From: Nitrososphaerales archaeon
Lineage (GTDB): Archaea > Thermoproteota > Nitrososphaeria > Nitrososphaerales > Gagatemarchaeaceae
Length of the DNA: 64,000 nt
Reading direction: 5' to 3'
Assembly: GCA_032906705.1 (NCBI GenBank)
Contig: JAJTZC010000001.1
Coordinates: 9,464 to 73,463 of the forward strand
Positions within the stretch are counted from its first letter, which is position 1. Each line of letters starts with the position of its first letter. The notes under the pieces were generated by a model. It was not told where the DNA came from and did not search any database. It saw only the letters and a list, made by a program, of their open reading frames with translations. The position numbers were made by a program, and so were the translations under genes. Of this stretch, positions 1-64,000 are shown piece by piece.

Positions 1-87
1 GAACAGGTAGGGAGATAGGACCACCAGCAGTGTTGCGACCGCAGCAACAGCTATCACCGCGATGACGAGAGACTTGGTTCTTTTCAT
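1..87 (-). CDS. 5' end of a membrane/secreted protein (MKRTKSLVIAVIAVAAVATLLVV...) continuing beyond the window start
   Basis: Hand translation of the reverse strand from ATG at 87. Basic N-terminus followed by a hydrophobic helix. Truncated by the window edge. Confidence 0.3.
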   Translation of the reverse strand, partial: MKRTKSLVIAVIAVAAVATLLVVLSPYLF

Positions 88-155
88 CGCTGGCTTCGCC
101 ATGTGAGGAGGCTCTCCGTTGTCAGAACTTTTCAAGCCGCAATTTGATATTTGAT

Positions 156-1193
156 TCATGGGCAAGTTGACTTGAACTCTGTTATTGTGCTATTGGTTCG
201 CCCAGATGGGACATACAGGGTGGCGCATATCAGGGAGACTGGACTGAGCTCTGCTGTGAAGGTATAGCTGTGGCCTGAATACTCGACCGTAAAGGAATAG
301 CTCCCACCGTTGGTGGTATCGAGTGACATCCATTCGGTGCCGTTCGTCGTAAAGGTTTGAGTGGTTGCTGTGTTGGTGTACTCTACTCCGTTGAGGATGC
401 AGCCAGCTGGATCGTGTGTGGCTGTGACGACTGCACCTGTCACTGGCGCCAGTGTGGAATCCGAGAGGATTCTGAGAAAGGCGCCTCCGGGTTGGCCTGT
501 GATGACACAATTGGTGTTTGTGCCTGTGTATGTTACGCTAGGAGAACCGCAGTTAACGACTCGCTGACTACCTTGGGTGGTTGTGACACATGTTGTTATA
601 GTTGTGTAGCTTACGGTTGAAGTACTGGCTACAGTGCTGTTGGTAAAGACTCCAGGCGTGAAGTAGATCGACATGTTTGCGAGGTTGTATGAACCGTCGC
701 TGTTGAGTGGGACATGAATCCAGAGCGCTCCGATGACGCCCTTGGTCCCGAGGTTGGAGGGGCAAACTGCCGTCGAAGCCGTGCCATAGGAGTAGAGGGC
801 CAGATTTGTCTTTGGCGGAGAGTAGTAGGGTTTCCCGTTGTTTGTTCCCGTTGTCGCACTGTCATTATTGCCGGATGCGAGTACATAGCTCAAACCATGC
901 GACTGTTGGGCGAAGCTCTGCGTCTCCTCCACCCGTAAGGCGAGCCGCATGAGATAAGCTGGTTGACTGCAGGGTGTACTCGAACCGATGTTGCCAGTCG
1001 ATTGAAGAGGGTGGTAGAACATGCCTGGCGGCGATGTGACCAATGCAATGGTTACCGCAGCAACGATGATTGCAGAGATGACGACTGCGGCTGCGGCTGT
1101 TGTTCCGACTGCTCTTCTTCGAGGCTCCATGCCAAGTCGGTGCTTGAGAAGGCGATTTTCCATTAGTCCAGTCCAAACGGTGGTGCTCTTCAT
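156..1193 (-). CDS. N-terminally membrane-anchored, Thr/Ser-rich extracellular protein with a beta-sandwich-like C-terminal part
   Basis: 345-aa ORF with a hydrophobic helix (AAAAVVISAIIVAAVTIALV) after a basic stretch. Several N-x-S/T sequons. TATA-like GATATAG about 35 nt upstream. Confidence 0.6.
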   Translation of the reverse strand: MKSTTVWTGLMENRLLKHRLGMEPRRRAVGTTAAAAVVISAIIVAAVTIALVTSPPGMFYHPLQSTGNIGSSTPCSQPAYLMRLALRVEETQSFAQQSHGLSYVLASGNNDSATTGTNNGKPYYSPPKTNLALYSYGTASTAVCPSNLGTKGVIGALWIHVPLNSDGSYNLANMSIYFTPGVFTNSTVASTSTVSYTTITTCVTTTQGSQRVVNCGSPSVTYTGTNTNCVITGQPGGAFLRILSDSTLAPVTGAVVTATHDPAGCILNGVEYTNTATTQTFTTNGTEWMSLDTTNGGSYSFTVEYSGHSYTFTAELSPVSLICATLYVPSGRTNSTITEFKSTCP

Positions 1194-1314
1194 GGTGTGT
1201 CCGTGCCTTGTAATGACTGAGAGGATATAGTTCTACTGCCTAGAACGCTTGTTTCGGGAATTACGCAGCTACGCTTCGTGGCGCGCAGAATCGGCCGATG
1301 GGCGAGGTCACTCG

Positions 1315-1641
1315 CTAGAGGTGGAAGCCGGCGGCGCTCCCGCCCAGCTTTCCAGCTCCTATGAGGAGCAGTATTATCCCGAAGAATCCAAGTGCCGCCT
1401 GGAGGAAGGTGATCAGCAGATTGAAGCTGCTGACCATCGCGGTAGGCAGGATGATGTTACCGTTCGCTGTTGGTATGGTCGTCACACCTGCGCCGTTATC
1501 GGTCCCCGCAATCCTCCAGGTAGCCGAGTTCCCACCCGTAATGAAGAATGTCCCTATGAAGGGCGCCAGCACCGTCAGAATCAGCATGACTATGGCCCCG
1601 CCGATCATCGCGGTGCTTCCTCCGCCTCCTTCTTGGGGCAT
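1315..1641 (-). CDS. small membrane protein (two hydrophobic segments flanking a Gly/Thr-rich loop)
   Basis: 108-aa ORF with clear TM-like segments (IGGAIVMLILTVLAPFIGTFFI; LGFFGIILLLIGAG). The + strand ORFs over the same DNA are Pro/Arg-rich and look spurious. Confidence 0.5.
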   Translation of the reverse strand: MPQEGGGGSTAMIGGAIVMLILTVLAPFIGTFFITGGNSATWRIAGTDNGAGVTTIPTANGNIILPTAMVSSFNLLITFLQAALGFFGIILLLIGAGKLGGSAAGFHL

Positions 1642-1785
1642 CTACCTTGCACCCGCCCTCGTGACGGTCAGGCTCCTGCTGCCCCACTCCACCCCGGCGA
1701 TATCACCGTGCCTGTTGGGCGTGATCGTGAGGCTGCCCTTGGACTTCCCTATCTTCGCCCCGATCTTCTGGGCTTCTTCAGTCAT
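1642..1785 (-). CDS. 47-aa small ORF (MTEEAQKIGAKIGKSKGSLTITPNRHGDIAGVEWGSRSLTVTRAGAR) abutting the downstream membrane protein
   Basis: Hand translation. Its TAG stop (1644-1642) is immediately followed by the ATG (1641) of the 108-aa ORF (TAGATG junction). Below the size cutoff of the ORF track. Confidence 0.3.
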   Translation of the reverse strand: MTEEAQKIGAKIGKSKGSLTITPNRHGDIAGVEWGSRSLTVTRAGAR

Positions 1786-1868
1786 CGCGGGGCAAGTCGC
1801 GGGCGCCTAATAACGGACAATCGGACCAGTTCTGTCTAGTCTGCGTTTGGTGATAACGGGCAATCTCG

Positions 1869-2156
1869 CTATCTGATACAGAGAACGCCATTATCCATGA
1901 CGTAACAACCATTGCGCAAAATCTCGAAGTGGCCTAGATACCATGCCCCACCAACTCCGAACAATCGGTAGGTGAGGGAGCCATACGCATGAAAGAGCAA
2001 ACCACCGTCGCCAATGCTGCAGAGCCCGACAGTCCCGGGAGGGCAAGTGGTTGACCAAGTTCGGGAGATATCAACTGGGGCTAGAGGAACCAAGAAGGAG
2101 AACGAGAGAGCAACCCCTAGAGTCAGGAGCATAATGACAGCTTTGCGCCTCATCAT
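1869..2156 (-). CDS. small secreted Cys-containing protein
   Basis: ORF 1869..2225. The internal start MMRRKAVIMLLTLGVALSFSFLV gives a signal-peptide-like N-terminus. TATA-like AAATAT sits about 27 nt upstream of the 2156 start. Confidence 0.45.
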   Translation of the reverse strand: MMRRKAVIMLLTLGVALSFSFLVPLAPVDISRTWSTTCPPGTVGLCSIGDGGLLFHAYGSLTYRLFGVGGAWYLGHFEILRNGCYVMDNGVLCIR

Positions 2157-2304
2157 CACCCTTGCTGTTGCGTTCCTACTGATATTTGCTGTGGACCATT
2201 TGTCTACAGCTGTTCCAAGTCGCATTCTAGATTTCCTTAGCCAAACGAAGAGTAAACAGTACCACGCAAGGACGTTGCTTTTGCCAGTTACAGGGGCGGT
2301 ACCT

Positions 2305-3318
2305 TCATCGAATTCCCCGTCTCACGAATCCTATCGAAGCAGCGGCATAACCCAAAGCCAAGACTAGGAGACCTTGGACGATAGCACCCTCCAAGAACGA
2401 GGGCGTAAAGACGTACGAGCTAATATCTTGAGCAGGCAAGCCCGCAAGACTTCTGATATAGTAGCTGAACGCAATACCCACAGCGAAACCCAGCGCTCCC
2501 GCCACAAAGACTAGGAGCCCGAATGGCTTCAGGCCTCTCCTCGGCTCCAGCCTCCTCCCCATCAGGTAGAACGCGATGAAGAAGACGAGGGGGTAGAAGA
2601 GGTCATAGACGTAGGGTGAGTAAGGCGAGGCCATGAAGAAGCCTCTCAGGAATGCTAGCTGGTCGCTGGATTGCAGACCTAGCCTCATCGCGTCCGCCGT
2701 GCCAGATGCCGCCCATGCCAACGTCACGAGAACGAAACCCCAGACCAGGAAGCCAAGGTTCGGGGTCAACTTCCATTTCCCTAGGTCGATTCCTTCTTCC
2801 GGCTGTGAGGAGGGATAGTTCGTTCTGAAGAACGATAGGGCTACACCCGCGAGAGGTATCGCAGACAGTTCGAATGCCGAGACCAGGAACTGGAGAATCG
2901 AGCCGAAGTCGCTTGCGATGGCGTAGGAGGTAACGGCAGGCGATGAGGGGCAACAAGAGGTTATTGTAGTTACGATTCCGATAAGTTGGGGAAGACCACC
3001 TGTGACCGCACCCGAAACCGCCAGAGCCCCCAAGAGGCCGTAGTGTCTGTTGAACTCGATCTTCTTGCCAAGTCGATACGCGGCATAGAAGATGGCTACA
3101 TCGACCACCCGTTGGGTCCAGATGAGATACGACCACGGCTCGCGGGTCGCGTTGACCATGGCTGAAGGCCCGTAGATGAGGCCGACAAAGAGGAGCGGAT
3201 AGGTTGTGGGAAACTGTAGAAGGATTGCGAGTAAGAAGATTGGGACGAGAAAGCGCAAACGTACGTGCACTGGATCTCCAATAGGCGTAGGTACGGCCTC
3301 GCCAGCCGGCGCTTCCAT
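2305..3318 (-). CDS. polytopic integral membrane protein, unknown function
   Basis: 337-aa ORF with about 9 hydrophobic segments. No family recognised. Confidence 0.6.
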   Translation of the reverse strand: MEAPAGEAVPTPIGDPVHVRLRFLVPIFLLAILLQFPTTYPLLFVGLIYGPSAMVNATREPWSYLIWTQRVVDVAIFYAAYRLGKKIEFNRHYGLLGALAVSGAVTGGLPQLIGIVTTITSCCPSSPAVTSYAIASDFGSILQFLVSAFELSAIPLAGVALSFFRTNYPSSQPEEGIDLGKWKLTPNLGFLVWGFVLVTLAWAASGTADAMRLGLQSSDQLAFLRGFFMASPYSPYVYDLFYPLVFFIAFYLMGRRLEPRRGLKPFGLLVFVAGALGFAVGIAFSYYIRSLAGLPAQDISSYVFTPSFLEGAIVQGLLVLALGYAAASIGFVRRGIR

Positions 3319-3395
3319 GAATTATTCACTGCTCCTCTCCGCTATAAATCGTCAAGTTTTTCACTTGAAACACAGAATTGGGCCGCCCAACCCAC

Positions 3396-6032
3396 CTATG
3401 GCAGCGCCCGCCGCTTCTGCCTCCTCCTGATGAAGAGCAGGGCGAAGAGGAAGGCGACGAACGCGGGCATCAGGCTGTACTCGATGACCCCCATCACCTC
3501 GCCCGCCACATCGACGGACGAGAACCTCGGCGTGTTGATGCTCTCGGTCCACGTTGCGCCGTATGAATTGGTCACCACGAGCGTGGCCAGGCCTGAGTCC
3601 GTGTACGGCTTGAGCAGGGTGATGGGATCGGACCCGTATAGGGGAAGCTGGATGTTGTACCCCGAGGTGTAAGCCTGCTGCCCGTTGTAAGTGGTGGCGT
3701 TCTGGCCAGGGGAGATGACGATGGATGCCTGCTTGACCCCGGCAGACTGGAAGGTCGGCATGACGGTCACGGCGTTGTCGGTCTGCCGTAAGATGGGGAC
3801 CTCATTCTGCGTTGTAACGAGCGTTATCGGGATCCTCGCAACCCCGCCCCAGAGGACCGGCGTCTCCACGGGGAGCGTCGAGAAGTCCAGCGGCAGGGGA
3901 AGAGCTGCGTAGTGGTCCAGCCAGAGCATCTCGCCGTACTGCAGCGTGCTGCTGACGTTGACGAGCCTGAAGGGCGTCAGCTTCCAGCCCGCTCCGAAGT
4001 TGTAGAGCGACAGCGGGAAGCCCAGGGTCCTGTTCGCCAGGGGCGCGTCCACCTGCGAGGCGTCGGTCCAAGGCGCGACCCCGAGCCGGTAAGTGGTGGT
4101 GTACCCGTAGCCTGCGCCGCGAATCGTCACGATGTAACCCGTGGTCGATGTCTGGTTCAGCATCACCGAGAGCTGCCCTCGCGCCGAATACGCTTCGCTC
4201 AGGTTCATCGGGTAAAGGTCTCTGTTGAACGATTGGAGCATCTGCTCGTCGTTGCCGGTCTCGTTCTCGACGTACGAGTCGAGGTACGCCCGGAGGCTGC
4301 TCAAAGCTCTGACTTGCAGGGAGGCGCTGGCGTTCGGGGGCTCGAAGACGGAGACCGTGACGTTGGCGCTGTACGCCACGGGCTGGTAGGTGTAGTTCCC
4401 CGAGAATATCTTCAGGCGACCCGGCACGCCCAGGTTCCAGGAGTATCCCGTGACGTTCGCCACAACGTAGGTGTAATTGCCGAGGACGACGCCGTAGATG
4501 CCGGAGCGGGTCGCGTTGAAGAAGAGCTTGACCACCGTGGAATTGAGGTAGTCGTATGCAGATGCGTTGAGGTAGTTGACCCTGACCAGCGAGGTGCTGT
4601 TGATGGCCCTGAAATAGACGGCGCAGTCCGTGCATGGGCTCGCCTCAAGGTTCAGCGAGTAGGAAGTGGAGGACGGCGAGGAGACCATGTCCAAGACCGC
4701 CCTCTCGGCCAGCGTGAGCACCGAGCCGTTCCAGTTGCCGAGGTACTTCGTCATCAGGACGAAGTCCTTGTCGTAGGACCAGACCCCCTCTCCCCTGTAG
4801 AAGGGGTAGGTCAGCGTCCTGAAGTGCGGGTCGTAGAGCACGTCGGTGACAGGATTGTTCCTCTCGCCCCATCCCAACTGATAGCCCTCGTAGTTGATCA
4901 CCCTGATCTTGGTGTAGAGGTCGTGCCTCCCGTAGGTCGCGCCGAACCTCACGTTGTAGCAGAAGCTTCCGGTCGGCTCGGTGGAGGTGCCGGTGGCGTT
5001 CCTAAGCGCGAGTCCAGCGGGGTATATTGCGGTGACGTTCACCCCGATGTCAGTCCTCTGCTTCTGCCACTCGAACGAAACGCTGTACCCCGCGCAGAAC
5101 TTGTCCCCGCGGTAGAACGTCCCGTCTAGGTTCCTAGCCATGAACCCGTTCGAGTCGGTGAGGTTGACGATCCGCGTGCGGAAGTCCATGACCAAGGGGA
5201 TGATGCCAAAGCCCGTCGTGGTCCGCTTCTCCCCAAGCTCCTGACCCAACCAGTTGAGAGCGGTCGCAGTCGTCGCCACGCCAAAGCTGCCCGTCTTGTT
5301 GTTCATCTGGAAGAAGAAGTACCCCGCCGAGGCCGAGTTCTCGTAGGAGGCGAGGTTGAGGACGCTGTGATCGTAGCTCGGAGCGACGCCGACCCTGATG
5401 TCAGGCCTCCGCTGCATGAAGGGGAAGGAGTAGGTGTAGTTGATCTGGAACGCGTCGTAGGGATAGAATGTCCCATCAGGATTCCTTCTGAGCTGATGCA
5501 GCAGGGTGGTCGCGTTGACCAGCTTCGCCTGGAAGGTGAGGGAGAAGGCCCTGAGCGACACCTGCTCCGAGACTGGCACGAATGACTGTGCGTATGAGGT
5601 GGAGCAGGTCGTCTGGCTGTTCGATGTCGTGCAGGTCGTGATCGCGACAAGGAAAGAGGCGGTCGCTGTGATTGTATAGCCGCCAGTGACGTTTTCTGCT
5701 ACAAGGAAGCGCCCCACCGAGCCGTCTACCGTCGCGTTGAAGGTCGTGGGATCGTACGACCAAGTGATTCCCTGCAGCGAGCCAACCCAACTCGCGCTCC
5801 CAGAGGAGCCCGGCGCCGAAGACGTTGTGGCTGTAATAGAAAACTGGTCGCCGAGATAGAGGCTATCGTCTGGATTTGACCTAACGTAGGCAATCGATGC
5901 TGAGACGCAGTCGCCGTATGAGTCGCAAGGGTCGATCCCGGCGGCCCACGGGACAATGCTGCTCGAAGCAACCACGACAACGCTCAGAGACAAGAGAACG
6001 ATTCCGACGGCTGCCGTTCGTAAGTCCTTCAA
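3396..6032 (-). CDS. large cell-surface (S-layer-like) glycoprotein with N-terminal signal peptide and C-terminal TM anchor plus basic tail
   Basis: 878-aa ORF with a TTG start. N-terminus is MKDLRTAAVGIVLLSLSVVVVASS; C-terminus is ...PAFVAFLFALLFIRRRQKRRALP. More than 20 N-x-S/T sequons counted by eye. Confidence 0.8.
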   Translation of the reverse strand: MKDLRTAAVGIVLLSLSVVVVASSSIVPWAAGIDPCDSYGDCVSASIAYVRSNPDDSLYLGDQFSITATTSSAPGSSGSASWVGSLQGITWSYDPTTFNATVDGSVGRFLVAENVTGGYTITATASFLVAITTCTTSNSQTTCSTSYAQSFVPVSEQVSLRAFSLTFQAKLVNATTLLHQLRRNPDGTFYPYDAFQINYTYSFPFMQRRPDIRVGVAPSYDHSVLNLASYENSASAGYFFFQMNNKTGSFGVATTATALNWLGQELGEKRTTTGFGIIPLVMDFRTRIVNLTDSNGFMARNLDGTFYRGDKFCAGYSVSFEWQKQRTDIGVNVTAIYPAGLALRNATGTSTEPTGSFCYNVRFGATYGRHDLYTKIRVINYEGYQLGWGERNNPVTDVLYDPHFRTLTYPFYRGEGVWSYDKDFVLMTKYLGNWNGSVLTLAERAVLDMVSSPSSTSYSLNLEASPCTDCAVYFRAINSTSLVRVNYLNASAYDYLNSTVVKLFFNATRSGIYGVVLGNYTYVVANVTGYSWNLGVPGRLKIFSGNYTYQPVAYSANVTVSVFEPPNASASLQVRALSSLRAYLDSYVENETGNDEQMLQSFNRDLYPMNLSEAYSARGQLSVMLNQTSTTGYIVTIRGAGYGYTTTYRLGVAPWTDASQVDAPLANRTLGFPLSLYNFGAGWKLTPFRLVNVSSTLQYGEMLWLDHYAALPLPLDFSTLPVETPVLWGGVARIPITLVTTQNEVPILRQTDNAVTVMPTFQSAGVKQASIVISPGQNATTYNGQQAYTSGYNIQLPLYGSDPITLLKPYTDSGLATLVVTNSYGATWTESINTPRFSSVDVAGEVMGVIEYSLMPAFVAFLFALLFIRRRQKRRALP

Positions 6033-6108
6033 ACATCAAAGAGGCCCCCGCTGACTAAAAAGACGGGGGACTTATTAGTCGGGTAATGTTAATCCGTAGA
6101 CGGTCAAG

Positions 6109-6394
6109 ATGAAGAAAAGCCTCGGCGGACCTCTTACGGAGGAGGAAAAGAGAGACTTGGACGAACTACTCCGTGACGACGAACGCTTCGAGAAGATGGT
6201 CGACCGAGCCGTCAGGGGAATGTGGGGACCTGCCAGAAGATCAAGGCAAGCTTCTAGGTCTGCTTGAGCGGCTGAGCAAATCTCTGCCCGGAAGAGTCGT
6301 CCGGACGGCCGAGCGAAGCCCGGATGCATTGTTCGGAGAACTACTCTTCCTCAACGTCGTTCTTGAGCTGAGAGAGCGCATTCAGAGGGCCTGA
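6109..6394 (+). pseudogene. small helical protein apparently split by a frameshift (6109..6267 plus 6173..6394)
   Basis: Frame 1 reads MKKSLGGPLTEEEKRDLDELLRDDERFEKMVDRAVRG... and frame 2 continues ...DLPEDQGKLLGLLERLSKSLPGRVVRTAERSPDALFGELLFLNVVLELRERIQRA. Both look coding. The switch lies near the G-runs aggggaatgtgggga (~6215-6230). Confidence 0.3.
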
Positions 6395-6532
6395 TTGTCG
6401 GTCCGACCAATGGCTCACTGTGGGCCACAAGTCCCCTGAAGAGTTATGGTTCAATGAAGGCTACAATTCCGACCGATGTATGGGCTCAGAAGCTCTCCTT
6501 GTGAGTGAAGCTTATTAGCTGGCAGGAAGTGT

Positions 6533-6691
6533 GTGAAACTCGAGCCGGATTTGAAGCCCATCCCCGACGAAGAGGTTAGGGGAGCCATCGAGTTCGTGAG
6601 AAGCAAAGTGGCCGACCCGGTGAAGTTCGAACGCTGGGCGAACGACCTGCTCGACAGGGCGCACAATGTCGAGCGAAAGCGTAGACGCTGA
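6533..6691 (+). CDS. 52-aa small ORF (GTG start; ...KPIPDEEVRGAIEFVRSKVADPVKFERWANDLLDRAHNVERKRRR)
   Basis: Hand translation. Composition looks more protein-like than the antisense 96-aa ORF 6451..6741. Confidence 0.3.
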   Translation: MKLEPDLKPIPDEEVRGAIEFVRSKVADPVKFERWANDLLDRAHNVERKRRR

Positions 6692-6836
6692 GCTGGACCA
6701 GCTAGTCCGCCGGCTGATACCCATCGCCAAGGCGCGCGCATTACGCTCCGCCGAACTCTCTCCCGAGACCTTCGCTGAGGAACTTTGGACTATGGCGGGG
6801 CTGTACGTGATCAGGGCGAATCTGGCGGACGGCTGA
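6666..6836 (+). CDS. 56-aa small ORF (MSSESVDAELDQLVRRLIPIAKARALRSAELSPETFAEELWTMAGLYVIRANLADG)
   Basis: Hand translation. ATG at 6666 overlaps the end of the preceding small ORF by 26 nt. Confidence 0.35.
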   Translation: MSSESVDAELDQLVRRLIPIAKARALRSAELSPETFAEELWTMAGLYVIRANLADG

Positions 6837-7229
6837 ACGGCGTGCTCTCCTGTAAAGCGACAGCGCTCTGAGTACGCGTCCCGGTTCCGTCAGTCTCATC
6901 CGTGCGGGCCCCGCGCGGTAGCGGTCCCTGATCTGCCACACCAGCCTGACGAGCAGCGCCCTGTTCCTCGACGCCTCGGGGTGCGATTTGATGGCGAGCC
7001 TGACCGCCCTCCCGACGGTCAGCCTCTTGGGCCTCGACGAGCAGATCCCTTCATGGACGGCCAGCTTCTGGACGTAGTACAAGCCCCCGCAGAAGCTGCA
7101 CCTTTCAGTGGGCCCGTAAGACATGCCCAGAATGCATGGCAGATGATAAAAGCTGCCGCGGCGAAACCCGGACATGCCGTCAGGATGTATCGGGCCGCCA
7201 CAAATGACAAGGGTTGTCGGTTGCTGCAA
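6741..7229 (-). CDS. Arg-rich Cys/His (zinc-finger-like) protein of the integrated element
   Basis: 162-aa ORF with a CSFCGG...HEGIC cluster. It is the last gene of a tightly spaced minus-strand gene string. The 3' part overlaps the + strand small ORFs, so the true extent is uncertain. Confidence 0.4.
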   Translation of the reverse strand: MQQPTTLVICGGPIHPDGMSGFRRGSFYHLPCILGMSYGPTERCSFCGGLYYVQKLAVHEGICSSRPKRLTVGRAVRLAIKSHPEASRNRALLVRLVWQIRDRYRAGPARMRLTEPGRVLRALSLYRRARRSAVRQIRPDHVQPRHSPKFLSEGLGREFGGA

Positions 7230-7246
7230 GCGACAAGGGTTGTCGG

Positions 7247-7621
7247 TTATTTCGGCCGAGTCTTGGATAGCCAGCGCTTTCTCAGTTCCCTGACGTAGAT
7301 TTCGAGCTCTTCCTCACTCCAGCTCTCCAGGCCCGAGATGTCGAAGACAGCGGGGTCCGGACAGTGGATGAAGAGCTGGCGCGGTATCGCCCGCACTATT
7401 TCGCCCTTGGCCAGGTTCAGGAAGTCCTCGGTCAAGATGTACTTCCTCCTCAGCCGCGATTTCACCACGACCCTGGAGTCGACAAGGGAGCGAAGCACCC
7501 TCTCGACCAGCCTCCCGTTGAACGGGAGCCGCCTGAGCCGGCGTGAATCGAAGAACACCCCCTGTATCAGCATCTCCACCACCACTATCGCCGCCACCGC
7601 CTCCCTCATGCTCTTGGGCAA
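7247..7621 (-). CDS. hypothetical protein, possibly winged-helix
   Basis: 124-aa ORF, 7 nt downstream of the ParB-like gene. No family recognised. Confidence 0.45.
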   Translation of the reverse strand: MPKSMREAVAAIVVVEMLIQGVFFDSRRLRRLPFNGRLVERVLRSLVDSRVVVKSRLRRKYILTEDFLNLAKGEIVRAIPRQLFIHCPDPAVFDISGLESWSEEELEIYVRELRKRWLSKTRPK

Positions 7622-7628
7622 TCCTCCC

Positions 7629-8810
7629 TCACTCCCTTCGCTTGGGCGCGACTGTGCGCAACACGCCGACTACCTTTGCTCCCACGATTTTCTGCCACGC
7701 CTCCTTCTCGAAATCGAAGCGGAGGTCGACGGCCTCCGTCGTGGCCTTTGGCTCCTTGAACCTCCCCAGAACGGTGGCCTCGGCTGCGTAGGTGCTACCC
7801 CCCACGTGCCTGACGAAGACGTGGAACGACTTGGAGCAGCGGGAGCACTCGGAGACGACTCTGCTGACAGTGTCGGGTTCCATGGTTCTCCCATTCCCTC
7901 TGGGGTCCGAGGGGATCTGGGTCGCCTGGATCTTGCCTCTGAGCTGCAGCATGTTCTCTCCCCTGCAGCGCGGGCATCCGACGACGATGACCCCCTTCTT
8001 GTGGACCTCGAACTGCTTCGAGTCACCCCGCTTGCTCCCTCCCCTGGCGGTCGCCCCCTTCGTCTCGGCTCCCTGCTTCTCTTCTCCGACCGGGCCCTTC
8101 TCCTCGGCCCCCTTCTTCTTGTAGTCCGGGAATAAGCCCGGAAACCACTCAAACACGAAGACGCCCTCCCTGTCCTTGACCGCGGGCTCGATGTCGTCGC
8201 TCCTCATGCCGGAGCCCGCGACGTAGGCCGCCGCCGTGTAGAACTCCCGCCCGTCGTCGATTTTGGCGAGCCTCTCGAGCTGCGCGAGCCTGAACCTGAA
8301 GTTGGCCGCTCCCTCTATCTTGTACAGCCGTAGGATTTTCGCATCCCCGAGCTTCTCCGCAACGACCAGCAGGCGCGCCAGCCCCTCGTCAAGGTCACGG
8401 GAGTCGATCGAACCTCTGATCTTCCCGATGCCCGACACCTCCTCCAGGACGGAGACGCCCTGCCTCTCCCCTCTCTCCTCGTCGTTCTCCTTCTTCGCCT
8501 TGACGAACATCTGCAGCTCCGAGATGTTGGTGTCGATGTAGGCGTTGTACGTCGCGAAGCGCTCGTCCCGCGTCTTTTCATAGAGGGATTTCAGAGCCAG
8601 GAACCGCCTCACCCCGATGTAGACGCAGTATCCCTCCCCGTCCTCCCTCAGCACCAGCCTCCCCGGGTTGATCTGGCCGTTGGGGGTGTTCTCGTCGGCT
8701 GCGGACCTGATTGAGTCCGCGAGCGAGTCTACGTCGTAGCTGAAGCGGAAGGTCAGCCTGGGGTGGGTCGCTATCAGCTTGAGAGGGATGGCAGATACTT
8801 GGACCGCCAT
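7629..8810 (-). CDS. ParB/sulfiredoxin-fold N-terminal domain protein with C-terminal CxxC...CxxC zinc ribbon
   Basis: N-terminus is IPLKLIATHPRLTFRFSYDVDSLADSIRS...YCVYIGVRRFLALKSL (ParB-N-like GxRR motif). A K/E/G-rich linker follows, then CPRC...CSRC. Start taken at MAVQVSAIPL, 10 nt after the upstream stop. Confidence 0.6.
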   Translation of the reverse strand: MAVQVSAIPLKLIATHPRLTFRFSYDVDSLADSIRSAADENTPNGQINPGRLVLREDGEGYCVYIGVRRFLALKSLYEKTRDERFATYNAYIDTNISELQMFVKAKKENDEERGERQGVSVLEEVSGIGKIRGSIDSRDLDEGLARLLVVAEKLGDAKILRLYKIEGAANFRFRLAQLERLAKIDDGREFYTAAAYVAGSGMRSDDIEPAVKDREGVFVFEWFPGLFPDYKKKGAEEKGPVGEEKQGAETKGATARGGSKRGDSKQFEVHKKGVIVVGCPRCRGENMLQLRGKIQATQIPSDPRGNGRTMEPDTVSRVVSECSRCSKSFHVFVRHVGGSTYAAEATVLGRFKEPKATTEAVDLRFDFEKEAWQKIVGAKVVGVLRTVAPKRRE

Positions 8811-8820
8811 TGTCCCGAGC

Positions 8821-9993
8821 TCATCCCTGCCAAGCGGCCAGCTCGGGCTTGACCACAAGCGACCTCAGGGCAGAAGGCCTGAGGTGATGCCTCCTGGCCA
8901 CCTCGTCTCTCAGCCCCCTGGGGACCAAGCCGTCGCAGACCTCGAAGAGAGCCATCTCCGCCAGCTTCCTGGGCGACCTACCCCGCCCGTCCCCAAGCTT
9001 CTCGGCGAAGCTCTTCGCGTATTCCGCGTTCACCATCTGCAGGACGCCTGCCTCTCTGAGGAGCCTTTCTGTCAGCGGCAGCTTCGAGACCGAGTACTTC
9101 CTCAACAGCACCCTCGGGTCGGGGCTGCCTCCGGGCGAACCGCCGGAGAGCCTGGCCTCCTTGAGCACCTTGAACAACTCGAAGCTCCTGTCATCTGCCC
9201 TGATGACAAACTCTGTCGGCCGGCGGGGTTCCACCCTCTTGGGGTCATAGCCATCTGTGGTCAGCCGGGCGTTCCTCAGTTCGAAGAGCGCGCTACCGTC
9301 GGAAGCGAAGAGCGGTATCCTAAGCTTCCTGTATAGGCCCTCGGTGTAGGACCTGAAGGGCCGCTCGCTGCCGTCCACCAGAACGCGAATCTTCCCCTCT
9401 GGCGCAGGATAGACCTCTACGACCAGGTCTCTCAGTTTGTCCATTCCCGCATGCACCTGGGAAATGCAGGAAGCGACCTCCGTCAGGGTCCTCCCGTGCC
9501 GAATGAACTCTTGGGTGACGGAAACGATGGCTGCCTTCGTGGGCCCGAGGTCGTCCATGATCTTGACCGCTAGCCGTTCCGCGTTCTGCCTGACAGAGGC
9601 CTTGACCTCGGGGGAGGCGTTGAACCGCTCGACCAGTGACCCGATCTCCTTTCTCAACGGTGCCATTCCCTTCTCCTGCTGCATCGAGAGGGCGTAGGAG
9701 CCGTGCGCTCTGGCGCCGACGTTCCTTCCGAGAATCTTGGAAAGTTCCCGCCTGTCCGGCGGAGCGGCTCCGACGGGACTGGCCCCACCCCTGAATCCGG
9801 GCCCACAGCCTCCGCAGACGCCGTCCTCGAGGGGGGAGCCGCATTCTTCGCACAGTTCGAGAGGCTCTCCGTCCCCGACGGGCATGCACGGCGAGGAGAA
9901 TCCCGCTTTTAACGCGGGCCACGCGAAGACGCAGGCGGAAGACAAACCGCCCGTCCCCGAGAAGGGGTCAGAAACGCACGAACTTTCTGACAT
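8821..9993 (-). CDS. zinc-ribbon protein with a TFIIB/cyclin-like segment (TFB-like element protein)
   Basis: CEECGSPLEDGVCGGCG ribbon followed by VKASVRQNAERLAVKIMDDLGPTKAAIVSVTQEFIRHGRTLTEVASC. Second ATG (9993) is preceded by GAAGGAGG. No Walker motif. Confidence 0.5.
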   Translation of the reverse strand: MSESSCVSDPFSGTGGLSSACVFAWPALKAGFSSPCMPVGDGEPLELCEECGSPLEDGVCGGCGPGFRGGASPVGAAPPDRRELSKILGRNVGARAHGSYALSMQQEKGMAPLRKEIGSLVERFNASPEVKASVRQNAERLAVKIMDDLGPTKAAIVSVTQEFIRHGRTLTEVASCISQVHAGMDKLRDLVVEVYPAPEGKIRVLVDGSERPFRSYTEGLYRKLRIPLFASDGSALFELRNARLTTDGYDPKRVEPRRPTEFVIRADDRSFELFKVLKEARLSGGSPGGSPDPRVLLRKYSVSKLPLTERLLREAGVLQMVNAEYAKSFAEKLGDGRGRSPRKLAEMALFEVCDGLVPRGLRDEVARRHHLRPSALRSLVVKPELAAWQG

Positions 9994-10053
9994 CTTGTTA
10001 CGCTTTCCTCCTTCAGTAAACACTTAAATCTTCCGTAGTCTTACCAAGTAACT

Positions 10054-10410
10054 ATGCCGGACAGGGGGTTCCGTACAATTACTGTTACCGAAGCGATTTA
10101 CGACCAGGTCAAGCAACGCGCCAAGAAGGAGAAGAAGAGCGCGGCGACCTACGTGAGCGAGATCCTGCAGGTGATGCTCTACATCGAGGACAGGTTCTCC
10201 AACTACGCCCCCTTCCTGGAGCTGATCTCGCTCGGCAAGGACGAGGTCGTGATACGGGATAACAAGAAGGACAGGATAGTCGGCGTGAAGGCAAGGGCGG
10301 CTGAAGGGGGGAAGGTGAAGTTCTACTGCGAGCTCGACGGCACTGACTACTGCCCGCACACGGCCTTCGCGGCTGCGCTGCCGCAAGTAAGAAACGCCAT
10401 CAGACGCTGA
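10054..10410 (+). CDS. ribbon-helix-helix (CopG/MetJ-like) DNA-binding protein with a C-terminal C-x8-C-x-H module
   Basis: N-terminus RTITVTEAIYDQVKQRAKKEKKSAATYVSEIL fits a strand-helix-helix pattern. C-terminus is FYCELDGTDYCPHTAFAAAL. Divergent from the element gene string. Confidence 0.55.
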   Translation: MPDRGFRTITVTEAIYDQVKQRAKKEKKSAATYVSEILQVMLYIEDRFSNYAPFLELISLGKDEVVIRDNKKDRIVGVKARAAEGGKVKFYCELDGTDYCPHTAFAAALPQVRNAIRR

Positions 10411-10423
10411 AGAATCAAAGTAA

Positions 10424-11023
10424 CTACCGCCGAGGCACTGTTACGTCTTCGGTTGACGGAGCATGTGTCTCTGATTTCCTGTGATGTTCAAGTTTGGCCC
10501 TTGGAATCAGCAGGGCCATAAGAACACCGATCAAACAGATTGCCGTAGCAAGCAGGAACGTGTCGCTAAACCCCTGAATCGCGCCTTGGTAGAGCGCGAT
10601 TCTCTGATTCATTCCTGACTGCTGCATGCTTGAGGCAACGTGAGACCGCATGGCGGTCTCAAGGAACTGTGGGAGAATAGCAACTCCGAACGGGCCGCCA
10701 AGGTTCCTCATCGTGTTGAATATGCCAGAAGCAGAACCTCTCTTCTCCGATGGGGCGAGCATGATTACTGCTCGTCCAAGTGGTGGCAGCACGACACCTA
10801 TCCCTATGCCGGAAAGCGTGGATGCCAGAGCGATGAACCAGTAGGCAGTTTCACCGTTGAGGTAGCTGAACAGGTAGAGGCCCAACGTCGACACGGCTCC
10901 GCCTAGAGGGGGAGGGAAAGGGGGAAGAATTGAGCTATTTCGTGTAAAAGGGGCTGTTTTGGGAATACACCCCATCGAGGGGTGTGTAAGAGCTATACTG
11001 AGACTCGAAGCTAGCTTTTGCAA
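10424..11023 (-). pseudogene. 5'-truncated MFS (DHA2/EmrB-like) transporter fragment
   Basis: Only about 150 C-terminal residues look MFS-like (GIGIGVVLPPLGRAVIMLAPSEKRGSASGIFNTMRNLGGPFGVAI...). The N-terminal ~45 aa of the ORF are not MFS-like. The next gene starts 18 nt upstream, leaving no room for the missing ~300 aa. Confidence 0.55.
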
Positions 11024-11040
11024 TTGTGTCGCATAACTGT

Positions 11041-11502
11041 CTACAGACGCCTCAGTGTCTTCCGTGCTTCATATAATGAAATCCCAACTGCTGCAACATT
11101 AACGACAATCGCAAAGAAATAGAGTGAGCTAATCGTCACGGGCTTCAGAAAAGCAAGCAGAATGAAGAGTGTGACGCCAAAGAAGGCTACATACGCTGTC
11201 TGCGTGGGAACGGAAATTCGCCTTATCCTCATGACATTTTCCAACACCATCTTGTCGATGACATATCCGTCTTGCTCCTCTCGGATGAGACCGAGCCGTA
11301 AGAGTTTCCTGATGTGATACTGAGATACGGAAGGAGAGCTTAGCCCTAGTGCCTTCTGGACGTCAGAGATTCCCACCGGTCGGCCCTGCTTGAGCATATA
11401 ACGATAGACCCTGTATGTAGTTCCCTTGAGATAAGCCTCGGGAATCTCGCTGGTGTCTTTCGGGGGTGCATCAGCCACATTTACGTCCCGATCTTCCTTC
11501 AT
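11041..11502 (-). CDS. membrane-tethered winged-helix (ArsR-like) transcriptional regulator
   Basis: YRVYRYMLKQGRPVGISDVQKALGLSSPSVSQYHIRKLLRLGLI is followed by two C-terminal hydrophobic helices. Confidence 0.65.
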   Translation of the reverse strand: MKEDRDVNVADAPPKDTSEIPEAYLKGTTYRVYRYMLKQGRPVGISDVQKALGLSSPSVSQYHIRKLLRLGLIREEQDGYVIDKMVLENVMRIRRISVPTQTAYVAFFGVTLFILLAFLKPVTISSLYFFAIVVNVAAVGISLYEARKTLRRL

Positions 11503-11607
11503 GCGCTGACGGTATATTACTACAGATTAGTAAGGCTAACAATTGCCCTTCCTAAAGCGTAGCAATGTATAACCTGCCTACCCAAGGATGAGCTGAGGTA
11601 ATTCGAA

Positions 11608-12591
11608 TTGGCGGAATACAAAAGGGAGATTGGTGCGGCGGTCGCGGTAGCAGTCGTGTTGGCGATTGTCGTGGGGGCTACTGCGATTTTCTACTTTCCA
11701 AGTCCCTCAGGTTTGACTAGAAGTACTTCCACCGGTGGCCTGGTTTCTACGCAGACAGCCACAGTAGCATCCAGAACTACCCCCCTTGCTCAGACTTATA
11801 CTAATGTGACTATGGCTGCGGATACCAGCTTGACTGTCAATCGCATCCAAGGGCTTCTTCAGACCAGCTCGAACGCAACCACGATTGCTCAATCATTGGC
11901 TTTGCAACTGAACGAACAGCCGATCCGCCTTGTATCCCAAAGGCTACCAACCTGTTCCGACAATTCAATACTCTGTACTCAAGCAACATACCTGTACAAG
12001 ACTGCCGATGACTCGAACATAACTATCGCTTTCGTTAAAGGAAAATTCTATGAGCTTGACTATATCGCACAAGATTACTGGAGACTAACTTACGGAAATG
12101 CGACAACTAATCTTTCGTTTAACACGACCAAGGCCGACGTAGCGGTCGAGCAACTCATGGCAAACACCTTCGGAGTCTCTCTAGGCAACATGGCACTTGT
12201 CAATCAATTTTCCCCGGTTCTTAGTTCTACCAACTATCAGATCCAGTGGGCCCAGGGATATCAAGGGGTTCCCATCGCAAATAGTGGCGTCATCTTTTTT
12301 CAGTTCTATCCTCCAACCTCGAAGCTCGTTCGAATAATCATCGATGAAAATGATGGTTGGTATCAGATACCGCCGAACTTTCCGTTCAAGGTGCAGCCTT
12401 CGGCGGCACTAAGCTCCGTTGAGGGATATGCTGCCAGTAATCTTCACATGAGCTCGATTGAGTATACCAGTGTTTCCCTGCAAGTGGTCGGAAACCAAAT
12501 GTATTACGCGATTACGGTGTCCAACTTTATCAAGAGCTACCTCCTCTTTGTGAATCCAAGAACTGGCGAAATCGGCTTTCCACAATCTTAG
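11608..12591 (+). CDS. N-terminally anchored extracellular protein with PepSY-like C-terminal repeat signature
   Basis: TM helix AAVAVAVVLAIVVGATAIFYF, many sequons, and a C-terminal ...MYYAITVSNFIKSYLLFVNPRTGEIG (PepSY-like 'tGei' ending). Lower-GC DNA. Confidence 0.6.
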   Translation: MAEYKREIGAAVAVAVVLAIVVGATAIFYFPSPSGLTRSTSTGGLVSTQTATVASRTTPLAQTYTNVTMAADTSLTVNRIQGLLQTSSNATTIAQSLALQLNEQPIRLVSQRLPTCSDNSILCTQATYLYKTADDSNITIAFVKGKFYELDYIAQDYWRLTYGNATTNLSFNTTKADVAVEQLMANTFGVSLGNMALVNQFSPVLSSTNYQIQWAQGYQGVPIANSGVIFFQFYPPTSKLVRIIIDENDGWYQIPPNFPFKVQPSAALSSVEGYAASNLHMSSIEYTSVSLQVVGNQMYYAITVSNFIKSYLLFVNPRTGEIGFPQS

Positions 12592-13338
12592 AGCACAGAA
12601 ATAAGTTGACTCTAGTCTGGTTATCGAGCGGTGGTCAATTATGGACTCGCACGTCAGGATTCGCTTAAATAATTAGGTGCATCCCTTCCGGCCCATACCC
12701 GTGTGGTATTTGATTTCAATCAACCGGTGTCTTTCGCAATCTTCACGCCGTTAAGTGCCCACCCGCTCAATCGTCACATGACCGACGACCCAGAGAACCT
12801 CCGCCGTGTCATCCGCCTCATCGAGGAGATGGACGCCTACTTCGCAAGGCCCCGGAACCCTCTCGCCCTGCGGCTGCCCCGGGCGCAAAGAGAAAGCGGC
12901 CCTAGGGATGTCCGTCAAGCTTAACTGAGAGATTCTCCCCTGTCCGCCAAGCCTGACTGACATTCCCAAACGTGCTCGCAAATAGGTTGCCGCTCTCGGA
13001 CGGAGCTGGTGCTGGGCCGCCTCAGGGACGGGACGAAGTTGTTCTTCCGGAGCGTAGCTGTCGCCTCATGTCCGCGAGCTCCTCGACCCAGCGCGCAAGC
13101 TCCTTCCTCGGGACCGGGACGTATTCCTCGCTCAATTTCCTTCCATCATTCTGACGTGGGGGGGCATTTAACGGCAACTGAGGCGCCGGTCCCAACCCCT
13201 TTCGACGCTGCCCAACCCGATGCCCTGTTCCAGCATCGCCAGCGTAATTGACTGGAGGCGACCCCACCCTGGAGAATCTCTGGCAGCCGCGAACTGGCAT
13301 CGGTCTTCGTTAAGTTCGGTCACCGACCCATTGGCCGA

Positions 13339-13533
13339 TTGAGCCTAGCACCTTCAGAGGGGGTCAGTATCGTCGAACTGAAGAGAGCGGCCGGGACCCT
13401 GCTGCCCTCCTCGAGCGCTTTGAGGGAGCTGATTCTGTCCGAACCAGACTTCCTGCCGAGCGACGAAGTCTCGGTCAGGATCAGGATGTACTCAAGGCTG
13501 CTCTACGGCGAATTGAAGCGCTCCGCCGCCTGA
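13339..13533 (+). CDS. 64-aa hypothetical ORF
   Basis: TTG-start ORF convergent with the integrase and followed by an 8-bp stem hairpin. Weak support. Confidence 0.2.
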   Translation: MSLAPSEGVSIVELKRAAGTLLPSSSALRELILSEPDFLPSDEVSVRIRMYSRLLYGELKRSAA

Positions 13534-13614
13534 CAGGTCTGCCGGCCCGCCGTTTCTCAGGGCAGACCCTCTCCGGAAAAGTCACCCTGCGCCCCGCCTC
13601 CCCAGGCCCGCAGC

Positions 13615-15009
13615 TCAAGCCCCGCCCGACGGCAGCCTGACTATAGCCTCCCCGGAGGGCAGGGTGGAGAGGTACTCCCACCCTTCTTCGATGAATTTCT
13701 TCACCTCGTCCACCGGAACGACCTTCTGCCTGTTCCCGTTGAGCCCCAGCTTGCGCATGCTCTTCCGGTCGAGGAGCTCCTGCATCTCGGGCTCCTCGAG
13801 CGCGCCGAGGTCTCCGAGCGCGTCGATCTCCCCGTCTGTCCAGCTCGACAGCTTGAGGAACCGCCTGTTGAACATGGCTAGCGTCTCCTTCCTGCTGACC
13901 GTGCTCCGCTCCGGGAAGAACTGGACCATGCGGTACTCCTCCCTCAGCTTGTTCGCGACCTCCCTGTTGAAGCTCACCGCCGACCCCTCCACGCTGACGC
14001 CCGACCCGTAGTAGGGGTCCTTGGACCCGGGCAGGATGTGGCCCATCAGGAACTCCTGGTCCTTCTCGCCCATCATGGTGCCGTCGGGCCTCCTCCTCTT
14101 CACTGCCTCCTCGAAGGACTTGCGCAGGGCGTGCGGGTGCACCGCGCGCCACTCCTTCATCCCTGCGTTCTGGGCCGCCTGCTTGAGCACCCTGTTCACG
14201 TCGACGTCGCCCAGAGGCTTGAGCCTGCTCCTGTGGCGGGCCATGTGAGACGCGCCCGCACCCGGCGGGAAGAGTATCTCCTCGTCCCCTATCTTCCCGA
14301 ACCTCCTCTCCCTGTCCCGGAGGTACGACTTCAGTGCGCCCGCGGAGAGGGCGTCGAAGAAGGTGAAGTATGGTATGTTGTTCTTGCAGGCCTTGTTCAG
14401 CACCCTCTTCATCTCCGGGTACACGGGGACGAGGACAGTGTCCTTGTCAAGGTCCTCATTCACGTCGCCATACCTCAGGGCCCGCAGTGTGCTGTCCCTC
14501 AGGCCCGAGGTGTAGAGGCACAGGATCATCGCCCGGTCTCGCACGGAGAGCGCCGCGTCCGCCATCCGCAGTATCTCCTCCGAGCTGGGTATGTGCTCCG
14601 GGGCCTTCCGGTACCTGGCCGGGACGGAGTACACCTCGATGTCGAGCGCACTGTCGCCCTTGAAGCCGTTCTTCCTGAAGTGGAGCAGGAGGAAGCTGCG
14701 CCTCGTCTTGACGGTCTTCCTGCTCAGCCCCTTCGATAGCGCCTGGTCGAGGTAGGAGTGGACCAGGTCCTCTATCTCCGCCCTCGGGAGACGGACCAGC
14801 TCGTCCGGGTTCTTTCCTGCGAACCTGCAGAACTGGCCCATGATGGCGACGTAGAGCCCGACCGAGGAGTAGCTTGGGACCCCGTAGCCCATGGCCTTGC
14901 GCTGGAGGTGCCTCAGCACGTTCTGCACGCTAAAATAGCCGCTATTCCATCCCTCGACCTTGACCTCGGCGAAGTTCTTCGGCGGGTAGGGCAACGCTCT
15001 CCATGACAA
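13615..15009 (-). CDS. tyrosine recombinase/integrase with a ~130-aa C-terminal extension
   Basis: Catalytic signature in order: ...LYTSGLRDSTLRAL... (Arg), HPHALRKSF (His-x-x-Arg), MGHILPGSKDPYY (His...Tyr). N-terminal SAM-like part present. Confidence 0.85.
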   Translation of the reverse strand: MSWRALPYPPKNFAEVKVEGWNSGYFSVQNVLRHLQRKAMGYGVPSYSSVGLYVAIMGQFCRFAGKNPDELVRLPRAEIEDLVHSYLDQALSKGLSRKTVKTRRSFLLLHFRKNGFKGDSALDIEVYSVPARYRKAPEHIPSSEEILRMADAALSVRDRAMILCLYTSGLRDSTLRALRYGDVNEDLDKDTVLVPVYPEMKRVLNKACKNNIPYFTFFDALSAGALKSYLRDRERRFGKIGDEEILFPPGAGASHMARHRSRLKPLGDVDVNRVLKQAAQNAGMKEWRAVHPHALRKSFEEAVKRRRPDGTMMGEKDQEFLMGHILPGSKDPYYGSGVSVEGSAVSFNREVANKLREEYRMVQFFPERSTVSRKETLAMFNRRFLKLSSWTDGEIDALGDLGALEEPEMQELLDRKSMRKLGLNGNRQKVVPVDEVKKFIEEGWEYLSTLPSGEAIVRLPSGGA

Positions 15010-16679
15010 AAAGCAGCGGAGTGGATAAAAGGGCCAACATACATCTTCGCGGCCGTTCGCACCAACCGAAGTATCTTTTTGTGACCGGGGGCGTGATGTC
15101 GGGCCTCGGCAAGGGCATAACCACAGCCTCTGTTGCGAAGCTGTTGCAGCTCTCCGGAGTCAGCGTGACGTGCCTCAAGATTGACCCGTACCTCAACTTC
15201 GATGCCGGGACGATGAACCCGGTCATCCACGGGGAGGTCTTCGTAACCGATGACGGCGGCGAGACAGACATGGACATAGGCACGTACGAGCGTTTCCTAA
15301 ACCTGAACATGTCCAGGGAGAACAACATCACGACTGGGCAAGTCTACAAGAAGGTCATCGAGGACGAGAGGAGGGGCAGGTTTCTCGGGAAATCAGTCCA
15401 GATAATTCCCCACGTGACAGACGAGATAAAGCGGAGAATCAGGCAGCTCGCAAAGGATTCTGTGGCGGATGTGCTGGTCGTGGAGTGCGGTGGGACGGTT
15501 GGAGACATCGAGAGCCTTCCTTTCCTGGAGGCCCTGAGGCAGATGCGGATGGAGGAGGGACCGGGGCGGACGCTGTTTCTGCACGTGAGCCTCGCACCTG
15601 AGCTTTCCGTAGTCGGCGAGATGAAGACGAAGCCCACCCAGCACAGCGTGCAGGAGATGAGGAGAATCGGAATCCAACCAGACATCATCGTGGTTCGCGG
15701 GTCGAGGCCAATCCCCGAGAGCGCGAAGGAGAAGATCTCCCTCTTCACGAGCGTGCCCCTGGAAAACGTCGTCTCGAACCCAGACGTCGATTCCATTTAC
15801 CAGGTACCCCAGCTTCTACAGCGAGAGGGGGCACTGAAGCCCATCCAGCGCCAGTTCGGACTGAAGGGAAAGCTGAGCATGACTCGCTGGAACCAGGTGG
15901 CGGACAGGTTTGCCGGACCCTCCAAGACAGTCCGAATAGCCATGGTAGGGAAGTACGCGTCGTTGGCCGATAGCTATGTCAGCGTGAACCAGGCCCTGAC
16001 CTGCGCCGCTGCGTCGTATCGAGCGAGGGCTAAGATTTCCTGGATCGAGTCGGAGGCGTTGGAAGAGGACGAAAGCGAGCTCGCCCAGCTGGACTCCTTT
16101 GACGGTTTGGTGATCCCGCAGGGGTACGGGAGCCGGGGGACGGAGGGGAAGATAGCGGCAGCGAACTACGCAAGGTTGGGGAAGCTCCCCTTCCTTGGAC
16201 TCTGCTTCGGTTTTCAGTTGGCGACGGTCGCGTTTGCAAGAAACGCGCTCGGCCTCAAGAGGGCGAACAGCTCTGAAATTGACCCCGAGACACCGCACCC
16301 CGTCATCCACCTGCTTCCAGAGCAGAGGAAGGTCTCCGAGCTTGGGGGCACGATGAGGCTTGGGGGCCACGACATCTTCCTCAAGCGACCGAGCAGGGCA
16401 TTCAGCATCTACCACAGAACCAAAATCAGGGAGAGGCACCGGCACAGGTTCGAGTTGAACCAGAGATACCTGAAACGGTTCGAAGAAAAGGGCCTCCACT
16501 ACTCAGCCTTCAGCGACGGCGGTAGGAGGGCGGAAATCCTCGAGCTGGGGGGGCACCCGTTCTACATGGGCACCCAGTTCCATCCCGAGTACGTCAGCAG
16601 ACCAGAGAAACCCGAGCCGATCTACGCGGCCTTCCTCGCTGCATGCGTGAAAAGGGCCGAGAGCGGCGTCAACAACTAG
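15003..16679 (+). CDS. pyrG: CTP synthase
   Basis: KYLFVTGGVMSGLGKGITTASVAKLL, DPYLNFDAGTMNP, and a glutamine amidotransferase domain with GLCFGFQ and HRHRFE motifs. Carries an unusual N-terminal extension of at least 16 aa. Confidence 0.95.
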   Translation: MTKSSGVDKRANIHLRGRSHQPKYLFVTGGVMSGLGKGITTASVAKLLQLSGVSVTCLKIDPYLNFDAGTMNPVIHGEVFVTDDGGETDMDIGTYERFLNLNMSRENNITTGQVYKKVIEDERRGRFLGKSVQIIPHVTDEIKRRIRQLAKDSVADVLVVECGGTVGDIESLPFLEALRQMRMEEGPGRTLFLHVSLAPELSVVGEMKTKPTQHSVQEMRRIGIQPDIIVVRGSRPIPESAKEKISLFTSVPLENVVSNPDVDSIYQVPQLLQREGALKPIQRQFGLKGKLSMTRWNQVADRFAGPSKTVRIAMVGKYASLADSYVSVNQALTCAAASYRARAKISWIESEALEEDESELAQLDSFDGLVIPQGYGSRGTEGKIAAANYARLGKLPFLGLCFGFQLATVAFARNALGLKRANSSEIDPETPHPVIHLLPEQRKVSELGGTMRLGGHDIFLKRPSRAFSIYHRTKIRERHRHRFELNQRYLKRFEEKGLHYSAFSDGGRRAEILELGGHPFYMGTQFHPEYVSRPEKPEPIYAAFLAACVKRAESGVNN

Positions 16680-16694
16680 GAAGCCGCGGAGAAC

Positions 16695-17630
16695 CTAGCG
16701 CGATGAGTACAGTCTCGCCACCTTTACCGCGAGGTCCGCAACGCTTGCTGGGCTAGCCCCGAACAGGTACACATTGGGCTCGACGCCCATCCCGCCGGAA
16801 TCGATGACGGCATCGAAGTCTCCCCTTGCACCGCTCAACCTCCGCTTCAGGGCTTCAACTGCGCCATCCCCTGGACCGGACTGCCGGTAACCTCCGATGT
16901 CGAGGGTCCGCAGGCCGAGCTTCCTGAGAACCGCCTTGACCTTACCGTCGTACCGCAGATTGACGGTCGCACGAACATCTTGGCGACGCGCCTTGACCAG
17001 CAGCAGGACCTTGGCCATGTGTCTCGATGCTCCGAACTCGGGAGGAAGCATGGCTTTGGCAGCTCGCTTGACCTTAACAATCCTTCCAGGCACGGCGACG
17101 ACATCGTCGGGCGTGCGAGAATCCTCCGGAGCGTATGCAATGTTTACCGAGACCTCGGGCATGACAGCCACAAATGCCTTGGATGACTCGAGCACACTTA
17201 CGGCGTCCTTCACCTGGGCTATGGCCCCAGACCTGTCGCCATCGCTCTCTCCGTACTCCTTGATGCAAACATCGCACTGCGCCAGCGAGGGATGGAGCCT
17301 TCTATGCGCCTCGCAGACCAACCCTCGGCCTAGCAGACTCCTCCAGATTGAGCCAAGAGTGCTGACGGCTTCCACGGAGCTTCGCTTGACATCCTCAGCC
17401 AGCAAGGCCGCGTACCTGTCGACATCATCTCTGCCAAGGGCCAAGGTCGCCAGCGCTGAGTAGGCCTTCTCAGCCTTGGACGAAAGGTAGAGGCTCACCG
17501 ACGCCTGCGTCGTGCCGAGCATGCCGGAGATCTGACTTTGTGAATGGCCCTGGGAGCTTAGCACCTTCGCGACCAGCTGCCTCATTGAAGGGAGGAAGAC
17601 CTGGACCATCAGTTCGTCGGGAGGCTGCAA
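16695..17630 (-). CDS. thiR: HTH plus ThiN-like domain protein (ThiR-type thiamine regulator)
   Basis: N-terminal HTH (SQSQISGMLGTTQASVSLYLS). C-terminal ThiN-like block is MPEVSVNIAYAPE...DVVAVPGRIV...GASRHMAKVLL...NLRYD...DSGGMGVEPNVYLFG. Confidence 0.7.
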   Translation of the reverse strand: MQPPDELMVQVFLPSMRQLVAKVLSSQGHSQSQISGMLGTTQASVSLYLSSKAEKAYSALATLALGRDDVDRYAALLAEDVKRSSVEAVSTLGSIWRSLLGRGLVCEAHRRLHPSLAQCDVCIKEYGESDGDRSGAIAQVKDAVSVLESSKAFVAVMPEVSVNIAYAPEDSRTPDDVVAVPGRIVKVKRAAKAMLPPEFGASRHMAKVLLLVKARRQDVRATVNLRYDGKVKAVLRKLGLRTLDIGGYRQSGPGDGAVEALKRRLSGARGDFDAVIDSGGMGVEPNVYLFGASPASVADLAVKVARLYSSR

Positions 17631-17633
17631 CGC

Positions 17634-17658
17634 ATAAACGACTTATTGAGTCGTTTAT
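17634..17658. promoter_or_regulatory. perfect 10-bp inverted repeat ATAAACGACT-N5-AGTCGTTTAT overlapping a shared TTTATAA box between thiR and thiT
   Basis: Read directly from the sequence. TTTATAA (17654-17660) lies 24 nt from the thiR TTG (17630) and 25 nt from the thiT ATG (17685). Confidence 0.55.
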
Positions 17659-17684
17659 AAGGCTGACAAGGGCAGAGAATCCTC

Positions 17685-18230
17685 ATGAACGGTCGGATTC
17701 CAACAAGGGTCCTCGCGGAGGCAGGCGTGATGATCGCTCTTGCTACAGCCCTCAACGCAATCAAGGTCTTCACGTTTCCGGAGGGAGGCTCGATTACGCT
17801 TGGGGCGATGGTCCCCCTCCTCTTCTTCGCCCTGAGGAGAGGCGCCAAGGCGGGCGTCGTGGGGGGCGCGGTGTTCGGTATCATCGATGTGTACTTCGAG
17901 CCCTTCGTCTACAACCCTTTCCAGTTCCTCCTCGACTACCCTCTCGCCTTCGGCGCGTTGGGACTCGCAGGTTTGTTCAAGGGTCGATGGGAAGGCCGGG
18001 GGCCGCAAGGTCTGGTCACTGTAATCGGGGTGGCGGCAGGAATCGCAGGCCGTTACTGCTTCCACTTTCTTTCCGGGCTGGTCTTCTTCGCGAGCTATGC
18101 CCCAGCAGGCGAGAGCCCCGCCCTCTACTCGGCCATCTACAATGCGAGCTATCTCATCCCCGAATTCGTCATCAGCGCGGCTGTCATCTTCGCATTGGCG
18201 AACAGAGGGGCTCTGAAGACAGCCCTCTGA
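17685..18230 (+). CDS. thiT: thiamine transporter ThiT (ECF S-component family)
   Basis: Close motif match to ThiT: VPLLFFALRRGAKAGVVGGAVFGII, LLDYPLAFGALGLAGLF, YCFHFLSGLVFFASYA. Confidence 0.8.
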   Translation: MNGRIPTRVLAEAGVMIALATALNAIKVFTFPEGGSITLGAMVPLLFFALRRGAKAGVVGGAVFGIIDVYFEPFVYNPFQFLLDYPLAFGALGLAGLFKGRWEGRGPQGLVTVIGVAAGIAGRYCFHFLSGLVFFASYAPAGESPALYSAIYNASYLIPEFVISAAVIFALANRGALKTAL

Positions 18231-18245
18231 GGGCCCAAGGAAGAG

Positions 18246-19328
18246 GTGATTGGCGAAACGAGGGAACCTGACATGAGCATGAACGAATATGGGAAGCCAG
18301 GGCCCGACTTCATGAAGCGAGTAGTCTTCAACAGCCTAGGCGCAAGCGACCGGAGGACAATCAAGGGCCCCGGGAGAGGGTTGGACAACGCGGTGGTTGC
18401 GGTTGGGAGAACCGGCGTGATGCTGATCACAACCGACCCCATGTCCGTGATACCAGCGGTCGGGATGGAAAGGTCTGCCTGGCTGAGCGTCCACCTCGTG
18501 GCTTCGGACTACACCACGTCTGGCCTAAGACCAGAGTTCGCCGCGTTCAATTTCAACTTCCCCGACGAGATGCGGACGAGCGACAGGGCCTGGTATCTCA
18601 GGTGCGTCGGAACGGAATGCCAGAAGCTGGGAGTCTCGATAGTGGCGGGTCACACAGGGAGCTACCCGGGAGCAGGCTACACAGTGATTGGCGGGGGTGC
18701 GATGTTCGGCTTTGGCAGCCGCGGAGAGTACCTGGATCCCACGATGGCGCGGGTTGGGGACACAATCTTGATGACCAAGGGGGCGGCCATCGAGGCAACA
18801 GCCACTCTCGCCTTCTCTTTCCCTAGGTACGTGGAAAGGGAGGCAGGGGGAGTCGTCTTGCGCGGGGCCAAACGTTTCATCGGTCTATGCTCCACGGTCA
18901 GGGACGCCGCGCTCGCCAGCTCCTTCGGCAAAGGGCCTAGTGGAGTCACCTCCATGCACGACGCGACCGAGGGAGGCGTCTTGGGAGCACTAGAGGAAGT
19001 GGCATCCGCGAGCGGCAAAGCGTTCGTGGTCGATAGGGAGACTGTTCACGTCCCGCCAGAGTCGGAGGCTGTTTGCGGCGCTTTCAAGATCGACCCACTC
19101 ACCTCCCTCAGCGAGGGCACCCTGCTACTTACGTGCAATGAATCTAGGGCCGAAGGACTGGCGAAGAGGCTTCGCAGGGACGGTGTGCCTGCGTTCGTGA
19201 TCGGCCGAGTCAGGCAGGGAAGAGGCCTCTGGATGTCGGAAGGCGGAAGAACGCCCAGAAGGTTAAGGCCGAAGCCTGACCAGTACTGGAAAGCGTACAT
19301 GCTTGCGACAGAATCAGGGCTGAGTTAA
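18246..19328 (+). CDS. AIR-synthase-related (PurM/HypE/ThiL superfamily) protein, HypE-like but lacking the C-terminal Cys
   Basis: GLDNAVVAVG..MLITTDP, VSIVAGHTG, HDATEGGVLGALEE and SEGTLLL motifs. Ends ...ATESGLS with no PRIC-type terminus. Confidence 0.7.
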   Translation: MIGETREPDMSMNEYGKPGPDFMKRVVFNSLGASDRRTIKGPGRGLDNAVVAVGRTGVMLITTDPMSVIPAVGMERSAWLSVHLVASDYTTSGLRPEFAAFNFNFPDEMRTSDRAWYLRCVGTECQKLGVSIVAGHTGSYPGAGYTVIGGGAMFGFGSRGEYLDPTMARVGDTILMTKGAAIEATATLAFSFPRYVEREAGGVVLRGAKRFIGLCSTVRDAALASSFGKGPSGVTSMHDATEGGVLGALEEVASASGKAFVVDRETVHVPPESEAVCGAFKIDPLTSLSEGTLLLTCNESRAEGLAKRLRRDGVPAFVIGRVRQGRGLWMSEGGRTPRRLRPKPDQYWKAYMLATESGLS

Positions 19329-20269
19329 GCTCGCTTTCCGCTCAGCACGCGATAAAGCATCCTACGGAACAACTCCTGTGAGGATACGTAAACGGCCGAG
19401 ACGTTCGTTCTTCGACCCAGGACGTTCATCCGATCAACGATCGTAGCCCCCCTCGACACGCCGTCGGAGGTGTCAACGGACACAAATCTCTTCCTGACTT
19501 CGACGGCTACCCGAGGGTTCAGCACAATCGCCATCGTCATGCTGTCAGGGCAGTTCGTCGCGTCAATCCCCGTGGTCTCCCTCATGTACCTCCTGACTTG
19601 AGCGTTCACCGCGAGGAAGAACTCTGATTCGGGCGTTTCCATGGCCTCGATCTTCGCGTATTCCGGCGCGCCTATCAGGCCGTACTTCATGCATATCTCC
19701 CAGCCAACCATCGTGGTCGGCATCCCCGAATCGAGCACGATCTTGGCAGCCTCGGGGTCCACCCAGATGTTGAACTCTGCAGCAGGCGTGACGTTCCCCG
19801 GATAGTGGTTCGTACCCCCCATGAAGTGGAAGCGCTTCACCTTCTTGGCAATCGAGGGGTCCTTCCGTATCGCTAGCGCAAGGTTTGTCATGGGCGCGAT
19901 CTCCACGAGGGTGATCTCGCCCGGCTCCGAGTTGATGGTCTCCACAATTGCGTCCGCCGCGTGCTTCTTCTCCGGACGTTGCCTCGCCTTGGGGAAGTGG
20001 GAGTCGCCCATCCCATACTTGCCGTGGATATGCTCTACGGTGGTCCATTCCTTCACTATGGGGTGCCTCGCGCCAGGGTAGACCGGAACCTTCTCTGACA
20101 TCCCGGCGACCTGAATGGTGTACAGGGCGTTCTCCACCTCCTGGTCGAACCTGATGTTGCCGCAGTTGATTGTGATTCCTTCGAGCTTCGCATTGGCAGC
20201 CCTGAGCGCCATCATAATGGCAATTGTGTCGTCGCCCGCTGTGTCCGTGTCAAGAAGAATCTTCAGCAT
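19325..20269 (-). CDS. inosine/uridine-preferring nucleoside hydrolase
   Basis: N-terminal ILLDTDTAGDDTIAIMMAL (DxDxxxDD) motif. Length 314 aa. Confidence 0.85.
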   Translation of the reverse strand: MLKILLDTDTAGDDTIAIMMALRAANAKLEGITINCGNIRFDQEVENALYTIQVAGMSEKVPVYPGARHPIVKEWTTVEHIHGKYGMGDSHFPKARQRPEKKHAADAIVETINSEPGEITLVEIAPMTNLALAIRKDPSIAKKVKRFHFMGGTNHYPGNVTPAAEFNIWVDPEAAKIVLDSGMPTTMVGWEICMKYGLIGAPEYAKIEAMETPESEFFLAVNAQVRRYMRETTGIDATNCPDSMTMAIVLNPRVAVEVRKRFVSVDTSDGVSRGATIVDRMNVLGRRTNVSAVYVSSQELFRRMLYRVLSGKRA

Positions 20270-20366
20270 GGGGCGTATCAGTTGAATCGTCGTAATAAGC
20301 CCGCCCGATTCGCTGCTGGCCTCTCAAATAGGCGGCAGTGGGCTCCTCCTGCTTGGGGCGAGGCGG

Positions 20367-21254
20367 TTGTCTTCATCAGAACGGGCGGCAAGGGTACTGA
20401 AGTCCCTGAAGGCAGAGGAATGGAAGGCTCTGGAGGGCCTCGAACGTGCCTTGATGGCGTACGGAACGGCCGACAGCGGGATGGTCTCGCGGCGCAGCAG
20501 AGTGCCGCACGAGAGGACCCTCTTCGCGCTCGACCAGCTTGGCAAGAAAGGCTTGGTTGCGGGCAGGGGAACGAACTACACTCTGACGACGGAGGCAGTC
20601 GAGACCCTGGCCCTCCGCGACTACGTCAGGAAAGACCTCATCTCGGCGTTGGGCGCAGTAATCGCGAAGGGGAAGGAGTCCGATGTATACGAAACCTTCG
20701 ACGACGAGGGCTCGTTGTTCGCACTGAAGTTCTTCAAGCTCGGGAGGACGAGCTTCACTCGCGTGCGCAAGAAGAGGTTCATTGAGAAATCCGACATGAA
20801 GAGCTGGATCACGGTCAACTATGAGGCGGCGAGGAGGGAATACGGCGCCCTGAAGAGGCTGCGTGGGCTGGGGCCGTCGTTCCCGAAAGCGGTTGCTTTC
20901 AACAGGAGCACCGTCCTCTTGGAAGAGTTATCGGGCGTCAGGCTCACGCAGCGCCCCGACTTGGACGACCCGCGGGCTGTCCTTGACCTGTGTTTGCTCG
21001 CTGCGAGGAAGGCATTTGTCGATGCAGGGCTCGTGAACGGGGACTTGAGCGAGTACAACATCCTCACAGACGGTCTGAGGGTCTGGCTCATCGACTGGCC
21101 CCAAGCAGTCCTGTCTTCTCATCCTAACTCGACCGACCTCCTTCATCATGATGTGACTGCAGTCGTTAGGTTCTTTCGAAGGGCCTATGGGGTCGCGGTC
21201 GATGAAGAGGCGGCTTTTTCCTATGTCCGCGGCCAGTCGAGCTCGCTAGAATAG
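20367..21254 (+). CDS. rio2: RIO-type serine kinase Rio2 (N-terminal wHTH plus RIO domain)
   Basis: GKESDVYE, GDLSEYNIL and LIDWPQAV motifs. TTG start. Confidence 0.85.
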   Translation: MSSSERAARVLKSLKAEEWKALEGLERALMAYGTADSGMVSRRSRVPHERTLFALDQLGKKGLVAGRGTNYTLTTEAVETLALRDYVRKDLISALGAVIAKGKESDVYETFDDEGSLFALKFFKLGRTSFTRVRKKRFIEKSDMKSWITVNYEAARREYGALKRLRGLGPSFPKAVAFNRSTVLLEELSGVRLTQRPDLDDPRAVLDLCLLAARKAFVDAGLVNGDLSEYNILTDGLRVWLIDWPQAVLSSHPNSTDLLHHDVTAVVRFFRRAYGVAVDEEAAFSYVRGQSSSLE

Positions 21255-22457
21255 AGTGACCTTCCCGCTCAGGATGAGGTTCGTTATCCTCTTCACATTG
21301 GAGAAGGATTCGTCTAGGATGGAGTTCACGTCACTCCTGACAGCTGACAGAGGAACGCCGTTCTCCAGCACCAACGCAGCGCTGGCGATTTGGGGCTGGT
21401 CAATCGGGCTCCCAATCCTGCTTAGCACCCTGACGTAGCACTCCCTGACAGGGTGAACCTCTCTAACTATCCGCTCGGCCGCGAGTATTGCTAGTGCGTT
21501 GAACAGTTTCCCCGTGTGGTTGACGGGGTTCTTTCCGGCCGTCGCCTCCATCGAATACTGCCGCATGGGAGAAATCAGCCCGTTCACCCTGTTCCCTCTG
21601 CCCGTGTTCCCGTCGTCACCCTGCTCAGCAGAAGTCCCGGTGACAGTCAAGTAGTAGCTCCCGTGTTTGAGGTCGTCCGCGGCGTTGATCTTCGTCTTCA
21701 CCTCCAGCGGAGATTTCGACGTCTTCCTTTCAATCTCGTCCGCGACGTCGTGCAGCACGCTGGCGTAGTGGCTGGCGTCAGGAATCTTGCCGCTGACCAT
21801 CGCTGCGGCGACGGTGAGGCTGAGCTTCCTTCCGCGCCTCAGGCCCATGACCTTCACGTCTTCGCCGACCTCCGGGTACTTCTTCTTGAAAGAATGCGAG
21901 TTGAGTAGTCTCTCTACCCCAAGGACCTCCTTTTCCGTTGGTGAAAGTGGCGCGTAGCCCACGCCAATCGAGGTGTCGTTTGAGACGGGCATGATCTTGC
22001 GTCGCATGAAGACAGCCACCAGGTCGGGGGAGCCCTGCTTGATCATGGTCGATATCCTGACGTGCTTTTCGGGGTCGAGGAATCTGACCGTCTGCTTGAT
22101 GAATGACCTGATTGACCGGACGGCTATCTTCTCGACCGGTACCTTGACCGTCTTCCCGCGCAGAGGCACAAGCTCTGTGGCCCGGCCGGCGACGAGCAGG
22201 TAGATCGGCTCAACGACCCGGCCCCCTCCGAAACGAACCTCGGCCTTGCCACCGACAAGGATGCCCTTGTCCACGTTGTGGTGGAGGATTGCACCGAACT
22301 CCTTGCGGTAGTACTTGCTCAGCCCGCGAGATACTGCCTCGGAGGCGCCGTCGATCAGGCTGTCGGGGTGGCCCTGCCCCTTTCGCTCGACGATCTCGAC
22401 ATCAAAGTCCTGAACTCCGTAGCCTTTGATCTGCTCCACGTGAAGCGACCTGGGCAA
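21246..22457 (-). CDS. mat: archaeal-type S-adenosylmethionine synthetase
   Basis: EIVERKGQGHPDSLIDGASEAVSRGLSKYY and overall 403-aa archaeal MAT pattern. Confidence 0.9.
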   Translation of the reverse strand: MPRSLHVEQIKGYGVQDFDVEIVERKGQGHPDSLIDGASEAVSRGLSKYYRKEFGAILHHNVDKGILVGGKAEVRFGGGRVVEPIYLLVAGRATELVPLRGKTVKVPVEKIAVRSIRSFIKQTVRFLDPEKHVRISTMIKQGSPDLVAVFMRRKIMPVSNDTSIGVGYAPLSPTEKEVLGVERLLNSHSFKKKYPEVGEDVKVMGLRRGRKLSLTVAAAMVSGKIPDASHYASVLHDVADEIERKTSKSPLEVKTKINAADDLKHGSYYLTVTGTSAEQGDDGNTGRGNRVNGLISPMRQYSMEATAGKNPVNHTGKLFNALAILAAERIVREVHPVRECYVRVLSRIGSPIDQPQIASAALVLENGVPLSAVRSDVNSILDESFSNVKRITNLILSGKVTLF

Positions 22458-22471
22458 GCGGGAGGGAGCTC

Positions 22472-22720
22472 CTAGAGTCTGTCCTCTATCCTGATGTAGA
22501 GGACGTTGTTCCCCCGTATCACGACCTTGCCGTAGTTCGCGATCTTCGACCCGTTCTCGGACTCTTCAGCGTCGACAAGGATGACGTTCATGTAGGGGTC
22601 CACATTGGACATCTTTCCCCTGTACTCGAGTTCGCTCTTGAGCCGGACCGAGACCTGCTTGTTGGTCGCTTTCTGAAGGACGCTTAGAGGGCGCTTAGCC
22701 TGCGGCGGGGGATTGCTCAC
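22472..22720 (-). CDS. Sm-like (LSm/SmAP) RNA-binding protein
   Basis: Sm1/Sm2 pattern: VSVRLKSELEYRGKMSNVDPYMNVILVDAEE...VVIRGNNVLYI. Confidence 0.85.
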   Translation of the reverse strand: MSNPPPQAKRPLSVLQKATNKQVSVRLKSELEYRGKMSNVDPYMNVILVDAEESENGSKIANYGKVVIRGNNVLYIRIEDRL

Positions 22721-22750
22721 GTCGGCCTTTCGAGCGGGCTCGCTTTCGGG

Positions 22751-22780
22751 GATAAAAGGATATGGGGTTCACTAATAAAA
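22751..22780. promoter_or_regulatory. two TATA-like boxes serving the divergent Sm-like and radB genes
   Basis: GATAAAAGG (22751-22759, reverse sense CCTTTTATC) lies about 31 nt from the Sm start at 22720. TAATAAAA (22773-22780) lies 26 nt from the radB ATG at 22806. Confidence 0.4.
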
Positions 22781-22805
22781 GAAGAGCAAAGGAATACTGC
22801 GAGCC

Positions 22806-23516
22806 ATGACCTTGAAGATGACGGGAGGCGAAGCGTTGAAAAGACTCGCGTCGCTGCCATCATTCAGCTCGGGCTCGAAGGGGTTCGACCAGATTTTGGG
22901 CGGTGGGCTGAGGTCCGGCCGCGTCGTGGAGGTCTTCGGCAAGAGCAACTCGGGAAAGACCCAGTTGGCAATGCAGGCGACACTGATGGTCGCGGGGGCC
23001 GGGCGGACGGCGGTCTTCATCGACTGCGAGGGGACGTTCAGGCCTGAGAGGGTGGAGAGGATGGCCAAGGCGAGGGGGCAGGACGTGCGAGGGCTCCTGG
23101 ACAGAATCGAGTACTTGAGGGTCAGGACCGCAGCGGCCCAGGCCGACGCGGTGCGCGCTCTCGCCAAGAGTAAGGAGACGAGCCAGGCCGTGCTGGTCGT
23201 CCTGGACACGTTCACCAGGAACTTCTCACTGGACTACCCAGGAAGGGCGAATCTCCCGCGCAGGCAGGGGGCCCTCGACGTCCACCTGAGCGAGATCGCG
23301 AGAGACGCATTCCTGAACGGACGAGCCTACCTGCTCGCGAACAGGGTCACGTTCTCTCAGACCGCAGGGGAGACGAGGATCGGAGGGAGGACGATGGAAC
23401 AGCTGGTCCACATGTCTCTCCATCTCGAAAGGGACAGGGGCGAGACGAAGATCACGGACGTTTCGGACGGAAGGTCATTGAGCCTTGGGACGATCAGCGA
23501 CCGCGGGTTCGACTGA
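22806..23516 (+). CDS. radB: RadA paralog (RadB-like recombinase)
   Basis: FDQILGGGLRSGRVVEVFGKSNSGKTQLAMQ (Walker A) and FIDCEGTFRPERVERMA. 236 aa with no HhH N-domain. Confidence 0.75.
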   Translation: MTLKMTGGEALKRLASLPSFSSGSKGFDQILGGGLRSGRVVEVFGKSNSGKTQLAMQATLMVAGAGRTAVFIDCEGTFRPERVERMAKARGQDVRGLLDRIEYLRVRTAAAQADAVRALAKSKETSQAVLVVLDTFTRNFSLDYPGRANLPRRQGALDVHLSEIARDAFLNGRAYLLANRVTFSQTAGETRIGGRTMEQLVHMSLHLERDRGETKITDVSDGRSLSLGTISDRGFD

Positions 23517-23577
23517 TGATGGCCGCAAAGTTGGGAGCCTTAAATAACTTGGAATCGTCGCGGAAACGAGCGGAGCC

Positions 23578-23886
23578 GTGAACGAAGCAGTCGCGTCTGT
23601 CCTTGAATCCCTGAAGAAGTCTGATTTGGAAGAAGCGAAGAAGAAGGTGGAGCTCCTGCTGGCCCAAGCAAAGACCGAGAGAGAAAAGGGGAGCGTCCTG
23701 GCCGCTGCGGGGATTCTTGCCAGCCTTTCAAAGGGGAAGGAGGGAGGAATGCAGAACTGGGACCAGGAGAAGCTTGTGAGGGCTGCCCAGTCGATAAGGA
23801 AGAGCCAGATGTCGGACGACTGGGACGTGGGCTACGCTGACACGTTGCTGGGATACGTCAAGCTGCTAAAGAAGGGTCAGAAGTAG
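23578..23886 (+). CDS. hypothetical helical protein
   Basis: 102-aa GTG-start ORF. No family recognised. Confidence 0.4.
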   Translation: MNEAVASVLESLKKSDLEEAKKKVELLLAQAKTEREKGSVLAAAGILASLSKGKEGGMQNWDQEKLVRAAQSIRKSQMSDDWDVGYADTLLGYVKLLKKGQK

Positions 23887-24195
23887 TATCCAGGTGAATA
23901 GGAAGAGCATCACGTAGCTCCCGATGCCTGTGCTGTAGAGCTTGGTCAGCTTCGCGGCTTCTAACTTCCTGTACCAGCCGTACTTCGCGATGTAGTAGGT
24001 CAGGAGGAAGACGAAGAGCCCGACAAGGATACCGTAGCTGAAGTCTAGGCCGGGAAGCCGGAACACGAAGTAGGCGACGACCCCCGCAGCGACTCCGGAA
24101 CCAATCCGGAGCCAATAGAGCTTATCAAATGGGTTCCGCATGGCTCGATTCTCGGCGGGGTGATTCTTGTTGGGAGAACTCTCAGGCATTGACAT
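23866..24195 (-). CDS. small two/three-TM membrane protein resembling EMC6/Rab5-interacting family
   Basis: 109 aa. [14 protein letters not shown]..., a basic loop KYGWYRKLE, and [21 protein letters not shown] are collinear with human EMC6 (SALSGATAGILGL..., [29 protein letters not shown]). Confidence 0.5.
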   Translation of the reverse strand: [109 protein letters not shown]

Positions 24196-26008
24196 ACTTC
24201 CCCTTGTAAGGGAGATTGACGAGACGCTGCGAGGAACCTACGTTAATAATGTTTTTTCGATTGGGAGCGGCCAGGTTCTCCGGTTCAGGCGCCCTGGCTC
24301 AGAGGACTCCATGCTCGTGGTGTCGCCCCGATTCGGAGCCTGGATCTCGGAGAAGGTCGCAGAGCGGACCGAGACGACAGATTTCACCTCGAAGCTTCGG
24401 GCACAGGTCGGGAGGTCCAAGTTCGTAGGGGCAGGTCAGACGGACCTCGACAGAATCTTTGACATCACCCTGGGAGAGGGGGATTCTCTCAGGCACCTCG
24501 TCCTCGAGCTGATGCCCCCAGGCAACATCGTCGTGACTGACGGCGAGGGCAAGATACAACTCCTGCTGAAGGAGGTGAGGTCCACGAAGAGGAGACTGTC
24601 AAGGGGAGGAAGGTACACGCCCCCACCCCAGGGGCGCCAGAGCCCGGAAGCCGTCACTGAAGAAGATGTCAGACAGGCGCTGGACCGAGAAAAGACTGTC
24701 GGGAGCGCGATAGGAAGGCACGTCGCACTTCCCAAGAAGTACGTGCGGGAGGTGCTTCGCAGGGTTGACCTGGAAGAGCTCACGGATTCTCGGGACCTAC
24801 TGGGGAGGGCGGGCGAAATAGCGAAGGCTATCGGACAATTGGTCAAGGCCGCGAGGGACGCGCCCTCGCCTTGCTTGGCAGAAACCGATGGGGGCGAGGA
24901 GATTTTCGCAGTTCAGCCCACGGGAATAGCACCGAAGGAGTTGGCTGCCTCGGTCTCTGTTCTCTGCGATGAGATCTTCCTTCCTGCAATCCTGACAGAG
25001 GCGAGCTCGAAGCCAGACCCAGAGGACGAGCGGCGCAGGGAAATCGAGGTCACGATTGGTCGCCTCGAGAATCAAGAAAAAGAGATGACCGTGAAGGCAC
25101 AAATGCTGAGGGAGTTGGCAGGGAGGGCCAAAGCATCGCGGAACCTCACCGAGGCCTTGAAGCTCCTCGCCGAGGCTGGAGACAGCGGCAGTCGGGTTCT
25201 CCAAGCGCCCGAATCAAGGGAGGCAGTCTCTTCCAGGATCTATGGGTGGGCGAAGGACGCTGAGCGGAAGGCGGCGGAAGCCAAAGCCGCTGCAGCAACG
25301 CTCTCCCGCAAGAACGTCTCGAAAGGAGCGTCCCGCAGGAAGGCAACAACCGAACTCAGGAGGAAGAGCGGCGAATGGTACGAGAAGTTCCGCTGGTTCA
25401 TGACCACCGGAGGGAAGCTTGCCATCGGCGGGAGGGACGCACAATCCAACGCGCTGCTGGTTAGAAGACACCTGGACGACGGCGACACGGTGTACCACGC
25501 AGACCTTTTCGGATCGCCCTTCTTTGTCCTGAAAGGTGGAAAGGGGCAGACCCCTGCCGAGGTGCTAGAAGTCGCCCAAGCGACGGTGACATTCAGCAGC
25601 GCTTGGAAGACGGGGCTCGGGGCAGCGGACGCGTACTGGGTCGTCAAGGAACAGATAGGCACGGCGGCGCCGAGCGGCCAGTACTTGGCGAAGGGAAGCT
25701 TCATGATCACGGGCAAGAAGAACAAAGTGGAGCACTGCCTGGTCGAAGCAGCCGTCGGGATTGACCATATGGGCCGGGTCGTATCGGGGCCTGAGAGCGC
25801 CATAGCTGCATCCGCCATCGCCTACCTCGTACTCGTCCCCCACAGAGAGAAGGCTTCGCAGACGGCAAGCAGAGTGGCGCGGGACCTGGCCCTTCTGACG
25901 GTGCTTGATGCGAAAATCAACCTGGACGACGTGTTGAGGGCTCTGCCCCCGGGGGGAGGCAAGGTCACCCGAAAAGGGTCGCCACACCACGATGATAAGC
26001 CGAAATAA
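24167..26008 (+). CDS. NFACT-family protein (RqcH/NEMF homolog, ribosome quality control)
   Basis: NFACT-N-like N-terminus, a coiled-coil middle, and an NFACT-R/DUF814 block GGRDAQSNALLVRRHLDDGDTVYHADLFGSPFFVLKGG. Confidence 0.8.
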   Translation: MLGELSGIDILPLVREIDETLRGTYVNNVFSIGSGQVLRFRRPGSEDSMLVVSPRFGAWISEKVAERTETTDFTSKLRAQVGRSKFVGAGQTDLDRIFDITLGEGDSLRHLVLELMPPGNIVVTDGEGKIQLLLKEVRSTKRRLSRGGRYTPPPQGRQSPEAVTEEDVRQALDREKTVGSAIGRHVALPKKYVREVLRRVDLEELTDSRDLLGRAGEIAKAIGQLVKAARDAPSPCLAETDGGEEIFAVQPTGIAPKELAASVSVLCDEIFLPAILTEASSKPDPEDERRREIEVTIGRLENQEKEMTVKAQMLRELAGRAKASRNLTEALKLLAEAGDSGSRVLQAPESREAVSSRIYGWAKDAERKAAEAKAAAATLSRKNVSKGASRRKATTELRRKSGEWYEKFRWFMTTGGKLAIGGRDAQSNALLVRRHLDDGDTVYHADLFGSPFFVLKGGKGQTPAEVLEVAQATVTFSSAWKTGLGAADAYWVVKEQIGTAAPSGQYLAKGSFMITGKKNKVEHCLVEAAVGIDHMGRVVSGPESAIAASAIAYLVLVPHREKASQTASRVARDLALLTVLDAKINLDDVLRALPPGGGKVTRKGSPHHDDKPK

Positions 26009-26032
26009 CCCGTCCTGTCGAGACCGTGCGGT

Positions 26033-28048
26033 TTGACCGTACCTGTCAGAGAGATCCTCATTCAGAACTACTTCCCCTACGCATTGGAGGTCATGTACGC
26101 AGCTTTCTTCATCGCTGGGTTGGTCATGCTCTACGGGCTCTACAGGCACCTGCGGGGCTACGGCATAGGCCTCAGGCAGTTCCTTTCGCTCTCAACCGAG
26201 GATTTCACAACCAAGGTCGGGCGTTTCCTCGAATTCGGACTCGGCCAAAGGAAAGTGCTTCGCGACAGGGGAGGTGGAGTAATGCACGGTGCGCTGTTCT
26301 ACGGCTTCCTGATGCTCCTGGCCTATACGACGCTCATTTTCGTGCAGAACGACCTTCTCCCGCTCCTCACGCCTTACACCTTCGTGCGGGGCCCTAGCTA
26401 TCTGGCCCTTGAGTTCCTTGGAGACACCCTTGGTATCGCCTTTATCGTCGGCCTGATGATTGCGATATACAGGCGATTCGTCGCGAGGCTCGAGAAGCTC
26501 GAGACCAAGAGAGACGACTATCTAATCTTGGGCATGCTGGTCTGGATTGGCGCCTCAGGGTTCATAATCGAGGCGCTGAGGTTCCTGATCTTGCCCGTCA
26601 GCTGGACCCCCTTCTCTCCCGTGGGGGACGCGCTTTCGACGCTTTTCGCATACTCGCCCGTGCCGCTCGACGGGCCTGGGCTCTACCAGGCGTTCTGGTG
26701 GACCCACATGTTCTCCGTCATGACACTGATCGCCATCACACCGTACACCAAGCTGGTGCACGTCTTCACATCTGGATTCAACGTCGCACTGGCGCCAGTC
26801 AAGTCCATGGGGAAGCTGAACACCCCGTTCAACCTGCAGGAGATGCTCCAGAGCGAGCAGGTAGAGACCCCGAAGAACGTGAAGAGCACGCGCGAGCTCT
26901 CCCCTCTTCAGCTGCTCGCCCTGGACGCGTGCACCAACTGCGGCAGATGCCAGGAGGTCTGTCCCGCCTACGCGAGCGGCAGGGACCTCTCGCCGAGGAT
27001 CGTCGTCCAGGACCTCGGCCACGATATGAATGTCCCTGGCGCGGGAGACGTCTTCTCGAAGGGCGTGATCAGGGAGTCGGAGCTGTGGGCCTGCACGATG
27101 TGCAATGCGTGCGTCTCAGTGTGTCCAGTTTTCATCGACCCAGTCGGATACATCCAAGAGTTTAGGCGCACCTTGGTCAACGAGAGCAGGCTCGACGGGA
27201 AGAAGAAGATCTTCCTGGAGAGCATAGGCAGGTACGGGAACCCGTTCGGACTGCCCCCCGCGGACAGGCAGACCTGGCTCACAGAACTGGGCGTCAAGAC
27301 GATAGCCGAGAACCCCAACGCCGAGTACCTGTATTGGGTAGGTTGCCAGTCGAGCTACGACCTGAGGAGCAGAAATGTGGCAAAGTCGGTGGTCAAGATT
27401 CTGAACGAGGCGGGGGTCAGCTTCGCGGTGCTCGGCAGCGAGGAGACGTGCACCGGCGAACCCGTGAGGAGAATGGGCGAGGAGGGGAGGTTCCAAGAGC
27501 TCGTGATTAAGAACCTAGCCACCCTGCAGAAGCATGGAGTCAAGAAGGTGGTCGTCCACTGCGCCCACTGTTTCAACACTTTTCGGAACGAGTACCCCGA
27601 GTTCGGGGGGAACTTCGAGGTCGTGCATCATTCTCAGCTCATAGCGCGACTAATCGAGGACGGGAGGCTGAAGCCAGGGCGACTGGATACAAAGGTGACA
27701 TTCCATGACCCGTGCAACCTAGGAAGGACAAACGGCGTCTTCGAGGAGCCTCGGGATGTGCTGTCTTCAATGGGCGGGGTTGAGCTCCGGGAAATGAAGC
27801 GTTCGAGGGAGGCTAGCTTCTGCTGCGGAGGTGGCGGGGCCAACGTCTGGTACAACGTTGAGGAAAAGAAGAAGGTGAGCGTCATCAGGGCAGAGGAGGC
27901 TGCAGCGACCGGTGCCCAGACGCTTGCGGTCGGCTGTCCCTTCTGCATCACAATGTTCGAGGACGCCTTCAAGACAATCGGCGGGCAAAGCCCGGAGGTC
28001 AAGGACATCGCTGAGCTGGTGGCGGAGTCTCTGGGGGAACAAGGATGA
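26033..28048 (+). CDS. membrane-bound Fe-S oxidoreductase: NarI/DsrM-like b-type membrane domain, 2x[4Fe-4S] and two CCG domains (HdrD/DsrK/EtfD-like)
   Basis: About 5-6 N-terminal TM helices with conserved His. CTNCGRCQEVCP and CTMCNACVSVCP clusters. CCG-type Cys clusters (VGCQSSYD...CTGE...HCAHC; HDPCNLGR...FCCGGGG...GCPFC). Confidence 0.8.
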   Translation: MTVPVREILIQNYFPYALEVMYAAFFIAGLVMLYGLYRHLRGYGIGLRQFLSLSTEDFTTKVGRFLEFGLGQRKVLRDRGGGVMHGALFYGFLMLLAYTTLIFVQNDLLPLLTPYTFVRGPSYLALEFLGDTLGIAFIVGLMIAIYRRFVARLEKLETKRDDYLILGMLVWIGASGFIIEALRFLILPVSWTPFSPVGDALSTLFAYSPVPLDGPGLYQAFWWTHMFSVMTLIAITPYTKLVHVFTSGFNVALAPVKSMGKLNTPFNLQEMLQSEQVETPKNVKSTRELSPLQLLALDACTNCGRCQEVCPAYASGRDLSPRIVVQDLGHDMNVPGAGDVFSKGVIRESELWACTMCNACVSVCPVFIDPVGYIQEFRRTLVNESRLDGKKKIFLESIGRYGNPFGLPPADRQTWLTELGVKTIAENPNAEYLYWVGCQSSYDLRSRNVAKSVVKILNEAGVSFAVLGSEETCTGEPVRRMGEEGRFQELVIKNLATLQKHGVKKVVVHCAHCFNTFRNEYPEFGGNFEVVHHSQLIARLIEDGRLKPGRLDTKVTFHDPCNLGRTNGVFEEPRDVLSSMGGVELREMKRSREASFCCGGGGANVWYNVEEKKKVSVIRAEEAAATGAQTLAVGCPFCITMFEDAFKTIGGQSPEVKDIAELVAESLGEQG

Positions 28049-28797
28049 AGTGCAACGTCAAGAGGGAACTACGGTCAGGAAAGGTCACCCTCGGGACGTG
28101 GGTGACCATAGCTCACTCCGACGTGCCAGATATCTTCGAGGCACTGGGCTTTGACTGGCTCGTCTTCGACACCGAGCACGGCCCCATGAGCGCGGAGAGC
28201 CTGGCGACACTGATCCAGGCGGTCGACTGCGAGAAGGTCTGCCCCATAGTGCGGGTGGGTGCCATAGACCAGTACCTCATCAAGTCTGCCTTGGACATGG
28301 GCGCCCACGGGGTCGTTTGTCCTCTGGTCAACTCGAAGAAGGACGCGAAGGCGGCGGGGAGCTTCGTGAAGTATCCGCCTCTTGGAGTGCGGGGAGTGGG
28401 GCCGAGGAAGGCTGCCGACTACGGGCTCGCTTTCGCTGACTACATCAGGACGGCAAACGAGTCGACACTGCTGGTCGCGCAGATAGAGACACAACAAGCT
28501 CTCGAGAACGTTGAGAGCATCCTAGCCGTCCCCGAGGTCGATGTGGCTTTCGTCGGGCCTTCTGACCTCACCATGTCTCTCGGCCTCCTCGACGACAGGT
28601 CCAATCCGAAGGTGTTGAACGCCATGAAGGCTGTTGTGCGAAGCTGCGAAAGCAGGCACAAGGTTCCAGGCACTCTTGCAGCGACCCCGGATGAAGCGAA
28701 GCGGGCTGCCTCCCTCGGGTTCAGGTTCATCGGTCTCGGCTCCGACACGCGGTTCCTGATCAGTGGAGCGAGGCCGTTCATTGACTCTGTGAAGTAG
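28045..28797 (+). CDS. HpcH/HpaI-family aldolase (2-keto-3-deoxy-acid aldolase-like)
   Basis: LRSGKVTLGTWVTIAHSDVPDIFEALGFDWLVFDTEHGP. The ATGA overlap with the upstream gene indicates translational coupling. Confidence 0.8.
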   Translation: MKCNVKRELRSGKVTLGTWVTIAHSDVPDIFEALGFDWLVFDTEHGPMSAESLATLIQAVDCEKVCPIVRVGAIDQYLIKSALDMGAHGVVCPLVNSKKDAKAAGSFVKYPPLGVRGVGPRKAADYGLAFADYIRTANESTLLVAQIETQQALENVESILAVPEVDVAFVGPSDLTMSLGLLDDRSNPKVLNAMKAVVRSCESRHKVPGTLAATPDEAKRAASLGFRFIGLGSDTRFLISGARPFIDSVK

Positions 28798-30016
28798 TGA
28801 CTTGCATCGCGTCGAGGCGGGCTAGCGGCCTGGCGACAATGCTGGCAACTCCGAAGGCGAGAATCACGATCCCTGAGAACAAGATTCCTGTGGTGACTCC
28901 GAAAGTAGCGGCGGAGTAGATCGCGAATAGGATTCCCGCAGGTACAGTAACGTAGTCGAAGAAATGCTGGAGTCCGAAGAGCCGACCCATCAGCGGCTTC
29001 GGAACCGTCTGCTGGAAGTACGTGTTCTGCACTATGCTAATCAACGGTATCGAAGCGCCGAACGCCGCTATCGCAAGGAGGGCCACGGGGAGAGTCCTTG
29101 CGAAGGAGGTCAGAGTGATGAAGATTCCCATGCCAAACATGGAGCAGACGACCGACAGCCTGCGCCTCCGAAGCCCCCTTCGCCCGAGATATGCTGAGAC
29201 GGCCAAGATTCCAACTGCGCTCAACGCGTTCAGGGCCCCATATCCCGCGCTCCCTGAATTCAGAACGTCGCGGGCGAAGATGATGCAGTAGACATACCAG
29301 AAACCTCCAAGGCCGAAGTTGACGCCCCCAACCAGAAGGCTCAGCCACACAAGCTCCGCCCGCGACCTGAAGTAGGCCCAACCCTGGCGGAACTCACTCC
29401 TCCAGTTTCCTACCGCGCCGAGAGTCTTGGCGACAGTCGGGACGCGCATAAGCAACAGGGCCACCACAAGCACAAGGAAGCTGACGCTGTCGATAGAAAG
29501 AGAGGCGGCGATGCCGAGCGCGTAGATGGCGACGCCTGCGGCTGCAGGGCCGACGATGCTGTCGACCTGGAGGGTTGCAGTGAACGACGAGTTGGCCGCG
29601 AACAAAGATTCAGCCCCGACGAGGAGAGGCAAGACCGCCTGAGACGCAATGTCGAAGACGGCGCCTATGAGGCCGACAAGGAAGGAGACGACGTACACGA
29701 GCGGCGCCGAGGCTAGACCGAACACGACTGCTGCAGCAAGAAGGCCGAAGAGGATTCCCCGGGAGACCTCAGTCAGCAGCATCAGCCTCCTCTTGTCGTA
29801 TCTGTCCACGAAGACCCCGCCCCACAGCCGTACGACTGACCTGGGAATCAGGAAGAAGAGCCATGTCACGCCAAGGCTGAAGACTGAGCCAGTCGCGGTG
29901 TAGACAAGCCACGAAATGGCAAGCTCGCCGAAGTAGTCGCCGAATTCGGAAAAAGCCCTGCCGCCCAATAGGTAAAGGAAGTTCCGGTTGCTGCGGAGAC
30001 TCCCGCTCCCTCGCAA
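28778..30016 (-). CDS. MFS transporter (EntS/MFS_3-like)
   Basis: 412 aa with 12 TM-like segments. N-terminus is NRNFLYLLGGRAFSEFGDYFGELAISWLVY. TATA-like CTTATCTAA sits about 26 nt upstream of the TTG start. Confidence 0.8.
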   Translation of the reverse strand: MRGSGSLRSNRNFLYLLGGRAFSEFGDYFGELAISWLVYTATGSVFSLGVTWLFFLIPRSVVRLWGGVFVDRYDKRRLMLLTEVSRGILFGLLAAAVVFGLASAPLVYVVSFLVGLIGAVFDIASQAVLPLLVGAESLFAANSSFTATLQVDSIVGPAAAGVAIYALGIAASLSIDSVSFLVLVVALLLMRVPTVAKTLGAVGNWRSEFRQGWAYFRSRAELVWLSLLVGGVNFGLGGFWYVYCIIFARDVLNSGSAGYGALNALSAVGILAVSAYLGRRGLRRRRLSVVCSMFGMGIFITLTSFARTLPVALLAIAAFGASIPLISIVQNTYFQQTVPKPLMGRLFGLQHFFDYVTVPAGILFAIYSAATFGVTTGILFSGIVILAFGVASIVARPLARLDAMQVTTSQSQ

Positions 30017-30088
30017 TAATCACAAAGAATCGGTCGGGTTAGATAAGCGTAATCGGAAATTGAGGGTGGGCAGTCGCAGTCGCGGAGG

Positions 30089-31021
30089 TTAGGGCTTCCT
30101 AGATGCCAGGGCGCGCCGTAGGGCTGGGACTATCTGATACAGGTCACCGACAACGCCATAATCGGCAGCCTGGAAGATGGGGGCGTCCTTGTCCGAGTTA
30201 ATCGCAGCGATTATCCTGGAGTCCTTGATGCCCGCGACATGCTGGAGCTGACCCGAAATACCCACGGCCAGATAGAGGTCTGGGCGCACAGTCACTCCTG
30301 ATAAGCCGATGTGACACTCCTCCGGCAACCATCCGAGGTCTGAGGAGAGAGGGCGCGAGCACCCGACCGCTCCACCGAGCTCTTGAGCAAGGCCTTCAAT
30401 CATGGGGAGGTCCTCCTTTCTCCTAATCCCCCTTCCTACCGACACTATGATCTTTGCGCTCTTCAAGTCAACGGCGCCGACCTGTTTCTTCGTGGTTTGG
30501 AGCAGCCTGACCTTCGAAGAGATCTCGCCCACGTCCAACTCTTCCACAGCTGAGGGTCCGGCAGCGGCGGGCGAGTATGCCCCGAGCATAACCGTAGCAA
30601 CGCACGGTAGCGGAGTGCTCATTTTGGCGAGCACCTTCCCCGCGAACACGTTCCGCTCTCCGACAAGCATCTGACCCGAGATTGCGAAACGGAAGGCGTC
30701 GCTCATGCAGCCTGTCCCCAGCTTCGTCGCAAGCCTCGAGGCTATCTCCTTCCCCTGCTTCGTCGCGCTGACGAGTATCACAGAGGGGCTCAACTTCTTC
30801 GCGGCGCGGTAGATTGCCTCGGCCACTACCTCAGGAAGGGAGGATGCAGTCGAACCGCTCCTGAGGACGAGCTTCTTCCTGGTCCTGACTCCGGTCCTCG
30901 CCTGCCCGAACTCAACTACTACCGCCTCGCCCCCGACCGAGTCTGCGATGCTGGTCGCAGCTTCGGAAACCTCGTTTGCATGGTCATCTGATTCGGAGTA
31001 GGACCAGACCAGTACACTCAT
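30089..31021 (-). CDS. etfA: electron transfer flavoprotein alpha subunit
   Basis: C-terminal FAD-binding pattern: IVSVGRGI...GCSRPL...GLSGVTVRPDLYLAVGISGQLQHVAGI...IIAINSDKDAPIF. Confidence 0.9.
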   Translation of the reverse strand: MSVLVWSYSESDDHANEVSEAATSIADSVGGEAVVVEFGQARTGVRTRKKLVLRSGSTASSLPEVVAEAIYRAAKKLSPSVILVSATKQGKEIASRLATKLGTGCMSDAFRFAISGQMLVGERNVFAGKVLAKMSTPLPCVATVMLGAYSPAAAGPSAVEELDVGEISSKVRLLQTTKKQVGAVDLKSAKIIVSVGRGIRRKEDLPMIEGLAQELGGAVGCSRPLSSDLGWLPEECHIGLSGVTVRPDLYLAVGISGQLQHVAGIKDSRIIAAINSDKDAPIFQAADYGVVGDLYQIVPALRRALASRKP

Positions 31022-31788
31022 TTTTGGAGTACACCCTCCGATGCAAGAGCGTCGACCAGCTTCTTGGCCGCCTCCTCCGGCGTTCCCTCGATAACGAGAT
31101 GTCTTCTGTTCATCGCCTGTGCGCTCATCGAGATTACCCCCACGTTTCCACCTGAGAGGCCTGCTGGTCCTAGCGTTTCCAAGGTCACGTCCTGGACGGG
31201 CTTCTTCGCAGCCTGCATTATCTGGATCAGTGTCGGGTACCTCGGTTCGTTGATTTCACTGACCACGGAGACAACAAAAGGGAGGGGACACTCGACGGAC
31301 CTGAGGCTCTCCTCGAGCGATTGCTCCACCTTTGCGACCCCTGTCGAGATTTCTATCTTCCTTGCGTACCCGACATACGGGAGTGCAAGAAGCTCGCCCA
31401 ACATGGGGGGAACCTGACCTGTATAGCTGTCCGAGGACCCTTCGGCACAGATCACTACCTCAAATGTTCCCGCCCACCTGATGGCAGCTGCCAGTGCGCG
31501 TGCGGTCCCCAGCGAGTCCATCGTTCCCAGCTCGGCGAGCACGTGGACAGCCCCGTCAGCCCCCATCGCGAGCGCCTCCTTGAGCGTCTTCTTGGCGTCC
31601 GGGCTCCCCACTGTGAATATGACGACCTCGCCGCCGTGAGCCGACTTCATCCGCACGGCCTCCTCGACCGCGTTCTTGTCGAACGTGCTCATCTTCGAGG
31701 GCGCCCCCGCCAAGATAGGCTTCCCTTCTTGGTCAGTCCTGAGCTCGGATTCGTCCACTGCATGCTTGACGCAGACAGCTATCCTCAA
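31018..31788 (-). CDS. etfB: electron transfer flavoprotein beta subunit
   Basis: (M)RIAVCVKHAVDES... N-terminus when started at the TTG that overlaps the ACAD stop (TTGA). The longest ORF (to 31878) adds an implausible Arg-rich leader. ATGA overlap with etfA. Confidence 0.9.
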   Translation of the reverse strand: MRIAVCVKHAVDESELRTDQEGKPILAGAPSKMSTFDKNAVEEAVRMKSAHGGEVVIFTVGSPDAKKTLKEALAMGADGAVHVLAELGTMDSLGTARALAAAIRWAGTFEVVICAEGSSDSYTGQVPPMLGELLALPYVGYARKIEISTGVAKVEQSLEESLRSVECPLPFVVSVVSEINEPRYPTLIQIMQAAKKPVQDVTLETLGPAGLSGGNVGVISMSAQAMNRRHLVIEGTPEEAAKKLVDALASEGVLQK

Positions 31789-32981
31789 AGCGACCGGGCC
31801 AGCTCCTTCCTCGCGATCAAGAGCCTGAGGACCTCGGAGGTCCCCTCGCCGATCGTGAGCAACCTGGCGTCGCGCCAATGCCTGTGAATGTCGTCCGTCG
31901 TGTAGCCGTACCCTCCGAAGATCTGGATGGCCGCATCGCAGACGCGGAGTGACATTTCGGTCGAGAAGACTTTGGCCTGCGAGGCCTCCGAAGAGAAGTC
32001 AGCTCTCGATTCGCGGAGCCGCGCCGCATGCATGCACAGGAGCCTCCCCGCCGTGATCCCTGTTTTCATGTCAGCGATTTTTTCCTGAGTCAGCTGGAAC
32101 TCGGAGATGGCGGACCCGAACGCCTTTCGCTGCTTGCTGTAGGCGAGCGCCTTGTCGAAAGAAGCCTGCGCGATCCCGACGCAGATGGAACCCATCACTA
32201 TCCTGCTGCCGTTCAGCATCGCCTTCGCGTAATCGAAACCCTTGCCCTCTTCGCCCACCAGCATCTCTCGAGGCACCTTGCAGTCGGTGAACCTGACCTC
32301 GGAGGTCCTGGACCCTCGCATCCCCAACTTTGCGATGTCTCCGCCGAACTGAATCCCTGGGACAGTCTTCTCCACCAGGAAGCTTGATGGCCCCTTCTCG
32401 GTGGTTGCGAAGACGAAGTAAATGTCAGCCTCCCCCGCGTTCGTGATGTACATCTTGGAGCCGTTCAGGACGTATTCACCTCCGCTCTTCTTCGCCCTGG
32501 TGTTCATCGCCTTCGCATCCGACCCCGACGTGGGCTCGGTGAGGCTGAACGAGGCCAGCCTCCTGCCAGCTATGATGTCGGCGAGGAATTCCTTCTTGAG
32601 CGCCTCCGAGCCAAACTGACTGAGCCCCTCGGCAGCCGTGTTGTGAATCCCGATGCTGAGCGCTATGCTGGCGTCCGCGGCGCCCAAGAGCTCCATCGCA
32701 AGGTCGTAGACGCCGAAGGGGAGCCCCAGGCCTCCATATTGCGCTGGGTAGGCGATCTGAACGATACCGTTATCGAGGAGGGTCTTCCGCGCGGACTGAA
32801 TCGTCTTGGTTTTGGAGTCGAAATCCGGCGAGCTCGGAGCAACTTGGCGCTCCAGGAGGGTACCGATGGAGGAGAGTAGGCCGGCGTACTCTTCGTGTTC
32901 TGAGTAGTTGAACTTCAGGATCTGCCTGTGCTCTGTTCTGAAAAGGACCAAGTAACTCCAGCCGCGCTGACTTTGGGCCAA
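31785..32981 (-). CDS. acyl-CoA dehydrogenase
   Basis: Typical ACAD pattern (FSLTEPTSGSDA, YITNAG, GGYGYTTDDIHRHWRDARLLTIGEGTSEV). The start is probably the TTG at 32951, given a TTAAATTT box at 32982-32990. Confidence 0.9.
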   Translation of the reverse strand: MAQSQRGWSYLVLFRTEHRQILKFNYSEHEEYAGLLSSIGTLLERQVAPSSPDFDSKTKTIQSARKTLLDNGIVQIAYPAQYGGLGLPFGVYDLAMELLGAADASIALSIGIHNTAAEGLSQFGSEALKKEFLADIIAGRRLASFSLTEPTSGSDAKAMNTRAKKSGGEYVLNGSKMYITNAGEADIYFVFATTEKGPSSFLVEKTVPGIQFGGDIAKLGMRGSRTSEVRFTDCKVPREMLVGEEGKGFDYAKAMLNGSRIVMGSICVGIAQASFDKALAYSKQRKAFGSAISEFQLTQEKIADMKTGITAGRLLCMHAARLRESRADFSSEASQAKVFSTEMSLRVCDAAIQIFGGYGYTTDDIHRHWRDARLLTIGEGTSEVLRLLIARKELARSL

Positions 32982-33045
32982 ATTTAATGATTCTTATCGC
33001 ATCGGCCATTCAAGTTCAAAAAGGCGAAGCATATGTCCGCACGCC

Positions 33046-34416
33046 GTGGCACTCGCCGACGTGCTGGCTGATTACTTCTACTCCGTGAGGTACTCTGACC
33101 TCGATGCTCGAACGGTGAAGGAAACGAAAAGGCGTCTAATTGACTCCTTGGGCTGCGCCCTCGGAGCGTTCAAGGAGAGACCCGTCAGAATTGCAAGGAG
33201 AGCGGTCGCTGGTGTGACTTCGGGCAAGCCAGCGACCCTGTTGGGCACGAAGACGAGAACCAGCGCAGACCTCGCCGCGTTCGTCAACGGACTCATGATA
33301 CGTTATTTTGACTTCAACGACACGTACCTCTCAAGGGAGCCAGCCCACCCGAGCGACAACATTGGAGCGACCCTCTCGGTAGCGGAATCCGAGGGGAGTT
33401 CAGGGAGGGAACTAATTCTCGCCACGGTCATGGCATACGAAGTCCAGTGCAGGTTCGCGGATGCAGCGGACCTCAGGCACAGGGGATGGGACCACGTCAA
33501 CTACGGCCTCGTCTCGACCACCCTCGCGGCCAGCAGACTGATGGGCTCGACCAAAGAGAAGGCTGCACAGGCAGTGAACATCGCTCTCAACTCTCACTTA
33601 GCGATGAGGCAGGTCAGGGCTGGTGCCCTGTCCATGTGGAAGGGCGCCTCGTTTGCCAACGCGGCCCGGAACGGGGTCTTCTCTGCGAGGCTGGCTGGAC
33701 AGGGAATGACGGGCCCTTCGCCTGTCTTCGAAGGCGAGATGGGCTTCTTCAAACAGGTCTCGGGAGAGTTCGTCCTTGACCCCTCGTCCTTCGGCGGAGA
33801 TGGCGCGCCGTTCAAGATTGGGGAGACCTACATCAAGTATTGGCCGGCCGAGTACCATGCGCAGACAGCAATCTGGGCTGCGCTCGAGCTTCGCAAGAGA
33901 ATCGCGGATCCCACCCTAATCGAGTCGGTCCGCGTCGAGACTCATGAGGCCGGCTACACCATCTTGGGAAAGGACCCAGAGAAATGGAACCCTAAGACAA
34001 AGGAGACTGCGGACCACAGCCTTCCATTCATCGTCGCGACCGCACTCCTTGATGGCAAGGTGGGGAACTCGAGTTACTCTACGCGGAAACTTGCTGACGA
34101 GCGGACGCTCGGCCTGGCCCGAAGGGTCGCGGTGACGGAAGACGCTAGGCTCACGGAACTCTATCCGGACAGGGGCATGGGGAACAGGATTACGGTTACC
34201 ATGAAGGGAGGTGGTGCTCTGGCCGCCGAATCGATCATGCCACGCGGGCATCCGGGAAACCCGATGAGCGACGAGGAGGTCGAGGCGAAATTCATGTCCC
34301 TGACTAGGAAATCGCTGGGCGATGACAGGGCGAGGAAGGCTATTAATCTAATCTGGGCCTTGGACGAGTCCACGGACCTCGCGCGCCTTATCTCCTCGCT
34401 GGTCGTCCGCAAATAG
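33046..34416 (+). CDS. MmgE/PrpD-family protein (2-methylcitrate dehydratase-like)
   Basis: N-terminus LADYFYSVRYSDLDARTVKETKRRLIDSLGCALGAF and a 456-aa length typical of the family. Confidence 0.85.
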   Translation: MALADVLADYFYSVRYSDLDARTVKETKRRLIDSLGCALGAFKERPVRIARRAVAGVTSGKPATLLGTKTRTSADLAAFVNGLMIRYFDFNDTYLSREPAHPSDNIGATLSVAESEGSSGRELILATVMAYEVQCRFADAADLRHRGWDHVNYGLVSTTLAASRLMGSTKEKAAQAVNIALNSHLAMRQVRAGALSMWKGASFANAARNGVFSARLAGQGMTGPSPVFEGEMGFFKQVSGEFVLDPSSFGGDGAPFKIGETYIKYWPAEYHAQTAIWAALELRKRIADPTLIESVRVETHEAGYTILGKDPEKWNPKTKETADHSLPFIVATALLDGKVGNSSYSTRKLADERTLGLARRVAVTEDARLTELYPDRGMGNRITVTMKGGGALAAESIMPRGHPGNPMSDEEVEAKFMSLTRKSLGDDRARKAINLIWALDESTDLARLISSLVVRK

Positions 34417-34468
34417 GCACGCGTCCGCCTCGGAAGGTTATTCTAGGCTTGGAGCCTGGAAGGCAAAG

Positions 34469-35236
34469 ATGAAAGAAGCGGAGTCGCTCCTCAAGGAGGC
34501 CTTCGGACTCACCGCCTACGAGGCACGCGCCTACATAGCGCTTCTGGGGCGAAGAATGGTCGCCAAGGACGCAGCGAAGGCCGCCGACGTCCCTCTGCCG
34601 CGCATCTATGACACCATGCAGAGGCTGGCGTCGAAGGGCTTCGTGAAGCAGTCTGCGCGCGGATACTCGGCCGTCGAGCCTTCGGTCGCCCTGGAGACTA
34701 GGGCGAGGAGGTTCAAGTCAGCTTTCGAGGAAGAGCAGAGCGCCCGCGTTGGAGCCGGCCGGAAGATCGTGAGGGAGCTGATGCCGCTCTACGATAGGAA
34801 GTCCGGTGAGTCTGACGAACCAGTCCTCCTGAGCGGGCTAGACAGCATCGGGGGGGCTTTCATCGAGGCCCTTCGTGGTGCCGGAGACGCCATCATACTC
34901 GTCAGAAAGGCCATGAAGGTGAAGGGTGCCTTCATCGGCCTCCTTGAGAGTCTCGCAACCAATCGCGGCAAGATCAGGGTGATGCTGCCGTCAGGGACAA
35001 GGTTGAGCGAGGGGGACAGGAAGTTCACAAGAGGTAGCTCCATAAGAATCAGGTACGTCGAGCCGCCGATTCTGGACATGATGGTCGCGGGCGACAGAGA
35101 TGTGATCGTCGGGGTCCCGACGGGCGCAGCCGACGAGCCGTTCGCAGCGATGGCGGTCTGGATTAGAAACAGGGAGTTCGCAAGGTCAGCCAGGTCTTCC
35201 CTGGAGGAGACTTGGCGTCGCGGGGAGGAGCCTTGA
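34469..35236 (+). CDS. TrmB-family transcriptional regulator
   Basis: LTAYEARAYIALLGRRMVAKDAAKAADVPLPRIYDTMQRLASKGFV wHTH plus a C-terminal effector-like domain. Confidence 0.75.
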   Translation: MKEAESLLKEAFGLTAYEARAYIALLGRRMVAKDAAKAADVPLPRIYDTMQRLASKGFVKQSARGYSAVEPSVALETRARRFKSAFEEEQSARVGAGRKIVRELMPLYDRKSGESDEPVLLSGLDSIGGAFIEALRGAGDAIILVRKAMKVKGAFIGLLESLATNRGKIRVMLPSGTRLSEGDRKFTRGSSIRIRYVEPPILDMMVAGDRDVIVGVPTGAADEPFAAMAVWIRNREFARSARSSLEETWRRGEEP

Positions 35237-35328
35237 CCGAAGGATATGTCAAGTCTTCGGGTGATCGAGAGTGAAATCTGTTCGTGACCACCCGGCAACT
35301 TAGCACAGCCTAACCGAAGAATGGTTAA

Positions 35329-35348
35329 TTACCACTCGTCGGTGGTAA
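35329..35348. promoter_or_regulatory. inverted repeat TTACCAC-N6-GTGGTAA just upstream of the LLM oxidoreductase start
   Basis: Read directly. It sits between a TATA-like GGTTAATT (35323-35330) and the ATG at 35355. Confidence 0.3.
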
Positions 35349-35354
35349 GAACTG

Positions 35355-36347
35355 ATGAGGCTAGCCCTAGGCTTCAACCCCATCCTCACGGCCATCGAAG
35401 CAAGCAAGACGGCAGCCAACGCCGAGGCGCTCGGTTACGACTCGATGTGGATGCATGAAAGCCTCTTCCAGAGAGACATAGTCACTTACCTTTCGTCGAT
35501 GGCTCTTGCGACCAGGAGCCTCAGGGTCGGCTCTGGCGCCATGAACACCTTCACGAGGCATCCGGTCACCGCAGCTGCGACTTTCGCTACCCTCTCCGAG
35601 CTCTCTGGCGGTCGGGTGGTCCTCGGGCTTGGGTTGGGCAGCTTCCCAACAATACCCTTGATAGGCCACCAGATCTTCCCGGTCGAGAAGACCAAGCCAC
35701 TCAAGAGAATCAAGGAGTACATCCAGGTGGTCAAGAAGGTTTGGAGCGGCGAGAAAGTGGAGTTTGACGGGGAATTCTTCAAGGTCCACAACCTCACGTT
35801 GGGCTTCCAGCTGAAGACCCGAATCCCACTCTTCATCGCGTCGCTCTCGCCCAAGACTCTGGCCTACGCTGCGACTGTTGTGGACGGGGTTATCCTCTCC
35901 CCCGCATTCAACACTGCTTGGGGGACGGAAAGGATGATCGAACATGTGCAGAAGGGCGAAGCCAAGAGGGGGACTGCCGTCGAGCACGCTTCATACATGA
36001 TGGCTTCGCTTGACCCGAGCCCCGAAAAAGCGCGGCAGGTCATGCGGGACTTCTACTTCTTCGTCTACCAGCTTTCCGACGTGGTGAGGCCCGAAGTGCT
36101 CGCGCCGTACGGTATCACCCCGGAGATGCTCGGACCAATGAAGGAAGCCTGGAAGAAGGGCGACGTGGCGGGAGCCAAGAAGTTGATCCCGGAACAAGCA
36201 ATCGAGGTTCTCACGCTCACCGGACGAGCGGATCATGCTCTTGAACGGATACGAGAGTATTCGAAGGCTGGTGTGACATTGCCGATAATCATGCCGATAG
36301 GCAACGTGGACTACGCGCTGAAAGAGCTGGCACCGGCAGCGAACTGA
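35355..36347 (+). CDS. luciferase-like (LLM class, probably F420- or flavin-dependent) oxidoreductase
   Basis: LGYDSMWMHESLFQRD, GRVVLGLGLG and TIM-barrel LLM length (330 aa). Confidence 0.8.
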   Translation: MRLALGFNPILTAIEASKTAANAEALGYDSMWMHESLFQRDIVTYLSSMALATRSLRVGSGAMNTFTRHPVTAAATFATLSELSGGRVVLGLGLGSFPTIPLIGHQIFPVEKTKPLKRIKEYIQVVKKVWSGEKVEFDGEFFKVHNLTLGFQLKTRIPLFIASLSPKTLAYAATVVDGVILSPAFNTAWGTERMIEHVQKGEAKRGTAVEHASYMMASLDPSPEKARQVMRDFYFFVYQLSDVVRPEVLAPYGITPEMLGPMKEAWKKGDVAGAKKLIPEQAIEVLTLTGRADHALERIREYSKAGVTLPIIMPIGNVDYALKELAPAAN

Positions 36348-36362
36348 CGGCTCAGGAAGAAC

Positions 36363-37265
36363 TCAGAACGGCAGATGGATTGGAAAGAGGATGAATAGGA
36401 CGAACGAGATCATGTACAGTAGAGCAAAGCGCAGGGTCAAACCTGCCGTCCTCGGGTCCGCGTTGTCCGGCACGGGGCCCTGGAACATCTTCGACAGCTT
36501 CCACGCTCCCGGCGCGGTAAGGAGGACGATCACGGACCAAGTCGGCAGGAGACTTGTCAGGATTCCTGCGACGACAAACGCATAGGTCGCCGCCAGGAGA
36601 ACTTCGTAAAGTTGGGCACCTTTCTTCGCGCCCAGCCGCACGCCAATCGTCCTGTTGCCTACAGAGCCGTCGTAGTCGATGTCTCGAATGTTGTTAGCAA
36701 GAAGGACCAACGCAACGAGGACACCCAGTGGGACAGAGATGATCGCAGGTGTCCATGAGAGCGATCCCGCCTGCACCGCGTAAGCCCCGAGGGGAATCAG
36801 GAGGCCCCACATTGCGAACACGGTGGCCTCGCCCATCGCCCTCGCCTTCAGCACGACCGGGTCTGCTGTGTACAACACGCTCCCCAGGATGCCCAGTCCC
36901 AACAGCAAGAGGATTGCCGGCCCCCTGACAATAGCGAGATAGGCTCCAGCCAGGACGGTGAGGGCGTAGAGCGCAACAGACATCTCGAGTATCGTGGACA
37001 GGGGTGCCTGCCCGAATGCAGCAGGATGCAGCCTGTACTTCGTCGTGGGAGCGCCCTCCTTGTCAACGCCGTGCCTCACATCAAAGAAGTCGTTTAGGAT
37101 GTTTGTTGCTGCGTGGAAAGCCAGCATTCCGCCCAAGACTATCGCGTACAGAACGGGGTCGAAGACTCCTTTCAGAGCTGCGAGCAACGTCCCCAGGGTC
37201 ACCGAGGAGAAGGTCATGGTGAACGACCAAGGGCGTGTCGACAGCAACGCGGTCCTGGCGTCCAT
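36363..37265 (-). CDS. menA: UbiA-family prenyltransferase, MenA-like (1,4-dihydroxy-2-naphthoate polyprenyltransferase)
   Basis: TRPWSFTMTFSSVTLGT..., NILNDFFDVRHGVD and NNIRDIDYD motifs. About 9 TM segments. Confidence 0.75.
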   Translation of the reverse strand: MDARTALLSTRPWSFTMTFSSVTLGTLLAALKGVFDPVLYAIVLGGMLAFHAATNILNDFFDVRHGVDKEGAPTTKYRLHPAAFGQAPLSTILEMSVALYALTVLAGAYLAIVRGPAILLLLGLGILGSVLYTADPVVLKARAMGEATVFAMWGLLIPLGAYAVQAGSLSWTPAIISVPLGVLVALVLLANNIRDIDYDGSVGNRTIGVRLGAKKGAQLYEVLLAATYAFVVAGILTSLLPTWSVIVLLTAPGAWKLSKMFQGPVPDNADPRTAGLTLRFALLYMISFVLFILFPIHLPF

Positions 37266-38056
37266 CGATAAGCCGCTGCTCCTTGAGGAATTTAAGGGAT
37301 ACTGGCAGTGTCCGTCTCAGGCCCAGGAATGACTACGTGCAGTACCACAGGAGGATCCAGTCTCGCCTGGCCCCCAATAGCGTAGTAGCCCACTTGTATG
37401 CGAAGCGCATTTATCGCGAGCTCAAGGACCAACGTTCCGTGTGGAAAAGAAAGGGGCTGGCCGTGGGTCTCGTTGCGGTTGTCCTTTCAATGGTCCTCTT
37501 GTTCACAGTGCCCTCGGGGTACTTCGTCGCTGCGACTTTTGCCTCGACTGCTTGCATGATCGGGGCGAGCTTGGCCGCCGGGGGATACCGCAAGCTGTTC
37601 ACGCCCCGCCTCAAGACGCTGGCAATCGGGTTGGTGTCGGCGGTGCTGCTGTATCTGGTGTTCTTCGCAGGGAATCTGGGGATTAGCAGCGCGCATCCAT
37701 TCGGTATCAACCCTTCAGCCGAGAACTCGATCTACTCTCTCATCGCTTCACCTGCAAACCCCCTCTACGTCCAAGCCGGAGTGCTGCTCTTCGATTCGGT
37801 GGGCTACGAGTCGTTCTTCAGAGGCGTCCTGCAGACCAAGGCTCAACCGAGGCTCGGGAGAGCGGCCCCGTTTGCTGTGGCGGCTGTCGACGCCGCGCTC
37901 CATGTCCTCACCCTCAATCCGCTGTGGGTTGTCACCACATTCATTGCTGATACCGTGTGGGGCTTGACCTACTATTACGCCAATGACCTTTCCTCGAGCA
38001 TGACGAGCCACATCATCTGGGACGTCCTCATCTTCATCGTCTATCCAGTAAGATGA
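37235..38056 (+). CDS. CPBP-family intramembrane glutamic protease (CAAX protease-like)
   Basis: YESFFRGVLQ (EExxxR-type) and SHIIWDVLIF (HxxxD/N) motifs. The longest-ORF start overlaps the menA start, so the real start is probably downstream (for example TTG ~37394). Confidence 0.65.
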   Translation: MSTATRSWRPSISRCSLRNLRDTGSVRLRPRNDYVQYHRRIQSRLAPNSVVAHLYAKRIYRELKDQRSVWKRKGLAVGLVAVVLSMVLLFTVPSGYFVAATFASTACMIGASLAAGGYRKLFTPRLKTLAIGLVSAVLLYLVFFAGNLGISSAHPFGINPSAENSIYSLIASPANPLYVQAGVLLFDSVGYESFFRGVLQTKAQPRLGRAAPFAVAAVDAALHVLTLNPLWVVTTFIADTVWGLTYYYANDLSSSMTSHIIWDVLIFIVYPVR

Positions 38057-38089
38057 ACGGGGCAACCAATAATTATCCTGCCTCGTGGG

Positions 38090-39223
38090 GTGCGAAGTGC
38101 AGTGACCGACAGAGTCGGCATAGTCGGGGTCGGGTACGAGGGCTTCCGCCCGTCCTTGGCTGACCTTTCTACGAGGGAGCTGATGTATCAGGCAGCGTCG
38201 AAGGCATACCTCGACGCAGGCGTCGACCCGAGAAAGGACATCGGCTCCTTCATCTGTTGTACGGAGGACCTCTGGGAGGGGTGGAGCATAGCTGATGAGA
38301 TGGTACCGGACCAGATCGGCGGGGCCCGGAGGCCCGTCTGCACAGTGCCGGCTGATGGGATAACCGGGATAGGACACGCGATCATGCACATAAGGTCAGG
38401 AGTGGCAGACGTCGTTTCGGTCGAGGCGCACAGCAAGGTGGCCGACGTGCTCGACAAGACGGCAGTTGAGAACCTCGCCCTTGACCCCGCCTTCCTCAGG
38501 GTCCCGGGTGCCAACAACGACGTGCTCGCGGGACTGGAGATGAGCGCTTTCATGAAGAGCCGTGGTGTTGGGAGGGAGGAACTAAGCCGGCTGGTGGCAG
38601 CTGAGAAGGCCGCTTCGGTCTCGAATCCCCGAGCAAGTTACGGCGCGAGACTCACGCCTGCTGAGGTCAGTGGTGCTGAACCGATTTCTGCCCCGCTGCG
38701 TAGGTACGATAAGGCCGAGTACGCAGAAGCGGGAATCGTCATCGTGCTTGCTTCTGAACAATGGATCAGGCGGAAGAGGAAGGATGCGGTCCGCGTTGAC
38801 GGCTTGGCCTGGCGCTCCTCGACGCCTTGGTACGAGGGCGGGGAGGTCGGGTTCGCGAGATACGCAACGGACGCCTTCAATGCGGCGAAGAAACAGGCGC
38901 GCCTCAGGAGCCTCGATTCCGTCGACCTGTTCGAAGTGGACGACACCTACTCGTACAAGCTGATGCAGCACCTTCTCTCCATCGGAGTTAGCAAGTCGAG
39001 CGCATTGGCCTTGAGCAGGAGGGGGGCGCTCAACCCTAGCGGCGGTTCTCTAGGCGTCGGGAACCTCATAGAGGCCACGGGCCTGCACCGGGTGCTCGAA
39101 TGTGTAATCCAACTCCGAGGTGAGGCAGGGAGGAACCAGGTGAAGGGTGTGAGGAAGGCGGTCGCGCTTTCGTGGAGGGGTAACCCCACAGCGACAGGAG
39201 CCGCGGCGGTGCTCTCGATATGA
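38090..39223 (+). CDS. thiolase-fold (SCP2-thiolase-like) protein lacking the canonical nucleophile Cys and catalytic His
   Basis: ...RPVCTVPADGITGIGHAIMHIRSG has Pro87 where ACASG Cys is expected. NPSGGSLGVGNLIEATG...QLRGEAG has GN in place of GHP. Confidence 0.8.
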   Translation: MRSAVTDRVGIVGVGYEGFRPSLADLSTRELMYQAASKAYLDAGVDPRKDIGSFICCTEDLWEGWSIADEMVPDQIGGARRPVCTVPADGITGIGHAIMHIRSGVADVVSVEAHSKVADVLDKTAVENLALDPAFLRVPGANNDVLAGLEMSAFMKSRGVGREELSRLVAAEKAASVSNPRASYGARLTPAEVSGAEPISAPLRRYDKAEYAEAGIVIVLASEQWIRRKRKDAVRVDGLAWRSSTPWYEGGEVGFARYATDAFNAAKKQARLRSLDSVDLFEVDDTYSYKLMQHLLSIGVSKSSALALSRRGALNPSGGSLGVGNLIEATGLHRVLECVIQLRGEAGRNQVKGVRKAVALSWRGNPTATGAAAVLSI

Positions 39224-40377
39224 AGAAGGTCGCCGTCATCGGTGCGGGAATGACGAAGTTCAGGAGGAGGATGCTTGAGACTGGGAGGGAGCTATCCTTC
39301 GGGGCAAGCAGGATGGCCCTCGACTCGGCCGGGATGGAGATCAAAGACGTGGAATCCGTGGTGATGGGCACAGCGCCCGACGCCTTCGACGGCGTTCACA
39401 TGAAAGGCGAGTACTTGATGGACGGCGCTGGCGGGACCAACAAGCCGTACAGCAGGGTCTACGTGGGCGGGGGCACGGGAGTCTTCGTCCCCGTGGCTGG
39501 ATGGTGGCACGTCGCGTCAGGCCTCTTTGACACATGTCTCGTGGTCGGAGAAGAGAAGATGTCGCCCCTGCAGCCCCATCCGCAGTACGCCTTCTGGAGC
39601 ATCTTCGACCACACACTCGAGAGGCCCCTGGGCGTCAACCTCCTTTGGATCTTCTCGCTCGAGATGAGGCGGTACATGTCGGTGTACAACGTGAAAGAGG
39701 AGGACATCGCGCTGGTGTCCGTCAAGAACAAGGGTAACGCGATGGACCACCCGTGCGCTCAGCTGCCCGCTAGGATCACAGTCGACGACGTGATGAAGAG
39801 CGAACCGATCTGCCTTCCTGTGAAGAGGTTGGACGTGTCACCGACCTCGGACGGGGCGGCGGCTTTGGTTCTCGCTTCTGAGGACGTCGCGAAGAAGTAC
39901 ACCGACGACCCGGTCTGGATCGACGGCGTGGGCTGGAACGTCGACACCCAGTACTGGACAAACCGGGACCTGTACTATCCCAGGTACGTAGAGCAGGCGG
40001 CGAGGATGGCATATTCGATGGCCAAGATCGACAACCCGAAGAAGCAGATAGATTTCGCAGAGGTCTACGATCCATTCGACTACAAGGAGCTTCATCACCT
40101 GGAAGGCGTTCTGCTAGCAGACAAAGGGCAGGCTCCGACGATGACCAAGGAAGGGATTACACAGCGGGACGGCGACCTTCCTGTCAACCCGTCGGGAGGA
40201 CTGCTGGGAGTCGGAAACCCCATTGCCGCTGCGGGCACCATGAAGGTCTGCGAGCTATTCTGGCAGCTGAGGGGCGAAGCGGGGAAGAGGCAGGTCAAGA
40301 AGGAGGTCCACAGAGGTCTGGCACAGGCTTGGGGCGATTTACTTCAGTGTGGAACAGTCATCACGATGAAAAGGTAG
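39220..40377 (+). CDS. second thiolase-fold (SCP2-thiolase-like) paralog, also without canonical Cys/His
   Basis: RVYVGGGTGVFVPVAGWWHVASG...VVGEEKMS has Gly84 at the Cys position. NPSGGLLGVGNPIAAAG...CELFWQLRGEAGKRQV has GNP in place of GHP. ATGA overlap with the upstream paralog. Confidence 0.8.
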   Translation: MKKVAVIGAGMTKFRRRMLETGRELSFGASRMALDSAGMEIKDVESVVMGTAPDAFDGVHMKGEYLMDGAGGTNKPYSRVYVGGGTGVFVPVAGWWHVASGLFDTCLVVGEEKMSPLQPHPQYAFWSIFDHTLERPLGVNLLWIFSLEMRRYMSVYNVKEEDIALVSVKNKGNAMDHPCAQLPARITVDDVMKSEPICLPVKRLDVSPTSDGAAALVLASEDVAKKYTDDPVWIDGVGWNVDTQYWTNRDLYYPRYVEQAARMAYSMAKIDNPKKQIDFAEVYDPFDYKELHHLEGVLLADKGQAPTMTKEGITQRDGDLPVNPSGGLLGVGNPIAAAGTMKVCELFWQLRGEAGKRQVKKEVHRGLAQAWGDLLQCGTVITMKR

Positions 40378-40390
40378 CGCGACCAAGCGT

Positions 40391-42361
40391 TTGGTGGAAT
40401 TAGCCTCAGACAGGCTGCTCTGGACGCCGGACGAGGGGAGGGTCCGCAAGGCGAACATCACGACATACCTGGACTGGCTCGCAAAGCAAGGCATGAGATT
40501 TGAGGGTTACGGCGAGCTGTGGCAGTGGTCTGTGGACAGCGTCGAGGAATTTTGGCAGTCAATCTGGGACTACTTCGACGTCATCCATGAAGGCAAGTAC
40601 TCCAAGGTACTATCGTCTAGGCTAATGCCGGGAGCAAAGTGGTTCAAAGGAGCGCGCCTGAACTTTGCTGAGCAAGTCTTCAGGAATAGACAGGAGGGCC
40701 CGGCTCTGATATCGAGGGCCGAGGACGGGGAGCTGAGGACCATCGGCTGGGGAGAGCTCCGGAAGATGACCGCCTCCTTGTCGGCAAACCTGACTCGGAT
40801 GGGAGTGAAGAAGGGCGACAGGGTCGCGGCCTACCTGGCGAACTCGGTCGAGGCGGTGGTCTCCCTCTTGGCGTGTGCAAGCGTCGGCGCTGTCTGGTCG
40901 AGCTGTTCGCCCGAATTCGGCGCCCCTAGCGTGGTCGACAGGCTGGGCCAAATCGGCCCAAGGGTCCTCATCGCTGCAGAGGGTTACAGGTATGGCGGTG
41001 AATGGCACGACAGGAATGGGGCGCTGGACTCAATATTGTCGGCCCTTCCAACGGTGAAGAAGGTCGTCGTCGTCAGGAAAAAGTCTGAACGGAAACGGAA
41101 GGGAGAGGTGGATTGGGCGGACGCAGTCTCGGGCAGGGCGAAGCTAGAGTTCGAGCGAGTGCCGTCGAGGCATCCACTCTGGATTCTGTACTCGTCTGGG
41201 ACGACCGGGCTACCAAAGCCAATCGTCCAGGGGCACGCGGGAATCCTCCTCGAACACCTGAAAGAACTTTCTCTCCACAACGACTTGAAGGCAGGCGACC
41301 GTTTCTTCTGGTTCACTACTACGGGCTGGATGATGTGGAACTACCTGGTGGGGGGCCTTCTGCACCACTCGACAGCCGTGCTTTACGACGGAAGCCCAGG
41401 AATCCCAGACATGAACGCGCTCTGGGACCTGGTCGAAGAGACCGAGGTCTCATTCATGGGGGTGAGCGCCGCCTTCGTCAACGGATGCATGAAAGCAGGA
41501 ATCAAGCCTGGCGCTAACCACGACCTGACGAACTTGACGGGCCTCGGCTCCACGGGCTCGCCCCTGTCGGGGGAGGCATTCGAATGGGTCTACGGGAATG
41601 TGAAGTCCGACCTCTGGCTCGCATCCATCAGCGGCGGCACTGACGTGTGTACGGCCTTCGTTGGCGGCCTCCCGACTCTCCCGGTCTACTCTGGCGAGAT
41701 CCAATGCAGATGCCTGGGCGCGAAGGTCGAATCTTTTGACGAGGAAGGGAGGAGCGTCGTGGGAAAGGTTGGTGAGCTCGTCGTGACTGCGCCGATGCCG
41801 AGCATGCCGCTCTATTTCTGGGGAGACAAGGACGGGGCAAGGTACAGGGAGAGCTACTTCGGCATGTTCCCAGGCGTCTGGAGACATGGCGACTGGATAG
41901 AGGTAACTGCCCGAGGCTCCTGCGTGATATTCGGTCGGTCGGACGCAACCATCAAGAGGATGGGAGTCAGGATCGGCACTTCGGAGATCTACAGGGCGAT
42001 GGAGGGGATACCAGAGGTGGCAGACAGCCTGGCTCTCGACCTGGAAGGACTTGGGGGAAGGTCCGTAATGCTTCTCTTTGTCGTACCAGAAAAAGGCGTG
42101 AGCCTGGACCAGGAACTCTCGGAGCGGATCAAAGACACACTGAGACGTGACCTTTCACCGAGGCACGTCCCCGACCTCGTCGTGCAAGTAAGGAGCGTGC
42201 CACGGACCCTGAACGGGAAGAAGCTAGAAGTCCCGGTCCGCAGGATCTTCGCCGGTGGAAAGCCCGAAGAGGTGCTCAACAGGGACTCGCTCTCCGACCC
42301 CGCCTCTGTCGATGAATACGTCGTACTCGCGGAACGGTTCAGGAGAGATGGGAAACTTTGA
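40391..42361 (+). CDS. acetoacetyl-CoA synthetase-like acyl-CoA ligase (AMP-forming)
   Basis: LWTPDEGRVRKANITTYLDWL...WQWSVDSVEEFWQSIWDYF N-terminus typical of acetoacetate-CoA ligase. YSSGTTGLPK AMP-binding motif. 656 aa. Confidence 0.85.
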   Translation: MVELASDRLLWTPDEGRVRKANITTYLDWLAKQGMRFEGYGELWQWSVDSVEEFWQSIWDYFDVIHEGKYSKVLSSRLMPGAKWFKGARLNFAEQVFRNRQEGPALISRAEDGELRTIGWGELRKMTASLSANLTRMGVKKGDRVAAYLANSVEAVVSLLACASVGAVWSSCSPEFGAPSVVDRLGQIGPRVLIAAEGYRYGGEWHDRNGALDSILSALPTVKKVVVVRKKSERKRKGEVDWADAVSGRAKLEFERVPSRHPLWILYSSGTTGLPKPIVQGHAGILLEHLKELSLHNDLKAGDRFFWFTTTGWMMWNYLVGGLLHHSTAVLYDGSPGIPDMNALWDLVEETEVSFMGVSAAFVNGCMKAGIKPGANHDLTNLTGLGSTGSPLSGEAFEWVYGNVKSDLWLASISGGTDVCTAFVGGLPTLPVYSGEIQCRCLGAKVESFDEEGRSVVGKVGELVVTAPMPSMPLYFWGDKDGARYRESYFGMFPGVWRHGDWIEVTARGSCVIFGRSDATIKRMGVRIGTSEIYRAMEGIPEVADSLALDLEGLGGRSVMLLFVVPEKGVSLDQELSERIKDTLRRDLSPRHVPDLVVQVRSVPRTLNGKKLEVPVRRIFAGGKPEEVLNRDSLSDPASVDEYVVLAERFRRDGKL

Positions 42362-42899
42362 AATCCGCATGCGGGGCCGGAGTGAAGCGAGCTTGAGCTC
42401 GAAGATACCGCACTATCCCGGCACGGAGATTGGACCCTCGGACCTGGCGGCCCACAAGTATCTCATCACTGAATACGAGACGGTACTGAGGTACTCATGG
42501 ACGTCCGGCGTGGCGATCGGGAGGTTCCTTCGGGGGCTCAAGGACGGTGAGCTGTGGGCCAGGAAGTGCAACGGGTGCGGGAGGACCTTAATCCCTCCTC
42601 GGATGTACTGCGAAGAGTGCTTCAGGCCGACAGACTCGTGGGTGAAGGTCAAGAGCACGGGCACTATCACGACCTTCTCGATCAGCTATGTGAACGTCGA
42701 CGCGAGCAGGAGAAGCGAACCGATTCTCGTTTCGGTGATAGAGATAGAGGGGGCCTCCCCGAACATGGGGATACTCCACGTTCTGGGCGAGGTAGCACCC
42801 AAGGACATCTTCGTGGGCATGAAGGTCGAAGCTGTCTGGAAACCGGCGACAGAGCGCGAAGGAGCGATAACCGATATCAGGTACTTCAGGCCGAGGTGA
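42348..42899 (+). CDS. DUF35 (zinc-ribbon plus OB-fold) protein 1
   Basis: RKCNGCGRTLIPPRMYCEECF ribbon and an OB-like C-terminus. The start is at ATG 42348 (overlapping the ligase end) or ATG 42369. Confidence 0.75.
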   Translation: MGNFEIRMRGRSEASLSSKIPHYPGTEIGPSDLAAHKYLITEYETVLRYSWTSGVAIGRFLRGLKDGELWARKCNGCGRTLIPPRMYCEECFRPTDSWVKVKSTGTITTFSISYVNVDASRRSEPILVSVIEIEGASPNMGILHVLGEVAPKDIFVGMKVEAVWKPATEREGAITDIRYFRPR

Positions 42900-42903
42900 A
42901 GCT

Positions 42904-43365
42904 GTGCCCCTAAACGAAAGGATAACCAAAGTGGATGAATTCCGGGCCTGGACCGACAAGATTCCACTCCGTTACGAGTACACCGCGGGTGTAGCAGGGG
43001 AGAAGTTCCTCCGCGGGCTGCAAGAAGGGAAGATCCTTGCCGGGAAGTGCCCGAAGTGCGGGAAGAGCTTCCTGCCTCCCAAGATGTATTGTGTTGACTG
43101 TTTCGTTCCAATCAAGGAGTATAGGGAGGTCGGGCTCGAGGGGAGAGTGGGCGCCCTTACGGAGAGCCACGTAGACTTCAACGGAAACAAACTGGGCAGC
43201 CCAATCGCGATAGCCTTCGTCGCATTTGCTGGTGTGACCGGTGGGCTCATACACAGGGTCGAGGGGGAAGGTCTGAGGATAGGCACCAAGGTGGCGGCGA
43301 GGTTCGTACCGCGGCCGGCCAGAAAAGGTTCCCTTCTGGATATCGAGAAGTTCGTCCAGGCCTAG
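42904..43365 (+). CDS. DUF35 (zinc-ribbon plus OB-fold) protein 2
   Basis: GKCPKCGKSFLPPKMYCVDCF ribbon and an OB-like C-terminus. GTG start 4 nt after the upstream stop. Confidence 0.8.
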   Translation: MPLNERITKVDEFRAWTDKIPLRYEYTAGVAGEKFLRGLQEGKILAGKCPKCGKSFLPPKMYCVDCFVPIKEYREVGLEGRVGALTESHVDFNGNKLGSPIAIAFVAFAGVTGGLIHRVEGEGLRIGTKVAARFVPRPARKGSLLDIEKFVQA

Positions 43366-44288
43366 GGCTTCACGTAGGTCAACCAGTTCTGGTAGCGCTT
43401 GTTCTTGCCGTGGACTACTTCGGTGTAGAGCTTTTTCATCTTGTCGGCGACGGGATACGCGCCGTTTCCTATCTTCCGCCCATCGACCTCCGCGATCTTG
43501 GCCACGCCGGCGGCCGTGCCGGTGAAGAACAGTTCGTCGGAGGTGTAAAGCTCTTCCCTGGTCGAATCGTTCCTGTAGAATGTGATGCCAAGGTCGCGGG
43601 CGAATTGGATGATTGTGTCCCTGGTAATCCCCCTGAGGATGCCTGAGCTGGCAGGCGGGGTGCTCAACACATTGTCCTTCACTCGGAATATGTTCTCCCC
43701 GGGCCCTTCGGCCACCATCCCCACGCTGTTGAGTATGATCGCTTCGTCGTAGCCGCCCGCCATAGCTTCCATCTTTGCAAGAGCGGAGTTCGCGTAGTTC
43801 GCTGAGCATTTCGCCTGCGGCGGAAGCGCGCGGGAGTCCATGCGTACCCAGCTTGACACACTGGCTCTCACTCCCTTCGAGGACGCCTCCTCGCCGAGAT
43901 AGGCCCCCCACTCCCAAAGGGCTATTGCGACAGACACCTTGTTCTTGAGAGGGTTCAATCCCATGGCTCCGTATGAAGTGAATGCAAGCGGCCGGATGTA
44001 TGCCTCTGCAAGCCCGTCCTTTCGAACGAGTTCAATGCATGCCTCCGCGATTTCCTTCTGGGAGAAGCCGAGTTGCATGCGATAGATCTTTGCGCTGTTC
44101 AAGAAGCGTTCGAGGTGCGAGTCTAGCCTGAATATTGCTGGCCCCTTCTTTGTCGAAAAATACCGTATCCCCTCGAATATGGCCATTCCGTAGTGGAGAC
44201 CGTGTGTCAGCACGTGTATCTTCGCGTCGTCCCAGTCGACGAACTTCCCGTCCATCCAAATCTTGCTGAGCGCCTTCATGCGCGTCAA
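43362..44288 (-). CDS. ilvE: branched-chain amino acid aminotransferase
   Basis: IWMDGKFVDWDDAKIHVLTHGLHYGMAIFEGIRYF and overall class IV aminotransferase pattern. Confidence 0.9.
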   Translation of the reverse strand: MTRMKALSKIWMDGKFVDWDDAKIHVLTHGLHYGMAIFEGIRYFSTKKGPAIFRLDSHLERFLNSAKIYRMQLGFSQKEIAEACIELVRKDGLAEAYIRPLAFTSYGAMGLNPLKNKVSVAIALWEWGAYLGEEASSKGVRASVSSWVRMDSRALPPQAKCSANYANSALAKMEAMAGGYDEAIILNSVGMVAEGPGENIFRVKDNVLSTPPASSGILRGITRDTIIQFARDLGITFYRNDSTREELYTSDELFFTGTAAGVAKIAEVDGRKIGNGAYPVADKMKKLYTEVVHGKNKRYQNWLTYVKP

Positions 44289-44344
44289 TTCGTGGCCCGA
44301 ATTTCATGCTATTTAGACATAGAGTTTGGCTGCGATACGCGCCG

Positions 44345-44352
44345 TTTATTAT
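44345..44352 (+). promoter_or_regulatory. TATA-like box (TTTATTAT) 25 nt upstream of the thiolase ATG at 44377
   Basis: Read directly. Supports the shorter (392-aa) thiolase start. Confidence 0.4.
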
Positions 44353-44376
44353 CGAGCTGTGCCTGACTCGGCGACT

Positions 44377-45555
44377 ATGACCCGCCCTGTGATTCTTTCG
44401 GCCTGCCGGACAGGAATTGGCAAGTTCGGGCGGAGCCTCGTCAATGTCGCGGCGCCAAGGCTGGGCGCTGTCACGATTCGGGAAGCAATGAGGCGGGCTC
44501 GCGTCAGACCCGCGGAAGTCGATGAGGTCGTCATGGGGAACGTCGTCTCCGCCGGCCTCGGACAGAACCCCGCCAGGCAGGCAGCAATCTACGCCGGCGT
44601 CCCGACGTCCGTGGGAGCGTTCACGGTGAACAAGGTCTGCGGGTCAGGACTCAAGGCAGTCATGCTCGCCGCGCAGTCTGTGAAGGCAGGAGACAACGAA
44701 GTCGTTGTCGCGGGAGGAATGGAGAACATGAGCAACACGCCGTACCTTGTGAGGAACTTGAGGTGGGGGCTGAAGTACGGTCACGCAAAGCTCCTCGATT
44801 CTATGATTGTGGACGGCCTCTGGGACGCCTACAAGGACTACCATATGGGGGTGACCGGAGAGTTGATCGCAAAGAAATACCGGGTGACGCGGAAGGAGGC
44901 AGACGAGTTCGCCTACCAGAGCCATATGAGGGCTGCCAAGGCTTCCAAGAGCGGCAGGTTTGATGACGAAATCGTGAAGGTGGAGATTGAAAGGGAAGGC
45001 GGGGAGGTAGGTTCCTTCGGCGCGGACGAATGCGTAAGACCGGACACGACGTTGGAGAAGCTCTCGAAGCTCAGACCAGTCTTCAAGGAAGGCGGAGTCC
45101 TGACGGCCGGGAACTCGTCCCAGCTCAGCGACGGCGCTTCCGCTCTGGTTGTTGCCACGGAGGAGGCCGCGGAGAGGCTGGGGGTCAAGCCGCTGGCAAG
45201 AATCAAGGCGTACGGGACCGGAGGACTGGCTCCGGAGCGGGTGATGGAGGCCCCGATCCCGACCACCAAGGCCCTGCTCAAGAGGGTCAAGATGGACGCG
45301 GGCGACATCGACCTTTTCGAGCACAACGAAGCGTACTCGACCGCATCAATCGCGGTCCGAAGGGCGTTGGGAATCGATGATGACAGGTTCAACGTGAACG
45401 GCGGGGCCGTGGCTCTGGGTCACCCGATAGGCTGCAGCGGCTCCCGAGTCCTGACCACGCTGATCTACGAAATGCGCAGGAGCGGGAAGAGGACTGGCCT
45501 CGCAACCCTCTGCCTCGGCGGGGGCAACGCAGTGTCTATGATCGTTGAGAGGTAG
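44377..45555 (+). CDS. acetyl-CoA C-acetyltransferase (canonical thiolase II)
   Basis: VNKVCGSGLKAVMLAAQSVKAG (nucleophile Cys), NGGAVALGHPIGCSGSR (His, Cys) and CLGGGNAVSMIVER. Confidence 0.9.
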   Translation: MTRPVILSACRTGIGKFGRSLVNVAAPRLGAVTIREAMRRARVRPAEVDEVVMGNVVSAGLGQNPARQAAIYAGVPTSVGAFTVNKVCGSGLKAVMLAAQSVKAGDNEVVVAGGMENMSNTPYLVRNLRWGLKYGHAKLLDSMIVDGLWDAYKDYHMGVTGELIAKKYRVTRKEADEFAYQSHMRAAKASKSGRFDDEIVKVEIEREGGEVGSFGADECVRPDTTLEKLSKLRPVFKEGGVLTAGNSSQLSDGASALVVATEEAAERLGVKPLARIKAYGTGGLAPERVMEAPIPTTKALLKRVKMDAGDIDLFEHNEAYSTASIAVRRALGIDDDRFNVNGGAVALGHPIGCSGSRVLTTLIYEMRRSGKRTGLATLCLGGGNAVSMIVER

Positions 45556-47227
45556 GCTCTCTGAGCTTTCGCCGGAGGACCTTACCTATGAGCGTCTTCG
45601 GCAGGTCTGGGACGAACTCGACCCTCTTTGGGACCTTGAACTTCGCCAGCTTGGGGGAGCAGAACTCGATGACCTCCTTCTCCGAGACCTTCGCGGTTGG
45701 GTCTTTCAACACCACGTATGCCCTCACGACCTCCCCGCTGAAGCTGTCCGGCATGCCGATGACCGCAGCCTCCTTGATTGCCGGATGCTCGAAGAGGACC
45801 TCTTCCACCTCCCTGGGATAGACCTTCATCCCCCCGACGTTAATCATGTCCTTCTTGCGGTCGACGATGAAGAAATATCCTTCCTCGTCCATCTTTCCGA
45901 TGTCGCCGGTCAGAAGCCAGCCATTGTGCAGGGCCAACCGAGACTCGCCGTCCATCTTCCAATACCCTTTCATCACTTGGGGCCCCTTCACCGCCAGCTC
46001 GCCGATTTCGCCTGTCTTCAGGATCTTGTCCGGGTTGTCCAAGTCTACCACGGTGACGTCGGTCTCCGGGAAGGGCAGTCCTATGGACCCGTCTTTGACC
46101 TTCCCGTCGCGGACTGGGTTGCAATGAGTGACCGGGCTCGCCTCCGAGAGCCCGTACCCCTCGACAAGGTTGCCGCCAGTCAGCTCGATGAACTTCTTCC
46201 TTACAGCAACCGGCAGTGCCGCTCCCCCAGAGATGCACGCCCTCACAGAACGGAGGTTGAAGTGCTTGACCTTCGGATTGTTGATTATTGCCACGTACAT
46301 CGCGGGGACCGCGCAGAAGCTTGTCACCCGCTGCTTCTCTATGGTCTTCATGACTTCCTCGACGTGGAACTGCGGGAGCAGGACGATTCGGGCCCCCGCG
46401 CTGAGAGGCGCGTTCATTGTTGCAGTGATTCCATAGATGTGGTAGAGCGGCAGGACTGCCAGAGCGACGTCGGACTCCGTGACAGGGAGCGCCATCGCAG
46501 TGTAGATGGCGTTCGAGTAGAGATTGTAATGGGTGAGCATCGCCCCCTTCGATACGCCGGTCGTCCCGCCGGTGTACTGGAGGAGGGCCAGGTCGTTCAG
46601 CGGGTCGACTTCGGGCCTCGCCTCCAGCGGCCCATGTGTCCTAATCAATGAAACAAAGTCCTCGGTGTTGGGTCTTGCAACGTTGCGCACCCTGGCCAGC
46701 CTGGCCAGCCTCTTCTTCAAGGGAGGAAGGTAGTCTGTGACGCTCGTCGAGATCACGTGCGGGAGGTCGAGTCTTCCTCTGCAGCTTGCAAGGCTCAGGA
46801 AGAGGTCGTTCCCCTTCACGACATCTCTTGCCGCTATCACAATCGAGCTCCCAGAGTCCCTTAGCTGGTGCTCGAGTTCCCTCTCCTTATACAGCGGGCT
46901 GCACGTGACCACCACCCCGCCGGCCATGAGTATCCCGAAGTACGCGATGACGAACTGGGGGATATTGGGTAGGAAGATCGCGACCCTGTCGCCCCTCTTC
47001 AGCCCGAGCGAAACTAGGGCGGAAGCGAACCTGGACGCCAGATCGTCAACCCTGCCGTAGGTTATTTCCCTTCCCTGGTAGTGGAGGCAGACGGCGTCAG
47101 GGTGCTTCGCCGCTGAATCCGTAAGGAGGGCGTAGAGCGGTTTCCTCTCGATGATTGTATCCGGGTTGAACTGCTTGGGCCAGGACTTCAGCCAAGGACG
47201 TTCTACTTGCAAAGCCCGACGTTCCAT
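45536..47227 (-). CDS. long/medium-chain fatty acid-CoA ligase
   Basis: Starts at MERRALQVERPWLKSWPKQ. LQYTGGTTGVSKGA AMP-binding motif and GWLLTGDIGKMDEEGYFFIVDRKKD. The upstream 86 aa of the longest ORF are Arg/Pro-rich and were rejected. Confidence 0.85.
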   Translation of the reverse strand: MERRALQVERPWLKSWPKQFNPDTIIERKPLYALLTDSAAKHPDAVCLHYQGREITYGRVDDLASRFASALVSLGLKRGDRVAIFLPNIPQFVIAYFGILMAGGVVVTCSPLYKERELEHQLRDSGSSIVIAARDVVKGNDLFLSLASCRGRLDLPHVISTSVTDYLPPLKKRLARLARVRNVARPNTEDFVSLIRTHGPLEARPEVDPLNDLALLQYTGGTTGVSKGAMLTHYNLYSNAIYTAMALPVTESDVALAVLPLYHIYGITATMNAPLSAGARIVLLPQFHVEEVMKTIEKQRVTSFCAVPAMYVAIINNPKVKHFNLRSVRACISGGAALPVAVRKKFIELTGGNLVEGYGLSEASPVTHCNPVRDGKVKDGSIGLPFPETDVTVVDLDNPDKILKTGEIGELAVKGPQVMKGYWKMDGESRLALHNGWLLTGDIGKMDEEGYFFIVDRKKDMINVGGMKVYPREVEEVLFEHPAIKEAAVIGMPDSFSGEVVRAYVVLKDPTAKVSEKEVIEFCSPKLAKFKVPKRVEFVPDLPKTLIGKVLRRKLREPTSQRS

Positions 47228-47319
47228 CGCAGGCGCGTCATCCCTTAAGCGTATCTGCCCGGCCCTTGAAAGTGTGAGAATCGGCTCTAACCTTAAGTAT
47301 CGTCGGCTGAAGTTCGGGC

Positions 47320-48453
47320 TTGTCGAATTTGGCCGCCCAGCCTGAAAGGTACATCGTGCTTTGCGTGGACAGGGACGACGACCTCGGAGTGAAGGCAAAG
47401 GTCCCGAGTCCCGTGGTCGGAAGGGACGCGGTCGTTGCGGCAGCGACCAAGCTCGCCCTCGCCGACCCGGAGGAGGCTGACGCAAACGCGGTTTTTGCCT
47501 CCGTGAAGAAGTATGACGAACTCGTCGCAGAGGGAATCGCGTGCGATGTCGCAGTGGTCTGCGGGAACAAGGAGAGGGGCTTCGCTGCAGACAGGAAGGT
47601 GAGGAAGGAAGTTGAGGGGCTGCTGAAGGAACTGGAGTTTGTCGGGATAGTCTTCGTGTCGGACGGGGGCGACGATGAACAGGTCATGCCCATACTACAG
47701 AACATCAAACCGATAGTCTCGGTGGAAAGGGTCGCTGTCAAGTACAGCCAGACTGTTGAAGAAACCTACCTGGTGCTGGGCAGGTACCTTAGGATGCTCG
47801 TCTTCGACCCCAGGTATTCCCGGTGGTCGCTCGGCGTGCCAGGGATCATCCTGCTCCTTGCGGGGATCCTCGTCGTTACAAACAACCTGCTGGCGGCCCA
47901 GCTCGCGACTCTGCTGATAATCGGAGGTGCTGCCTTCGTTCGCGGGTTCAGCCTTGACAGGACCATCGCCGGGCTTCTGAGCAGGAGCCCCTACGGCTAC
48001 ATCAGGCTCTTCTCCGCGGTCACTGGGCTGCTCGTGATCCTCGTGGCCCTCACGTCGGGCTTTGACTTCATGGAGGCGCAGGCAGGCAACCTTGTCGCCC
48101 AGGTCTCGGCCCAGCCTTCGCTCTTCCTCACCTACGGTTCAGCGCTGACGGGCTACTTCATCAGCGGCTCTCTTCTGCTCGTATGGGCTGGCGTCGCCAT
48201 CGGCGCGGTGGGGTCCCTCCTTTCGCATGTAGCCAGGGACAGCGCGCGTTGGAGGCGAGATGCCTTCGTCCTGGTGATGCTGGCGCTGCTTTACTTCCCG
48301 GTTGACACCTTCTCGGCGTTCCTGATAAGAGGTCAGAGCGAGTCCACTTTCCTGCTCGTCTCATACGTCCTTCTCGGGCTCGCTATGATATTCGGACTCA
48401 CAGTCGCAGTCTACCCGCGAGTCAGGATAAGACCGGCGGCTGAACGGGAGTAG
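47320..48453 (+). CDS. DUF373-family archaeal membrane protein
   Basis: YIVLCVDRDDDLGVKAKVPSPVVGRDAVVAAATKLALADPEEADANAVFASVKKYDEL...VSDGGDDEQVMPILQ pattern plus C-terminal TM helices. Confidence 0.65.
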   Translation: MSNLAAQPERYIVLCVDRDDDLGVKAKVPSPVVGRDAVVAAATKLALADPEEADANAVFASVKKYDELVAEGIACDVAVVCGNKERGFAADRKVRKEVEGLLKELEFVGIVFVSDGGDDEQVMPILQNIKPIVSVERVAVKYSQTVEETYLVLGRYLRMLVFDPRYSRWSLGVPGIILLLAGILVVTNNLLAAQLATLLIIGGAAFVRGFSLDRTIAGLLSRSPYGYIRLFSAVTGLLVILVALTSGFDFMEAQAGNLVAQVSAQPSLFLTYGSALTGYFISGSLLLVWAGVAIGAVGSLLSHVARDSARWRRDAFVLVMLALLYFPVDTFSAFLIRGQSESTFLLVSYVLLGLAMIFGLTVAVYPRVRIRPAAERE

Positions 48454-48458
48454 CCGCA

Positions 48459-49241
48459 ATGCTGGAGTCGGTGCTGCGCCTCTTCGGCGCATACAAGGTC
48501 TACGAGGGCAGGTTGAAGTCCCAGATCGGGAGGGGAGACGTACCGAGCCACGTAGGAATCATCCTGGACGGAAACCGGCGGTGGGCTGCGAGTCAAGGGA
48601 TTGCACTCGGGCTCGGCCACGAGAAGGGGGCCGAAAGGGCAGAGGAGCTGCTCGACTGGTGCCACGAGCTGAAGATCAAGACAGTCACGCTCTATGTGCT
48701 CTCGACCGAGAACCTCGACAGGCCGCCCGAAGAGCTCGTAGACCTCCTGTCGCTCATAGAGGCGAGGCTCGACAAGCTGCTCAGAGACGAGCGGATCTAC
48801 AGGTACAATGTCAAGGTGAAGGCGATAGGTCAGCTCGACCTCCTGCCTGGATCGATCAGGCGCCTTCTGGATGAGATAGAGAAACGGACAGCTCAGTTCG
48901 ACGAACACTACCTCAACATAGCCGTCGCGTACGGCGGAAGGGCGGAGATACGTGACATGGTCAAAGCGGTTGCCCAAGACGTGAAGGCCGGAATCCTCTC
49001 CCCCGACCAGATTACGGAAGAGACGATTGAAAGGAAGCTGTACACCTCGTACCTGCCCAAGCAGGAACCTGACCTGATCATTAGGACCTCCGGAGAAGAG
49101 CGGATGAGCGGGTTCATGCTCTGGCAGGGGGCCTACTCCGAGCTAGTCTTCGTTGACGTCTTCTGGCCCGACTTCCGCTTCATAGACTTGATGAGGGCCA
49201 TTAGGACGTACCAGAGAAGGCACCGAAGACACGGCAGGTAG
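48459..49241 (+). CDS. uppS: cis-prenyltransferase (undecaprenyl/di-trans,poly-cis-polyprenyl diphosphate synthase)
   Basis: PSHVGIILDGNRRWA, TLYVLSTENLDRP and IRTSGEERMSGFMLWQ motifs. Confidence 0.9.
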   Translation: MLESVLRLFGAYKVYEGRLKSQIGRGDVPSHVGIILDGNRRWAASQGIALGLGHEKGAERAEELLDWCHELKIKTVTLYVLSTENLDRPPEELVDLLSLIEARLDKLLRDERIYRYNVKVKAIGQLDLLPGSIRRLLDEIEKRTAQFDEHYLNIAVAYGGRAEIRDMVKAVAQDVKAGILSPDQITEETIERKLYTSYLPKQEPDLIIRTSGEERMSGFMLWQGAYSELVFVDVFWPDFRFIDLMRAIRTYQRRHRRHGR

Positions 49242-49281
49242 CAAGAACTGTTAAATCGAGTCGGGCTGGGGGATTCACGCT

Positions 49282-49767
49282 TTGAAGGTCAATCTCGGTA
49301 CCCTGAAGGACAAGGGGGATGAGCTGGTGACGTTCCTGGAACCCAGGGTCGGAACCAAGCCGAGCGTCTCCGGGGGAGTGCTCGAGATAGACGACGCAGG
49401 CCTAAGGGCGGGCGTCAAACCGAGACACGTGAAGACCTACATCAAGAGGTTCCTGTACACCAACAAGCTGAGGAAGAACTACAGGGTCTTCGTGGCTGGG
49501 CGTGAGTTGACCGTCCAGGAGCTCGAGCTGGGCGAGAGGGAGGAAGAGGAGAGGGAGAAGGTGAAGGAGAAGCTCGAGGAGGCAGAGAAGGAGCAGAAGG
49601 AAGAGAGGGAGGGTCAGGAACAGAAGAAGGCCGAGGAAGAGAAGACGGGTGCCTCGGAGAAGGGAGCGGCCAAGAAGAGTCCAGAGAAGAAGGAACCCAA
49701 GAAGGAGAAGAAGCCGAAGGCGCCTGCCAAGCCCAAGGCGAAGAAAGAAGACGGCTCCAAGGACTAG
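49282..49767 (+). CDS. eL22-like small protein with ~80-aa Glu/Lys-rich tail
   Basis: The first ~80 aa are collinear with eukaryotic ribosomal protein eL22 (FLEPRV...SGGVLEI...KTYIKRFLYTNKLRKNYRVFVAG.RELTVQEL versus FLQERI...GGGVVTI...[32 protein letters not shown]), then an acidic/basic tail. TTG start. Confidence 0.5.
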   Translation: MKVNLGTLKDKGDELVTFLEPRVGTKPSVSGGVLEIDDAGLRAGVKPRHVKTYIKRFLYTNKLRKNYRVFVAGRELTVQELELGEREEEEREKVKEKLEEAEKEQKEEREGQEQKKAEEEKTGASEKGAAKKSPEKKEPKKEKKPKAPAKPKAKKEDGSKD

Positions 49768-50219
49768 GCTCTGACCTTTCGCAGCCGCTCGCGACGCTTC
49801 CGCTTCAAGAGTGTCCTCAGGTAGTTTCGTGCCTCACGAAGCGCCTTCAGGGAAGCTGCGAGATGCCCAGCCTCGAAGCGCTCGATTGACTCGCGCAGGT
49901 TCCGAAGCGCGAAACCAACGGCCTGTCGTTCATCAGGTACAACGTAGTGCTTCGAGTTGATGAAACGTCCGGGGTTCTCCTCGTCCAACTCTACCTTGAC
50001 GAAGACAACGCTCTTCTCCACGAGGAGGTAAGCCTCCCAGAGCGTGCGGAGCTGCTCACCAGTCAGCTCGCCCGCGATGGAGGATACGAGCGACTCCAGG
50101 TTGTCCCGCGCATGCCTCAAGTCGTTCTTCGTTTCATCCTGCCAGCTTGAATCGACGCCAGTGTTTGCAGTCATGATGTCGGAGTCATCCTCGACTGTAA
50201 CCAGATTTATAACGGACAC
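49764..50219 (-). CDS. hypothetical helical protein with basic C-terminus
   Basis: 151-aa ORF. No family recognised. Confidence 0.45.
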   Translation of the reverse strand: MSVINLVTVEDDSDIMTANTGVDSSWQDETKNDLRHARDNLESLVSSIAGELTGEQLRTLWEAYLLVEKSVVFVKVELDEENPGRFINSKHYVVPDERQAVGFALRNLRESIERFEAGHLAASLKALREARNYLRTLLKRKRRERLRKVRA

Positions 50220-50233
50220 GAATCGGGCGAAGT

Positions 50234-50917
50234 TTGATGCCCAAGAAGGACGAGCCGAGCCTCAGCGGGGCGTGCTTCGTGAAACTTGAATCGCTTGTCG
50301 ACCTCGGGAGGCTCTCGTGCTTCCAGGAGCGGGCACCCTTCCCCCTGTTCGCAATCAAGAAGGACGGTAACACGTGGATAGCTGCACAGGCTGACCTCTT
50401 CATGGGCGTGCCTGTATTCTACTACGCGGAAACCTCTGAAAACGGCGAGTTCCTTGCCTACAGGAAGGGGCCAGACGGCGAGGAAGTCAAGCTGCTCGAA
50501 GGGGCAAACAACGCGTCGTTCCTCTACGCGCCCATCATCAAGGCGGTGAGACTCCCGAGCCGCCTCGACCCGAGGAAGGATTTCCCCGACAGGTTCATGG
50601 CGATGGAGGTCCGCGACCTCCAGAGCCTGGCCAAGGTTGCGACCTACAAGATGTTCTTCGAGGAGCCTCCCCTGCCCCTCTTCGCGTTCAAGACCGGGGA
50701 CTCCTGGGTGATCGGGACGTTTGCGAGGATAGACGACTATGAGGAGGCGTCGATCTTCTTCTACTGGAAGACAAAGGAGCAGCCGAATTCGGGCTTCGTC
50801 CGCTACAAACCGGACAAGATCGGAGACACGGGGTTCGTGTCGAAGACCGACGAGCACGGATACAACTACGTGAAGGTCGTGAAGTTGGCCGAGAAGCACC
50901 CGCTGGTCGAGCTCTAG
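50234..50917 (+). CDS. unknown protein built from two homologous ~100-aa repeats
   Basis: ERAPFPLFAIKKDGNTWIAAQ...VPVFYYAETSENGEFLAYRKGPDGEE versus EEPPLPLFAFKTGDSWVIGTF...ASIFFYWKTKEQPNSGFVRYKPDKIGD. Confidence 0.55.
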   Translation: MMPKKDEPSLSGACFVKLESLVDLGRLSCFQERAPFPLFAIKKDGNTWIAAQADLFMGVPVFYYAETSENGEFLAYRKGPDGEEVKLLEGANNASFLYAPIIKAVRLPSRLDPRKDFPDRFMAMEVRDLQSLAKVATYKMFFEEPPLPLFAFKTGDSWVIGTFARIDDYEEASIFFYWKTKEQPNSGFVRYKPDKIGDTGFVSKTDEHGYNYVKVVKLAEKHPLVEL

Positions 50918-51363
50918 GCCGCCCGCACATCTGACTTCATGTTTTCTAGGAACGTATCCGCCTCCCTCAGAGTGGCTTTCGAATTGTCATAGCTCGCCTT
51001 CTTGAGCGCCTCCCCGAAGGTGAACCAGCCGAAGGCCTGGTGCTCCGCGGAAATGGTGACCTTCTCCTCAGCTGTCCTTGCCAGGAGGAAGACCACCCGC
51101 TTGTGAACGTTCCTGCCGCTCCTCCTGTAGAAGTATTCGATCACTTTCCTAAAGCCAGGCACGATTGAGATCCCCCCAAGCCCAGTCTCCTCCCGCACCT
51201 CTCTCAAGACCGTCTGGAGCTCGTCCTCCCCTTTCTCCATGTTCCCCTTCGGGAAGTCCCACTTCCCCGCGTTCAGCAACAAGACGTAGAGCCGGCTGCT
51301 CCTTTCGCTGAAGACGACGGCTCCCGCAGACCGCTCTTCCACGTGCCCAGCGTGCCACGGCAC
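50914..51363 (-). CDS. NUDIX hydrolase
   Basis: Nudix box GKWDFPKGNMEKGEDELQTVLREVREETGL. Confidence 0.8.
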   Translation of the reverse strand: MPWHAGHVEERSAGAVVFSERSSRLYVLLLNAGKWDFPKGNMEKGEDELQTVLREVREETGLGGISIVPGFRKVIEYFYRRSGRNVHKRVVFLLARTAEEKVTISAEHQAFGWFTFGEALKKASYDNSKATLREADTFLENMKSDVRAA

Positions 51364-51428
51364 GAATTATTAGCATTCCGCACGCGATTCGCGACGAAGG
51401 TCGACGAGGCGCCAGAGGCCGGAAATCG

Positions 51429-51460
51429 TTTTATACCAATTTTATGCACGTATAAATTGG
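51429..51460 (+). promoter_or_regulatory. TATA-like TTTTATA (51429-51435) plus inverted repeat CCAATTT-N11-AAATTGG (51436-51460) upstream of ino1
   Basis: Read directly. The TATA box is about 28 nt upstream of ATG 51463. The inverted repeat fills the TATA-to-start interval. Confidence 0.35.
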
Positions 51461-51462
51461 TC

Positions 51463-52524
51463 ATGGCAAAGATCAAGGTGGCGATAGCGGGAGTCGGTAA
51501 CTGCGCCTCCGCAATCGTCCAGGGCATACAGCATTATTCGCAACACGGTGAGGACGACGGACTGACATACTGGAAGGTCGGCGAGTACACCCCCGATGAC
51601 ATCGAGTTTGTCGCAGCGTTCGACGTCTCCTCGCGGAAGGTCGGAAAGGACCTTTCTCAGGCGATCTTCCAGCCCCCCAACAATACTCTGAAGATTGCGG
51701 AGGTGCCGAAGCTGGGCGTGGAGGTGAAGAAGGGGCCACTCTTGGATGGACTCGGCAAGTACCTGAAGGACGTCGTGCCGGTCTCTCCGATGGAAGCGGG
51801 CGACGTCGTGGAGGAACTGGAACGCTCAGGGGCGGAGATTCTGGTCAACTACCTTCCGGTTGGCAGCACGCGGGCGTCCCACCACTACGCGGAATCGGCG
51901 CTCAAGGGGGGGCTCGCCTTCGTCAACGCAATCCCGGTCTTCATAGCTTCCGACCCTACGTGGGCGGCGAGGTTCGCCCAAGCAGGGCTGCCAGTAGCGG
52001 GCGACGACGTGATGAGCCAGCTGGGTGCCACCGTGCTCCACAAGACACTGGTCAAGCTCGCCGTCGACAGGGGCGTCAAGGTGGACGAGACATACCAGCT
52101 GAACATAGGAGGGGACACTGACTTCCTGAACATGCTCGAAGAGAGCAGGCTGAGGGACAAGAGGGAGAGCAAGACAAGCGCGGTCAGGGCAATGTCCCCC
52201 TACGAGGTGCCGACGAGAATCGGTCCCAGCGACTACGTACCATTCCTGAACAACGACAAGGTCTGCTACATCTGGCTGAAGGGAACGTACTTCGGCGGGA
52301 CCCCTGTGAAGGTTGACGTCAAGTTGCACGTGGTCGACGCCTACGACAGCGGCGGCGTGATGGTCGACGCAATCAGGGGAGCCAAGATCGCGCTTGACAG
52401 GGGCGTCGGAGGCGAGCTCTCGAGCTTGTCGGCGTTCTGCTTCAAGCACCCGCCCAGCCAGATGCCCTATCCCGAGGCGAAGGCCGCGTTCGAAGAATTC
52501 ACTTCTGGGAAGCGGGAGCGGTAG
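51463..52524 (+). CDS. ino1: myo-inositol-1-phosphate synthase
   Basis: Near-collinear with actinobacterial/archaeal Ino1: KVAIAGVGNCASAIVQG, FVAAFDV...KVGKDLS, LVNYLPVGS, FVNAIPVFIASDP, GDDVMSQLGAT, LNIGGDTDFLNMLE. Confidence 0.9.
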   Translation: MAKIKVAIAGVGNCASAIVQGIQHYSQHGEDDGLTYWKVGEYTPDDIEFVAAFDVSSRKVGKDLSQAIFQPPNNTLKIAEVPKLGVEVKKGPLLDGLGKYLKDVVPVSPMEAGDVVEELERSGAEILVNYLPVGSTRASHHYAESALKGGLAFVNAIPVFIASDPTWAARFAQAGLPVAGDDVMSQLGATVLHKTLVKLAVDRGVKVDETYQLNIGGDTDFLNMLEESRLRDKRESKTSAVRAMSPYEVPTRIGPSDYVPFLNNDKVCYIWLKGTYFGGTPVKVDVKLHVVDAYDSGGVMVDAIRGAKIALDRGVGGELSSLSAFCFKHPPSQMPYPEAKAAFEEFTSGKRER

Positions 52525-55240
52525 GTCGCGACATCCTCCTGGCCTCGTAGGCCACCACCAGGAGGGCGAGCAATGCGACGGCTGTCGGAATCACGTACCT
52601 CGAGGCCACATCTTCGCCAATTGCTATCCCCGCTGGGGGGAGCTTGCCGTTCAGAGTTTGGCCGGCGTAGCTGAAGGTTAGCTTGCCCGCGCTGAATGGT
52701 ATAGTCTCGCCCGAGCTTGCACTGGCCGTGGCCTGCGCCGTGTAGGACGCTCCCGCCGCTAGCTGCCCGAGAGCGATGCTGAGGCCGCCCTTTGCAATCG
52801 TGGCATTGGACACGTCAGAGACACTGATCCCGCCGGGGATGGGCAGAACCAGCTGGACTCCCGTGACGCCGACAGTCGCCGGATTGGTTATCTTGACGCT
52901 TATCGTGAACTTCGCTCCTTCGGTCGGGGAGGCAGGAGAGGATGTGATGCTCGCGGCGAGTGCCCTATTCAGCTGCACCCCCGAGCTCTGGGTCGAAAGG
53001 CTGAACCTAGTCCCGCCCATGAAGAAACTCGAGGTGACCGCCGTGGGGGCCGTTGTGCCTGACGCAGCCCCCATCACGACGCCGTAGGAGAAGGTGACGT
53101 TGGCGCCAGAGGCGAGGCTCTGCGTTGCCTTCGAGGTTGGTGCGCTGCCAGAGAGGCTGTCGAAACTGTCGGCACCGGTGCTGACCGTCGCATTGTAGAG
53201 GACGAACGGTCCGGCATTCTGCGCGGAGACCGCGACCTGGGAGGTCATCCCCTGGAAGAGTTCGGACGGGCTGTACTTTTTCGCCACCGACAGGCCCGCG
53301 GGGGCGGGCTGGGCGTTTGAGTAGCCCGTGAGGTTGTAGCCCGAGGAGAGCATGCTGAAGGAAGCGGGCCAGAAGATGAAGTTCGAGGGTTGGGTGACAT
53401 TGAACTTGACGCTTGCCGATTCCTTGGCAGATGGTTTCACGCTCTGATACGAGAGCGTGAGCAGCCTTCCGTTGCATGTCAGATTGGAGCTGACTGAGCC
53501 GCATGGGAGTGTAGTTGGCAGGAGGGCTCGAGAGACGAAGGAGGTGACGTTTGCAGTGCCCCGGTTGGCGAAATCCATGCTAAGGGAGAGAGAGAATCCA
53601 CTCCCCCCCGACAGCTGAGAAAGGGTCGCGTTCAGGGCCAGGTAACCGAAGCCGATCTTCATCCCTGCATGAGAGAACACCACGGAAAGGGAGTTGGTGC
53701 TGAGGCTCAAGGACCGGCCCTCGGGGGTGGCGTAGGAAACTGCGTAGCTCCTCGTCACATTCACATCTGCCAGAGACGGGGCAGTGGCATAGAGAGAGAC
53801 TGTGGCAGAGCCGCCATCAGCCGACAGGCCGCCGACGATGTGGCCACCGACTTTGACGGAGTTCGCGGCTCGTGTCCCCACGTTCTTCAGGGAGACCTTG
53901 AGTGACTGGTTGGAGCCTACGGGGCCGCCCAGGCTGGCAGAGGGTGAGAGGTAGGCGTAGACAACCGGCTCGTCGAGCCCGAGAGAGATGGACATCGTGT
54001 TGAGGCTCGTGTGACCGAGGATGGTCGCTCCACCGGCTGAGAAGGTGTATGAGACGCCGGTCCCGGGCAGCGCGAGCTGCTGGGTGGCCGTCCCGTTGTA
54101 CTGTAGCACGTAGGTGGGTGACGTGGACTGGCCGGACCCCAGGCTCGGAACAGAGACGTCGGACGACCCCCTAACGAGCTTGAAGAAACCCGTGCTCCTC
54201 CACCAGTCGTCTGAGAGGGTGATGCCAGAGAGCGCGGTGGAGTTCGACAGGTTGGTCAGGGATATTGTGACTGACATGTTGGACCCGGTCCTGAGCACCC
54301 CGACGTCGACGAGCCGGGTAGCCAGCAGCTGAGCAGGCTGCTGAATCACTGTCGCATTCACCCTGTTGAGCTTTGTTCCCTGCTTCAAGGTCAGCGTGTA
54401 CGTGGAGCTGAACCTTGCCCGGTCGTTGGTCAGGGTGGCAGCGTCGGCGGATGTGACTATGCCGTCGAGGAAATGGAATTCAATCATGGAGGACGAACTC
54501 TTGTTGGAGGCCTGCAGCGAGGCGACGGCTTGGCCAAAGTAGTTGAGGAGGCTCGGCCGCGAGGTGGAGTCCAGTCCGCTGGATGTGATGGAGCCGATGG
54601 TCAATTCGTGCGAAAAACCCCCCTGCTGTCTCTGCCCAGAGAGGGTCACGATGGGCGAATCCAGGGTGATGAACTTGGCCTCCGTTATCGGCGCGAGGAA
54701 TCCTGCGTTGCCCAGAGGGAGCAGCCTGAGGAGCGTCGGTGGCATGACTGACGAGAAGGAGATGGGAGCGAAGAAGACGTATCGGTCGCTGGCGTTGGAC
54801 GTCGACTTGAATGAAGTTACCAAATAGGACGCGAATTGAGCTGCGGCCGCGCTTGCGGCGGAGAAGGAGGTGGCGCCGACTGTAAGGAAGGCGCCTTGCG
54901 GCGGGACGAACGGGACGGGTAGGACACCGTAGCCCTGGGGCCCGAACGTTTGGAAATCCGAGACCCAAGACGTCGTCTTTATCGCGGTTAGGTTGTACGA
55001 GTTCAACCCGGGGGTCGACTCGGCGGAGGCGACGTGCGAATTCGAGACGTTGACGCCTCCCAGCTGGATGAACCAGAGCGCGTCCGTCCCCGCTACGTAG
55101 GCGTCGATCCTCTCGGTGTATCCAGTCTGCGCGTGGATTTGAGGCGGGACGAGGGGGAGAAGCGCCATCGACAGCGCGATGACAAGAGCGAGGAGCTTCG
55201 CAAGCTTCAACTGAGAGTCGGAGGCCCGACCAGAATTCAC
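52499..55240 (-). CDS. second large cell-surface glycoprotein (signal peptide, C-terminal TM anchor)
   Basis: 913 aa. N-terminus is LKLAKLLALVIALSMALLPLVPPQIHA; C-terminus is ...VIPTAVALLALLVVAYEARRMSRP. About 19 N-x-S/T sequons. Ser/Thr/Ala-rich. Confidence 0.8.
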   Translation of the reverse strand: MNSGRASDSQLKLAKLLALVIALSMALLPLVPPQIHAQTGYTERIDAYVAGTDALWFIQLGGVNVSNSHVASAESTPGLNSYNLTAIKTTSWVSDFQTFGPQGYGVLPVPFVPPQGAFLTVGATSFSAASAAAAQFASYLVTSFKSTSNASDRYVFFAPISFSSVMPPTLLRLLPLGNAGFLAPITEAKFITLDSPIVTLSGQRQQGGFSHELTIGSITSSGLDSTSRPSLLNYFGQAVASLQASNKSSSSMIEFHFLDGIVTSADAATLTNDRARFSSTYTLTLKQGTKLNRVNATVIQQPAQLLATRLVDVGVLRTGSNMSVTISLTNLSNSTALSGITLSDDWWRSTGFFKLVRGSSDVSVPSLGSGQSTSPTYVLQYNGTATQQLALPGTGVSYTFSAGGATILGHTSLNTMSISLGLDEPVVYAYLSPSASLGGPVGSNQSLKVSLKNVGTRAANSVKVGGHIVGGLSADGGSATVSLYATAPSLADVNVTRSYAVSYATPEGRSLSLSTNSLSVVFSHAGMKIGFGYLALNATLSQLSGGSGFSLSLSMDFANRGTANVTSFVSRALLPTTLPCGSVSSNLTCNGRLLTLSYQSVKPSAKESASVKFNVTQPSNFIFWPASFSMLSSGYNLTGYSNAQPAPAGLSVAKKYSPSELFQGMTSQVAVSAQNAGPFVLYNATVSTGADSFDSLSGSAPTSKATQSLASGANVTFSYGVVMGAASGTTAPTAVTSSFFMGGTRFSLSTQSSGVQLNRALAASITSSPASPTEGAKFTISVKITNPATVGVTGVQLVLPIPGGISVSDVSNATIAKGGLSIALGQLAAGASYTAQATASASSGETIPFSAGKLTFSYAGQTLNGKLPPAGIAIGEDVASRYVIPTAVALLALLVVAYEARRMSRPTAPASQK

Positions 55241-55259
55241 TATAAAACCGTTGATTCGG

Positions 55260-56258
55260 CTATCGCTTTCTTATTGATTCTTCAGGTGGGTCGTCGACGC
55301 CCTTTTCGTCCAGCATGAAGACCGCGTCTCGCTCAGGGTGGTACGGGCTGTCCACCATTCTGGCGATCCTGTTCTTGGCTGCCTTCCTGAGATAGATTCT
55401 GTATGTGCTCGTGTGCGCAACTACGTGGCCCCCTGTCGGCCTCGTCGGGTCGCCGAAGAATGAGTCCGGCGCCGATTGGACCTGGTTGGTCACCACAACG
55501 GCGACGTTGTAAACTTCCGCTGTCCTGATTAGGAGATGCATGAACCTGTTCAGCCTCTGCTGCCTTTCGGCCAGCGTGCCCCTTCCCACATATTCGGCCC
55601 TGTAGTGGGCCACGGCGCTGTCGAGGACGAGGAGTTTCACTTTGTTCGCTTCGATGACCTTCCCCAGGTCCCTCACTATCAGCTCCTGGTGGGCGCTGTT
55701 GTAGGCCCTCGCCACGGTGATCCTGCTCAGGATTTCTTCTGGCTTCAGGTCCCTTGCCTCTGCGATCTCGGAGATTCTTTCGGGCCTGAAGGTCCCTTCC
55801 GTGTCTATGTAGATTGCGGCGCCGTCGAGCCCCCCTTGGTCGTGGGGCTGCTGGACCATTACGCTGAGGGTGTGGCAGATCTGCGATTTCCCGGAGCCAA
55901 ACTCCCCGAAGAACTCCGTCATTGCCCACGTCTCTATGCCCCCTCCGAGCAGGTCGTCCAGGTTCTTGGAACCTGTCGAGATCCTGTCGATTGCAAGCCT
56001 CTTCTTCATGAGGTCCGAGGCTGAGATGAAGTCAGGCTCGAGCCTACCCAGCTCGACGAGCTTCTTCCTCGCCTTGTTGTTCAGCTCCACAGCCTTTGAA
56101 ACGTCGATGTCAACAGCGTCGGCGATGTCCATCGGCCCGGCGGTCGCGAGGTCCAGGACGCTGTAGATCCCGGCATCGTTCAGCTTCTGCTTCGTCGCGG
56201 GGCCGACGCCAGGGAGTCCGGTGAGTTCGAGATTCTTCTCGACCTCAGTTTCAGTCAA
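55260..56258 (-). CDS. radA: DNA repair and recombination protein RadA
   Basis: HhH N-domain (LTGLPGVGPATKQKLNDAGI), Walker A GEFGSGKSQ, and YIDTEGTFRPERI. Confidence 0.95.
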   Translation of the reverse strand: MTETEVEKNLELTGLPGVGPATKQKLNDAGIYSVLDLATAGPMDIADAVDIDVSKAVELNNKARKKLVELGRLEPDFISASDLMKKRLAIDRISTGSKNLDDLLGGGIETWAMTEFFGEFGSGKSQICHTLSVMVQQPHDQGGLDGAAIYIDTEGTFRPERISEIAEARDLKPEEILSRITVARAYNSAHQELIVRDLGKVIEANKVKLLVLDSAVAHYRAEYVGRGTLAERQQRLNRFMHLLIRTAEVYNVAVVVTNQVQSAPDSFFGDPTRPTGGHVVAHTSTYRIYLRKAAKNRIARMVDSPYHPERDAVFMLDEKGVDDPPEESIRKR

Positions 56259-56295
56259 CAGTTCACCGACCCGCTCTCACCTAATTAAGTGTGAG

Positions 56296-57621
56296 CTAGG
56301 GGGAGATCCGTGAAACTGTTCTGGGGAAGAGGCTCGCAGACCTGATGTGCCTGAGCCCGGCGATCCAACGCGTCGTCCGCTCGACTCCTATGCCGAAGCC
56401 TGAGTGGGGAGGCATTCCGTACTTCCTGAGCTCAAGATACCATGAGAACGACTCTGTGGGGAGGTCCTGGCTCGCAATTCTTGCCATGAGGTCCCTATGG
56501 TCATGAATCCTTTGCCCCCCTGTCGCAAGCTCTCCGATGCCCTCGGGGGCGATGAGGTCGGCAGACTTCGTCACCTTCGGCCTGTCAGAGTAGGTCATGT
56601 GGTAGAAGGCCCGCGCTGCAAGGGGGTAGTCCGTAATGAAGAAGGGGGAATCCTCCGTCATGCTGACGGCCCTTTCGGCCTCTGTGGGGATGTCTTCGCC
56701 CCATTCGAACGGAAAGCCTGCTTTGGCGGCTACCGTCCTCGCCTCGTCGTACGTGATCCTGGGGAGCGGGAGAGTGGGTTCCTTGATCTTCCTTCCGAGC
56801 GTCTTGAGCTCATCCTGGCGTCTCTCGACGACCCGCCTCACCATTGCCGCGAGCAGTTCCTCCTGGACCCTCATATTCTGCGGCTGGTCCACAAAGGCTT
56901 GTTCCGCCTCGATCATCCAGAATTCCGTTAGGTGCTTCGGCGTCTTCGACTTTTCGGCCCTAAAGGCGGGCTGGAATATCCACACCTTCTGGAGCGCGGC
57001 GAGGGACGCCTCCTCGTAGAACTGGGCGCTCTGGCTCAAGTATGCCTTCTTCCCGTAGTAGTCGACGCCAAAGAGCGTCGACCCGCCCTCCACTGCCGCC
57101 TGCACGAAGGTCGGCGCGCTGATGAGGCAGAAACCGTTCTTGGTGAAGTATTCGAAAGCGGCGCCGATTACGTCGGCCCTGATCTTCATCGCGGCTATGG
57201 CCTTCGGCCCCCTGATGCTGAGGTGCCGCTTGTCGAACAGGAAGGAGGCCGACTTGACCGCCGTCTTCGTGATGGGCCAGCTCTCCGAGAGCGAGACGAC
57301 TTCGAACTCCTTGACGGTTATCTCCTTGCCCCCGGGGGCGCGAGGGTCTTCCTTGACGTCGCCCTTGACCGTCACCGCTGACTCCTTTGTCGCTGACTTT
57401 GCTGCCTGGAATGCTCGATCGGACGCGACTCCTTTCCTGGCCGAGACTTGGACGTAACCTGTGCCATCCCGCAGCAGGATGAACACCAATCCCCCGACCG
57501 TGTGCCTCCTCGCGACCCAGCCGTTCAGTTCGACCGCCGGGTTGGCAACGCCGCGAGTGACCTGGGCTGCGGTGGTCGGAGCGAACTTATCGTCCTTCAC
57601 GGTCTCCACCCGCGACCACAC
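56296..57621 (-). CDS. asnS: asparaginyl-tRNA synthetase (class IIb)
   Basis: QPAFRAEKSKTPKHLTEFWMIEAEQAF (AsnRS-type motif 2 region), an OB anticodon-binding N-domain, and GFGIGVERT...FPR. AspRS cannot be fully excluded without alignment. Confidence 0.75.
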   Translation of the reverse strand: MWSRVETVKDDKFAPTTAAQVTRGVANPAVELNGWVARRHTVGGLVFILLRDGTGYVQVSARKGVASDRAFQAAKSATKESAVTVKGDVKEDPRAPGGKEITVKEFEVVSLSESWPITKTAVKSASFLFDKRHLSIRGPKAIAAMKIRADVIGAAFEYFTKNGFCLISAPTFVQAAVEGGSTLFGVDYYGKKAYLSQSAQFYEEASLAALQKVWIFQPAFRAEKSKTPKHLTEFWMIEAEQAFVDQPQNMRVQEELLAAMVRRVVERRQDELKTLGRKIKEPTLPLPRITYDEARTVAAKAGFPFEWGEDIPTEAERAVSMTEDSPFFITDYPLAARAFYHMTYSDRPKVTKSADLIAPEGIGELATGGQRIHDHRDLMARIASQDLPTESFSWYLELRKYGMPPHSGFGIGVERTTRWIAGLRHIRSASLFPRTVSRISP

Positions 57622-57716
57622 GGGCTAAAAGTGTGATGCGGCTCATCTTGGTTGGCTCACCTGAGAAGCGGGCTCTACGCGAGAGAGAGAGCGCCCCCGC
57701 CGAGTAGTCCTCCTCT

Positions 57717-58865
57717 TCAGGTCCGGACGGAAGAGACCAGACTCGTTATTGTCCTCTTTGCGTCGTAGTTTCTGGCGATCTTCCCGAGGCGCGCGGCACG
57801 CGAGGGGTAGGGTTCCCTACTCAGCGCTTCCACAGCTCGCCTGAATGACTCGACGTTCAGACTCTCCTGTTTGACCGTGATCGACACGCCAAGCTTGGCC
57901 GCCTTCGCCGCGTTGCCCTCCTGTTCTGATTGGTTCGTGATCGGCACAAGGAGAGAGGGCTTTGAGGCTGTGATAGCCCTAGCAATCGTGCCATGTCCCG
58001 CCCGCGATACTACGATGTTGCAATGGTCGAAGTAGGCTTGCGACACGCCGCACCAGCCGTAGGCCCAGCCCCCTTTGATCCGGACCGGCACCCTGCTCGC
58101 ATTTGGATCTCCTTCCGTCACTACGAAGGCGTAGACGCCAGCCAGGGCCGAAGCAATCGCTTTTGCAGCCCTGATGAAGGGGCCCCTGGTCTGAGGGGGG
58201 CCGGAGACCTGCCAGAAGACCTTGGGACGAGGCTCAGCTTTGAATGCAGAGGAGACAGCGTCGTTTCCTCCTCCCTCCGAACCAGTCAGGAACCCGATGT
58301 ACCGGACACTCTTCACCTTCCCAGCCCACAGGCTCGATTCACTGATTGTGTATGGCGGCGGGAGGTCAGGGAGCAGAATCGCCTCGCTCATCTCCCATAT
58401 CTTCGCCACGCCCGCAGAGGTGCCACCGGAGAGGAGCGACACTCCGACCCCGGCGTTCGAGGTCCGGGCGTTCAGGTTCAGCTGGTTGAGTATCGTGTAC
58501 ACCCTAAGCTTCAGGCTTCGTGCGGCGAAAACGGTCGAGATGGCTGAGTCGCTGAGGACGAGGTCAGGCTGGAAACCCTTCAGGTTTCCCACCTCGAGGT
58601 AGACCTGCCTGTAGGTCCGCGCAAGAATCTTGGGTGATTCGGCCATTGTCGCTCTAAGCGACATCTCTCCGTTCTCTCCGTACTGAACGTCCGCGAGCGG
58701 GAGTCTGTTGCACTTGTAACCGCGCCTCTCGACGAAATCGACGACCTCTCCCGAACTTGAGAATCTGACCTGCACGCCACTTGTCCGCAGGAGGTCTGCA
58801 ATCTCGAGCATGCGGGTCGCATGGCCCAGTCCGGACCCGAAGCACCCGATGTACACGCGCTTCAA
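57717..58865 (-). CDS. GT-B glycosyltransferase (GT1/GT28, MJ1255-like)
   Basis: N-terminus YIGCFGSGLGHATRMLEIADLL and C-terminus SRAGHGTIARAI...EQEGNA. Confidence 0.7.
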   Translation of the reverse strand: MKRVYIGCFGSGLGHATRMLEIADLLRTSGVQVRFSSSGEVVDFVERRGYKCNRLPLADVQYGENGEMSLRATMAESPKILARTYRQVYLEVGNLKGFQPDLVLSDSAISTVFAARSLKLRVYTILNQLNLNARTSNAGVGVSLLSGGTSAGVAKIWEMSEAILLPDLPPPYTISESSLWAGKVKSVRYIGFLTGSEGGGNDAVSSAFKAEPRPKVFWQVSGPPQTRGPFIRAAKAIASALAGVYAFVVTEGDPNASRVPVRIKGGWAYGWCGVSQAYFDHCNIVVSRAGHGTIARAITASKPSLLVPITNQSEQEGNAAKAAKLGVSITVKQESLNVESFRRAVEALSREPYPSRAARLGKIARNYDAKRTITSLVSSVRT

Positions 58866-58875
58866 ATGGACACGC

Positions 58876-59490
58876 TCACAACTCGACTCGCGCGGCGTCG
58901 CCCCCGGGGGTCCGCTCGGCGAAGATGTCAGCGCCGAAGGTCTGCACGGTGGTAGACTCGTCGAGCCACGAATCGGGGGTGAGTCCGGCCTTCATGCACG
59001 CCTGTGACAGGAACTCCTCGGCGCCCATTCCGTGCTCGACCGCGACCTGGGGCAGAAGTATTCCGCTCGTGAAGCTCGTAGAAATGATCAGCCCGTCCTC
59101 ACCAATCTTGACCTTTGAGGGGAGATCCTGCCTTCGCCGAACCTCGACCGGCACTGGGACCGTGAGGATGCTAACCTCGACAACGATTGAGCTGAGCTCC
59201 CCGCTCTGGACGGGGGGGAAACGCGGGTCCTCTGAAGCCGCGGCTATGGTTGCCTCCTGGACGGCTATGCCGAGAGGCTTCGTTGGGTGAGGGAATCCGA
59301 TGCAGCCTCTGAGGCTGCGCTCCCGCCCCTCCAGGAGGCTCAAGGTCACGAATACGCCCCTCTTCTCCGCCAAGTATTCATTCTGCATAGTCGTGGGACC
59401 GCGCTCCCGCCTCAGCACAAAGGAGTCCAGCGTGGACCTCGCCAACTGGACAAGAGCCTTCCCCTGCTCTGCTGATAGATGCAAGCCCAA
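58876..59490 (-). CDS. AMMECR1-domain protein
   Basis: GVFVTLSL...LRGCIGFPHP...AASEDPRFPPV signature. Confidence 0.85.
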   Translation of the reverse strand: MGLHLSAEQGKALVQLARSTLDSFVLRRERGPTTMQNEYLAEKRGVFVTLSLLEGRERSLRGCIGFPHPTKPLGIAVQEATIAAASEDPRFPPVQSGELSSIVVEVSILTVPVPVEVRRRQDLPSKVKIGEDGLIISTSFTSGILLPQVAVEHGMGAEEFLSQACMKAGLTPDSWLDESTTVQTFGADIFAERTPGGDAARVEL

Positions 59491-59500
59491 ATCGCCCGTC

Positions 59501-59995
59501 TTAGCGCCGGTTCTCGAAGAGGCGCTCCAGCCTCCTTAACTTTTTCCAGTGGCTCCCCCTCCAGTAGACCTTGCCGCAGTCCTCGCAACGGAGGAACGTC
59601 CTGTGCCTCCTTACGACCGCTGCAGGTAGAGTCTCCACGGCCGCACTCTTCGGGATCGGGGTGAGCCTTCCGTTGCAAACGGAGCACAGCGATTCTCCTT
59701 TGCGAAGGGCCAGCCCCCTCTGCCGTGCGCCCGCAATCATCGCCGTGATCCTGCTGCCGTCCGTGCTCCCGGAGACCAGGAGGACTCCTAGCCCGGCCCT
59801 CTCGGCCCGGATTGACAGGAGGCGGTCGGCTGTGACTAGGATCCTCCGCTGGCGCCTGCACAACCCCAGGAGGTCCGCATCTTGCCCGCCGTTGTAATAG
59901 ATCGTGTCGAATCCGAAGGAGCGCAGCTTCCTGGCCAGGGAACCGAGCATAGCATCCACGGCGAGCCTGGTCGGGCTCGCTCCAAGCCGAGACAA
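59501..59995 (-). CDS. Mut7-C/DUF82 PIN-like RNase domain protein with C-terminal zinc ribbon
   Basis: LAVDAMLGSLARKLRSFGFDTIY and C-terminal CSVCNG...CEDCGKVYWRGSHW. Start set at TTG 59995, after AAGGAGG and downstream of the tyrS stop. Confidence 0.7.
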   Translation of the reverse strand: MSRLGASPTRLAVDAMLGSLARKLRSFGFDTIYYNGGQDADLLGLCRRQRRILVTADRLLSIRAERAGLGVLLVSGSTDGSRITAMIAGARQRGLALRKGESLCSVCNGRLTPIPKSAAVETLPAAVVRRHRTFLRCEDCGKVYWRGSHWKKLRRLERLFENRR

Positions 59996-60017
59996 GATCC
60001 TCCTTGACTCGGCGGAA

Positions 60018-61106
60018 CTACCGGGTGACCTCTGCAGCCTTGACGGCCTCGTAGAGCCGTCTTGCTGACGGGTCCTTTTCAAAGTGGGTGCGAATCGGAG
60101 CGACGACCTCGTCAAGGGCCGTTGCCACGCCTTTCTTCAGGTCGGCGGGATGGAGCGCACCGTTCCTGTACGCATCCTCGAGCTCACCGTAGGAGGCGAA
60201 CTCCACGTCGCCACCGTATTTTGCGGGCCGCTCGACTTTCAGCCCCTTCATCTTCCTGAAAACGATGTACTTCGAGTACTCGAGCACAGGATTCCCCTTC
60301 ACGACCTTCTGGGGGCAGTAGGCGTCCCCGAGCTTCTTCGCGATCGCCTCCCTGCTGTCATGGACGAAGATCGAAGTCTCTGGCCTGCTCTTGCTCATCT
60401 TGCTCGCGATCTCCTTGTCTATCGACGGGTCTTCGTCGAACCCCTCGGGTTCCCTTGCCCCCTTGAGTCCCATGAGCATGTGGTGGTGGACGGCAACCGG
60501 CCTCTTCCAATGCAGCTTCTCCGAGACCTCTCTCGCGAGGATGTTAGCACGCCTCTGGTCCAGACCAAGCTGGCAGATGTCCACGTCGAGCCAGAATATG
60601 TCGGCCACCTGCATCATCGGATACAAGAGCTGCGAAGTCTGGACGAGGTCCTTGGATGTTCTGCCCATTATGCTTATCGCCCTCCGGCTCCTCGCAAGCG
60701 TGACGTTCTGGGCGACGCGAACTACCTTCTTCCAGTAGTCGTCCCCCTTTACTGCGTCGCTTGTCCAGAGCAACTCAACGTTCGAGACGTCAACTCCTGC
60801 GGCCTTCCAGACCTCGATGAAGTAATCGCCGACCTGGTGGATCTTGTCCAGGTCGCCTCCCATCTTGTTGTTCAGCCAAGCGAACCAGTCTGCAATCCAG
60901 AGCTTGAAATGAACGCCTGCCTTCTGCAGGTCGTTGATGTTTATCGCTCGCAGGACGCCGAATGCTATGTGTGCAAGCCCGCTGGGCTCGAAGCCGTCGT
61001 ATGCGGAAGGGTGGTCGTTCGTCGCGAGCAGGTCGCGAAGCTCCTTCTCGGTGATGATTTCTTCGCCGACCCGTCGCACATGGTCCAGCCTCGTCTCAAG
61101 GTCCAA
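60018..61106 (-). CDS. tyrS: tyrosyl-tRNA synthetase (archaeal type)
   Basis: With TTG at 61106 the N-terminus reads (M)DLETRLDHVRRVGEEIITEKELRDLL..YDGFEPSGLAHI, the typical archaeal TyrRS start. KMSKS motif present. The longest ORF (479 aa) runs through ctaA and was rejected. Confidence 0.9.
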   Translation of the reverse strand: MDLETRLDHVRRVGEEIITEKELRDLLATNDHPSAYDGFEPSGLAHIAFGVLRAININDLQKAGVHFKLWIADWFAWLNNKMGGDLDKIHQVGDYFIEVWKAAGVDVSNVELLWTSDAVKGDDYWKKVVRVAQNVTLARSRRAISIMGRTSKDLVQTSQLLYPMMQVADIFWLDVDICQLGLDQRRANILAREVSEKLHWKRPVAVHHHMLMGLKGAREPEGFDEDPSIDKEIASKMSKSRPETSIFVHDSREAIAKKLGDAYCPQKVVKGNPVLEYSKYIVFRKMKGLKVERPAKYGGDVEFASYGELEDAYRNGALHPADLKKGVATALDEVVAPIRTHFEKDPSARRLYEAVKAAEVTR

Positions 61107-61150
61107 TCTGCGTGCTCGCCCCTCATCCCGACGGATAAAACCGTTCGCGG

Positions 61151-61588
61151 CTAGTCCGTGTCCATTGCCAGGGCTGCCACCGCAAATCCGAAGATCAGTG
61201 TCGCTGTGGCTTGATGGAGCGCCACGAGCGCAGGACCGAGGTTCTGGGCCACGACGAGCGCCCCGAGGAAAATCTGGAAGAGAAGCAGAAGTGAGGCAAC
61301 TATCAGCGCCCTGGTTGAGGGGTTCGGGCCAGTGGCAGCCCTCCAGTAGAGGAACGTTGTCACGAAGAGGAAGAGAGATGAGAGAGCCGCAAGGAGCCTG
61401 TGCGAGTACTCGACGATCGGCCCAACTTGCGCGGGGGGGAAAAGGTTGCCGTTGCAAAGAGGCCAGTCCGCAGGCACCTGCGATCCGCAGGCCTCGCCGT
61501 AGTCGCCGGCTGCAACATACGCACCGACTACGATGACGGCAAAGAGAAAGAACAGCGTGTAGGCGAGCATCACTGTCCTGCCGTGCAA
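61151..61588 (-). CDS. ctaA: short four-helix heme A synthase (CtaA/COX15 family)
   Basis: ACGSQVPADWPLCNG Cys pair, EYSHRLLA and ALHQATA His motifs. 145 aa with 4 TM segments. Confidence 0.65.
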   Translation of the reverse strand: MHGRTVMLAYTLFFLFAVIVVGAYVAAGDYGEACGSQVPADWPLCNGNLFPPAQVGPIVEYSHRLLAALSSLFLFVTTFLYWRAATGPNPSTRALIVASLLLLFQIFLGALVVAQNLGPALVALHQATATLIFGFAVAALAMDTD

Positions 61589-61630
61589 ATCGGACGCTCC
61601 TCTCTCGAGTTGTCTTAAATTGTTTGCAGG

Positions 61631-61963
61631 CTACGCGGCAGTCAGGCTTTCCAGCTTCTTCTTGAAGACTGCGGCGGGCACAGCGCCTACGACCATGTCT
61701 TCAACCTTACCCTTTGAGAAGAACATCACTGTGGGTATGCTCAAGATGCCGAAGCTGGCAGCTAGCTTCTGGTTGTCATCCGTGTTCACCTTCACGAACT
61801 TCACCCTCCCTGCATACTCTCGCGACAGCTGCTCGATCGCTGGGGCGATCATCCTGCATGGTCCGCACCAGTCGGCGTAGAAGTCCACAAGCACGGGCAT
61901 CTCTGAGTGGATGACCTCACTCTGGAACTTGTCTTCCTGTATGTGTTGAATCGTTTCGCTCAT
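61631..61963 (-). CDS. trxA: thioredoxin
   Basis: VLVDFYADWCGPCRMIAP active site. Start at MSETIQHIQ. Confidence 0.9.
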   Translation of the reverse strand: MSETIQHIQEDKFQSEVIHSEMPVLVDFYADWCGPCRMIAPAIEQLSREYAGRVKFVKVNTDDNQKLAASFGILSIPTVMFFSKGKVEDMVVGAVPAAVFKKKLESLTAA

Positions 61964-62053
61964 CGTGTTCACCAGAATCCCGGTTTGGCGCCTGTTAATA
62001 TTTCTGCCTCCCCTCCCACTTGGCCCTGCTCCCAAGGACGCGCTCGCCCGCCC

Positions 62054-63274
62054 CTACAGGGTCTTTGTTGCCCGAAGCCTTCTCGAGATGACTAGGTCGT
62101 TGAGTGGGGTGACGTCGGGACGCTCCTTCCTGAGGTCGTAGGTAGCCATCGTCCCGTGAGAAATGCAGCGCCTTGCTAGGGAGGGGAAGTCGTGGAAATC
62201 CGACAGAGTGTCGATCAGGGCCCCCTTGACCCGCGTCTTGGGGTGCCTGGTGATAATGGCGCAGCAGTCTCTGTATTCCTCTATTGAAGGCTCGTAGGTG
62301 CCAATCCTCTTGGCCAGTTGGACTATCTCCTCCTTGTCGTAGCCAAGGAGAGGCCTGAGGATTGGGAACTTCGACCCGCTGTCGAAGACCCCGATGTTCC
62401 AGATGGTCTGCGAAGCTGCCTGGGAGAGGCTGTCGCCGGTGGAGACCGCGTTCGCCCGGAAGAGCAGTGCAAGCTCCTCGGCTGTCACCCTCATGAACCT
62501 CCTGAAGAGGGAAGGCTCGGAATCAAATGGGGCGCCGACAGTAGCCAGCTGATACTCCGTGAAGGGGATCAAGAGGAGGCTGCTCCTGCCTGTGTATTCG
62601 GTGAGGAGCCTGACGAGGCGGGCGACCTTGCTGTCCAGAGCGTACTCGGCCGTCGGCGCGAGAAAGAAGTGAACGTAGATCGGCTGGCAGCCCCGTTTCA
62701 TCAGCAGCCAAGCGGCCACTGGAGAATCTATCCCTCCTGAGAAGAGGTGCATCACCCTTCCGCCCGTGCCCACTGGCAGGCCTCCGAGGCCCCTCCTCTT
62801 CTCGGAATAGACCAGTGCCCGCCCTCTCAGGACGTCGACATGGAACGTCGCTGCGGGCTCGGATAGGTCCACGCGCCTCCCGGTGTCCGCGACCACGTCG
62901 CCGCCGAGACGCCTCGCCAGTTCCATCGACCCTAAGGGGAAGGTCTTGTCCGACCTGCGCGCCGCAATCATGAAGCTTCCAGTACCACCGCGGGCCGCGC
63001 TGAGGATGGCCTCCTTTATCTCAGCGTAATCCTCATCGACCTGGGACGCCTTTGCGTACCATGCCACCCCGAAGACCTTCGACAGTGCTGATTCGACAAG
63101 AGGTTGGTCCGCAGAAGTCTCGAGGATGAACCTCCCGTCCTTGGACTCGACCTTCACATCGCCTAGGCCCACCGCGACGCGCCTGAGGTTCCGCCTCAGG
63201 GAACGCACGAACTCGGGCCTGTTCTGCCCCTTCAGCGCAATCTCTGCGTAGTGGACCGCGTAGATGCTTGGCAA
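62054..63274 (-). CDS. thiI: tRNA 4-thiouridine synthase ThiI (THUMP plus PP-loop, no rhodanese domain)
   Basis: YAEIALKGQNRPEFV N-terminus and PP-loop HLFSGGIDSPVAAWL. Confidence 0.9.
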   Translation of the reverse strand: MPSIYAVHYAEIALKGQNRPEFVRSLRRNLRRVAVGLGDVKVESKDGRFILETSADQPLVESALSKVFGVAWYAKASQVDEDYAEIKEAILSAARGGTGSFMIAARRSDKTFPLGSMELARRLGGDVVADTGRRVDLSEPAATFHVDVLRGRALVYSEKRRGLGGLPVGTGGRVMHLFSGGIDSPVAAWLLMKRGCQPIYVHFFLAPTAEYALDSKVARLVRLLTEYTGRSSLLLIPFTEYQLATVGAPFDSEPSLFRRFMRVTAEELALLFRANAVSTGDSLSQAASQTIWNIGVFDSGSKFPILRPLLGYDKEEIVQLAKRIGTYEPSIEEYRDCCAIITRHPKTRVKGALIDTLSDFHDFPSLARRCISHGTMATYDLRKERPDVTPLNDLVISRRLRATKTL

Positions 63275-63316
63275 GGGAGCATCATCACAACGGAAGGATG
63301 GATAAAGGGTTGCGCG

Positions 63317-64000
63317 CTAGATTACGGCCGCGACCATGGCCACGAGGAAGATCACCGCGAGGTAGGGCGCGGAGAACTTGAAAGCAAGGAAGGCGTTCTC
63401 CTTGGTCGGCGCGCGCAGAACCTTGATGTTCGTGGCAAGCAAGAAGGCGTCGAAGAGCAGTACGCCCCCAAGGTAGATCAGCAGGCCCGTTCCGAAGAGG
63501 AATGGCGCCAGCGACAGGCTCACTGGTATGAGAATCAGTGTGTTTGCCACGATGTACTTCGAGGCTGCCGCAGAGCCCACCACTGAAGGCAGCATCGGGA
63601 TGCCCACCGCCGAGTAGTCTTCCTCCATTATCACAGCGAGGCTCCAGAAGTGGCTGGGAGTCCAAACAAGAACGAGCGTCGCCAGAATCCACCCAACCAC
63701 AGGGTTAGCGAAGGTCACGGCGTACCAGCCGGCAAGGGCTGCGCAGCTCCCGGCGAAGCCCCCAAGCACGATGTTCCAGCTCGTCCGTGGCTTGAGCCAT
63801 ATCGTGTAGACAGGGACGTATACGAAGGCGCCGAAGGCGATGAAGAAAGTGGCGACGGCGTTTATCGTGAAGGACGCGATCACTATGCCGGAAGCGAGCA
63901 ACGCGAATCCGAGCACCAGCGCGTGGCTCGGTGGCACTATGCGATGCGCCGGGAGCGGCCGGTTCATGGTCCTCTTCATCCGGGAATCGATTCCCATCTC
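63317..64000 (-). CDS. ctaB: protoheme IX farnesyltransferase (heme O synthase), 5' end beyond the window
   Basis: ...DSRMKRTMNRPLPAHRI... UbiA-type motif and multiple TM segments. The ORF is open at the window end. Confidence 0.85.
   Translation of the reverse strand, partial: EMGIDSRMKRTMNRPLPAHRIVPPSHALVLGFALLASGIVIASFTINAVATFFIAFGAFVYVPVYTIWLKPRTSWNIVLGGFAGSCAALAGWYAVTFANPVVGWILATLVLVWTPSHFWSLAVIMEEDYSAVGIPMLPSVVGSAAASKYIVANTLILIPVSLSLAPFLFGTGLLIYLGGVLLFDAFLLATNIKVLRAPTKENAFLAFKFSAPYLAVIFLVAMVAAVI

Follow-up and report, generated by a model that had tools for sequence, protein, structure and literature searches.

The closest described counterparts of the locus analysed here are the ThiR regulators, which have been studied experimentally in Metallosphaera yellowstonensis and in Pyrococcus (PF0601). 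ThiR is reportedly found in Crenarchaeota, Halobacteria and Thermococci, and in a 2017 survey of 67 genomes attributed to Rodionov et al. it is said to be a repressor that binds DNA only with thiamine phosphate. In that account, the protein joins an N-terminal DNA-binding domain to a ThiN-like domain, its palindromic operators are lineage-specific and are found in promoters of genes for thiamine transport and salvage, control does without a TPP riboswitch, and the regulator gene belongs to its own regulon. The locus described here, found in an archaeal window of 64,000 nucleotides (the whole stretch of DNA that was analysed), shares these traits. It differs in its operator consensus, ATAAGTnACTTAT, which keeps a constant distance of 8 nt to the TATA box, and in that its regulon consists of a single locus in a probable thiamine auxotroph. 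To our knowledge, the Nitrososphaerales/Thaumarchaeota MAG lineage to which it belongs stands outside the 67 genomes of that survey.

Promoters in which one TATA box serves two directions have also been described. In Pyrococcus furiosus, bidirectional initiation from one symmetric TATA box, with starts 49-50 bp apart, was confirmed in vitro (PMC6640164), and in Thermococcus kodakarensis starts lie 52 bp apart around a shared TTATAAA (bioRxiv 10.1101/2020.01.31.928960). The present locus likewise has a symmetric TTATAA(A) box midway between predicted divergent starts about 50 bp apart, the start codons here being 55 bp from each other. In the Thermococcales, however, the starts are mapped and the second transcript is mostly a non-coding antisense RNA, whereas here both products are those of conserved protein genes, apparently leaderless, and the pair is predicted to be regulated. 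A further likeness is found with the haloarchaeal gas-vesicle promoters PA-PD, where the upstream activator sequences of GvpE are reported to serve two close divergent promoters as well (PMC2241852); that system has two TATA boxes 35 nt apart and an activator, while ours has one TATA box and most likely a repressor. Both ThiR regulons and shared-TATA promoters are therefore of known kinds, and what would be new, judging from the comparisons below, is the lineage, its own operator consensus and the fixed phase of the operator to the TATA box.

The features of the locus are the following, in window coordinates.

16695-17630, minus strand: thiR, with a TTG start, encoding an N-terminal HTH and a C-terminal ThiN-like sensor domain (PF10120, 8e-44)
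17634-17646: putative operator core O1, ATAA-N5-TTAT, here ATAAACGACTTAT; the family consensus ATAAGTnACTTAT is a 6-1-6 palindrome
17634-17658: perfect 10-5-10 palindrome ATAAACGACT-TATTG-AGTCGTTTAT, unique in the genome
17647-17654: 8-nt spacer between the core and the TATA hexamer, at the BRE position for the thiT direction, and possible left arm of a second operator, O2
17654-17660: self-complementary TATA box (T)TTATAA, with its hexamer at 17655-17660, invariant in all sites
17685-18230, plus strand: thiT, with an ATG start, a thiamine transporter gene of the ECF S component type (PF09515, 1e-48)
18246-19328, plus strand: PurM/AIRS-like gene, 15 nt past thiT, with AIRS and AIRS_C domains

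The palindrome sits between the gene for the HTH and ThiN (ThiR-type) protein and thiT, in an intergenic region of 54 nt (17631-17684), exactly as the preliminary description had it. Allowing up to three mismatches, it has one match in the window and none in 100 dinucleotide shuffles, and the sequence at 17634-17658 is the sole good match in the 1.37-Mb genome. A genome search with the half-site ATAAACGACT finds this locus only; the shorter half-site AAACGACT has 27 matches in the genome, with no second palindrome among them. A reading of this repeat as a terminator or hairpin was rejected, because both genes diverge from it. ThiT reaches 146 bits against TIGR02357, for which the cut-off is 108, and the PurM/AIRS-like product matches ThiL and HypE weakly. 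The PurM/AIRS-like gene lies downstream of the transporter gene in most orthologous loci, whichever type of transporter is encoded; here it is probably co-transcribed with thiT and would therefore come under the same control, probably as a member of the predicted ThiR-controlled unit. As for the other side, the thiR start codon of relatives is ATG, GTG or TTG, always at the position matching 17630, and the start at this position can be taken as real since the Pro-Pro codons that follow it differ among relatives at third positions only. The TTG start itself (17628-17630, minus strand) is unusual on a presumed leaderless mRNA. Leaderless transcripts with non-AUG starts are usually translated inefficiently, and the TTG codon may hold the level of ThiR low.

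We then considered the TATA box, for which it had been claimed that one palindromic element lies at promoter distance from both starts. This holds: the TTATAA hexamer is separated by 24 nt from each of the two start codons, that of thiR and that of thiT. Among the 27 orthologous loci, the distance on the thiR side is exactly 24 nt in 23, and on the transporter side 52 of the 67 sites have a long open reading frame that starts 20-28 nt past the hexamer, most often at 23 nt, a count that is somewhat favourable in that it takes the start codon nearest to 24 nt. TTATAA is rare in the genome (40 copies), and its distance to the starts of open reading frames of at least 100 aa peaks sharply at 21-28 nt genome-wide, a peak that points to mostly leaderless genes; the thiR and thiT mRNAs are probably leaderless too, with starts placed from the sequence. 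Since the 24-nt spacing on both sides matches that of the other promoters of the genome, the reading in which one shared box would drive two leaderless genes, from predicted start sites, is well supported. At 6 of the 40 copies long open reading frames start 19-29 nt away on both sides, as against none with a control window of 40-50 nt, so that the two-sided arrangement recurs in the genome. These six sites are at position 17655 of the window and, in the genome (G000), at C6:29027, C17:4447, C17:14418, C17:22911 and C38:8173. Divergent leaderless pairs on one TATA box thus seem to be a recurrent promoter design in the lineage. Across 29 TTATAA promoters of the genome, the upstream flank showed no clear BRE consensus.

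Comparison with relatives established which part of the palindrome is conserved. About 70 related sites share a module that reads, in order, thiR start, N3, ATAA-N5-TTAT, N8, TTATAA, about 23 nt and a gene for a thiamine-related transporter. It is present in 27 of 27 orthologous thiR loci, all oriented alike and spread over at least five families of the order (the genus and family of this genome, plus four others), and it is also found in more distant families. Of the 81 genomes sampled in the family, 57 carry ATAA-N5-TTAT-N8-TTATAA as an exact match, about once each, with no match for the reversed control, and with up to two mismatches 78 of the 81 have it. Over 69 distinct sites the consensus is tATAAgtcacTTATt.a...atTTATAAg; the ATAA and TTAT blocks are kept in nearly all of them, the 8-nt spacer has a fixed length in all, and the right flank is weakly conserved, with R at +1. 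From this consensus the best-conserved unit is a 13-bp palindrome of the form 6-1-6, and the recognition core would be this unit and not the 25-bp palindrome. The copy at the present locus is imperfect, reading ATAAAC-G-ACTTAT where the consensus has ATAAGT-N-ACTTAT. Distant families with full-length ThiR homologs carry either the same motif or different ones, a mixture that fits lineage-specific ThiR motifs.

The module is tied to thiamine genes. The gene to its right in relatives always encodes a thiamine-type transporter, be it ThiT, ThiW, an NCS1 permease, an APC-type permease or an ECF-S-like protein of 190 aa that belongs to no Pfam family. Moreover, the module also stands alone, with no thiR beside it: before thiW-198aa-MFS-thiDN in G005, of the same genus, 27 nt before thiT in G011, and 26 nt before thiW in G036, of another family. 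The expectation that the motif would precede further thiamine genes is therefore borne out in relatives. Read in the direction of the thiamine gene, the core comes before the TATA box in all three stand-alone cases, with no gene on the divergent side, and for this reason the core is not a thiR promoter element. At the level of the order, the motif is found in 5 of 5 genomes with a full-length ThiR, while the 11 genomes that lack one yield two matches, which are unlike the consensus, at chance level and accompanied by matches to the control pattern. An exact match in contig C20 of G010 (ATAACACTTTTAT...) was set aside as chance, being unlike the consensus and in an AT-rich genome with many control matches. 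The palindromic module thus appears, on this comparative evidence, to mark a regulon of thiamine genes in relatives. One relative (G015) has two thiR copies (C4:1451-2410 and C47:4700-5656), with a module at each.

In most relatives the position of ThiT beside thiR is taken by a membrane protein of 187-204 aa (for instance L007:870-1436, L011:870-1448 and L022:842-1441, all on the minus strand). It belongs to no Pfam family, has a conserved VFSALIAxGT..SIPLPPPLYEITW stretch, and is grouped with ECF S components in the Atlas (0.95 for a Nitrososphaerota cluster and 0.92 for named ECF S families), which makes it a candidate for a new thiamine-related substrate-capture protein.

In the assembly under study (1.37 Mb in 69 contigs, 87% complete, 58% GC), thiC, thi4, thiD(N) and thiW were not found, and the regulon in this genome therefore consists of the single locus. 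The gene content suggests that the organism is probably a thiamine auxotroph relying on ThiT. Control by a TPP riboswitch was rejected, given that the THI-box (RF00059) has no match in the genome; positions 17400-17900 match no Rfam family at E values up to 1, and the intergenic region lies upstream of both genes, as opposed to the leader location of a THI-box RNA.

The protein encoded next to the site, of 311 aa, is the candidate regulator that had been proposed, and its domains agree with that proposal. Its ThiN domain (PF10120, 8.4e-44, residues 139-302) is the only one in the genome, and this half of the protein matches the PDB sequences 2php and 2pb9. An AlphaFold2 (AF2) model built with 30 orthologs has a pLDDT of 88.6, and its C-terminal half superposes on the same two ThiN structures (Foldseek TMt 0.80-0.86). 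Two ThiN residues, R183 and H204, candidates for thiamine-phosphate binding, are invariant in the 30 orthologs; they are 21 residues apart, a spacing that is reportedly also that of R320 and H341 in Pyrobaculum ThiN, and no liganded ThiN structure was found for comparison. Residues 1-130 are modelled as an all-helical domain (pLDDT 91) with an HTH formed by helices 31-38 and 42-50. In structural comparison, this domain comes closest to the DNA-binding domain of operator-bound DeoR (Z 5.5, rmsd 1.7, 49 residues), with many further HTH domains behind it; all of these matches have Z of at most 5.5, where values below 8 are weak, and cover the HTH sub-domain only (VIA-align). The whole N-terminal domain has no PDB counterpart at E below 1 (Foldseek), and Pfam gives sub-threshold HTH matches only. 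Going by the model, it is an HTH DNA-binding domain. Taken together, PF10120, the HTH of the model and the co-occurrence of motif and ThiR make the site very probably the operator of this protein.

Of the 201 genomes sampled in the phylum, 84 encode a full-length ThiR homolog, with 27-42% identity over residues 1-308. The close homologs belong to MAGs that carry the label Nitrososphaerales or Thaumarchaeota and were obtained from soil, peat and groundwater. In addition, the N-terminal domain carries, in a helical extension of the DNA-binding domain (residues 106-122; 17265-17315, minus strand), a C-x2-H-x9-C-x2-C motif, whose residues C106-x2-H109...C119-x2-C122 are nearly invariant among orthologs and may form a metal site. 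We know of no description of a C-x2-H...C-x2-C motif in ThiR.

Based on these results, we consider it likely that the 54-nt thiR-thiT region is a compact bidirectional promoter under repression by ThiR when thiamine is sufficient. The sequences establish the anatomy of the site and how it is conserved, and also that it goes with thiamine genes and co-occurs with ThiR; from these, and by analogy with characterised systems, we infer that ThiR binds, that the mRNAs are leaderless, in which direction and by what ligand logic they are regulated, and that there may be a second site. TBP and TFB would assemble on TTATAA in either orientation, giving a leaderless thiR mRNA leftwards and a mRNA for thiT and the PurM-like gene rightwards. 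ThiR, probably as a dimer, would bind the 13-bp core, which covers -4 to -16 with respect to thiR, past the TATA box and before the start, so that the bound protein would block RNA polymerase. A site between TATA box and start is classical for an archaeal repressor that blocks polymerase recruitment. With respect to thiT, the same core covers -39 to -51 and abuts the BRE, and the footprint of a dimer would overlap this element and hinder TFB. If thiamine phosphates are needed for binding, as in characterised ThiR, a sufficient supply of thiamine would turn off uptake as well as the regulator itself.

The claim that a dimeric regulator bound to the palindrome would occlude the TATA box for both genes stands in part. 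The repeat very probably holds a ThiR-type operator, but its conserved unit is the 13-bp core and not the 25 bp, and this core ends 8 bp before the hexamer. Occlusion of the TATA box would need a weaker second site over the box, of which there are only hints. These hints lie in the spacer columns and in a mild excess, among phylogenetically non-independent sites, of near-perfect 25-bp palindromes (8 sites with at least 9/10 pairs against about 3.4 expected). Over the 69 sites position 16 is A in 74%, position 18 a pyrimidine (Y) in 86% and position 20 a purine (R) in 90%, as compared with 31%, 41% and 55% at the matching offsets of the general TTATAA promoters of the genome. Moreover, the decamers that end in the TTAT of the TATA box and in the TTAT of the core follow a common degenerate pattern, A-S-Y-S-R-Y-TTAT. 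On this pattern, a second, degenerate operator may lie 12 bp past the core, with the TATA box as its right arm. A second dimer on this copy could then cover the TATA box, and at the present locus the copy would happen to mirror the left arm perfectly, giving the 10-5-10 palindrome.

It is also conceivable, though we think it improbable, that the site works in a dual mode, in which core-bound ThiR would repress its own gene and activate the transporter operon by recruiting TBP and TFB. This would require a reversed ligand logic, with apo-ThiR binding to DNA and thiamine phosphates releasing it. The geometry speaks for it: whether a module stands alone (three cases) or is linked to thiR, its core always lies upstream of the TATA box for the transporter gene, with an invariant spacer of 8 nt. 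The archaeal activators Ptr2, TrmBL1, GvpE and TFB-RF1 bind just upstream of the BRE, and a fixed site directly upstream of this element is the typical position of an activator. Overlapping activator sites between divergent promoters are, in addition, documented for GvpE (PMC2241852). The characterised ThiR proteins, however, are reported to be repressors that require thiamine phosphate for DNA binding, and with that ligand logic uptake would be activated when thiamine is plentiful, which would be physiologically pointless; the skewed composition of the spacer and the half-site within the TATA box also fit occlusion better. The same low probability is meant to include a related version, in which the TATA box is the right arm of a second operator and ThiR and TBP would compete for one TTAT.

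A further alternative, which we hold to be quite unlikely, takes the whole 25-bp palindrome as the recognition unit, with one ThiR oligomer centred at 17646 that would cover the right arm and the TATA box. Perfect arms of 10/10 pairs occur in 2 of the 69 sites (here and in L095) against 0.34 expected from column shuffles, and arms of 9/10 in six more against 3.0. At the centre, the columns T10-A16 and A12-T14 are mostly complementary, and the two centre pairs are common in the family.

Nevertheless, the four outer pairs are forced, because the ATAA of the core complements the TTAT of the TATA box, and given the conserved columns the probability of at least one perfect site among 69 is 0.29. 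The five variable arm pairs are complementary in 5 of 5 cases here and in 2-3 of 5 in relatives of the same genus; over 27 sites they give 55 complementary sequence-pairs where 51 are expected, and in these 27 sites no covariation at variable positions rises above the column-shuffle expectation, whether for the 13-bp inverted repeat, the 25-bp inverted repeat or the 12-nt direct repeat. Furthermore, with half-site centres 15 bp apart, the two subunits of a simple dimer would contact the DNA from opposite sides. In one genus (g8), the operator passes through the series ATAAGTCACTTAT, ATAAGTCACTTGT and ACAAGTCACTTGT by a symmetric change (T2 to C and A12 to G), with the variants ATAA..TTGT and ACAA..TTGT, and the compensatory double change to ACAA..TTGT keeps the 13-bp palindrome, spares the TATA box and breaks the 25-bp symmetry. 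The perfect symmetry at the present locus is close to chance expectation and is not conserved in relatives, and the long palindrome is at most a lineage-specific extension of the 13-bp core. In the TTGT clades of g8 (L025 and L085-L096), the end of the recognition helix changes from Ser to Lys or Arg (TQASVSLYLK/R as compared with ...YLS), a correlation within one clade that may hint at co-evolution of protein and DNA.

It is highly improbable that ATAA-N5-TTAT is a core-promoter feature (a second TATA-like element or an initiator for thiR) or the site of another factor, with the palindrome incidental: all conserved blocks are indeed TATA-like (ATAA, TTAT) and the promoters of this genome are AT-rich islands in 58%-GC DNA, but the block persists at stand-alone sites from which no second gene diverges, is unique in the genome although further TATA-like inverted pairs are found 4-10 times, goes together with thiamine genes and with ThiR itself, and lies 3-12 nt from the thiR start, too near for a TATA box.

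Two other sites of the genome were observed alongside. A stand-alone paralog of the ThiR N-terminal domain, of 141 aa, is encoded just upstream of lipoyl synthase (G000:C5:36642-37086; L129:843-1287, with the gene at L129:843-1265 on the minus strand) and matches HTH_3 at 1.6e-5, with 25.3 bits against the Pfam cut-off of 23. This Cys-rich HTH protein of the COG2522 type has in common with ThiR the TQASVS helix and the C-x2-H...C-x2-C residues, with 27% identity to the N-terminal domain; it differs in having no ThiN sensor domain and in that its neighbours are not thiamine genes. Its leaderless promoter carries the motif TTATCAC-CTAT-GTTATAG (TTATCAC-N4-GTTATAG), found in at least eight relatives. 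Another perfect palindrome, of 14 bp (ATAACAT followed by ATGTTAT), lies over a TTATAA box and adjoins the gene of a PLP-dependent (PALP) enzyme (G000:C3:8681-8716; L130:1282-1317), and similar sites of the form TTATAAC-N4-GTTATAA recur in relatives. These paralog-type motifs, TTATCAC-N4-GTTATAG and the 14-bp palindrome, differ from the ThiR core, and they too are found on the TATA boxes of leaderless genes.

Returning to the reading that we favour, a shared promoter repressed by ThiR, the locus would be a conserved, protein-coding and, by prediction, regulated case of two leaderless genes expressed from one symmetric TATA box, an arrangement so far known mainly from Thermococcales, where it gives rise to antisense noise. 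At 54 nt, the region is small and may serve as a compact test system for the action of one archaeal repressor on both directions of a shared promoter. Moreover, ATAAGTnACTTAT at 8 nt before the TATA box could help to find genes of thiamine uptake and salvage in the uncultured archaea of this lineage, and the candidates already predicted by this motif include the ECF-S-like transporter family and the transporter-linked PurM-like enzyme. Overall, the findings would extend the enzyme-derived regulator ThiR to a lineage of Thaumarchaeota from soil, peat and groundwater; the switch is a vitamin switch of the expected kind, here in soil-type Thaumarchaeota, where it was previously undescribed.

Follow-up and report, generated by a model that had tools for sequence, protein, structure and literature searches.

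Related thiolase-fold systems

The steroid side-chain retro-aldolases Ltp2-ChsH2(DUF35) (PDB 6ok1) and Sal-Shy(DUF35) (PDB 9myr) display an SCP2-thiolase fold that lacks the nucleophilic Cys. In Sal the nucleophile position is a Gly and the catalytic Tyr belongs to the motif YDCY; the catalytic Tyr of Ltp2 is in YDHF (PMC12329534). Each enzyme is a homodimer found in a steroid context and needs a DUF35 partner, which is fused to a MaoC hydratase. The archaeal DUF35-associated thiolases 7yvy and 6esq retain the nucleophilic Cys together with the His residues of HD(C/A)F and GHP; the second large subunit in complexes of this type is an HMG-CoA synthase and there is one type of DUF35 protein. The Friedel-Crafts acyltransferases PhlACB and MucABC are thiolase-superfamily complexes held together by DUF35 in which one thiolase-superfamily subunit is inactive. 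The inactive subunit is HMGS/KAS-III-like; in the active one, PhlC/MucB, the catalytic Cys is still present.

TbSLP is a trypanosomatid SCP2-thiolase-like protein (PDB 5ab4-5ab7) in which YDCF replaces HDCF, i.e. the motif Cys is kept, and which has no DUF35 partner. It has recently been proposed as an aldolase, as mentioned in PMC12329534. SSO2064 of Saccharolobus solfataricus (PDB 3irb, JCSG) is a DUF35 protein whose structure was solved alone with its partners absent. A published analysis of the SSO2064 context pointed to PhlABC-like polyketide/lipid roles and did not note a Cys-less thiolase paralog pair (PMC2954200).

The Nitrososphaerales locus

The window, i.e. the whole stretch of DNA analyzed, is 64,000 nucleotides of a Nitrososphaerales archaeon contig. 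The five open reading frames that a sequence-only reading had placed at 38090–43365 were all found there on the + strand. These and the relevant neighbouring genes are:

38090..39223, + strand: ORF1, 377 aa; SCP2-type thiolase fold, PRK06066-like family
39220..40377, + strand: ORF2, 385 aa; SCP2-type thiolase fold, NCBIfam PRK06065 member
40391..42361, + strand: ORF3, 656 aa; AMP-forming acetoacetate-CoA ligase, between ORF2 and DUF35a
42348..42899, + strand: DUF35a, ~177–184 aa; Cys4 zinc ribbon and OB fold
42904..43365, + strand: DUF35b, 153 aa; Cys4 zinc ribbon and OB fold, SSO2064 (PDB 3irb) ortholog family
43362..44288, − strand: class IV (branched-chain) aminotransferase, PF01063; context, convergent with the cassette
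44377..45555, + strand: canonical acetyl-CoA C-acetyltransferase, all catalytic motifs present; context and internal control
45536..47185, − strand: FadD-type AMP-forming acyl-CoA ligase, true start uncertain; context
31785–32981, − strand: acyl-CoA dehydrogenase, part of the 30089..32981 block; context
31018–31878, − strand: ETF beta, part of the same block; context
30089–31021, − strand: ETF alpha, part of the same block; context

The ORF1 stop codon and the ORF2 start codon overlap as ATGA at 39220–39223, in agreement with the translational coupling claimed earlier. The longest DUF35a open reading frame starts at GTG 42255, within ORF3. A start at ATG 42348 or 42369 is more likely, on account of start codons near the ORF3 stop and of the N-termini of orthologs. 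The long open reading frame of the FadD-type ligase, which reaches 47485, is probably over-extended. The class IV aminotransferase is syntenic in six close relatives only.

Pfam searches show Thiolase_C_1 in ORF1, Thiolase_N and Thiolase_C_1 in ORF2, and ACAS_N, AMP-binding and AMP-binding_C in ORF3. In NCBIfam, ORF2 scores 679 bits against PRK06065 (cut-off 455) and ORF1 scores 393 bits against PRK06066, which is under the 516 cut-off. ORF3 is matched by the acetoacetate-CoA ligase models NF002937 (940 bits, cut-off 639) and TIGR01217 (813 bits, cut-off 521). DUF35a and DUF35b each display zf-ChsH2 and OB_ChsH2_C; the DUF35a scores are both over the cut-off (PF12172, 34.3 bits; PF01796, 37.8 bits), and DUF35b has 39.2 bits for PF12172 and 26.7 bits for PF01796, slightly below the 27.1 cut-off. 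The thiolase at 44377–45555 (Thiolase_N, 313 bits; Thiolase_C, 139 bits; TIGR01930, 456 bits, over the 240 cut-off) is indeed suited to its suggested use as an internal control, being canonical, located about 1 kb away and in possession of the residues that ORF1 and ORF2 lack.

Loss of thiolase residues

The catalytic positions were read from HMMER alignments to the solved archaeal thiolases 7yvy and 6esq. These bear out the earlier observation that both thiolase-fold proteins are without the nucleophilic Cys and the GHP His. In ORF2 the nucleophile position is occupied by Gly84, HDCF is replaced by Y283-D-P-F, and Asn333 aligns with the GHP His. The corresponding residues of ORF1 are DDTY at the HDCF motif and again an Asn at the GHP site. 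The ORF1 nucleophile position, where Pro87 had been assigned, contains a three-residue indel. A Cys is not found there in any alignment to 7yvy or 6esq, however the residue itself shifts between Pro87, Ala88 and Gly90 with the alignment.

The His and Cys of HDCF are also gone from both proteins, a feature that the sequence-only reading did not include. This loss makes the case for non-thiolases stronger.

In ORF1 a Cys (Cys84) precedes the nucleophile position by three residues, and ORF1 or ORF2 could in principle be a cryptic thiolase or condensing enzyme with a shifted nucleophile of this kind. This explanation is close to refuted. The Cys84 position is occupied by Cys in 36 and by Phe in 34 of the 76 ORF1 family sequences, and neither this family nor that of ORF2 has an invariant Cys. 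Both the HDCF His and that of GHP are missing as well, and in a DUF35-associated thiolase the replacement of the HDxF His by Tyr is by itself enough to remove nearly all thiolysis (PMC12960953).

ORF2 and ORF1 are not equivalent

The family comparisons show that the two paralogs are not equivalent. The active site of ORF2 consists of invariant replacement residues: all 81 orthologs have Gly84, Tyr283, Pro285 and Asn333, which are likewise fixed in a set of 84 sequences, and the G-Y-(P/A)-N signature returns in about 25 of the 105 nearest 50%-identity clusters. The ORF1 family (76 sequences) varies at the former catalytic sites; its invariant residues are E59, D60, D69, E70, D74, D89, E112, H114 and K116. 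ORF2 displays a median identity of ~73% across phyla and the canonical thiolase in these loci one of 59%, so that ORF2 is the more conserved protein. The identity to the Sulfolobus ortholog is 64% for ORF2, and that of ORF1 to the Sulfolobus PRK06066 protein is 41%. Decay is ruled out because ORF2 is at least 69% identical across archaeal phyla and the four sites are fixed in orthologs; the view that both proteins are non-thiolases under strong selection is upheld. ORF2 is probably the catalytic subunit and ORF1 is probably its partner subunit.

The complex might instead be a non-catalytic scaffold, an acyl-CoA/CoA binding module or a regulatory pseudoenzyme that organizes or modulates adjacent true enzymes, i.e. 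the canonical thiolase, a thiolase/DUF35 pair or the acyl-CoA dehydrogenase. The loss of all canonical catalytic residues from both paralogs and the variable former catalytic sites of ORF1 are consistent with this, and DUF35 proteins are known as scaffolds of other multi-enzyme complexes (PMC6996347; bioRxiv 10.1101/2024.07.05.601840). Canonical thiolases are the most common nearest neighbours of the cassette (19 of 147) and thiolase/DUF35 pairs are also among the commonest. However a dead pocket should drift, as that of ORF1 does, and the invariant ORF2 site therefore speaks against a scaffold. So do the return of its signature in more distant clusters, the slower evolution of ORF2 relative to the canonical thiolase, and the retention of the NPSGG and C-terminal WG loops. 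A non-catalytic role of any of these kinds is considered unlikely.

The AF2 model of ORF2 (pTM 0.84) is a thiolase fold with TM 0.76–0.86 to DUF35-associated thiolases and to the Ltp2/Sal aldolases (Foldseek), and ~0.78 to TbSLP; it is unreliable in the active-site loops (pLDDT <50 at positions 82–84, 114–140 and 331–335). The best Foldseek matches are the archaeal thiolases 7yvy and 6esq/6et9 (TM 0.81–0.86). By sequence also, 7yvy and 6esq are the closest solved relatives, with E-values of 4e-47 and 6e-38 compared with 2e-16 for Ltp2 and 2e-18 for Sal. Since ORF2 is nearer to the archaeal thiolases, the Gly and Tyr shared with Ltp2 and Sal represent parallel evolution or an ancestral trait and not membership of their clade.

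A conserved four-gene module

The order ORF1-ORF2-DUF35a-DUF35b is found in nearly all of 80 genome loci, which are from Nitrososphaeria, Bathyarchaeia, Marsarchaeota, one Asgard MAG and some bacterial MAGs. Outside of these 80 loci, Sulfolobus has a PRK06066-PRK06065-DUF35-DUF35 cassette with a 4-nt overlap, and its last gene, in the same place as DUF35b, is the SSO2064 ortholog. DUF35b belongs to the SSO2064 orthologous family (phmmer E-value 1.2e-26 to 3irb_A; 39% identity to the Sulfolobus sp. E5-1-F ortholog) and its four Cys are present in every one of 69 orthologs. The four zinc-ribbon Cys of DUF35a are conserved in 73 orthologs; this protein is extended at its N-terminus, ends in a conserved tail, and shares a median identity of 51% with distant loci. 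Two natural fusions, P0122 and P0139, join an ORF2-like domain to two DUF35 units. The proposed partnership of the DUF35 proteins with the thiolase folds is thus backed by conserved synteny and by fusions in the order ORF2-DUF35a-DUF35b.

A literature search found no published function for the four-gene module, and to this extent the suggestion of a system undescribed in archaea stands. However the module is already present in databases: it corresponds to NCBIfam PRK06066/PRK06065, and PDB 3irb represents the family of its DUF35b.

The cluster had been described as a five-gene unit, but the neighbourhood survey gives four conserved genes with the ligase as a lineage-specific insertion. Only 12 loci, all of close Nitrososphaerales/Thaumarchaeota and all among L001–L018, carry an ORF3-type ligase at this place. 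It is missing from the module in the Bathyarchaeia, Marsarchaeota, Asgard MAG and bacterial loci, and therefore cannot define the ancestral function. Ligases of the ACS/AACS family show three arrangements: in the operon here, divergent in Sulfolobus and divergent in Conexivisphaerales.

These data bear on the idea that the complex acts on ligase-made acetoacetyl-CoA rather than on a beta-hydroxyacyl-CoA, in a non-thiolytic transformation or condensation with the ligase as a dedicated partner, in line with the link to the ligase proposed earlier for the five-gene unit. The 12 in-operon ligases and the divergently adjacent ones agree with this idea, although the latter are ACS-like and not AACS. 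The lineages without a ligase in the module argue against it, as does the canonical thiolase 1 kb away, which is able to use acetoacetyl-CoA. The idea is regarded as quite improbable.

Genomic neighbourhood

An acyl-CoA dehydrogenase gene is near the cassette in 30 of the 80 loci and is directly upstream of the Sulfolobus cassette. The recurrent neighbours do not include an enoyl-CoA hydratase of the ECH or MaoC type. Methylmalonyl-CoA mutase (MCM) is nearby in 18 loci, and genes for MCM, MeaB or adenosyltransferase in 13–18 of the 80. Canonical thiolases, acyl-CoA dehydrogenases and MCM are thus the genes that recur beside the cassette across lineages; the branched-chain or ketone-body-like substrate suggested earlier is speculative. 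Two bacterial MAG loci have the cassette inside a mutase operon with the order MCM large, MCM small, ORF1, ORF2, DUF35a, DUF35b, MeaB, and the mutase is of the methylmalonyl type (RGIY and ARNTY motifs, by eye).

This arrangement might indicate an enzyme that decarboxylates a malonyl-type CoA ester (e.g. methylmalonyl-CoA to propionyl-CoA) without a Cys, by means of the thioester oxyanion hole of the thiolase fold. The E. coli sbm-ygfD-ygfG genes, where a decarboxylase is encoded beside a mutase, would be a functional analogue. TbSLP slowly decarboxylates malonyl-CoA, according to work cited in PMC12329534, but malonyl-CoA is not decarboxylated by CtSal, which has the same Gly/Tyr signature (PMC12329534). 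In addition, no mutase is near the cassette in this window, in most Nitrososphaeria loci or in Sulfolobus, and a propionyl-CoA-releasing enzyme fits the mutase adjacency equally well. Decarboxylation is thus an improbable function.

Proposed function

The suggested analogy with Ltp2-type retro-aldolases is strengthened by the presence in ORF2 of the hallmarks of Sal and Ltp2, i.e. Gly at the nucleophile position and the YDxF Tyr (PMC12329534). In all three proteins the Tyr is at the HDCF His position (YDPF in ORF2, YDHF in Ltp2, YDCY in Sal), the GHP His is exchanged for an amide or Tyr, and the spacing between the two residues is 50 in each case (Y283-N333 in ORF2, Y302-Q352 in Sal, Y294-Y344 in Ltp2). 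The module likewise has DUF35 partners, however these are two stand-alone proteins, there are two different thiolase-fold subunits in place of a homodimer, and the context is mainly archaeal and non-steroid. It also differs from the 7yvy/6esq-type complexes, where neither a second SCP2-type fold nor a second DUF35 type is found, and from PhlACB/MucABC, as both of its large subunits are SCP2-type and Cys-less.

ORF1, ORF2, DUF35a and DUF35b are tentatively predicted to form a heteromeric non-thiolytic C-C lyase, most likely a retro-aldol enzyme, in acyl-CoA catabolism; we put this at somewhat below an even chance. Against it, the general acid of the known aldolases has no counterpart: Pro285 of ORF2 takes the place of Sal Cys304 and Ltp2 His296, and Asn333 that of Ltp2 Tyr344, so that the module is without either the Sal Cys304 or the Ltp2 Tyr344 general acid. 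The lack of a hydratase, both among the recurrent neighbours and as a fusion partner of the DUF35 proteins, also speaks against it, as does the greater closeness of ORF2 to true thiolases. The link to the ligase is also limited to some lineages.

We infer the stoichiometry, chemistry and substrate of such a lyase as follows. The four proteins would be subunits of one ancient complex of SCP2-thiolase/DUF35 architecture that is not a thiolase. ORF1 and ORF2 would form a thiolase-type heterodimer, with each subunit capped by its own DUF35 protein (DUF35-thiolase-thiolase-DUF35, as in the Ltp2 and Sal complexes). The backbone NH of ORF2 Gly84 may stand in for the nucleophilic Cys, and Tyr283 (YDPF) may act as a general base that takes the proton from the beta-hydroxyl group of a 3-hydroxyacyl-CoA. 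Cleavage between C-alpha and C-beta would follow without a covalent intermediate and give acetyl- or propionyl-CoA and a carbonyl compound. ORF1 would be a divergent partner that has lost its site and that shapes or completes the complex.

The module would operate in beta-oxidation-like acyl-CoA catabolism, alongside canonical thiolases, methylmalonyl-CoA mutase and acyl-CoA dehydrogenase/ETF. Within the present Nitrososphaerales lineage the acetoacetate-CoA ligase appears to have been recruited into the operon, where it may re-activate a beta-keto acid product, e.g. acetoacetate from an HMG-CoA-like tertiary alcohol, or supply the substrate.

Gene layout and family assignment

The region at positions 38090-43365 of the window (GC about 0.59) consists of five open reading frames that run in the same direction with hardly any intergenic space.

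38090-39223, + strand: ORF1, 377 aa, SCP2-type thiolase fold (Pfam, NCBIfam)
39220-40377, + strand: ORF2, 385 aa, SCP2-type thiolase fold (Pfam, NCBIfam)
40391-42361, + strand: ORF3, 656 aa, acetoacetate-CoA ligase (NCBIfam)
plausible ATG start at 42348 or 42369, end at 42899, + strand: ORF4 (DUF35a), zf-ChsH2 and OB_ChsH2_C domains
42904-43365, + strand: ORF5 (DUF35b), zf-ChsH2 and OB_ChsH2_C domains

The ATG of ORF2 overlaps the ORF1 stop codon as ATGA. The nearest homologs of the encoded proteins come, by annotation, from Nitrososphaerales or Thaumarchaeota MAGs.

ORF1 and ORF2 are paralogs with 30% aa identity; ORF1 displays the Pfam domain Thiolase_C_1, and ORF2 displays Thiolase_N and Thiolase_C_1. 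By phmmer against PDB thiolases the E-value is 3.8e-47 for ORF2 and 5.4e-15 for ORF1. ORF2 is a member of NF004721 (PRK06065), with 679 bits against a cut-off of 455. The best match of ORF1 is NF004722 (PRK06066), at 393 bits and under the 516 cut-off. An AF2 model of ORF2 (pTM 0.84, mean pLDDT 75) gives Foldseek TM-scores of 0.81-0.86 to the archaeal thiolases 7yvy and 6esq/6et9, and of 0.76-0.78 to Ltp2 and Sal, which are DUF35-bound thiolase-fold retro-aldolases. The model is weak in the active-site loops (pLDDT <50) because the alignment was shallow, with homologs all at least 80% identical, and it served fold assignment only, not residue geometry.

ORF3 scores 813 bits with TIGR01217 (cut-off 520.9) and 940 bits with NF002937 (cut-off 639), with residues 7-649 covered. 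It is thus assigned to the acetoacetate-CoA ligase family, and its substrate specificity is a predicted one. Both domains of DUF35a are above cut-off (PF12172, 34.3 bits; PF01796, 37.8 bits). In DUF35b the PF12172 ribbon is above cut-off at 39.2 bits and the PF01796 OB domain scores 26.7 against a cut-off of 27.1. The Cys4 zinc ribbon is kept in both DUF35 families.

Catalytic residues

Residues were mapped by HMMER alignments to P. furiosus 7yvy and to M. thermolithotrophicus 6esq, the thiolase of the thiolase/HMGCS/DUF35 complex. In ORF2, Gly84 is at the position of the nucleophilic Cys, Y283-D-P-F is found in place of the SCP2-type H-D-C-F, and Asn333 is at the position of the GHP His. These four positions are Gly, Tyr, Pro and Asn in 81 of 81 orthologs. 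ORF1 has a three-residue deletion at the nucleophile, where Pro87, Ala88 or Gly90 is aligned depending on the alignment; it displays DDTY at HDCF and Asn at the GHP His. Among ORF1 orthologs (n = 76) the four positions vary, i.e. Ser/Pro/Thr/Ala/Cys, Asp/His/Asn, Thr/Leu/Met and others, and Tyr/Asn/His/Trp, with Cys at the nucleophile position in only three. Neighbouring true thiolases from the same loci (n = 26) have Cys/His/Cys/His, one sequence being gapped at the last position. The thiolase at 44377-45555 of the window, which the sequence-only reading had taken as a canonical internal control, does have all of the motifs (Pfam, NCBIfam).

The thiolase nucleophilic Cys (xCxSG), the HDCF His and acid/base Cys, and the GHP His are absent from both ORF1 and ORF2. 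The alignments confirm the substitutions that had been proposed at the nucleophile and GHP positions, and loss of the HDCF residues is added to them. In a DUF35-associated thiolase, an H-to-Y change in HDxF by itself nearly abolishes thiolysis (PMC12960953).

It had been allowed that Cys84 of ORF1 could occupy a catalytic position. This residue is not conserved (Cys in 36 and Phe in 34 of the 76 orthologs), and neither the ORF1 family nor the ORF2 family has an invariant Cys. Cys84 was therefore rejected as a hidden or shifted nucleophile and this escape route is closed. That ORF1 or ORF2 is a cryptic thiolase is hardly credible.

Decay of the pair to pseudogenes was also rejected: all 80 loci have intact open reading frames, with an ORF2 identity of at least 69%, which bears out the earlier suggestion of selection rather than decay. 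ORF1 is more than a product of simple degeneration and has 33 near-invariant residues that include the acidic N-terminal E59, D60, D69, E70 and D74, as well as D89 and E112-x-H114-x-K116. The module could also be a non-catalytic scaffold; this is judged unlikely.

The conserved unit and its distribution

One genome per species was scanned, giving at least 566 ORF2 relatives, and 80 loci (L001-L080) were retained. The order ORF1-ORF2-DUF35a-DUF35b is found in nearly all of these that have a sufficiently long contig. The order does not hold in L072 or in L007, whose DUF35 pair lies upstream in inverted orientation. The locus names include Nitrososphaeria, Bathyarchaeia, Marsarchaeota, Geoarchaeota, Hodarchaeota (Asgard), Methanofastidiosia and "Deltaproteobacteria" MAGs. 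An acetoacetate-CoA ligase gene between ORF2 and DUF35a is confined to 12 close relatives, all among L001-L018. Thus the five-gene cluster of the sequence-only reading is not the conserved unit, which is made up of four genes. It is highly probable that these encode a conserved four-component SCP2-thiolase-fold/DUF35 module that is not a thiolase.

In three related Thaumarchaeota loci, ORF2 and the ligase are separated by a LAGLIDADG-type (homing-endonuclease-like) open reading frame in reverse orientation (L011:9165-10075, L012:9139-10131 and L015:9123-9650, all - strand; Pfam assignment for L012 only, LAGLIDADG_3, E-value = 3.6e-07). This suggests that the ORF2-ligase junction is a recent insertion site.

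Median identities of the window proteins to those of the distant loci L020-L080 are 73% for ORF2, 51% for DUF35a, 42% for ORF1 and 39% for DUF35b, compared with 59% for the canonical thiolase. ORF2 is therefore under more constraint than a bona fide thiolase.

The cassette is also present in Sulfolobus sp. E5-1-F, in the order acyl-CoA dehydrogenase, PRK06066 (701 bits), PRK06065 (846 bits, preceded by a 4-nt overlap), DUF35 (165 aa) and DUF35 (144 aa). Its flanking genes encode ACS-family ligases and a 2-oxoacid:ferredoxin oxidoreductase. ORF2 of the window shares 64% identity with its Sulfolobus ortholog, which keeps the Gly, YDPF and Asn. The last gene of this cassette is the ortholog of SSO2064, whose JCSG structure (PDB 3irb, function unassigned) matches DUF35b with an E-value of 1.2e-26. 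The SSO2064 paper treats association with thiolases generally and PhlABC particularly, and the Cys-less pair is absent from it (PMC2954200). SSO2061 is reported to be a virus-regulated protein in S. solfataricus (PMC3518317). Judging from the gene numbering, SSO2061 may be part of the PRK06066/PRK06065/DUF35 cassette.

DUF35 partnership and assembly

Adjacency of DUF35 genes to the thiolase-fold pair is conserved in about 75 of the 80 loci. In addition, in each of P0122 (731 aa) and P0139 (562 aa, N-terminally truncated), the representatives of two independent 50%-identity clusters, an ORF2-like domain with VGGGTG, YDPF and GVGNP is followed on the same chain by DUF35a-like and DUF35b-like units; the domain make-up is confirmed by Pfam. 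These fusions, together with the retained Cys4 ribbons, translational coupling and strict synteny, support a predicted four-subunit assembly of ORF1, ORF2, DUF35a and DUF35b. The Sal and Ltp2 complexes have a DUF35-thiolase-thiolase-DUF35 arrangement (PMC12329534), and on this model ORF1 and ORF2 would form a heterodimer with one dedicated DUF35 per subunit. ORF2 and DUF35a evolve slowly and ORF1 and DUF35b fast; these rate classes and the fusion order suggest that ORF2 may pair with DUF35a and ORF1 with DUF35b.

Comparison with known systems

The nearest functional precedent is the thiolase-fold retro-aldolases of bacterial steroid side-chain degradation, Ltp2 and Sal. CtSal has Gly where the nucleophilic Cys would be, and the catalytic base is a Tyr that replaces the HDCF His (Sal Y302DCY, Ltp2 Y294DHF, TbSLP Y297DCF); HDCF, YDCF, YDCY and YDHF are equated as one motif position, and Tyr344 of Ltp2 has its counterpart in Gln352 of Sal (PMC12329534). 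ORF2 resembles Sal in having Gly84 at the former nucleophile, a position that is ambiguous in ORF1. Its Y283DPF, aligned with the HDCF of 6esq, has the catalytic-Tyr position of Ltp2 and Sal, whereas ORF1 (DDTY) is without the Tyr. Asn333 follows the Tyr by exactly 50 residues, a distance shared with Sal and Ltp2. However, ORF2 has Pro285 and Asn333, unlike Sal, where Cys304 is the general acid, and Ltp2, which has Tyr344. Two of the three Ltp2/Sal catalytic features are thus present in ORF2, i.e. Gly84 and Tyr283 but not the general acid, the correspondence being by motif identity and position and the 50-residue spacing rather than by direct alignment to 6ok1 or 9myr.

E-values of ORF2 are 2.2e-16 to 6ok1_A (Ltp2) and 2.3e-18 to 9myr_A (Sal), compared with 3.8e-47 to the thiolase 7yvy, and it scores far below cut-off with the NCBIfam lipid-transfer-protein (Ltp) models. 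By E-values and Foldseek TM-scores, ORF2 does not belong phylogenetically to the Ltp2/Sal clade. Unlike the case of Ltp2 and Sal, both DUF35 proteins are stand-alone and are not supplied by a MaoC-type hydratase. The module also differs from the HMGS/ACAT/DUF35 complexes (the archaeal mevalonate complex, PhlACB, MucABC) in lacking the pair of an HMGS/KAS-III-like subunit and a Cys-containing ACAT-like subunit; here both large subunits are SCP2-thiolase-like and both are Cys-less.

The 105 full-length 50%-identity cluster representatives nearest ORF2 (among P0121-P0270) were aligned with ORF1, ORF2 and two references. The canonical Cys/His/x/His is kept in only about 31 of them, and about 25 have a G-Y-(P/A)-N signature. 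The non-canonical clusters are Cys-less and are either ORF2-like, with this signature, or ORF1-like and heterogeneous. Thus ORF2 is a member of a large Cys-less SCP2-type radiation, and a large share of the proteins near it in sequence space that bear the annotation "acetyl-CoA acetyltransferase" cannot be thiolases.

Genomic neighborhood

Genes of an acyl-CoA oxidation island surround the module in the window. Upstream are genes for a membrane Fe-S/CCG oxidoreductase, an HpcH-type aldolase, an MFS transporter, ETF alpha and beta, acyl-CoA dehydrogenase, a PrpD/MmgE protein, a TrmB-type regulator, a luciferase-like oxidoreductase, UbiA and a CPBP protease. IlvE, the canonical thiolase and FadD are downstream.

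26033-28048, + strand: membrane protein, 671 aa, NarI-like, 4Fe-4S, two CCG domains, near ETF alpha/beta and acyl-CoA dehydrogenase (30089-32981, - strand)
28045-28797, + strand: HpcH/HpaI-family aldolase, below every NCBIfam equivalog cut-off
33046-34416, + strand: MmgE/PrpD-family protein, below every NCBIfam equivalog cut-off
42910-43917, - strand: open reading frame of 335 aa, antisense to DUF35b and overlapping ilvE, Arg/Gly-rich
45536-47485, - strand: FadD-type ligase, extending about 100 codons past the conserved N-terminus into the divergent gene 47320-48453

The membrane protein may connect ETF to quinone in these archaea; its family also accompanies ETF in L008, L026 and L041. The 42910-43917 open reading frame is almost certainly spurious, its Arg/Gly-rich composition being typical of a high-GC reverse strand, and similar antisense open reading frames are numerous throughout the region. 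Since the FadD-type frame runs beyond the conserved N-terminus into 47320-48453, translation of it probably begins near 47185-47200. The 3′ ends of the FadD-type frame and of the convergent canonical thiolase (open reading frame 44326-45555, + strand) overlap by 20 nt.

Acyl-CoA dehydrogenase is near the cassette in 30 of the 80 loci. Methylmalonyl-CoA mutase genes also recur there (large subunit in 18 loci, small subunit 16, MeaB 16, adenosyltransferase 13), as do ETF, canonical thiolases and AMP-ligases. In 45 non-redundant loci, the genes found most often among the two nearest on each side are those for thiolases (19) and acyl-CoA dehydrogenases (16), and no enoyl-CoA hydratase (ECH) or MaoC family is among the top 25 neighbor families. 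Many Bathyarchaeia have a divergent canonical SCP2-type thiolase/DUF35 pair. In L058, a Hodarchaeota (Asgard) MAG, a stand-alone SCP2 sterol-carrier-like protein (PF02036, E-value = 1e-12; 10256-10660, + strand) directly follows the cassette, with a second copy 4 kb further on (14351-14755, + strand). This recalls the eukaryotic SCPx thiolase-SCP2 fusion.

Two MAG loci labelled Deltaproteobacteria (L079:2934-11105 and L080:704-6244) have the cassette embedded in a mutase operon, which in L079 has the order ACAD, adenosyltransferase, MCM large subunit, MCM small subunit, ORF1, ORF2, DUF35a, DUF35b, MeaB. With 70% identity between ORF2 of these loci and the archaeal protein, the module may have been transferred horizontally. 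The neighboring mutase is of the methylmalonyl type by NCBIfam scores and RGIY/ARNTY motifs. Beside such a mutase the module might be read as a (methyl)malonyl-CoA decarboxylase, although this is improbable. A 2-hydroxyisobutyryl-/isobutyryl-CoA mutase reading, which would have led to the acetone pathway of sulfate reducers, was dropped because of the mutase type and because the acetone cluster, unlike the module, has only one thiolase and one DUF35 (PMC8084838).

Proposed function

The ORF2 protein may catalyze a Cys-independent C-C cleavage of a CoA thioester, of retro-aldol type, in beta-oxidation-like catabolism. This is the most likely of the mechanisms considered, though it is put forward tentatively, from residue patterns and analogy with Ltp2 and Sal. 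ACS/AACS-family ligases are linked to the cassette in three different arrangements, and the ligase recruited in the window hints at acetoacetate as a product or acetoacetyl-CoA as an input. A module that is instead a dedicated acetoacetyl-CoA-transforming enzyme is a doubtful prospect, the acetoacetate-CoA ligase being confined to the 12 close relatives.

More speculatively, and with little likelihood of being correct as a whole, the module would be an ancient, mainly archaeal tertiary-3-hydroxyacyl-CoA lyase, a thiolase-fold analogue of HMG-CoA lyase. Retro-aldol cleavage would give acetyl-CoA and acetoacetate or a methyl ketone, and would remove the block to beta-oxidation that beta-methyl-branched acyl-CoAs from leucine or isoprenoid lipids present. 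The invariant Asp/Glu/His cluster of ORF1 might provide a second activity, e.g. hydration, and the heterodimer would then be a hydratase-lyase. The acetoacetate-CoA ligase recruited in the Nitrososphaerales lineage would recapture the acetoacetate released.

Significance

The sequence-only reading regarded the arrangement as not being a described archaeal system. This holds for function, as no functional study of PRK06065/PRK06066-type proteins was found in full-text literature searches, but the families themselves are already catalogued (NCBIfam PRK06065 and PRK06066, PDB 3irb), with the NCBIfam name being only "thiolase domain-containing protein". Compared with the Ltp2/Sal-DUF35 aldolases, the predicted assembly is new in that it is heteromeric, has two stand-alone DUF35 subunits and a different acid/base set, and is mainly archaeal.

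Metabolic reconstructions of Bathyarchaeia, Thaumarchaeota, Asgard archaea and Sulfolobales routinely take thiolase-fold proteins that bear the annotation "acetyl-CoA acetyltransferase" for thiolases. Because the ORF1/ORF2 pair cannot be thiolases, such metabolic reconstructions over-count thiolases and miss a reaction. The module has a very wide distribution and is very strongly conserved: ORF2 identity is about 70% across archaeal phyla and some bacteria. This conservation exceeds that of the neighboring true thiolase and points to an important step in acyl-CoA metabolism. A direct test is possible, since Sulfolobales that have the module can be manipulated genetically and the crystal structure of one subunit is available (3irb). 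The module would be the first heteromeric DUF35-associated thiolase-fold enzyme, with two paralogs and two DUF35 proteins, and would carry the "repurposed thiolase" chemistry of Ltp2 and Sal beyond bacterial steroid degradation.

Follow-up and report, generated by a model that had tools for sequence, protein, structure and literature searches.

The eL22-like gene and its surroundings

Within the 64,000-nt stretch of DNA analyzed here (the window), a complete ORF of 161 codons, with a TTG start and a TAG stop, lies on the forward strand directly downstream of uppS. This ORF, which we refer to as the eL22-like gene, encodes a protein with a predicted eL22-fold domain at its N-terminus and a long charged tail. 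The coordinates of these features, together with those of the neighboring genes discussed below, are listed in Table 1.

Table 1. The eL22-like gene, the parts of its product and nearby genes in the window.
Feature	Position	Strand	Basis
TATA-like box TTAAAT, ~28 nt 5' of the start codon	49251..49256	+	read from the sequence
CDS, eL22-like protein with charged tail	49282..49767	+	orthologs share the aligned start position
Predicted eL22-fold domain, residues 1-83, strand-helix-strand-strand-helix-strand-strand	49282..49530	+	AF2 model, structure and profile matches
Helix 2, residues 47-60, aligned to the eL22 RNA-binding helix	49420..49461	+	A1 columns, HMMER alignment
Tail, first half, residues 84-123, Glu-rich, 18 acidic/11 basic	49531..49650	+	composition; polarity in 62 orthologs
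Tail, second half, residues 124-161, Lys/Ala/Pro-rich, 15 basic/7 acidic	49651..49764	+	composition; ortholog polarity
151-aa ORF	49764-50219	-	
227-aa ORF	50234-50917	+	
RadA	55263-56258	-	same window
Class II aaRS	56299-57621	-	same window
Trp/Tyr-type aaRS	60021-61457	-	same window

By comparison with its orthologs, which keep the start position and a TATA-like box, both the start codon and a putative promoter of its own are well supported for this gene. The start codon falls on the same aligned residue in the orthologous loci, being ATG in 33/74 and TTG in 41/74, and a TATA-like word is found at -34..-21 in 56/74 of these loci; in the window, the TTAAAT box sits inside the 40-nt gap downstream of uppS. 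As judged from these sequences, the mRNA would probably be leaderless or near-leaderless. The box keeps a fixed distance of ~-30 to -25 from the start (window 49251-49284; orthologous loci L002-L100), and a TATA-like box so near the start codon implies a leaderless mRNA. The TTG start that the window gene shares with the other TTG-starting orthologs is unusual for leaderless initiation.

Searches with residues 1-85 in a 5.8-billion-protein collection returned more than 500 matching proteins (E down to 1e-47), and every named match was a "hypothetical" protein from Nitrososphaerota/Thaumarchaeota MAGs. Names such as TonB, VirB10-like and sRNA-binding, which homologs occasionally bear in JGI, were rejected, since they stem solely from the low-complexity tail. 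That the ORF is no real gene, its open frame being just a by-product of the purine-rich tract, has next to no probability and is already refuted by the conservation data: frames do stay open in low-complexity purine-rich DNA and a 48-aa antisense ORF is present at the same place, but the N-terminal 83 residues are not of low complexity and share 31-85% identity across 24 genomes, the database homologs number more than 500, the start position, the promoter-like box and the gene order are all conserved, and the AF2 model is confident.

The family of the host includes Ca. Gagatemarchaeum. The amoA gene was absent from the window genome and from a 100%-complete relative, and other families of the order have amoA; the host is therefore a non-ammonia-oxidizing, Gagatemarchaeaceae-like member of Nitrososphaerales. 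The eL22-like gene was found in 20/24 sampled genomes of the host's family and in 8/16 other families of Nitrososphaerales.

Most of about 98 loci share the gene order DUF373, uppS, eL22-like gene, 151-aa ORF (-), 227-aa ORF, NUDIX (-), inositol-1-phosphate synthase. The first-pass annotation of this DNA had described a housekeeping neighborhood, and RadA, two aminoacyl-tRNA synthetases and uppS are indeed found nearby. Among the loci examined, no ribosomal-protein genes lie beside the eL22-like gene, nor beside the canonical or paralogous copies of eL22 in Bathyarchaeia and Asgard archaea, and the gene neighborhood is uninformative as a clue to the function of the protein.

The 227-aa protein of this neighborhood has no Pfam match, accompanies the eL22-like gene in 91/98 loci, including those of distant families, and appears by eye to consist of two similar halves (..PFPLFAIKKDGNTW.. 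and ..PLPLFAFKTGDSW..). The 151-aa ORF and the eL22-like gene are convergent, and the 3' end of the former overlaps the stop codon of the latter by 4 nt; this ORF likewise lacks a Pfam match, and it is conserved at 30-66% identity in 65/98 loci.

Relationship of the N-terminal domain to eL22

The domain formed by residues 1-83 has a pI of 9.85 and a net charge of +6. Neither the whole protein nor residues 1-83 matched eL22 when scanned with Pfam and NCBIfam, and all matches that were returned, such as Paf1 and ProQ, were discarded as low-complexity noise from the tail. A search of the window's own genome with the eL22 model PF01776 found nothing at E<=10, and the window protein falls below the gathering cut-off of this model (23.6 bits), that is, outside Pfam-level membership. 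The missed match reflects the limited sensitivity of a single model rather than a biological feature. The same model directly matches 10/24 order-mates, weakly (best E 3.9e-5), and 54/119 representatives of the wider family.

For more sensitive comparisons, we used a profile of 24 Nitrososphaerales domain homologs (A1) and a broader family profile (A2). When A1 was searched against all PDB sequences with HMMER, eL22 accounted for nearly all of the 51 listed matches (best E 3e-5). Against 1.8 billion representative proteins, this profile matched 186 clusters and reached a protein named '60S ribosomal protein L22 [Ca. Helarchaeota]' by NCBI at E 2e-6. From 20 Asgard proteins that score above the PF01776 cut-off, we built a separate alignment, which hhalign matched to A1 with a probability of 98.9% (E 2.8e-17, 81 columns), and the neighbors in the ESM Atlas were Bathyarchaeota 'L22' clusters. 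The first-pass annotation had held that the lack of a significant profile hit would speak against eL22; such a lack is true of stock Pfam on this one protein and untrue of the family profiles.

The structural comparisons were made with an AlphaFold2 (AF2) model built from A1 (pLDDT 84.7, pTM 0.72), and it is this predicted model that has the eL22 fold. The top 50 PDB matches in Foldseek were ribosome or pre-60S entries, and those that were cross-checked were eL22 chains (TM up to 0.75-0.76). With VIA-align, 13 eL22 chains ranked first among 48,161 PDB representatives (Z 11.1-7.1, rmsd about 2 A over 77-85 residues), followed by generic alpha/beta plaits (Z 6.1 and below). The comparison of an AlphaFold model with eL22 by Foldseek, which had been suggested as a check, thus recovered the eL22 fold (TM 0.75).

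Since the sequence profiles and the predicted structure agree, we consider the homology to eL22 established, and residues 1-83 almost certainly descend from a common ancestor with eL22 and are predicted to adopt the eL22 fold. The original proposal that the first ~80 residues align with eL22 is borne out by four agreeing lines (PDB profile, hhalign, predicted fold and ESM Atlas). Its alignment blocks FLEPRV/FLQERI and GGVLEI/GGVVTI were reproduced by the HMMER and structure alignments, as were KTYIKRFLY...YRVFV against ...LRVVA and the N-terminal strand against KFTLDC.

A different explanation of this likeness would be that proteins without shared ancestry converged on a widespread alpha/beta (ferredoxin-like) fold. 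Eukaryotic eL22 shares just 11-24% identity with the eL22-like protein, generic alpha-beta plait domains are also among the structure matches (Z 5-6), and the acidic tail contributes part of the HMMER score. Yet many of the A1-PDB alignments span positions 12-75 only, leaving the acidic tail out, and still reach E about 1e-3, and the evidence from sequence profiles alone is strong and specific. Moreover, intermediates in Bathyarchaeia link the Nitrososphaerales proteins without a break to Asgard members that score above the PF01776 cut-off, and every other fold lies 1 to 5 Z units below the eL22 chains. Convergence is thus highly improbable.

The columns of A1 that are invariant (K51, Y53, K55 and L58) or nearly so (R56, F57, R64 and R68) fall, in the HMMER alignment, on the eL22 segment that carries the RNA-binding helix. 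In human eL22, RNA binding is abolished by mutation of this helix from KKYLKK to EEYLKE, and Lys to Glu changes within residues 73-89 of yeast eL22 gave RNA-binding-site mutants (PMC3750023, PMC5755908). The helix motif of Asgard eL22, YLKRFLH, is almost identical to that of the Nitrososphaerales family. We infer, on good grounds, that helix 2 of the eL22-like protein would bind RNA, since its conserved residues map onto the helix mutated in eL22 and the Asgard motif is nearly the same.

Compared with eukaryotic eL22 (RPL22; PF01776; PDB 7o7y_BU, 3j79_X and the 4ug0-type chain LU), the predicted fold is alike (Z 11.1, rmsd 1.9 A over 79 residues, TM 0.75), the alignment is collinear, the basic helix lies at the mapped RNA-binding site, and an acidic run comes right after the domain. 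Apart from the low identity and the score below the Pfam threshold, the eL22-like protein differs in that it is missing several loop residues and the basic N-terminal extension of about 15-35 residues found in eukaryotic eL22, its domain having 83 aa as against about 100. It also ends in a 78-aa Glu/Lys/Ala/Pro tail, whereas eukaryotic eL22 ends in about 10 acidic residues. Eukaryotic eL22 is ribosomal, whereas the eL22-like protein is known here from its sequence and predicted structure.

The charged tail

The tail (residues 84-161) contains 23 E, 23 K, 8 A, 5 P and 5 G among its 78 residues, in good agreement with the first-pass annotation, which had noted an acidic run after the domain and an ~80-aa E/K/A/P tail. 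The accompanying description of the tail DNA as 'almost pure' polypurine was overstated, as the coding strand is 80.5% purine at 49540-49760 and its longest pure run is 28 nt. The tail DNA is the most purine-rich 221-nt stretch in the 64-kb window (maximum 0.82 at 49530, window mean 0.51). Of the tail, the AF2 model covers residues 85-88 only, with pLDDT below 50; judging mainly from composition, the whole tail is likely to be disordered.

Across 74 loci, the total length of the Nitrososphaerales orthologs ranges from 80 to 182 aa (median 146), and in 62/74 of them the domain is followed by 30 residues or more. These tails are rich in E (30%), K (25%), A (16%) and P (11%), and their polarity is that of the window protein, with 841 acidic vs 457 basic residues in the first half and 430 acidic vs 672 basic in the second; they often end in a K-K-P-R-A-K-K-K-like cluster. 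Distant families of Nitrososphaerales carry a short acidic end only, like eukaryotic eL22, and the long tail is therefore best seen as a lineage-specific elaboration of the usual acidic tail. Some Asgard eL22 proteins above the Pfam cut-off (L116:1426-1788(-), L129; G367, G356) have long, almost pure Glu/Leu/Ala acidic C-terminal tails, so that expansion of the eL22 tail occurred more than once in archaea.

A long extension is also present in Drosophila RpL22, where we take it to be Ala/Lys/Pro-rich and histone-H1-like, as is the end of the tail of the eL22-like protein. Both proteins thus combine an eL22 domain with a long charged extension, which is N-terminal in the fly protein (PDB 4v6w_CU, 299 aa, domain at ~193-299) and C-terminal in the eL22-like protein. 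Lying at opposite ends, the two extensions were acquired independently.

Distribution, paralogs and proposed role of the family in Thermoproteota

In the literature, eL22 is described as a eukaryotic signature protein that occurs among prokaryotes in Asgard archaea only, and its presence there has been cited in support of the view that, among prokaryotes, the Asgard ribosome most resembles the eukaryotic one. The first-pass annotation likewise restricted eL22 to eukaryotes and Asgard archaea, which is correct for the searchable literature and incorrect for the databases: '60S ribosomal protein L22' is the NCBI name of Bathyarchaeia homologs, among them that of Ca. Bathyarchaeum tardum, and eL22 outside Asgard is therefore already known at the database level. 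With a broad profile, we detected the eL22 family in 73/301 sampled Thermoproteota genomes, with a strongly patchy distribution among the families of this phylum (e.g., 15/16, 13/14 and 4/4 genomes vs 0/24, 0/20 and 0/18). The PF01776 cut-off was passed in 25/301 Thermoproteota genomes, by Bathyarchaeia proteins.

The archaeal proteins named '60S ribosomal protein L22' (Ca. Helarchaeota MHA1143217.1; Ca. Bathyarchaeum tardum WGM90519.1) are clear homologs of the eL22-like protein (hhalign 98.9%), with nearly the same helix motif (..YLKRFLH..), a core of similar size and genes that likewise lie outside ribosomal operons. They pass the Pfam cut-off, whereas the eL22-like protein and its order-mates do not, and they are proteins of 90-110 aa with short acidic ends, a few Asgard copies having long Glu-rich tails. 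In one Bathyarchaeia genome (G051, L136:815-1761(+)), the canonical eL22 gene lies 14 nt after a PhoU_div/DUF47 gene on the same strand.

Three Bathyarchaeia genomes (G190, G330 and G246) encode both a canonical eL22 and an extra eL22-like paralog. This second paralog, which is unannotated and was found by A1 at E 1e-10 to 1e-13, is the nearest clade to the eL22-like protein in the tree described below and has a similar N-terminal strand and helix motif. It differs in that it ends in a basic linker and a short aromatic motif, where the eL22-like protein has an acidic-then-basic polyampholyte tail, and in that it co-exists with a canonical eL22 in the same genome. Ca. Bathyarchaeum tardum, which has a canonical eL22, may also have this second paralog.

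The extra eL22-like paralogs are proteins of 100-135 aa, present as second (in one genome, third) copies (L099:2440-2772(+), L147, L153, L177, L178 and L180), their hosts being Bathyarchaeia and other Thermoproteota. These proteins end in a Lys/Arg-rich linker and a conserved aromatic motif (PPS..TLPYFFP, ..PPSTIKHGW or ..SWGL), which from its sequence looks like a short docking peptide.

A maximum-likelihood tree (IQ-TREE; 77 rows, 93 columns, unrooted, no eukaryotes) separated all 24 Nitrososphaerales rows and the second Bathyarchaeia paralog from Asgard and canonical Bathyarchaeia eL22 with support of 98/87. The eL22-like protein thus lies outside the canonical archaeal eL22 clade, which holds the Asgard and Bathyarchaeia proteins named L22. 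Forcing the extra copies together with canonical Bathyarchaeia eL22 cost 15.8 log-likelihood units (AU p 0.014, for a grouping chosen post hoc), and Nitrososphaerales plus the extra copies as one clade was merely not rejected (p 0.42). Because of the 98/87 split and the presence of both kinds of protein in the three Bathyarchaeia genomes, the window protein may be an ortholog of the second Bathyarchaeia paralog. This placement is provisional, since it comes from a short alignment and an unrooted tree that contains no eukaryotes.

A further derivative, the only form carried by ammonia oxidizers of the order, was observed in the amoA-carrying families (f12 and f4), which encode an eL22-fold protein of ~121 aa (L102:1408-1770(-), L103:1411-1770(-), L161-L176) in a gene order that differs from that of the window gene. 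The N-terminal 85 residues of this protein match A1 by hhalign (94.3%, E 9.6e-8), and eL22 takes the first 13 places among the structural matches of the AF2 model (pLDDT 84.9; Z 11.1-7.8). The basic helix has here turned acidic (..IKEFLDS..) and a C-terminal C2H2 zinc finger has been added (C-x-H-C-G...H-x3-H). The existence of this derivative in ammonia oxidizers indicates that the lineage can leave an RNA-binding role.

Taking sequence and predicted model together, we favor, with moderate confidence, the reading that the eL22-like protein is a diverged member of the eL22 (Ribosomal_L22e) family whose most likely role is to bind rRNA in the large subunit. The basic face of the helix would dock on 23S rRNA at the counterpart of the eukaryotic eL22 site, on the solvent-facing side of this subunit. 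The tail of 78 residues would stay disordered, its Glu-rich part extending the short acidic tail usual in eL22 proteins and its Lys/Ala/Pro-rich end contacting rRNA or neighboring proteins. The protein would belong to a second eL22 lineage, common to a Bathyarchaeia paralog, and as the sole eL22-family protein in Nitrososphaerales it would therefore probably fill the eL22 role. With the broad profile A2, the eL22-like gene is the only family match in the window's own genome (G000), which is 87% complete, so that a second copy may have been missed, and 4/5 high-quality genomes of the family have one copy, with a weak second match in G009 (E 7.8e-7). In the openly searchable literature, we found no thaumarchaeal ribosome structure or proteome that names the eL22-like protein.

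A less probable alternative to this reading is that the protein, as a paralog with the eL22 fold, does not belong stably to the ribosome and serves instead as a non-ribosomal or accessory RNA- or nucleic-acid-binding protein. Its function could then lie in RNA chaperoning, in ribosome assembly or, by way of the histone-H1-like Lys/Ala/Pro tail, in association with chromatin or the nucleoid. This would fit with its grouping with the second Bathyarchaeia paralog, itself found beside canonical eL22 in the same genomes, and with the post hoc AU test (p 0.014) that disfavors one clade for the two Bathyarchaeia copies. It would also fit with the C-terminal modules added by paralogs of this clade, aromatic motifs in Bathyarchaeia and the C2H2 zinc finger in ammonia oxidizers, which suggest partner binding, and with a gene unlinked to ribosomal genes. 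However, each Nitrososphaerales genome has this gene as its sole eL22-family member, and the basic RNA-binding helix is kept almost as in Asgard eL22. In addition, fast evolution could mimic paralogy in a tree of just 93 columns, and long charged extensions are also found on bona fide eL22, as in the Drosophila protein. We regard an accessory function as less likely than a ribosomal one.

Together with the favored ribosomal reading, the distribution of the family can be accommodated in an evolutionary scenario, which we put forward tentatively and hold to be somewhat short of an even chance. According to this scenario, eL22 would be no innovation of the Asgard-to-eukaryote line and would already have been present, and perhaps duplicated, in the ancestor of Thermoproteota (TACK) and Asgard archaea. 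The canonical lineage would persist in Asgard archaea and Bathyarchaeia, and the second lineage would have given rise to the aromatic-motif paralog of Bathyarchaeia, to the sole ribosomal eL22, with its new acidic-then-basic tail, in non-ammonia-oxidizing Nitrososphaerales, and to the acidified-helix zinc-finger protein of ammonia oxidizers.

Genes of the eL22 family are common in Thermoproteota, and a divergent unannotated branch is near-universal in non-ammonia-oxidizing Nitrososphaerales. The practical gain is modest, as several hundred 'hypothetical' proteins become annotatable. Our analysis broadens the distribution over which a supposed Asgard/eukaryote signature protein is known, overturning nothing, and brings to light a second eL22 lineage, which bears C-terminal additions of three different kinds. 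The origin of eL22 would move back to at least the TACK-Asgard ancestor, and eL22 would come off the list of Asgard-specific traits.
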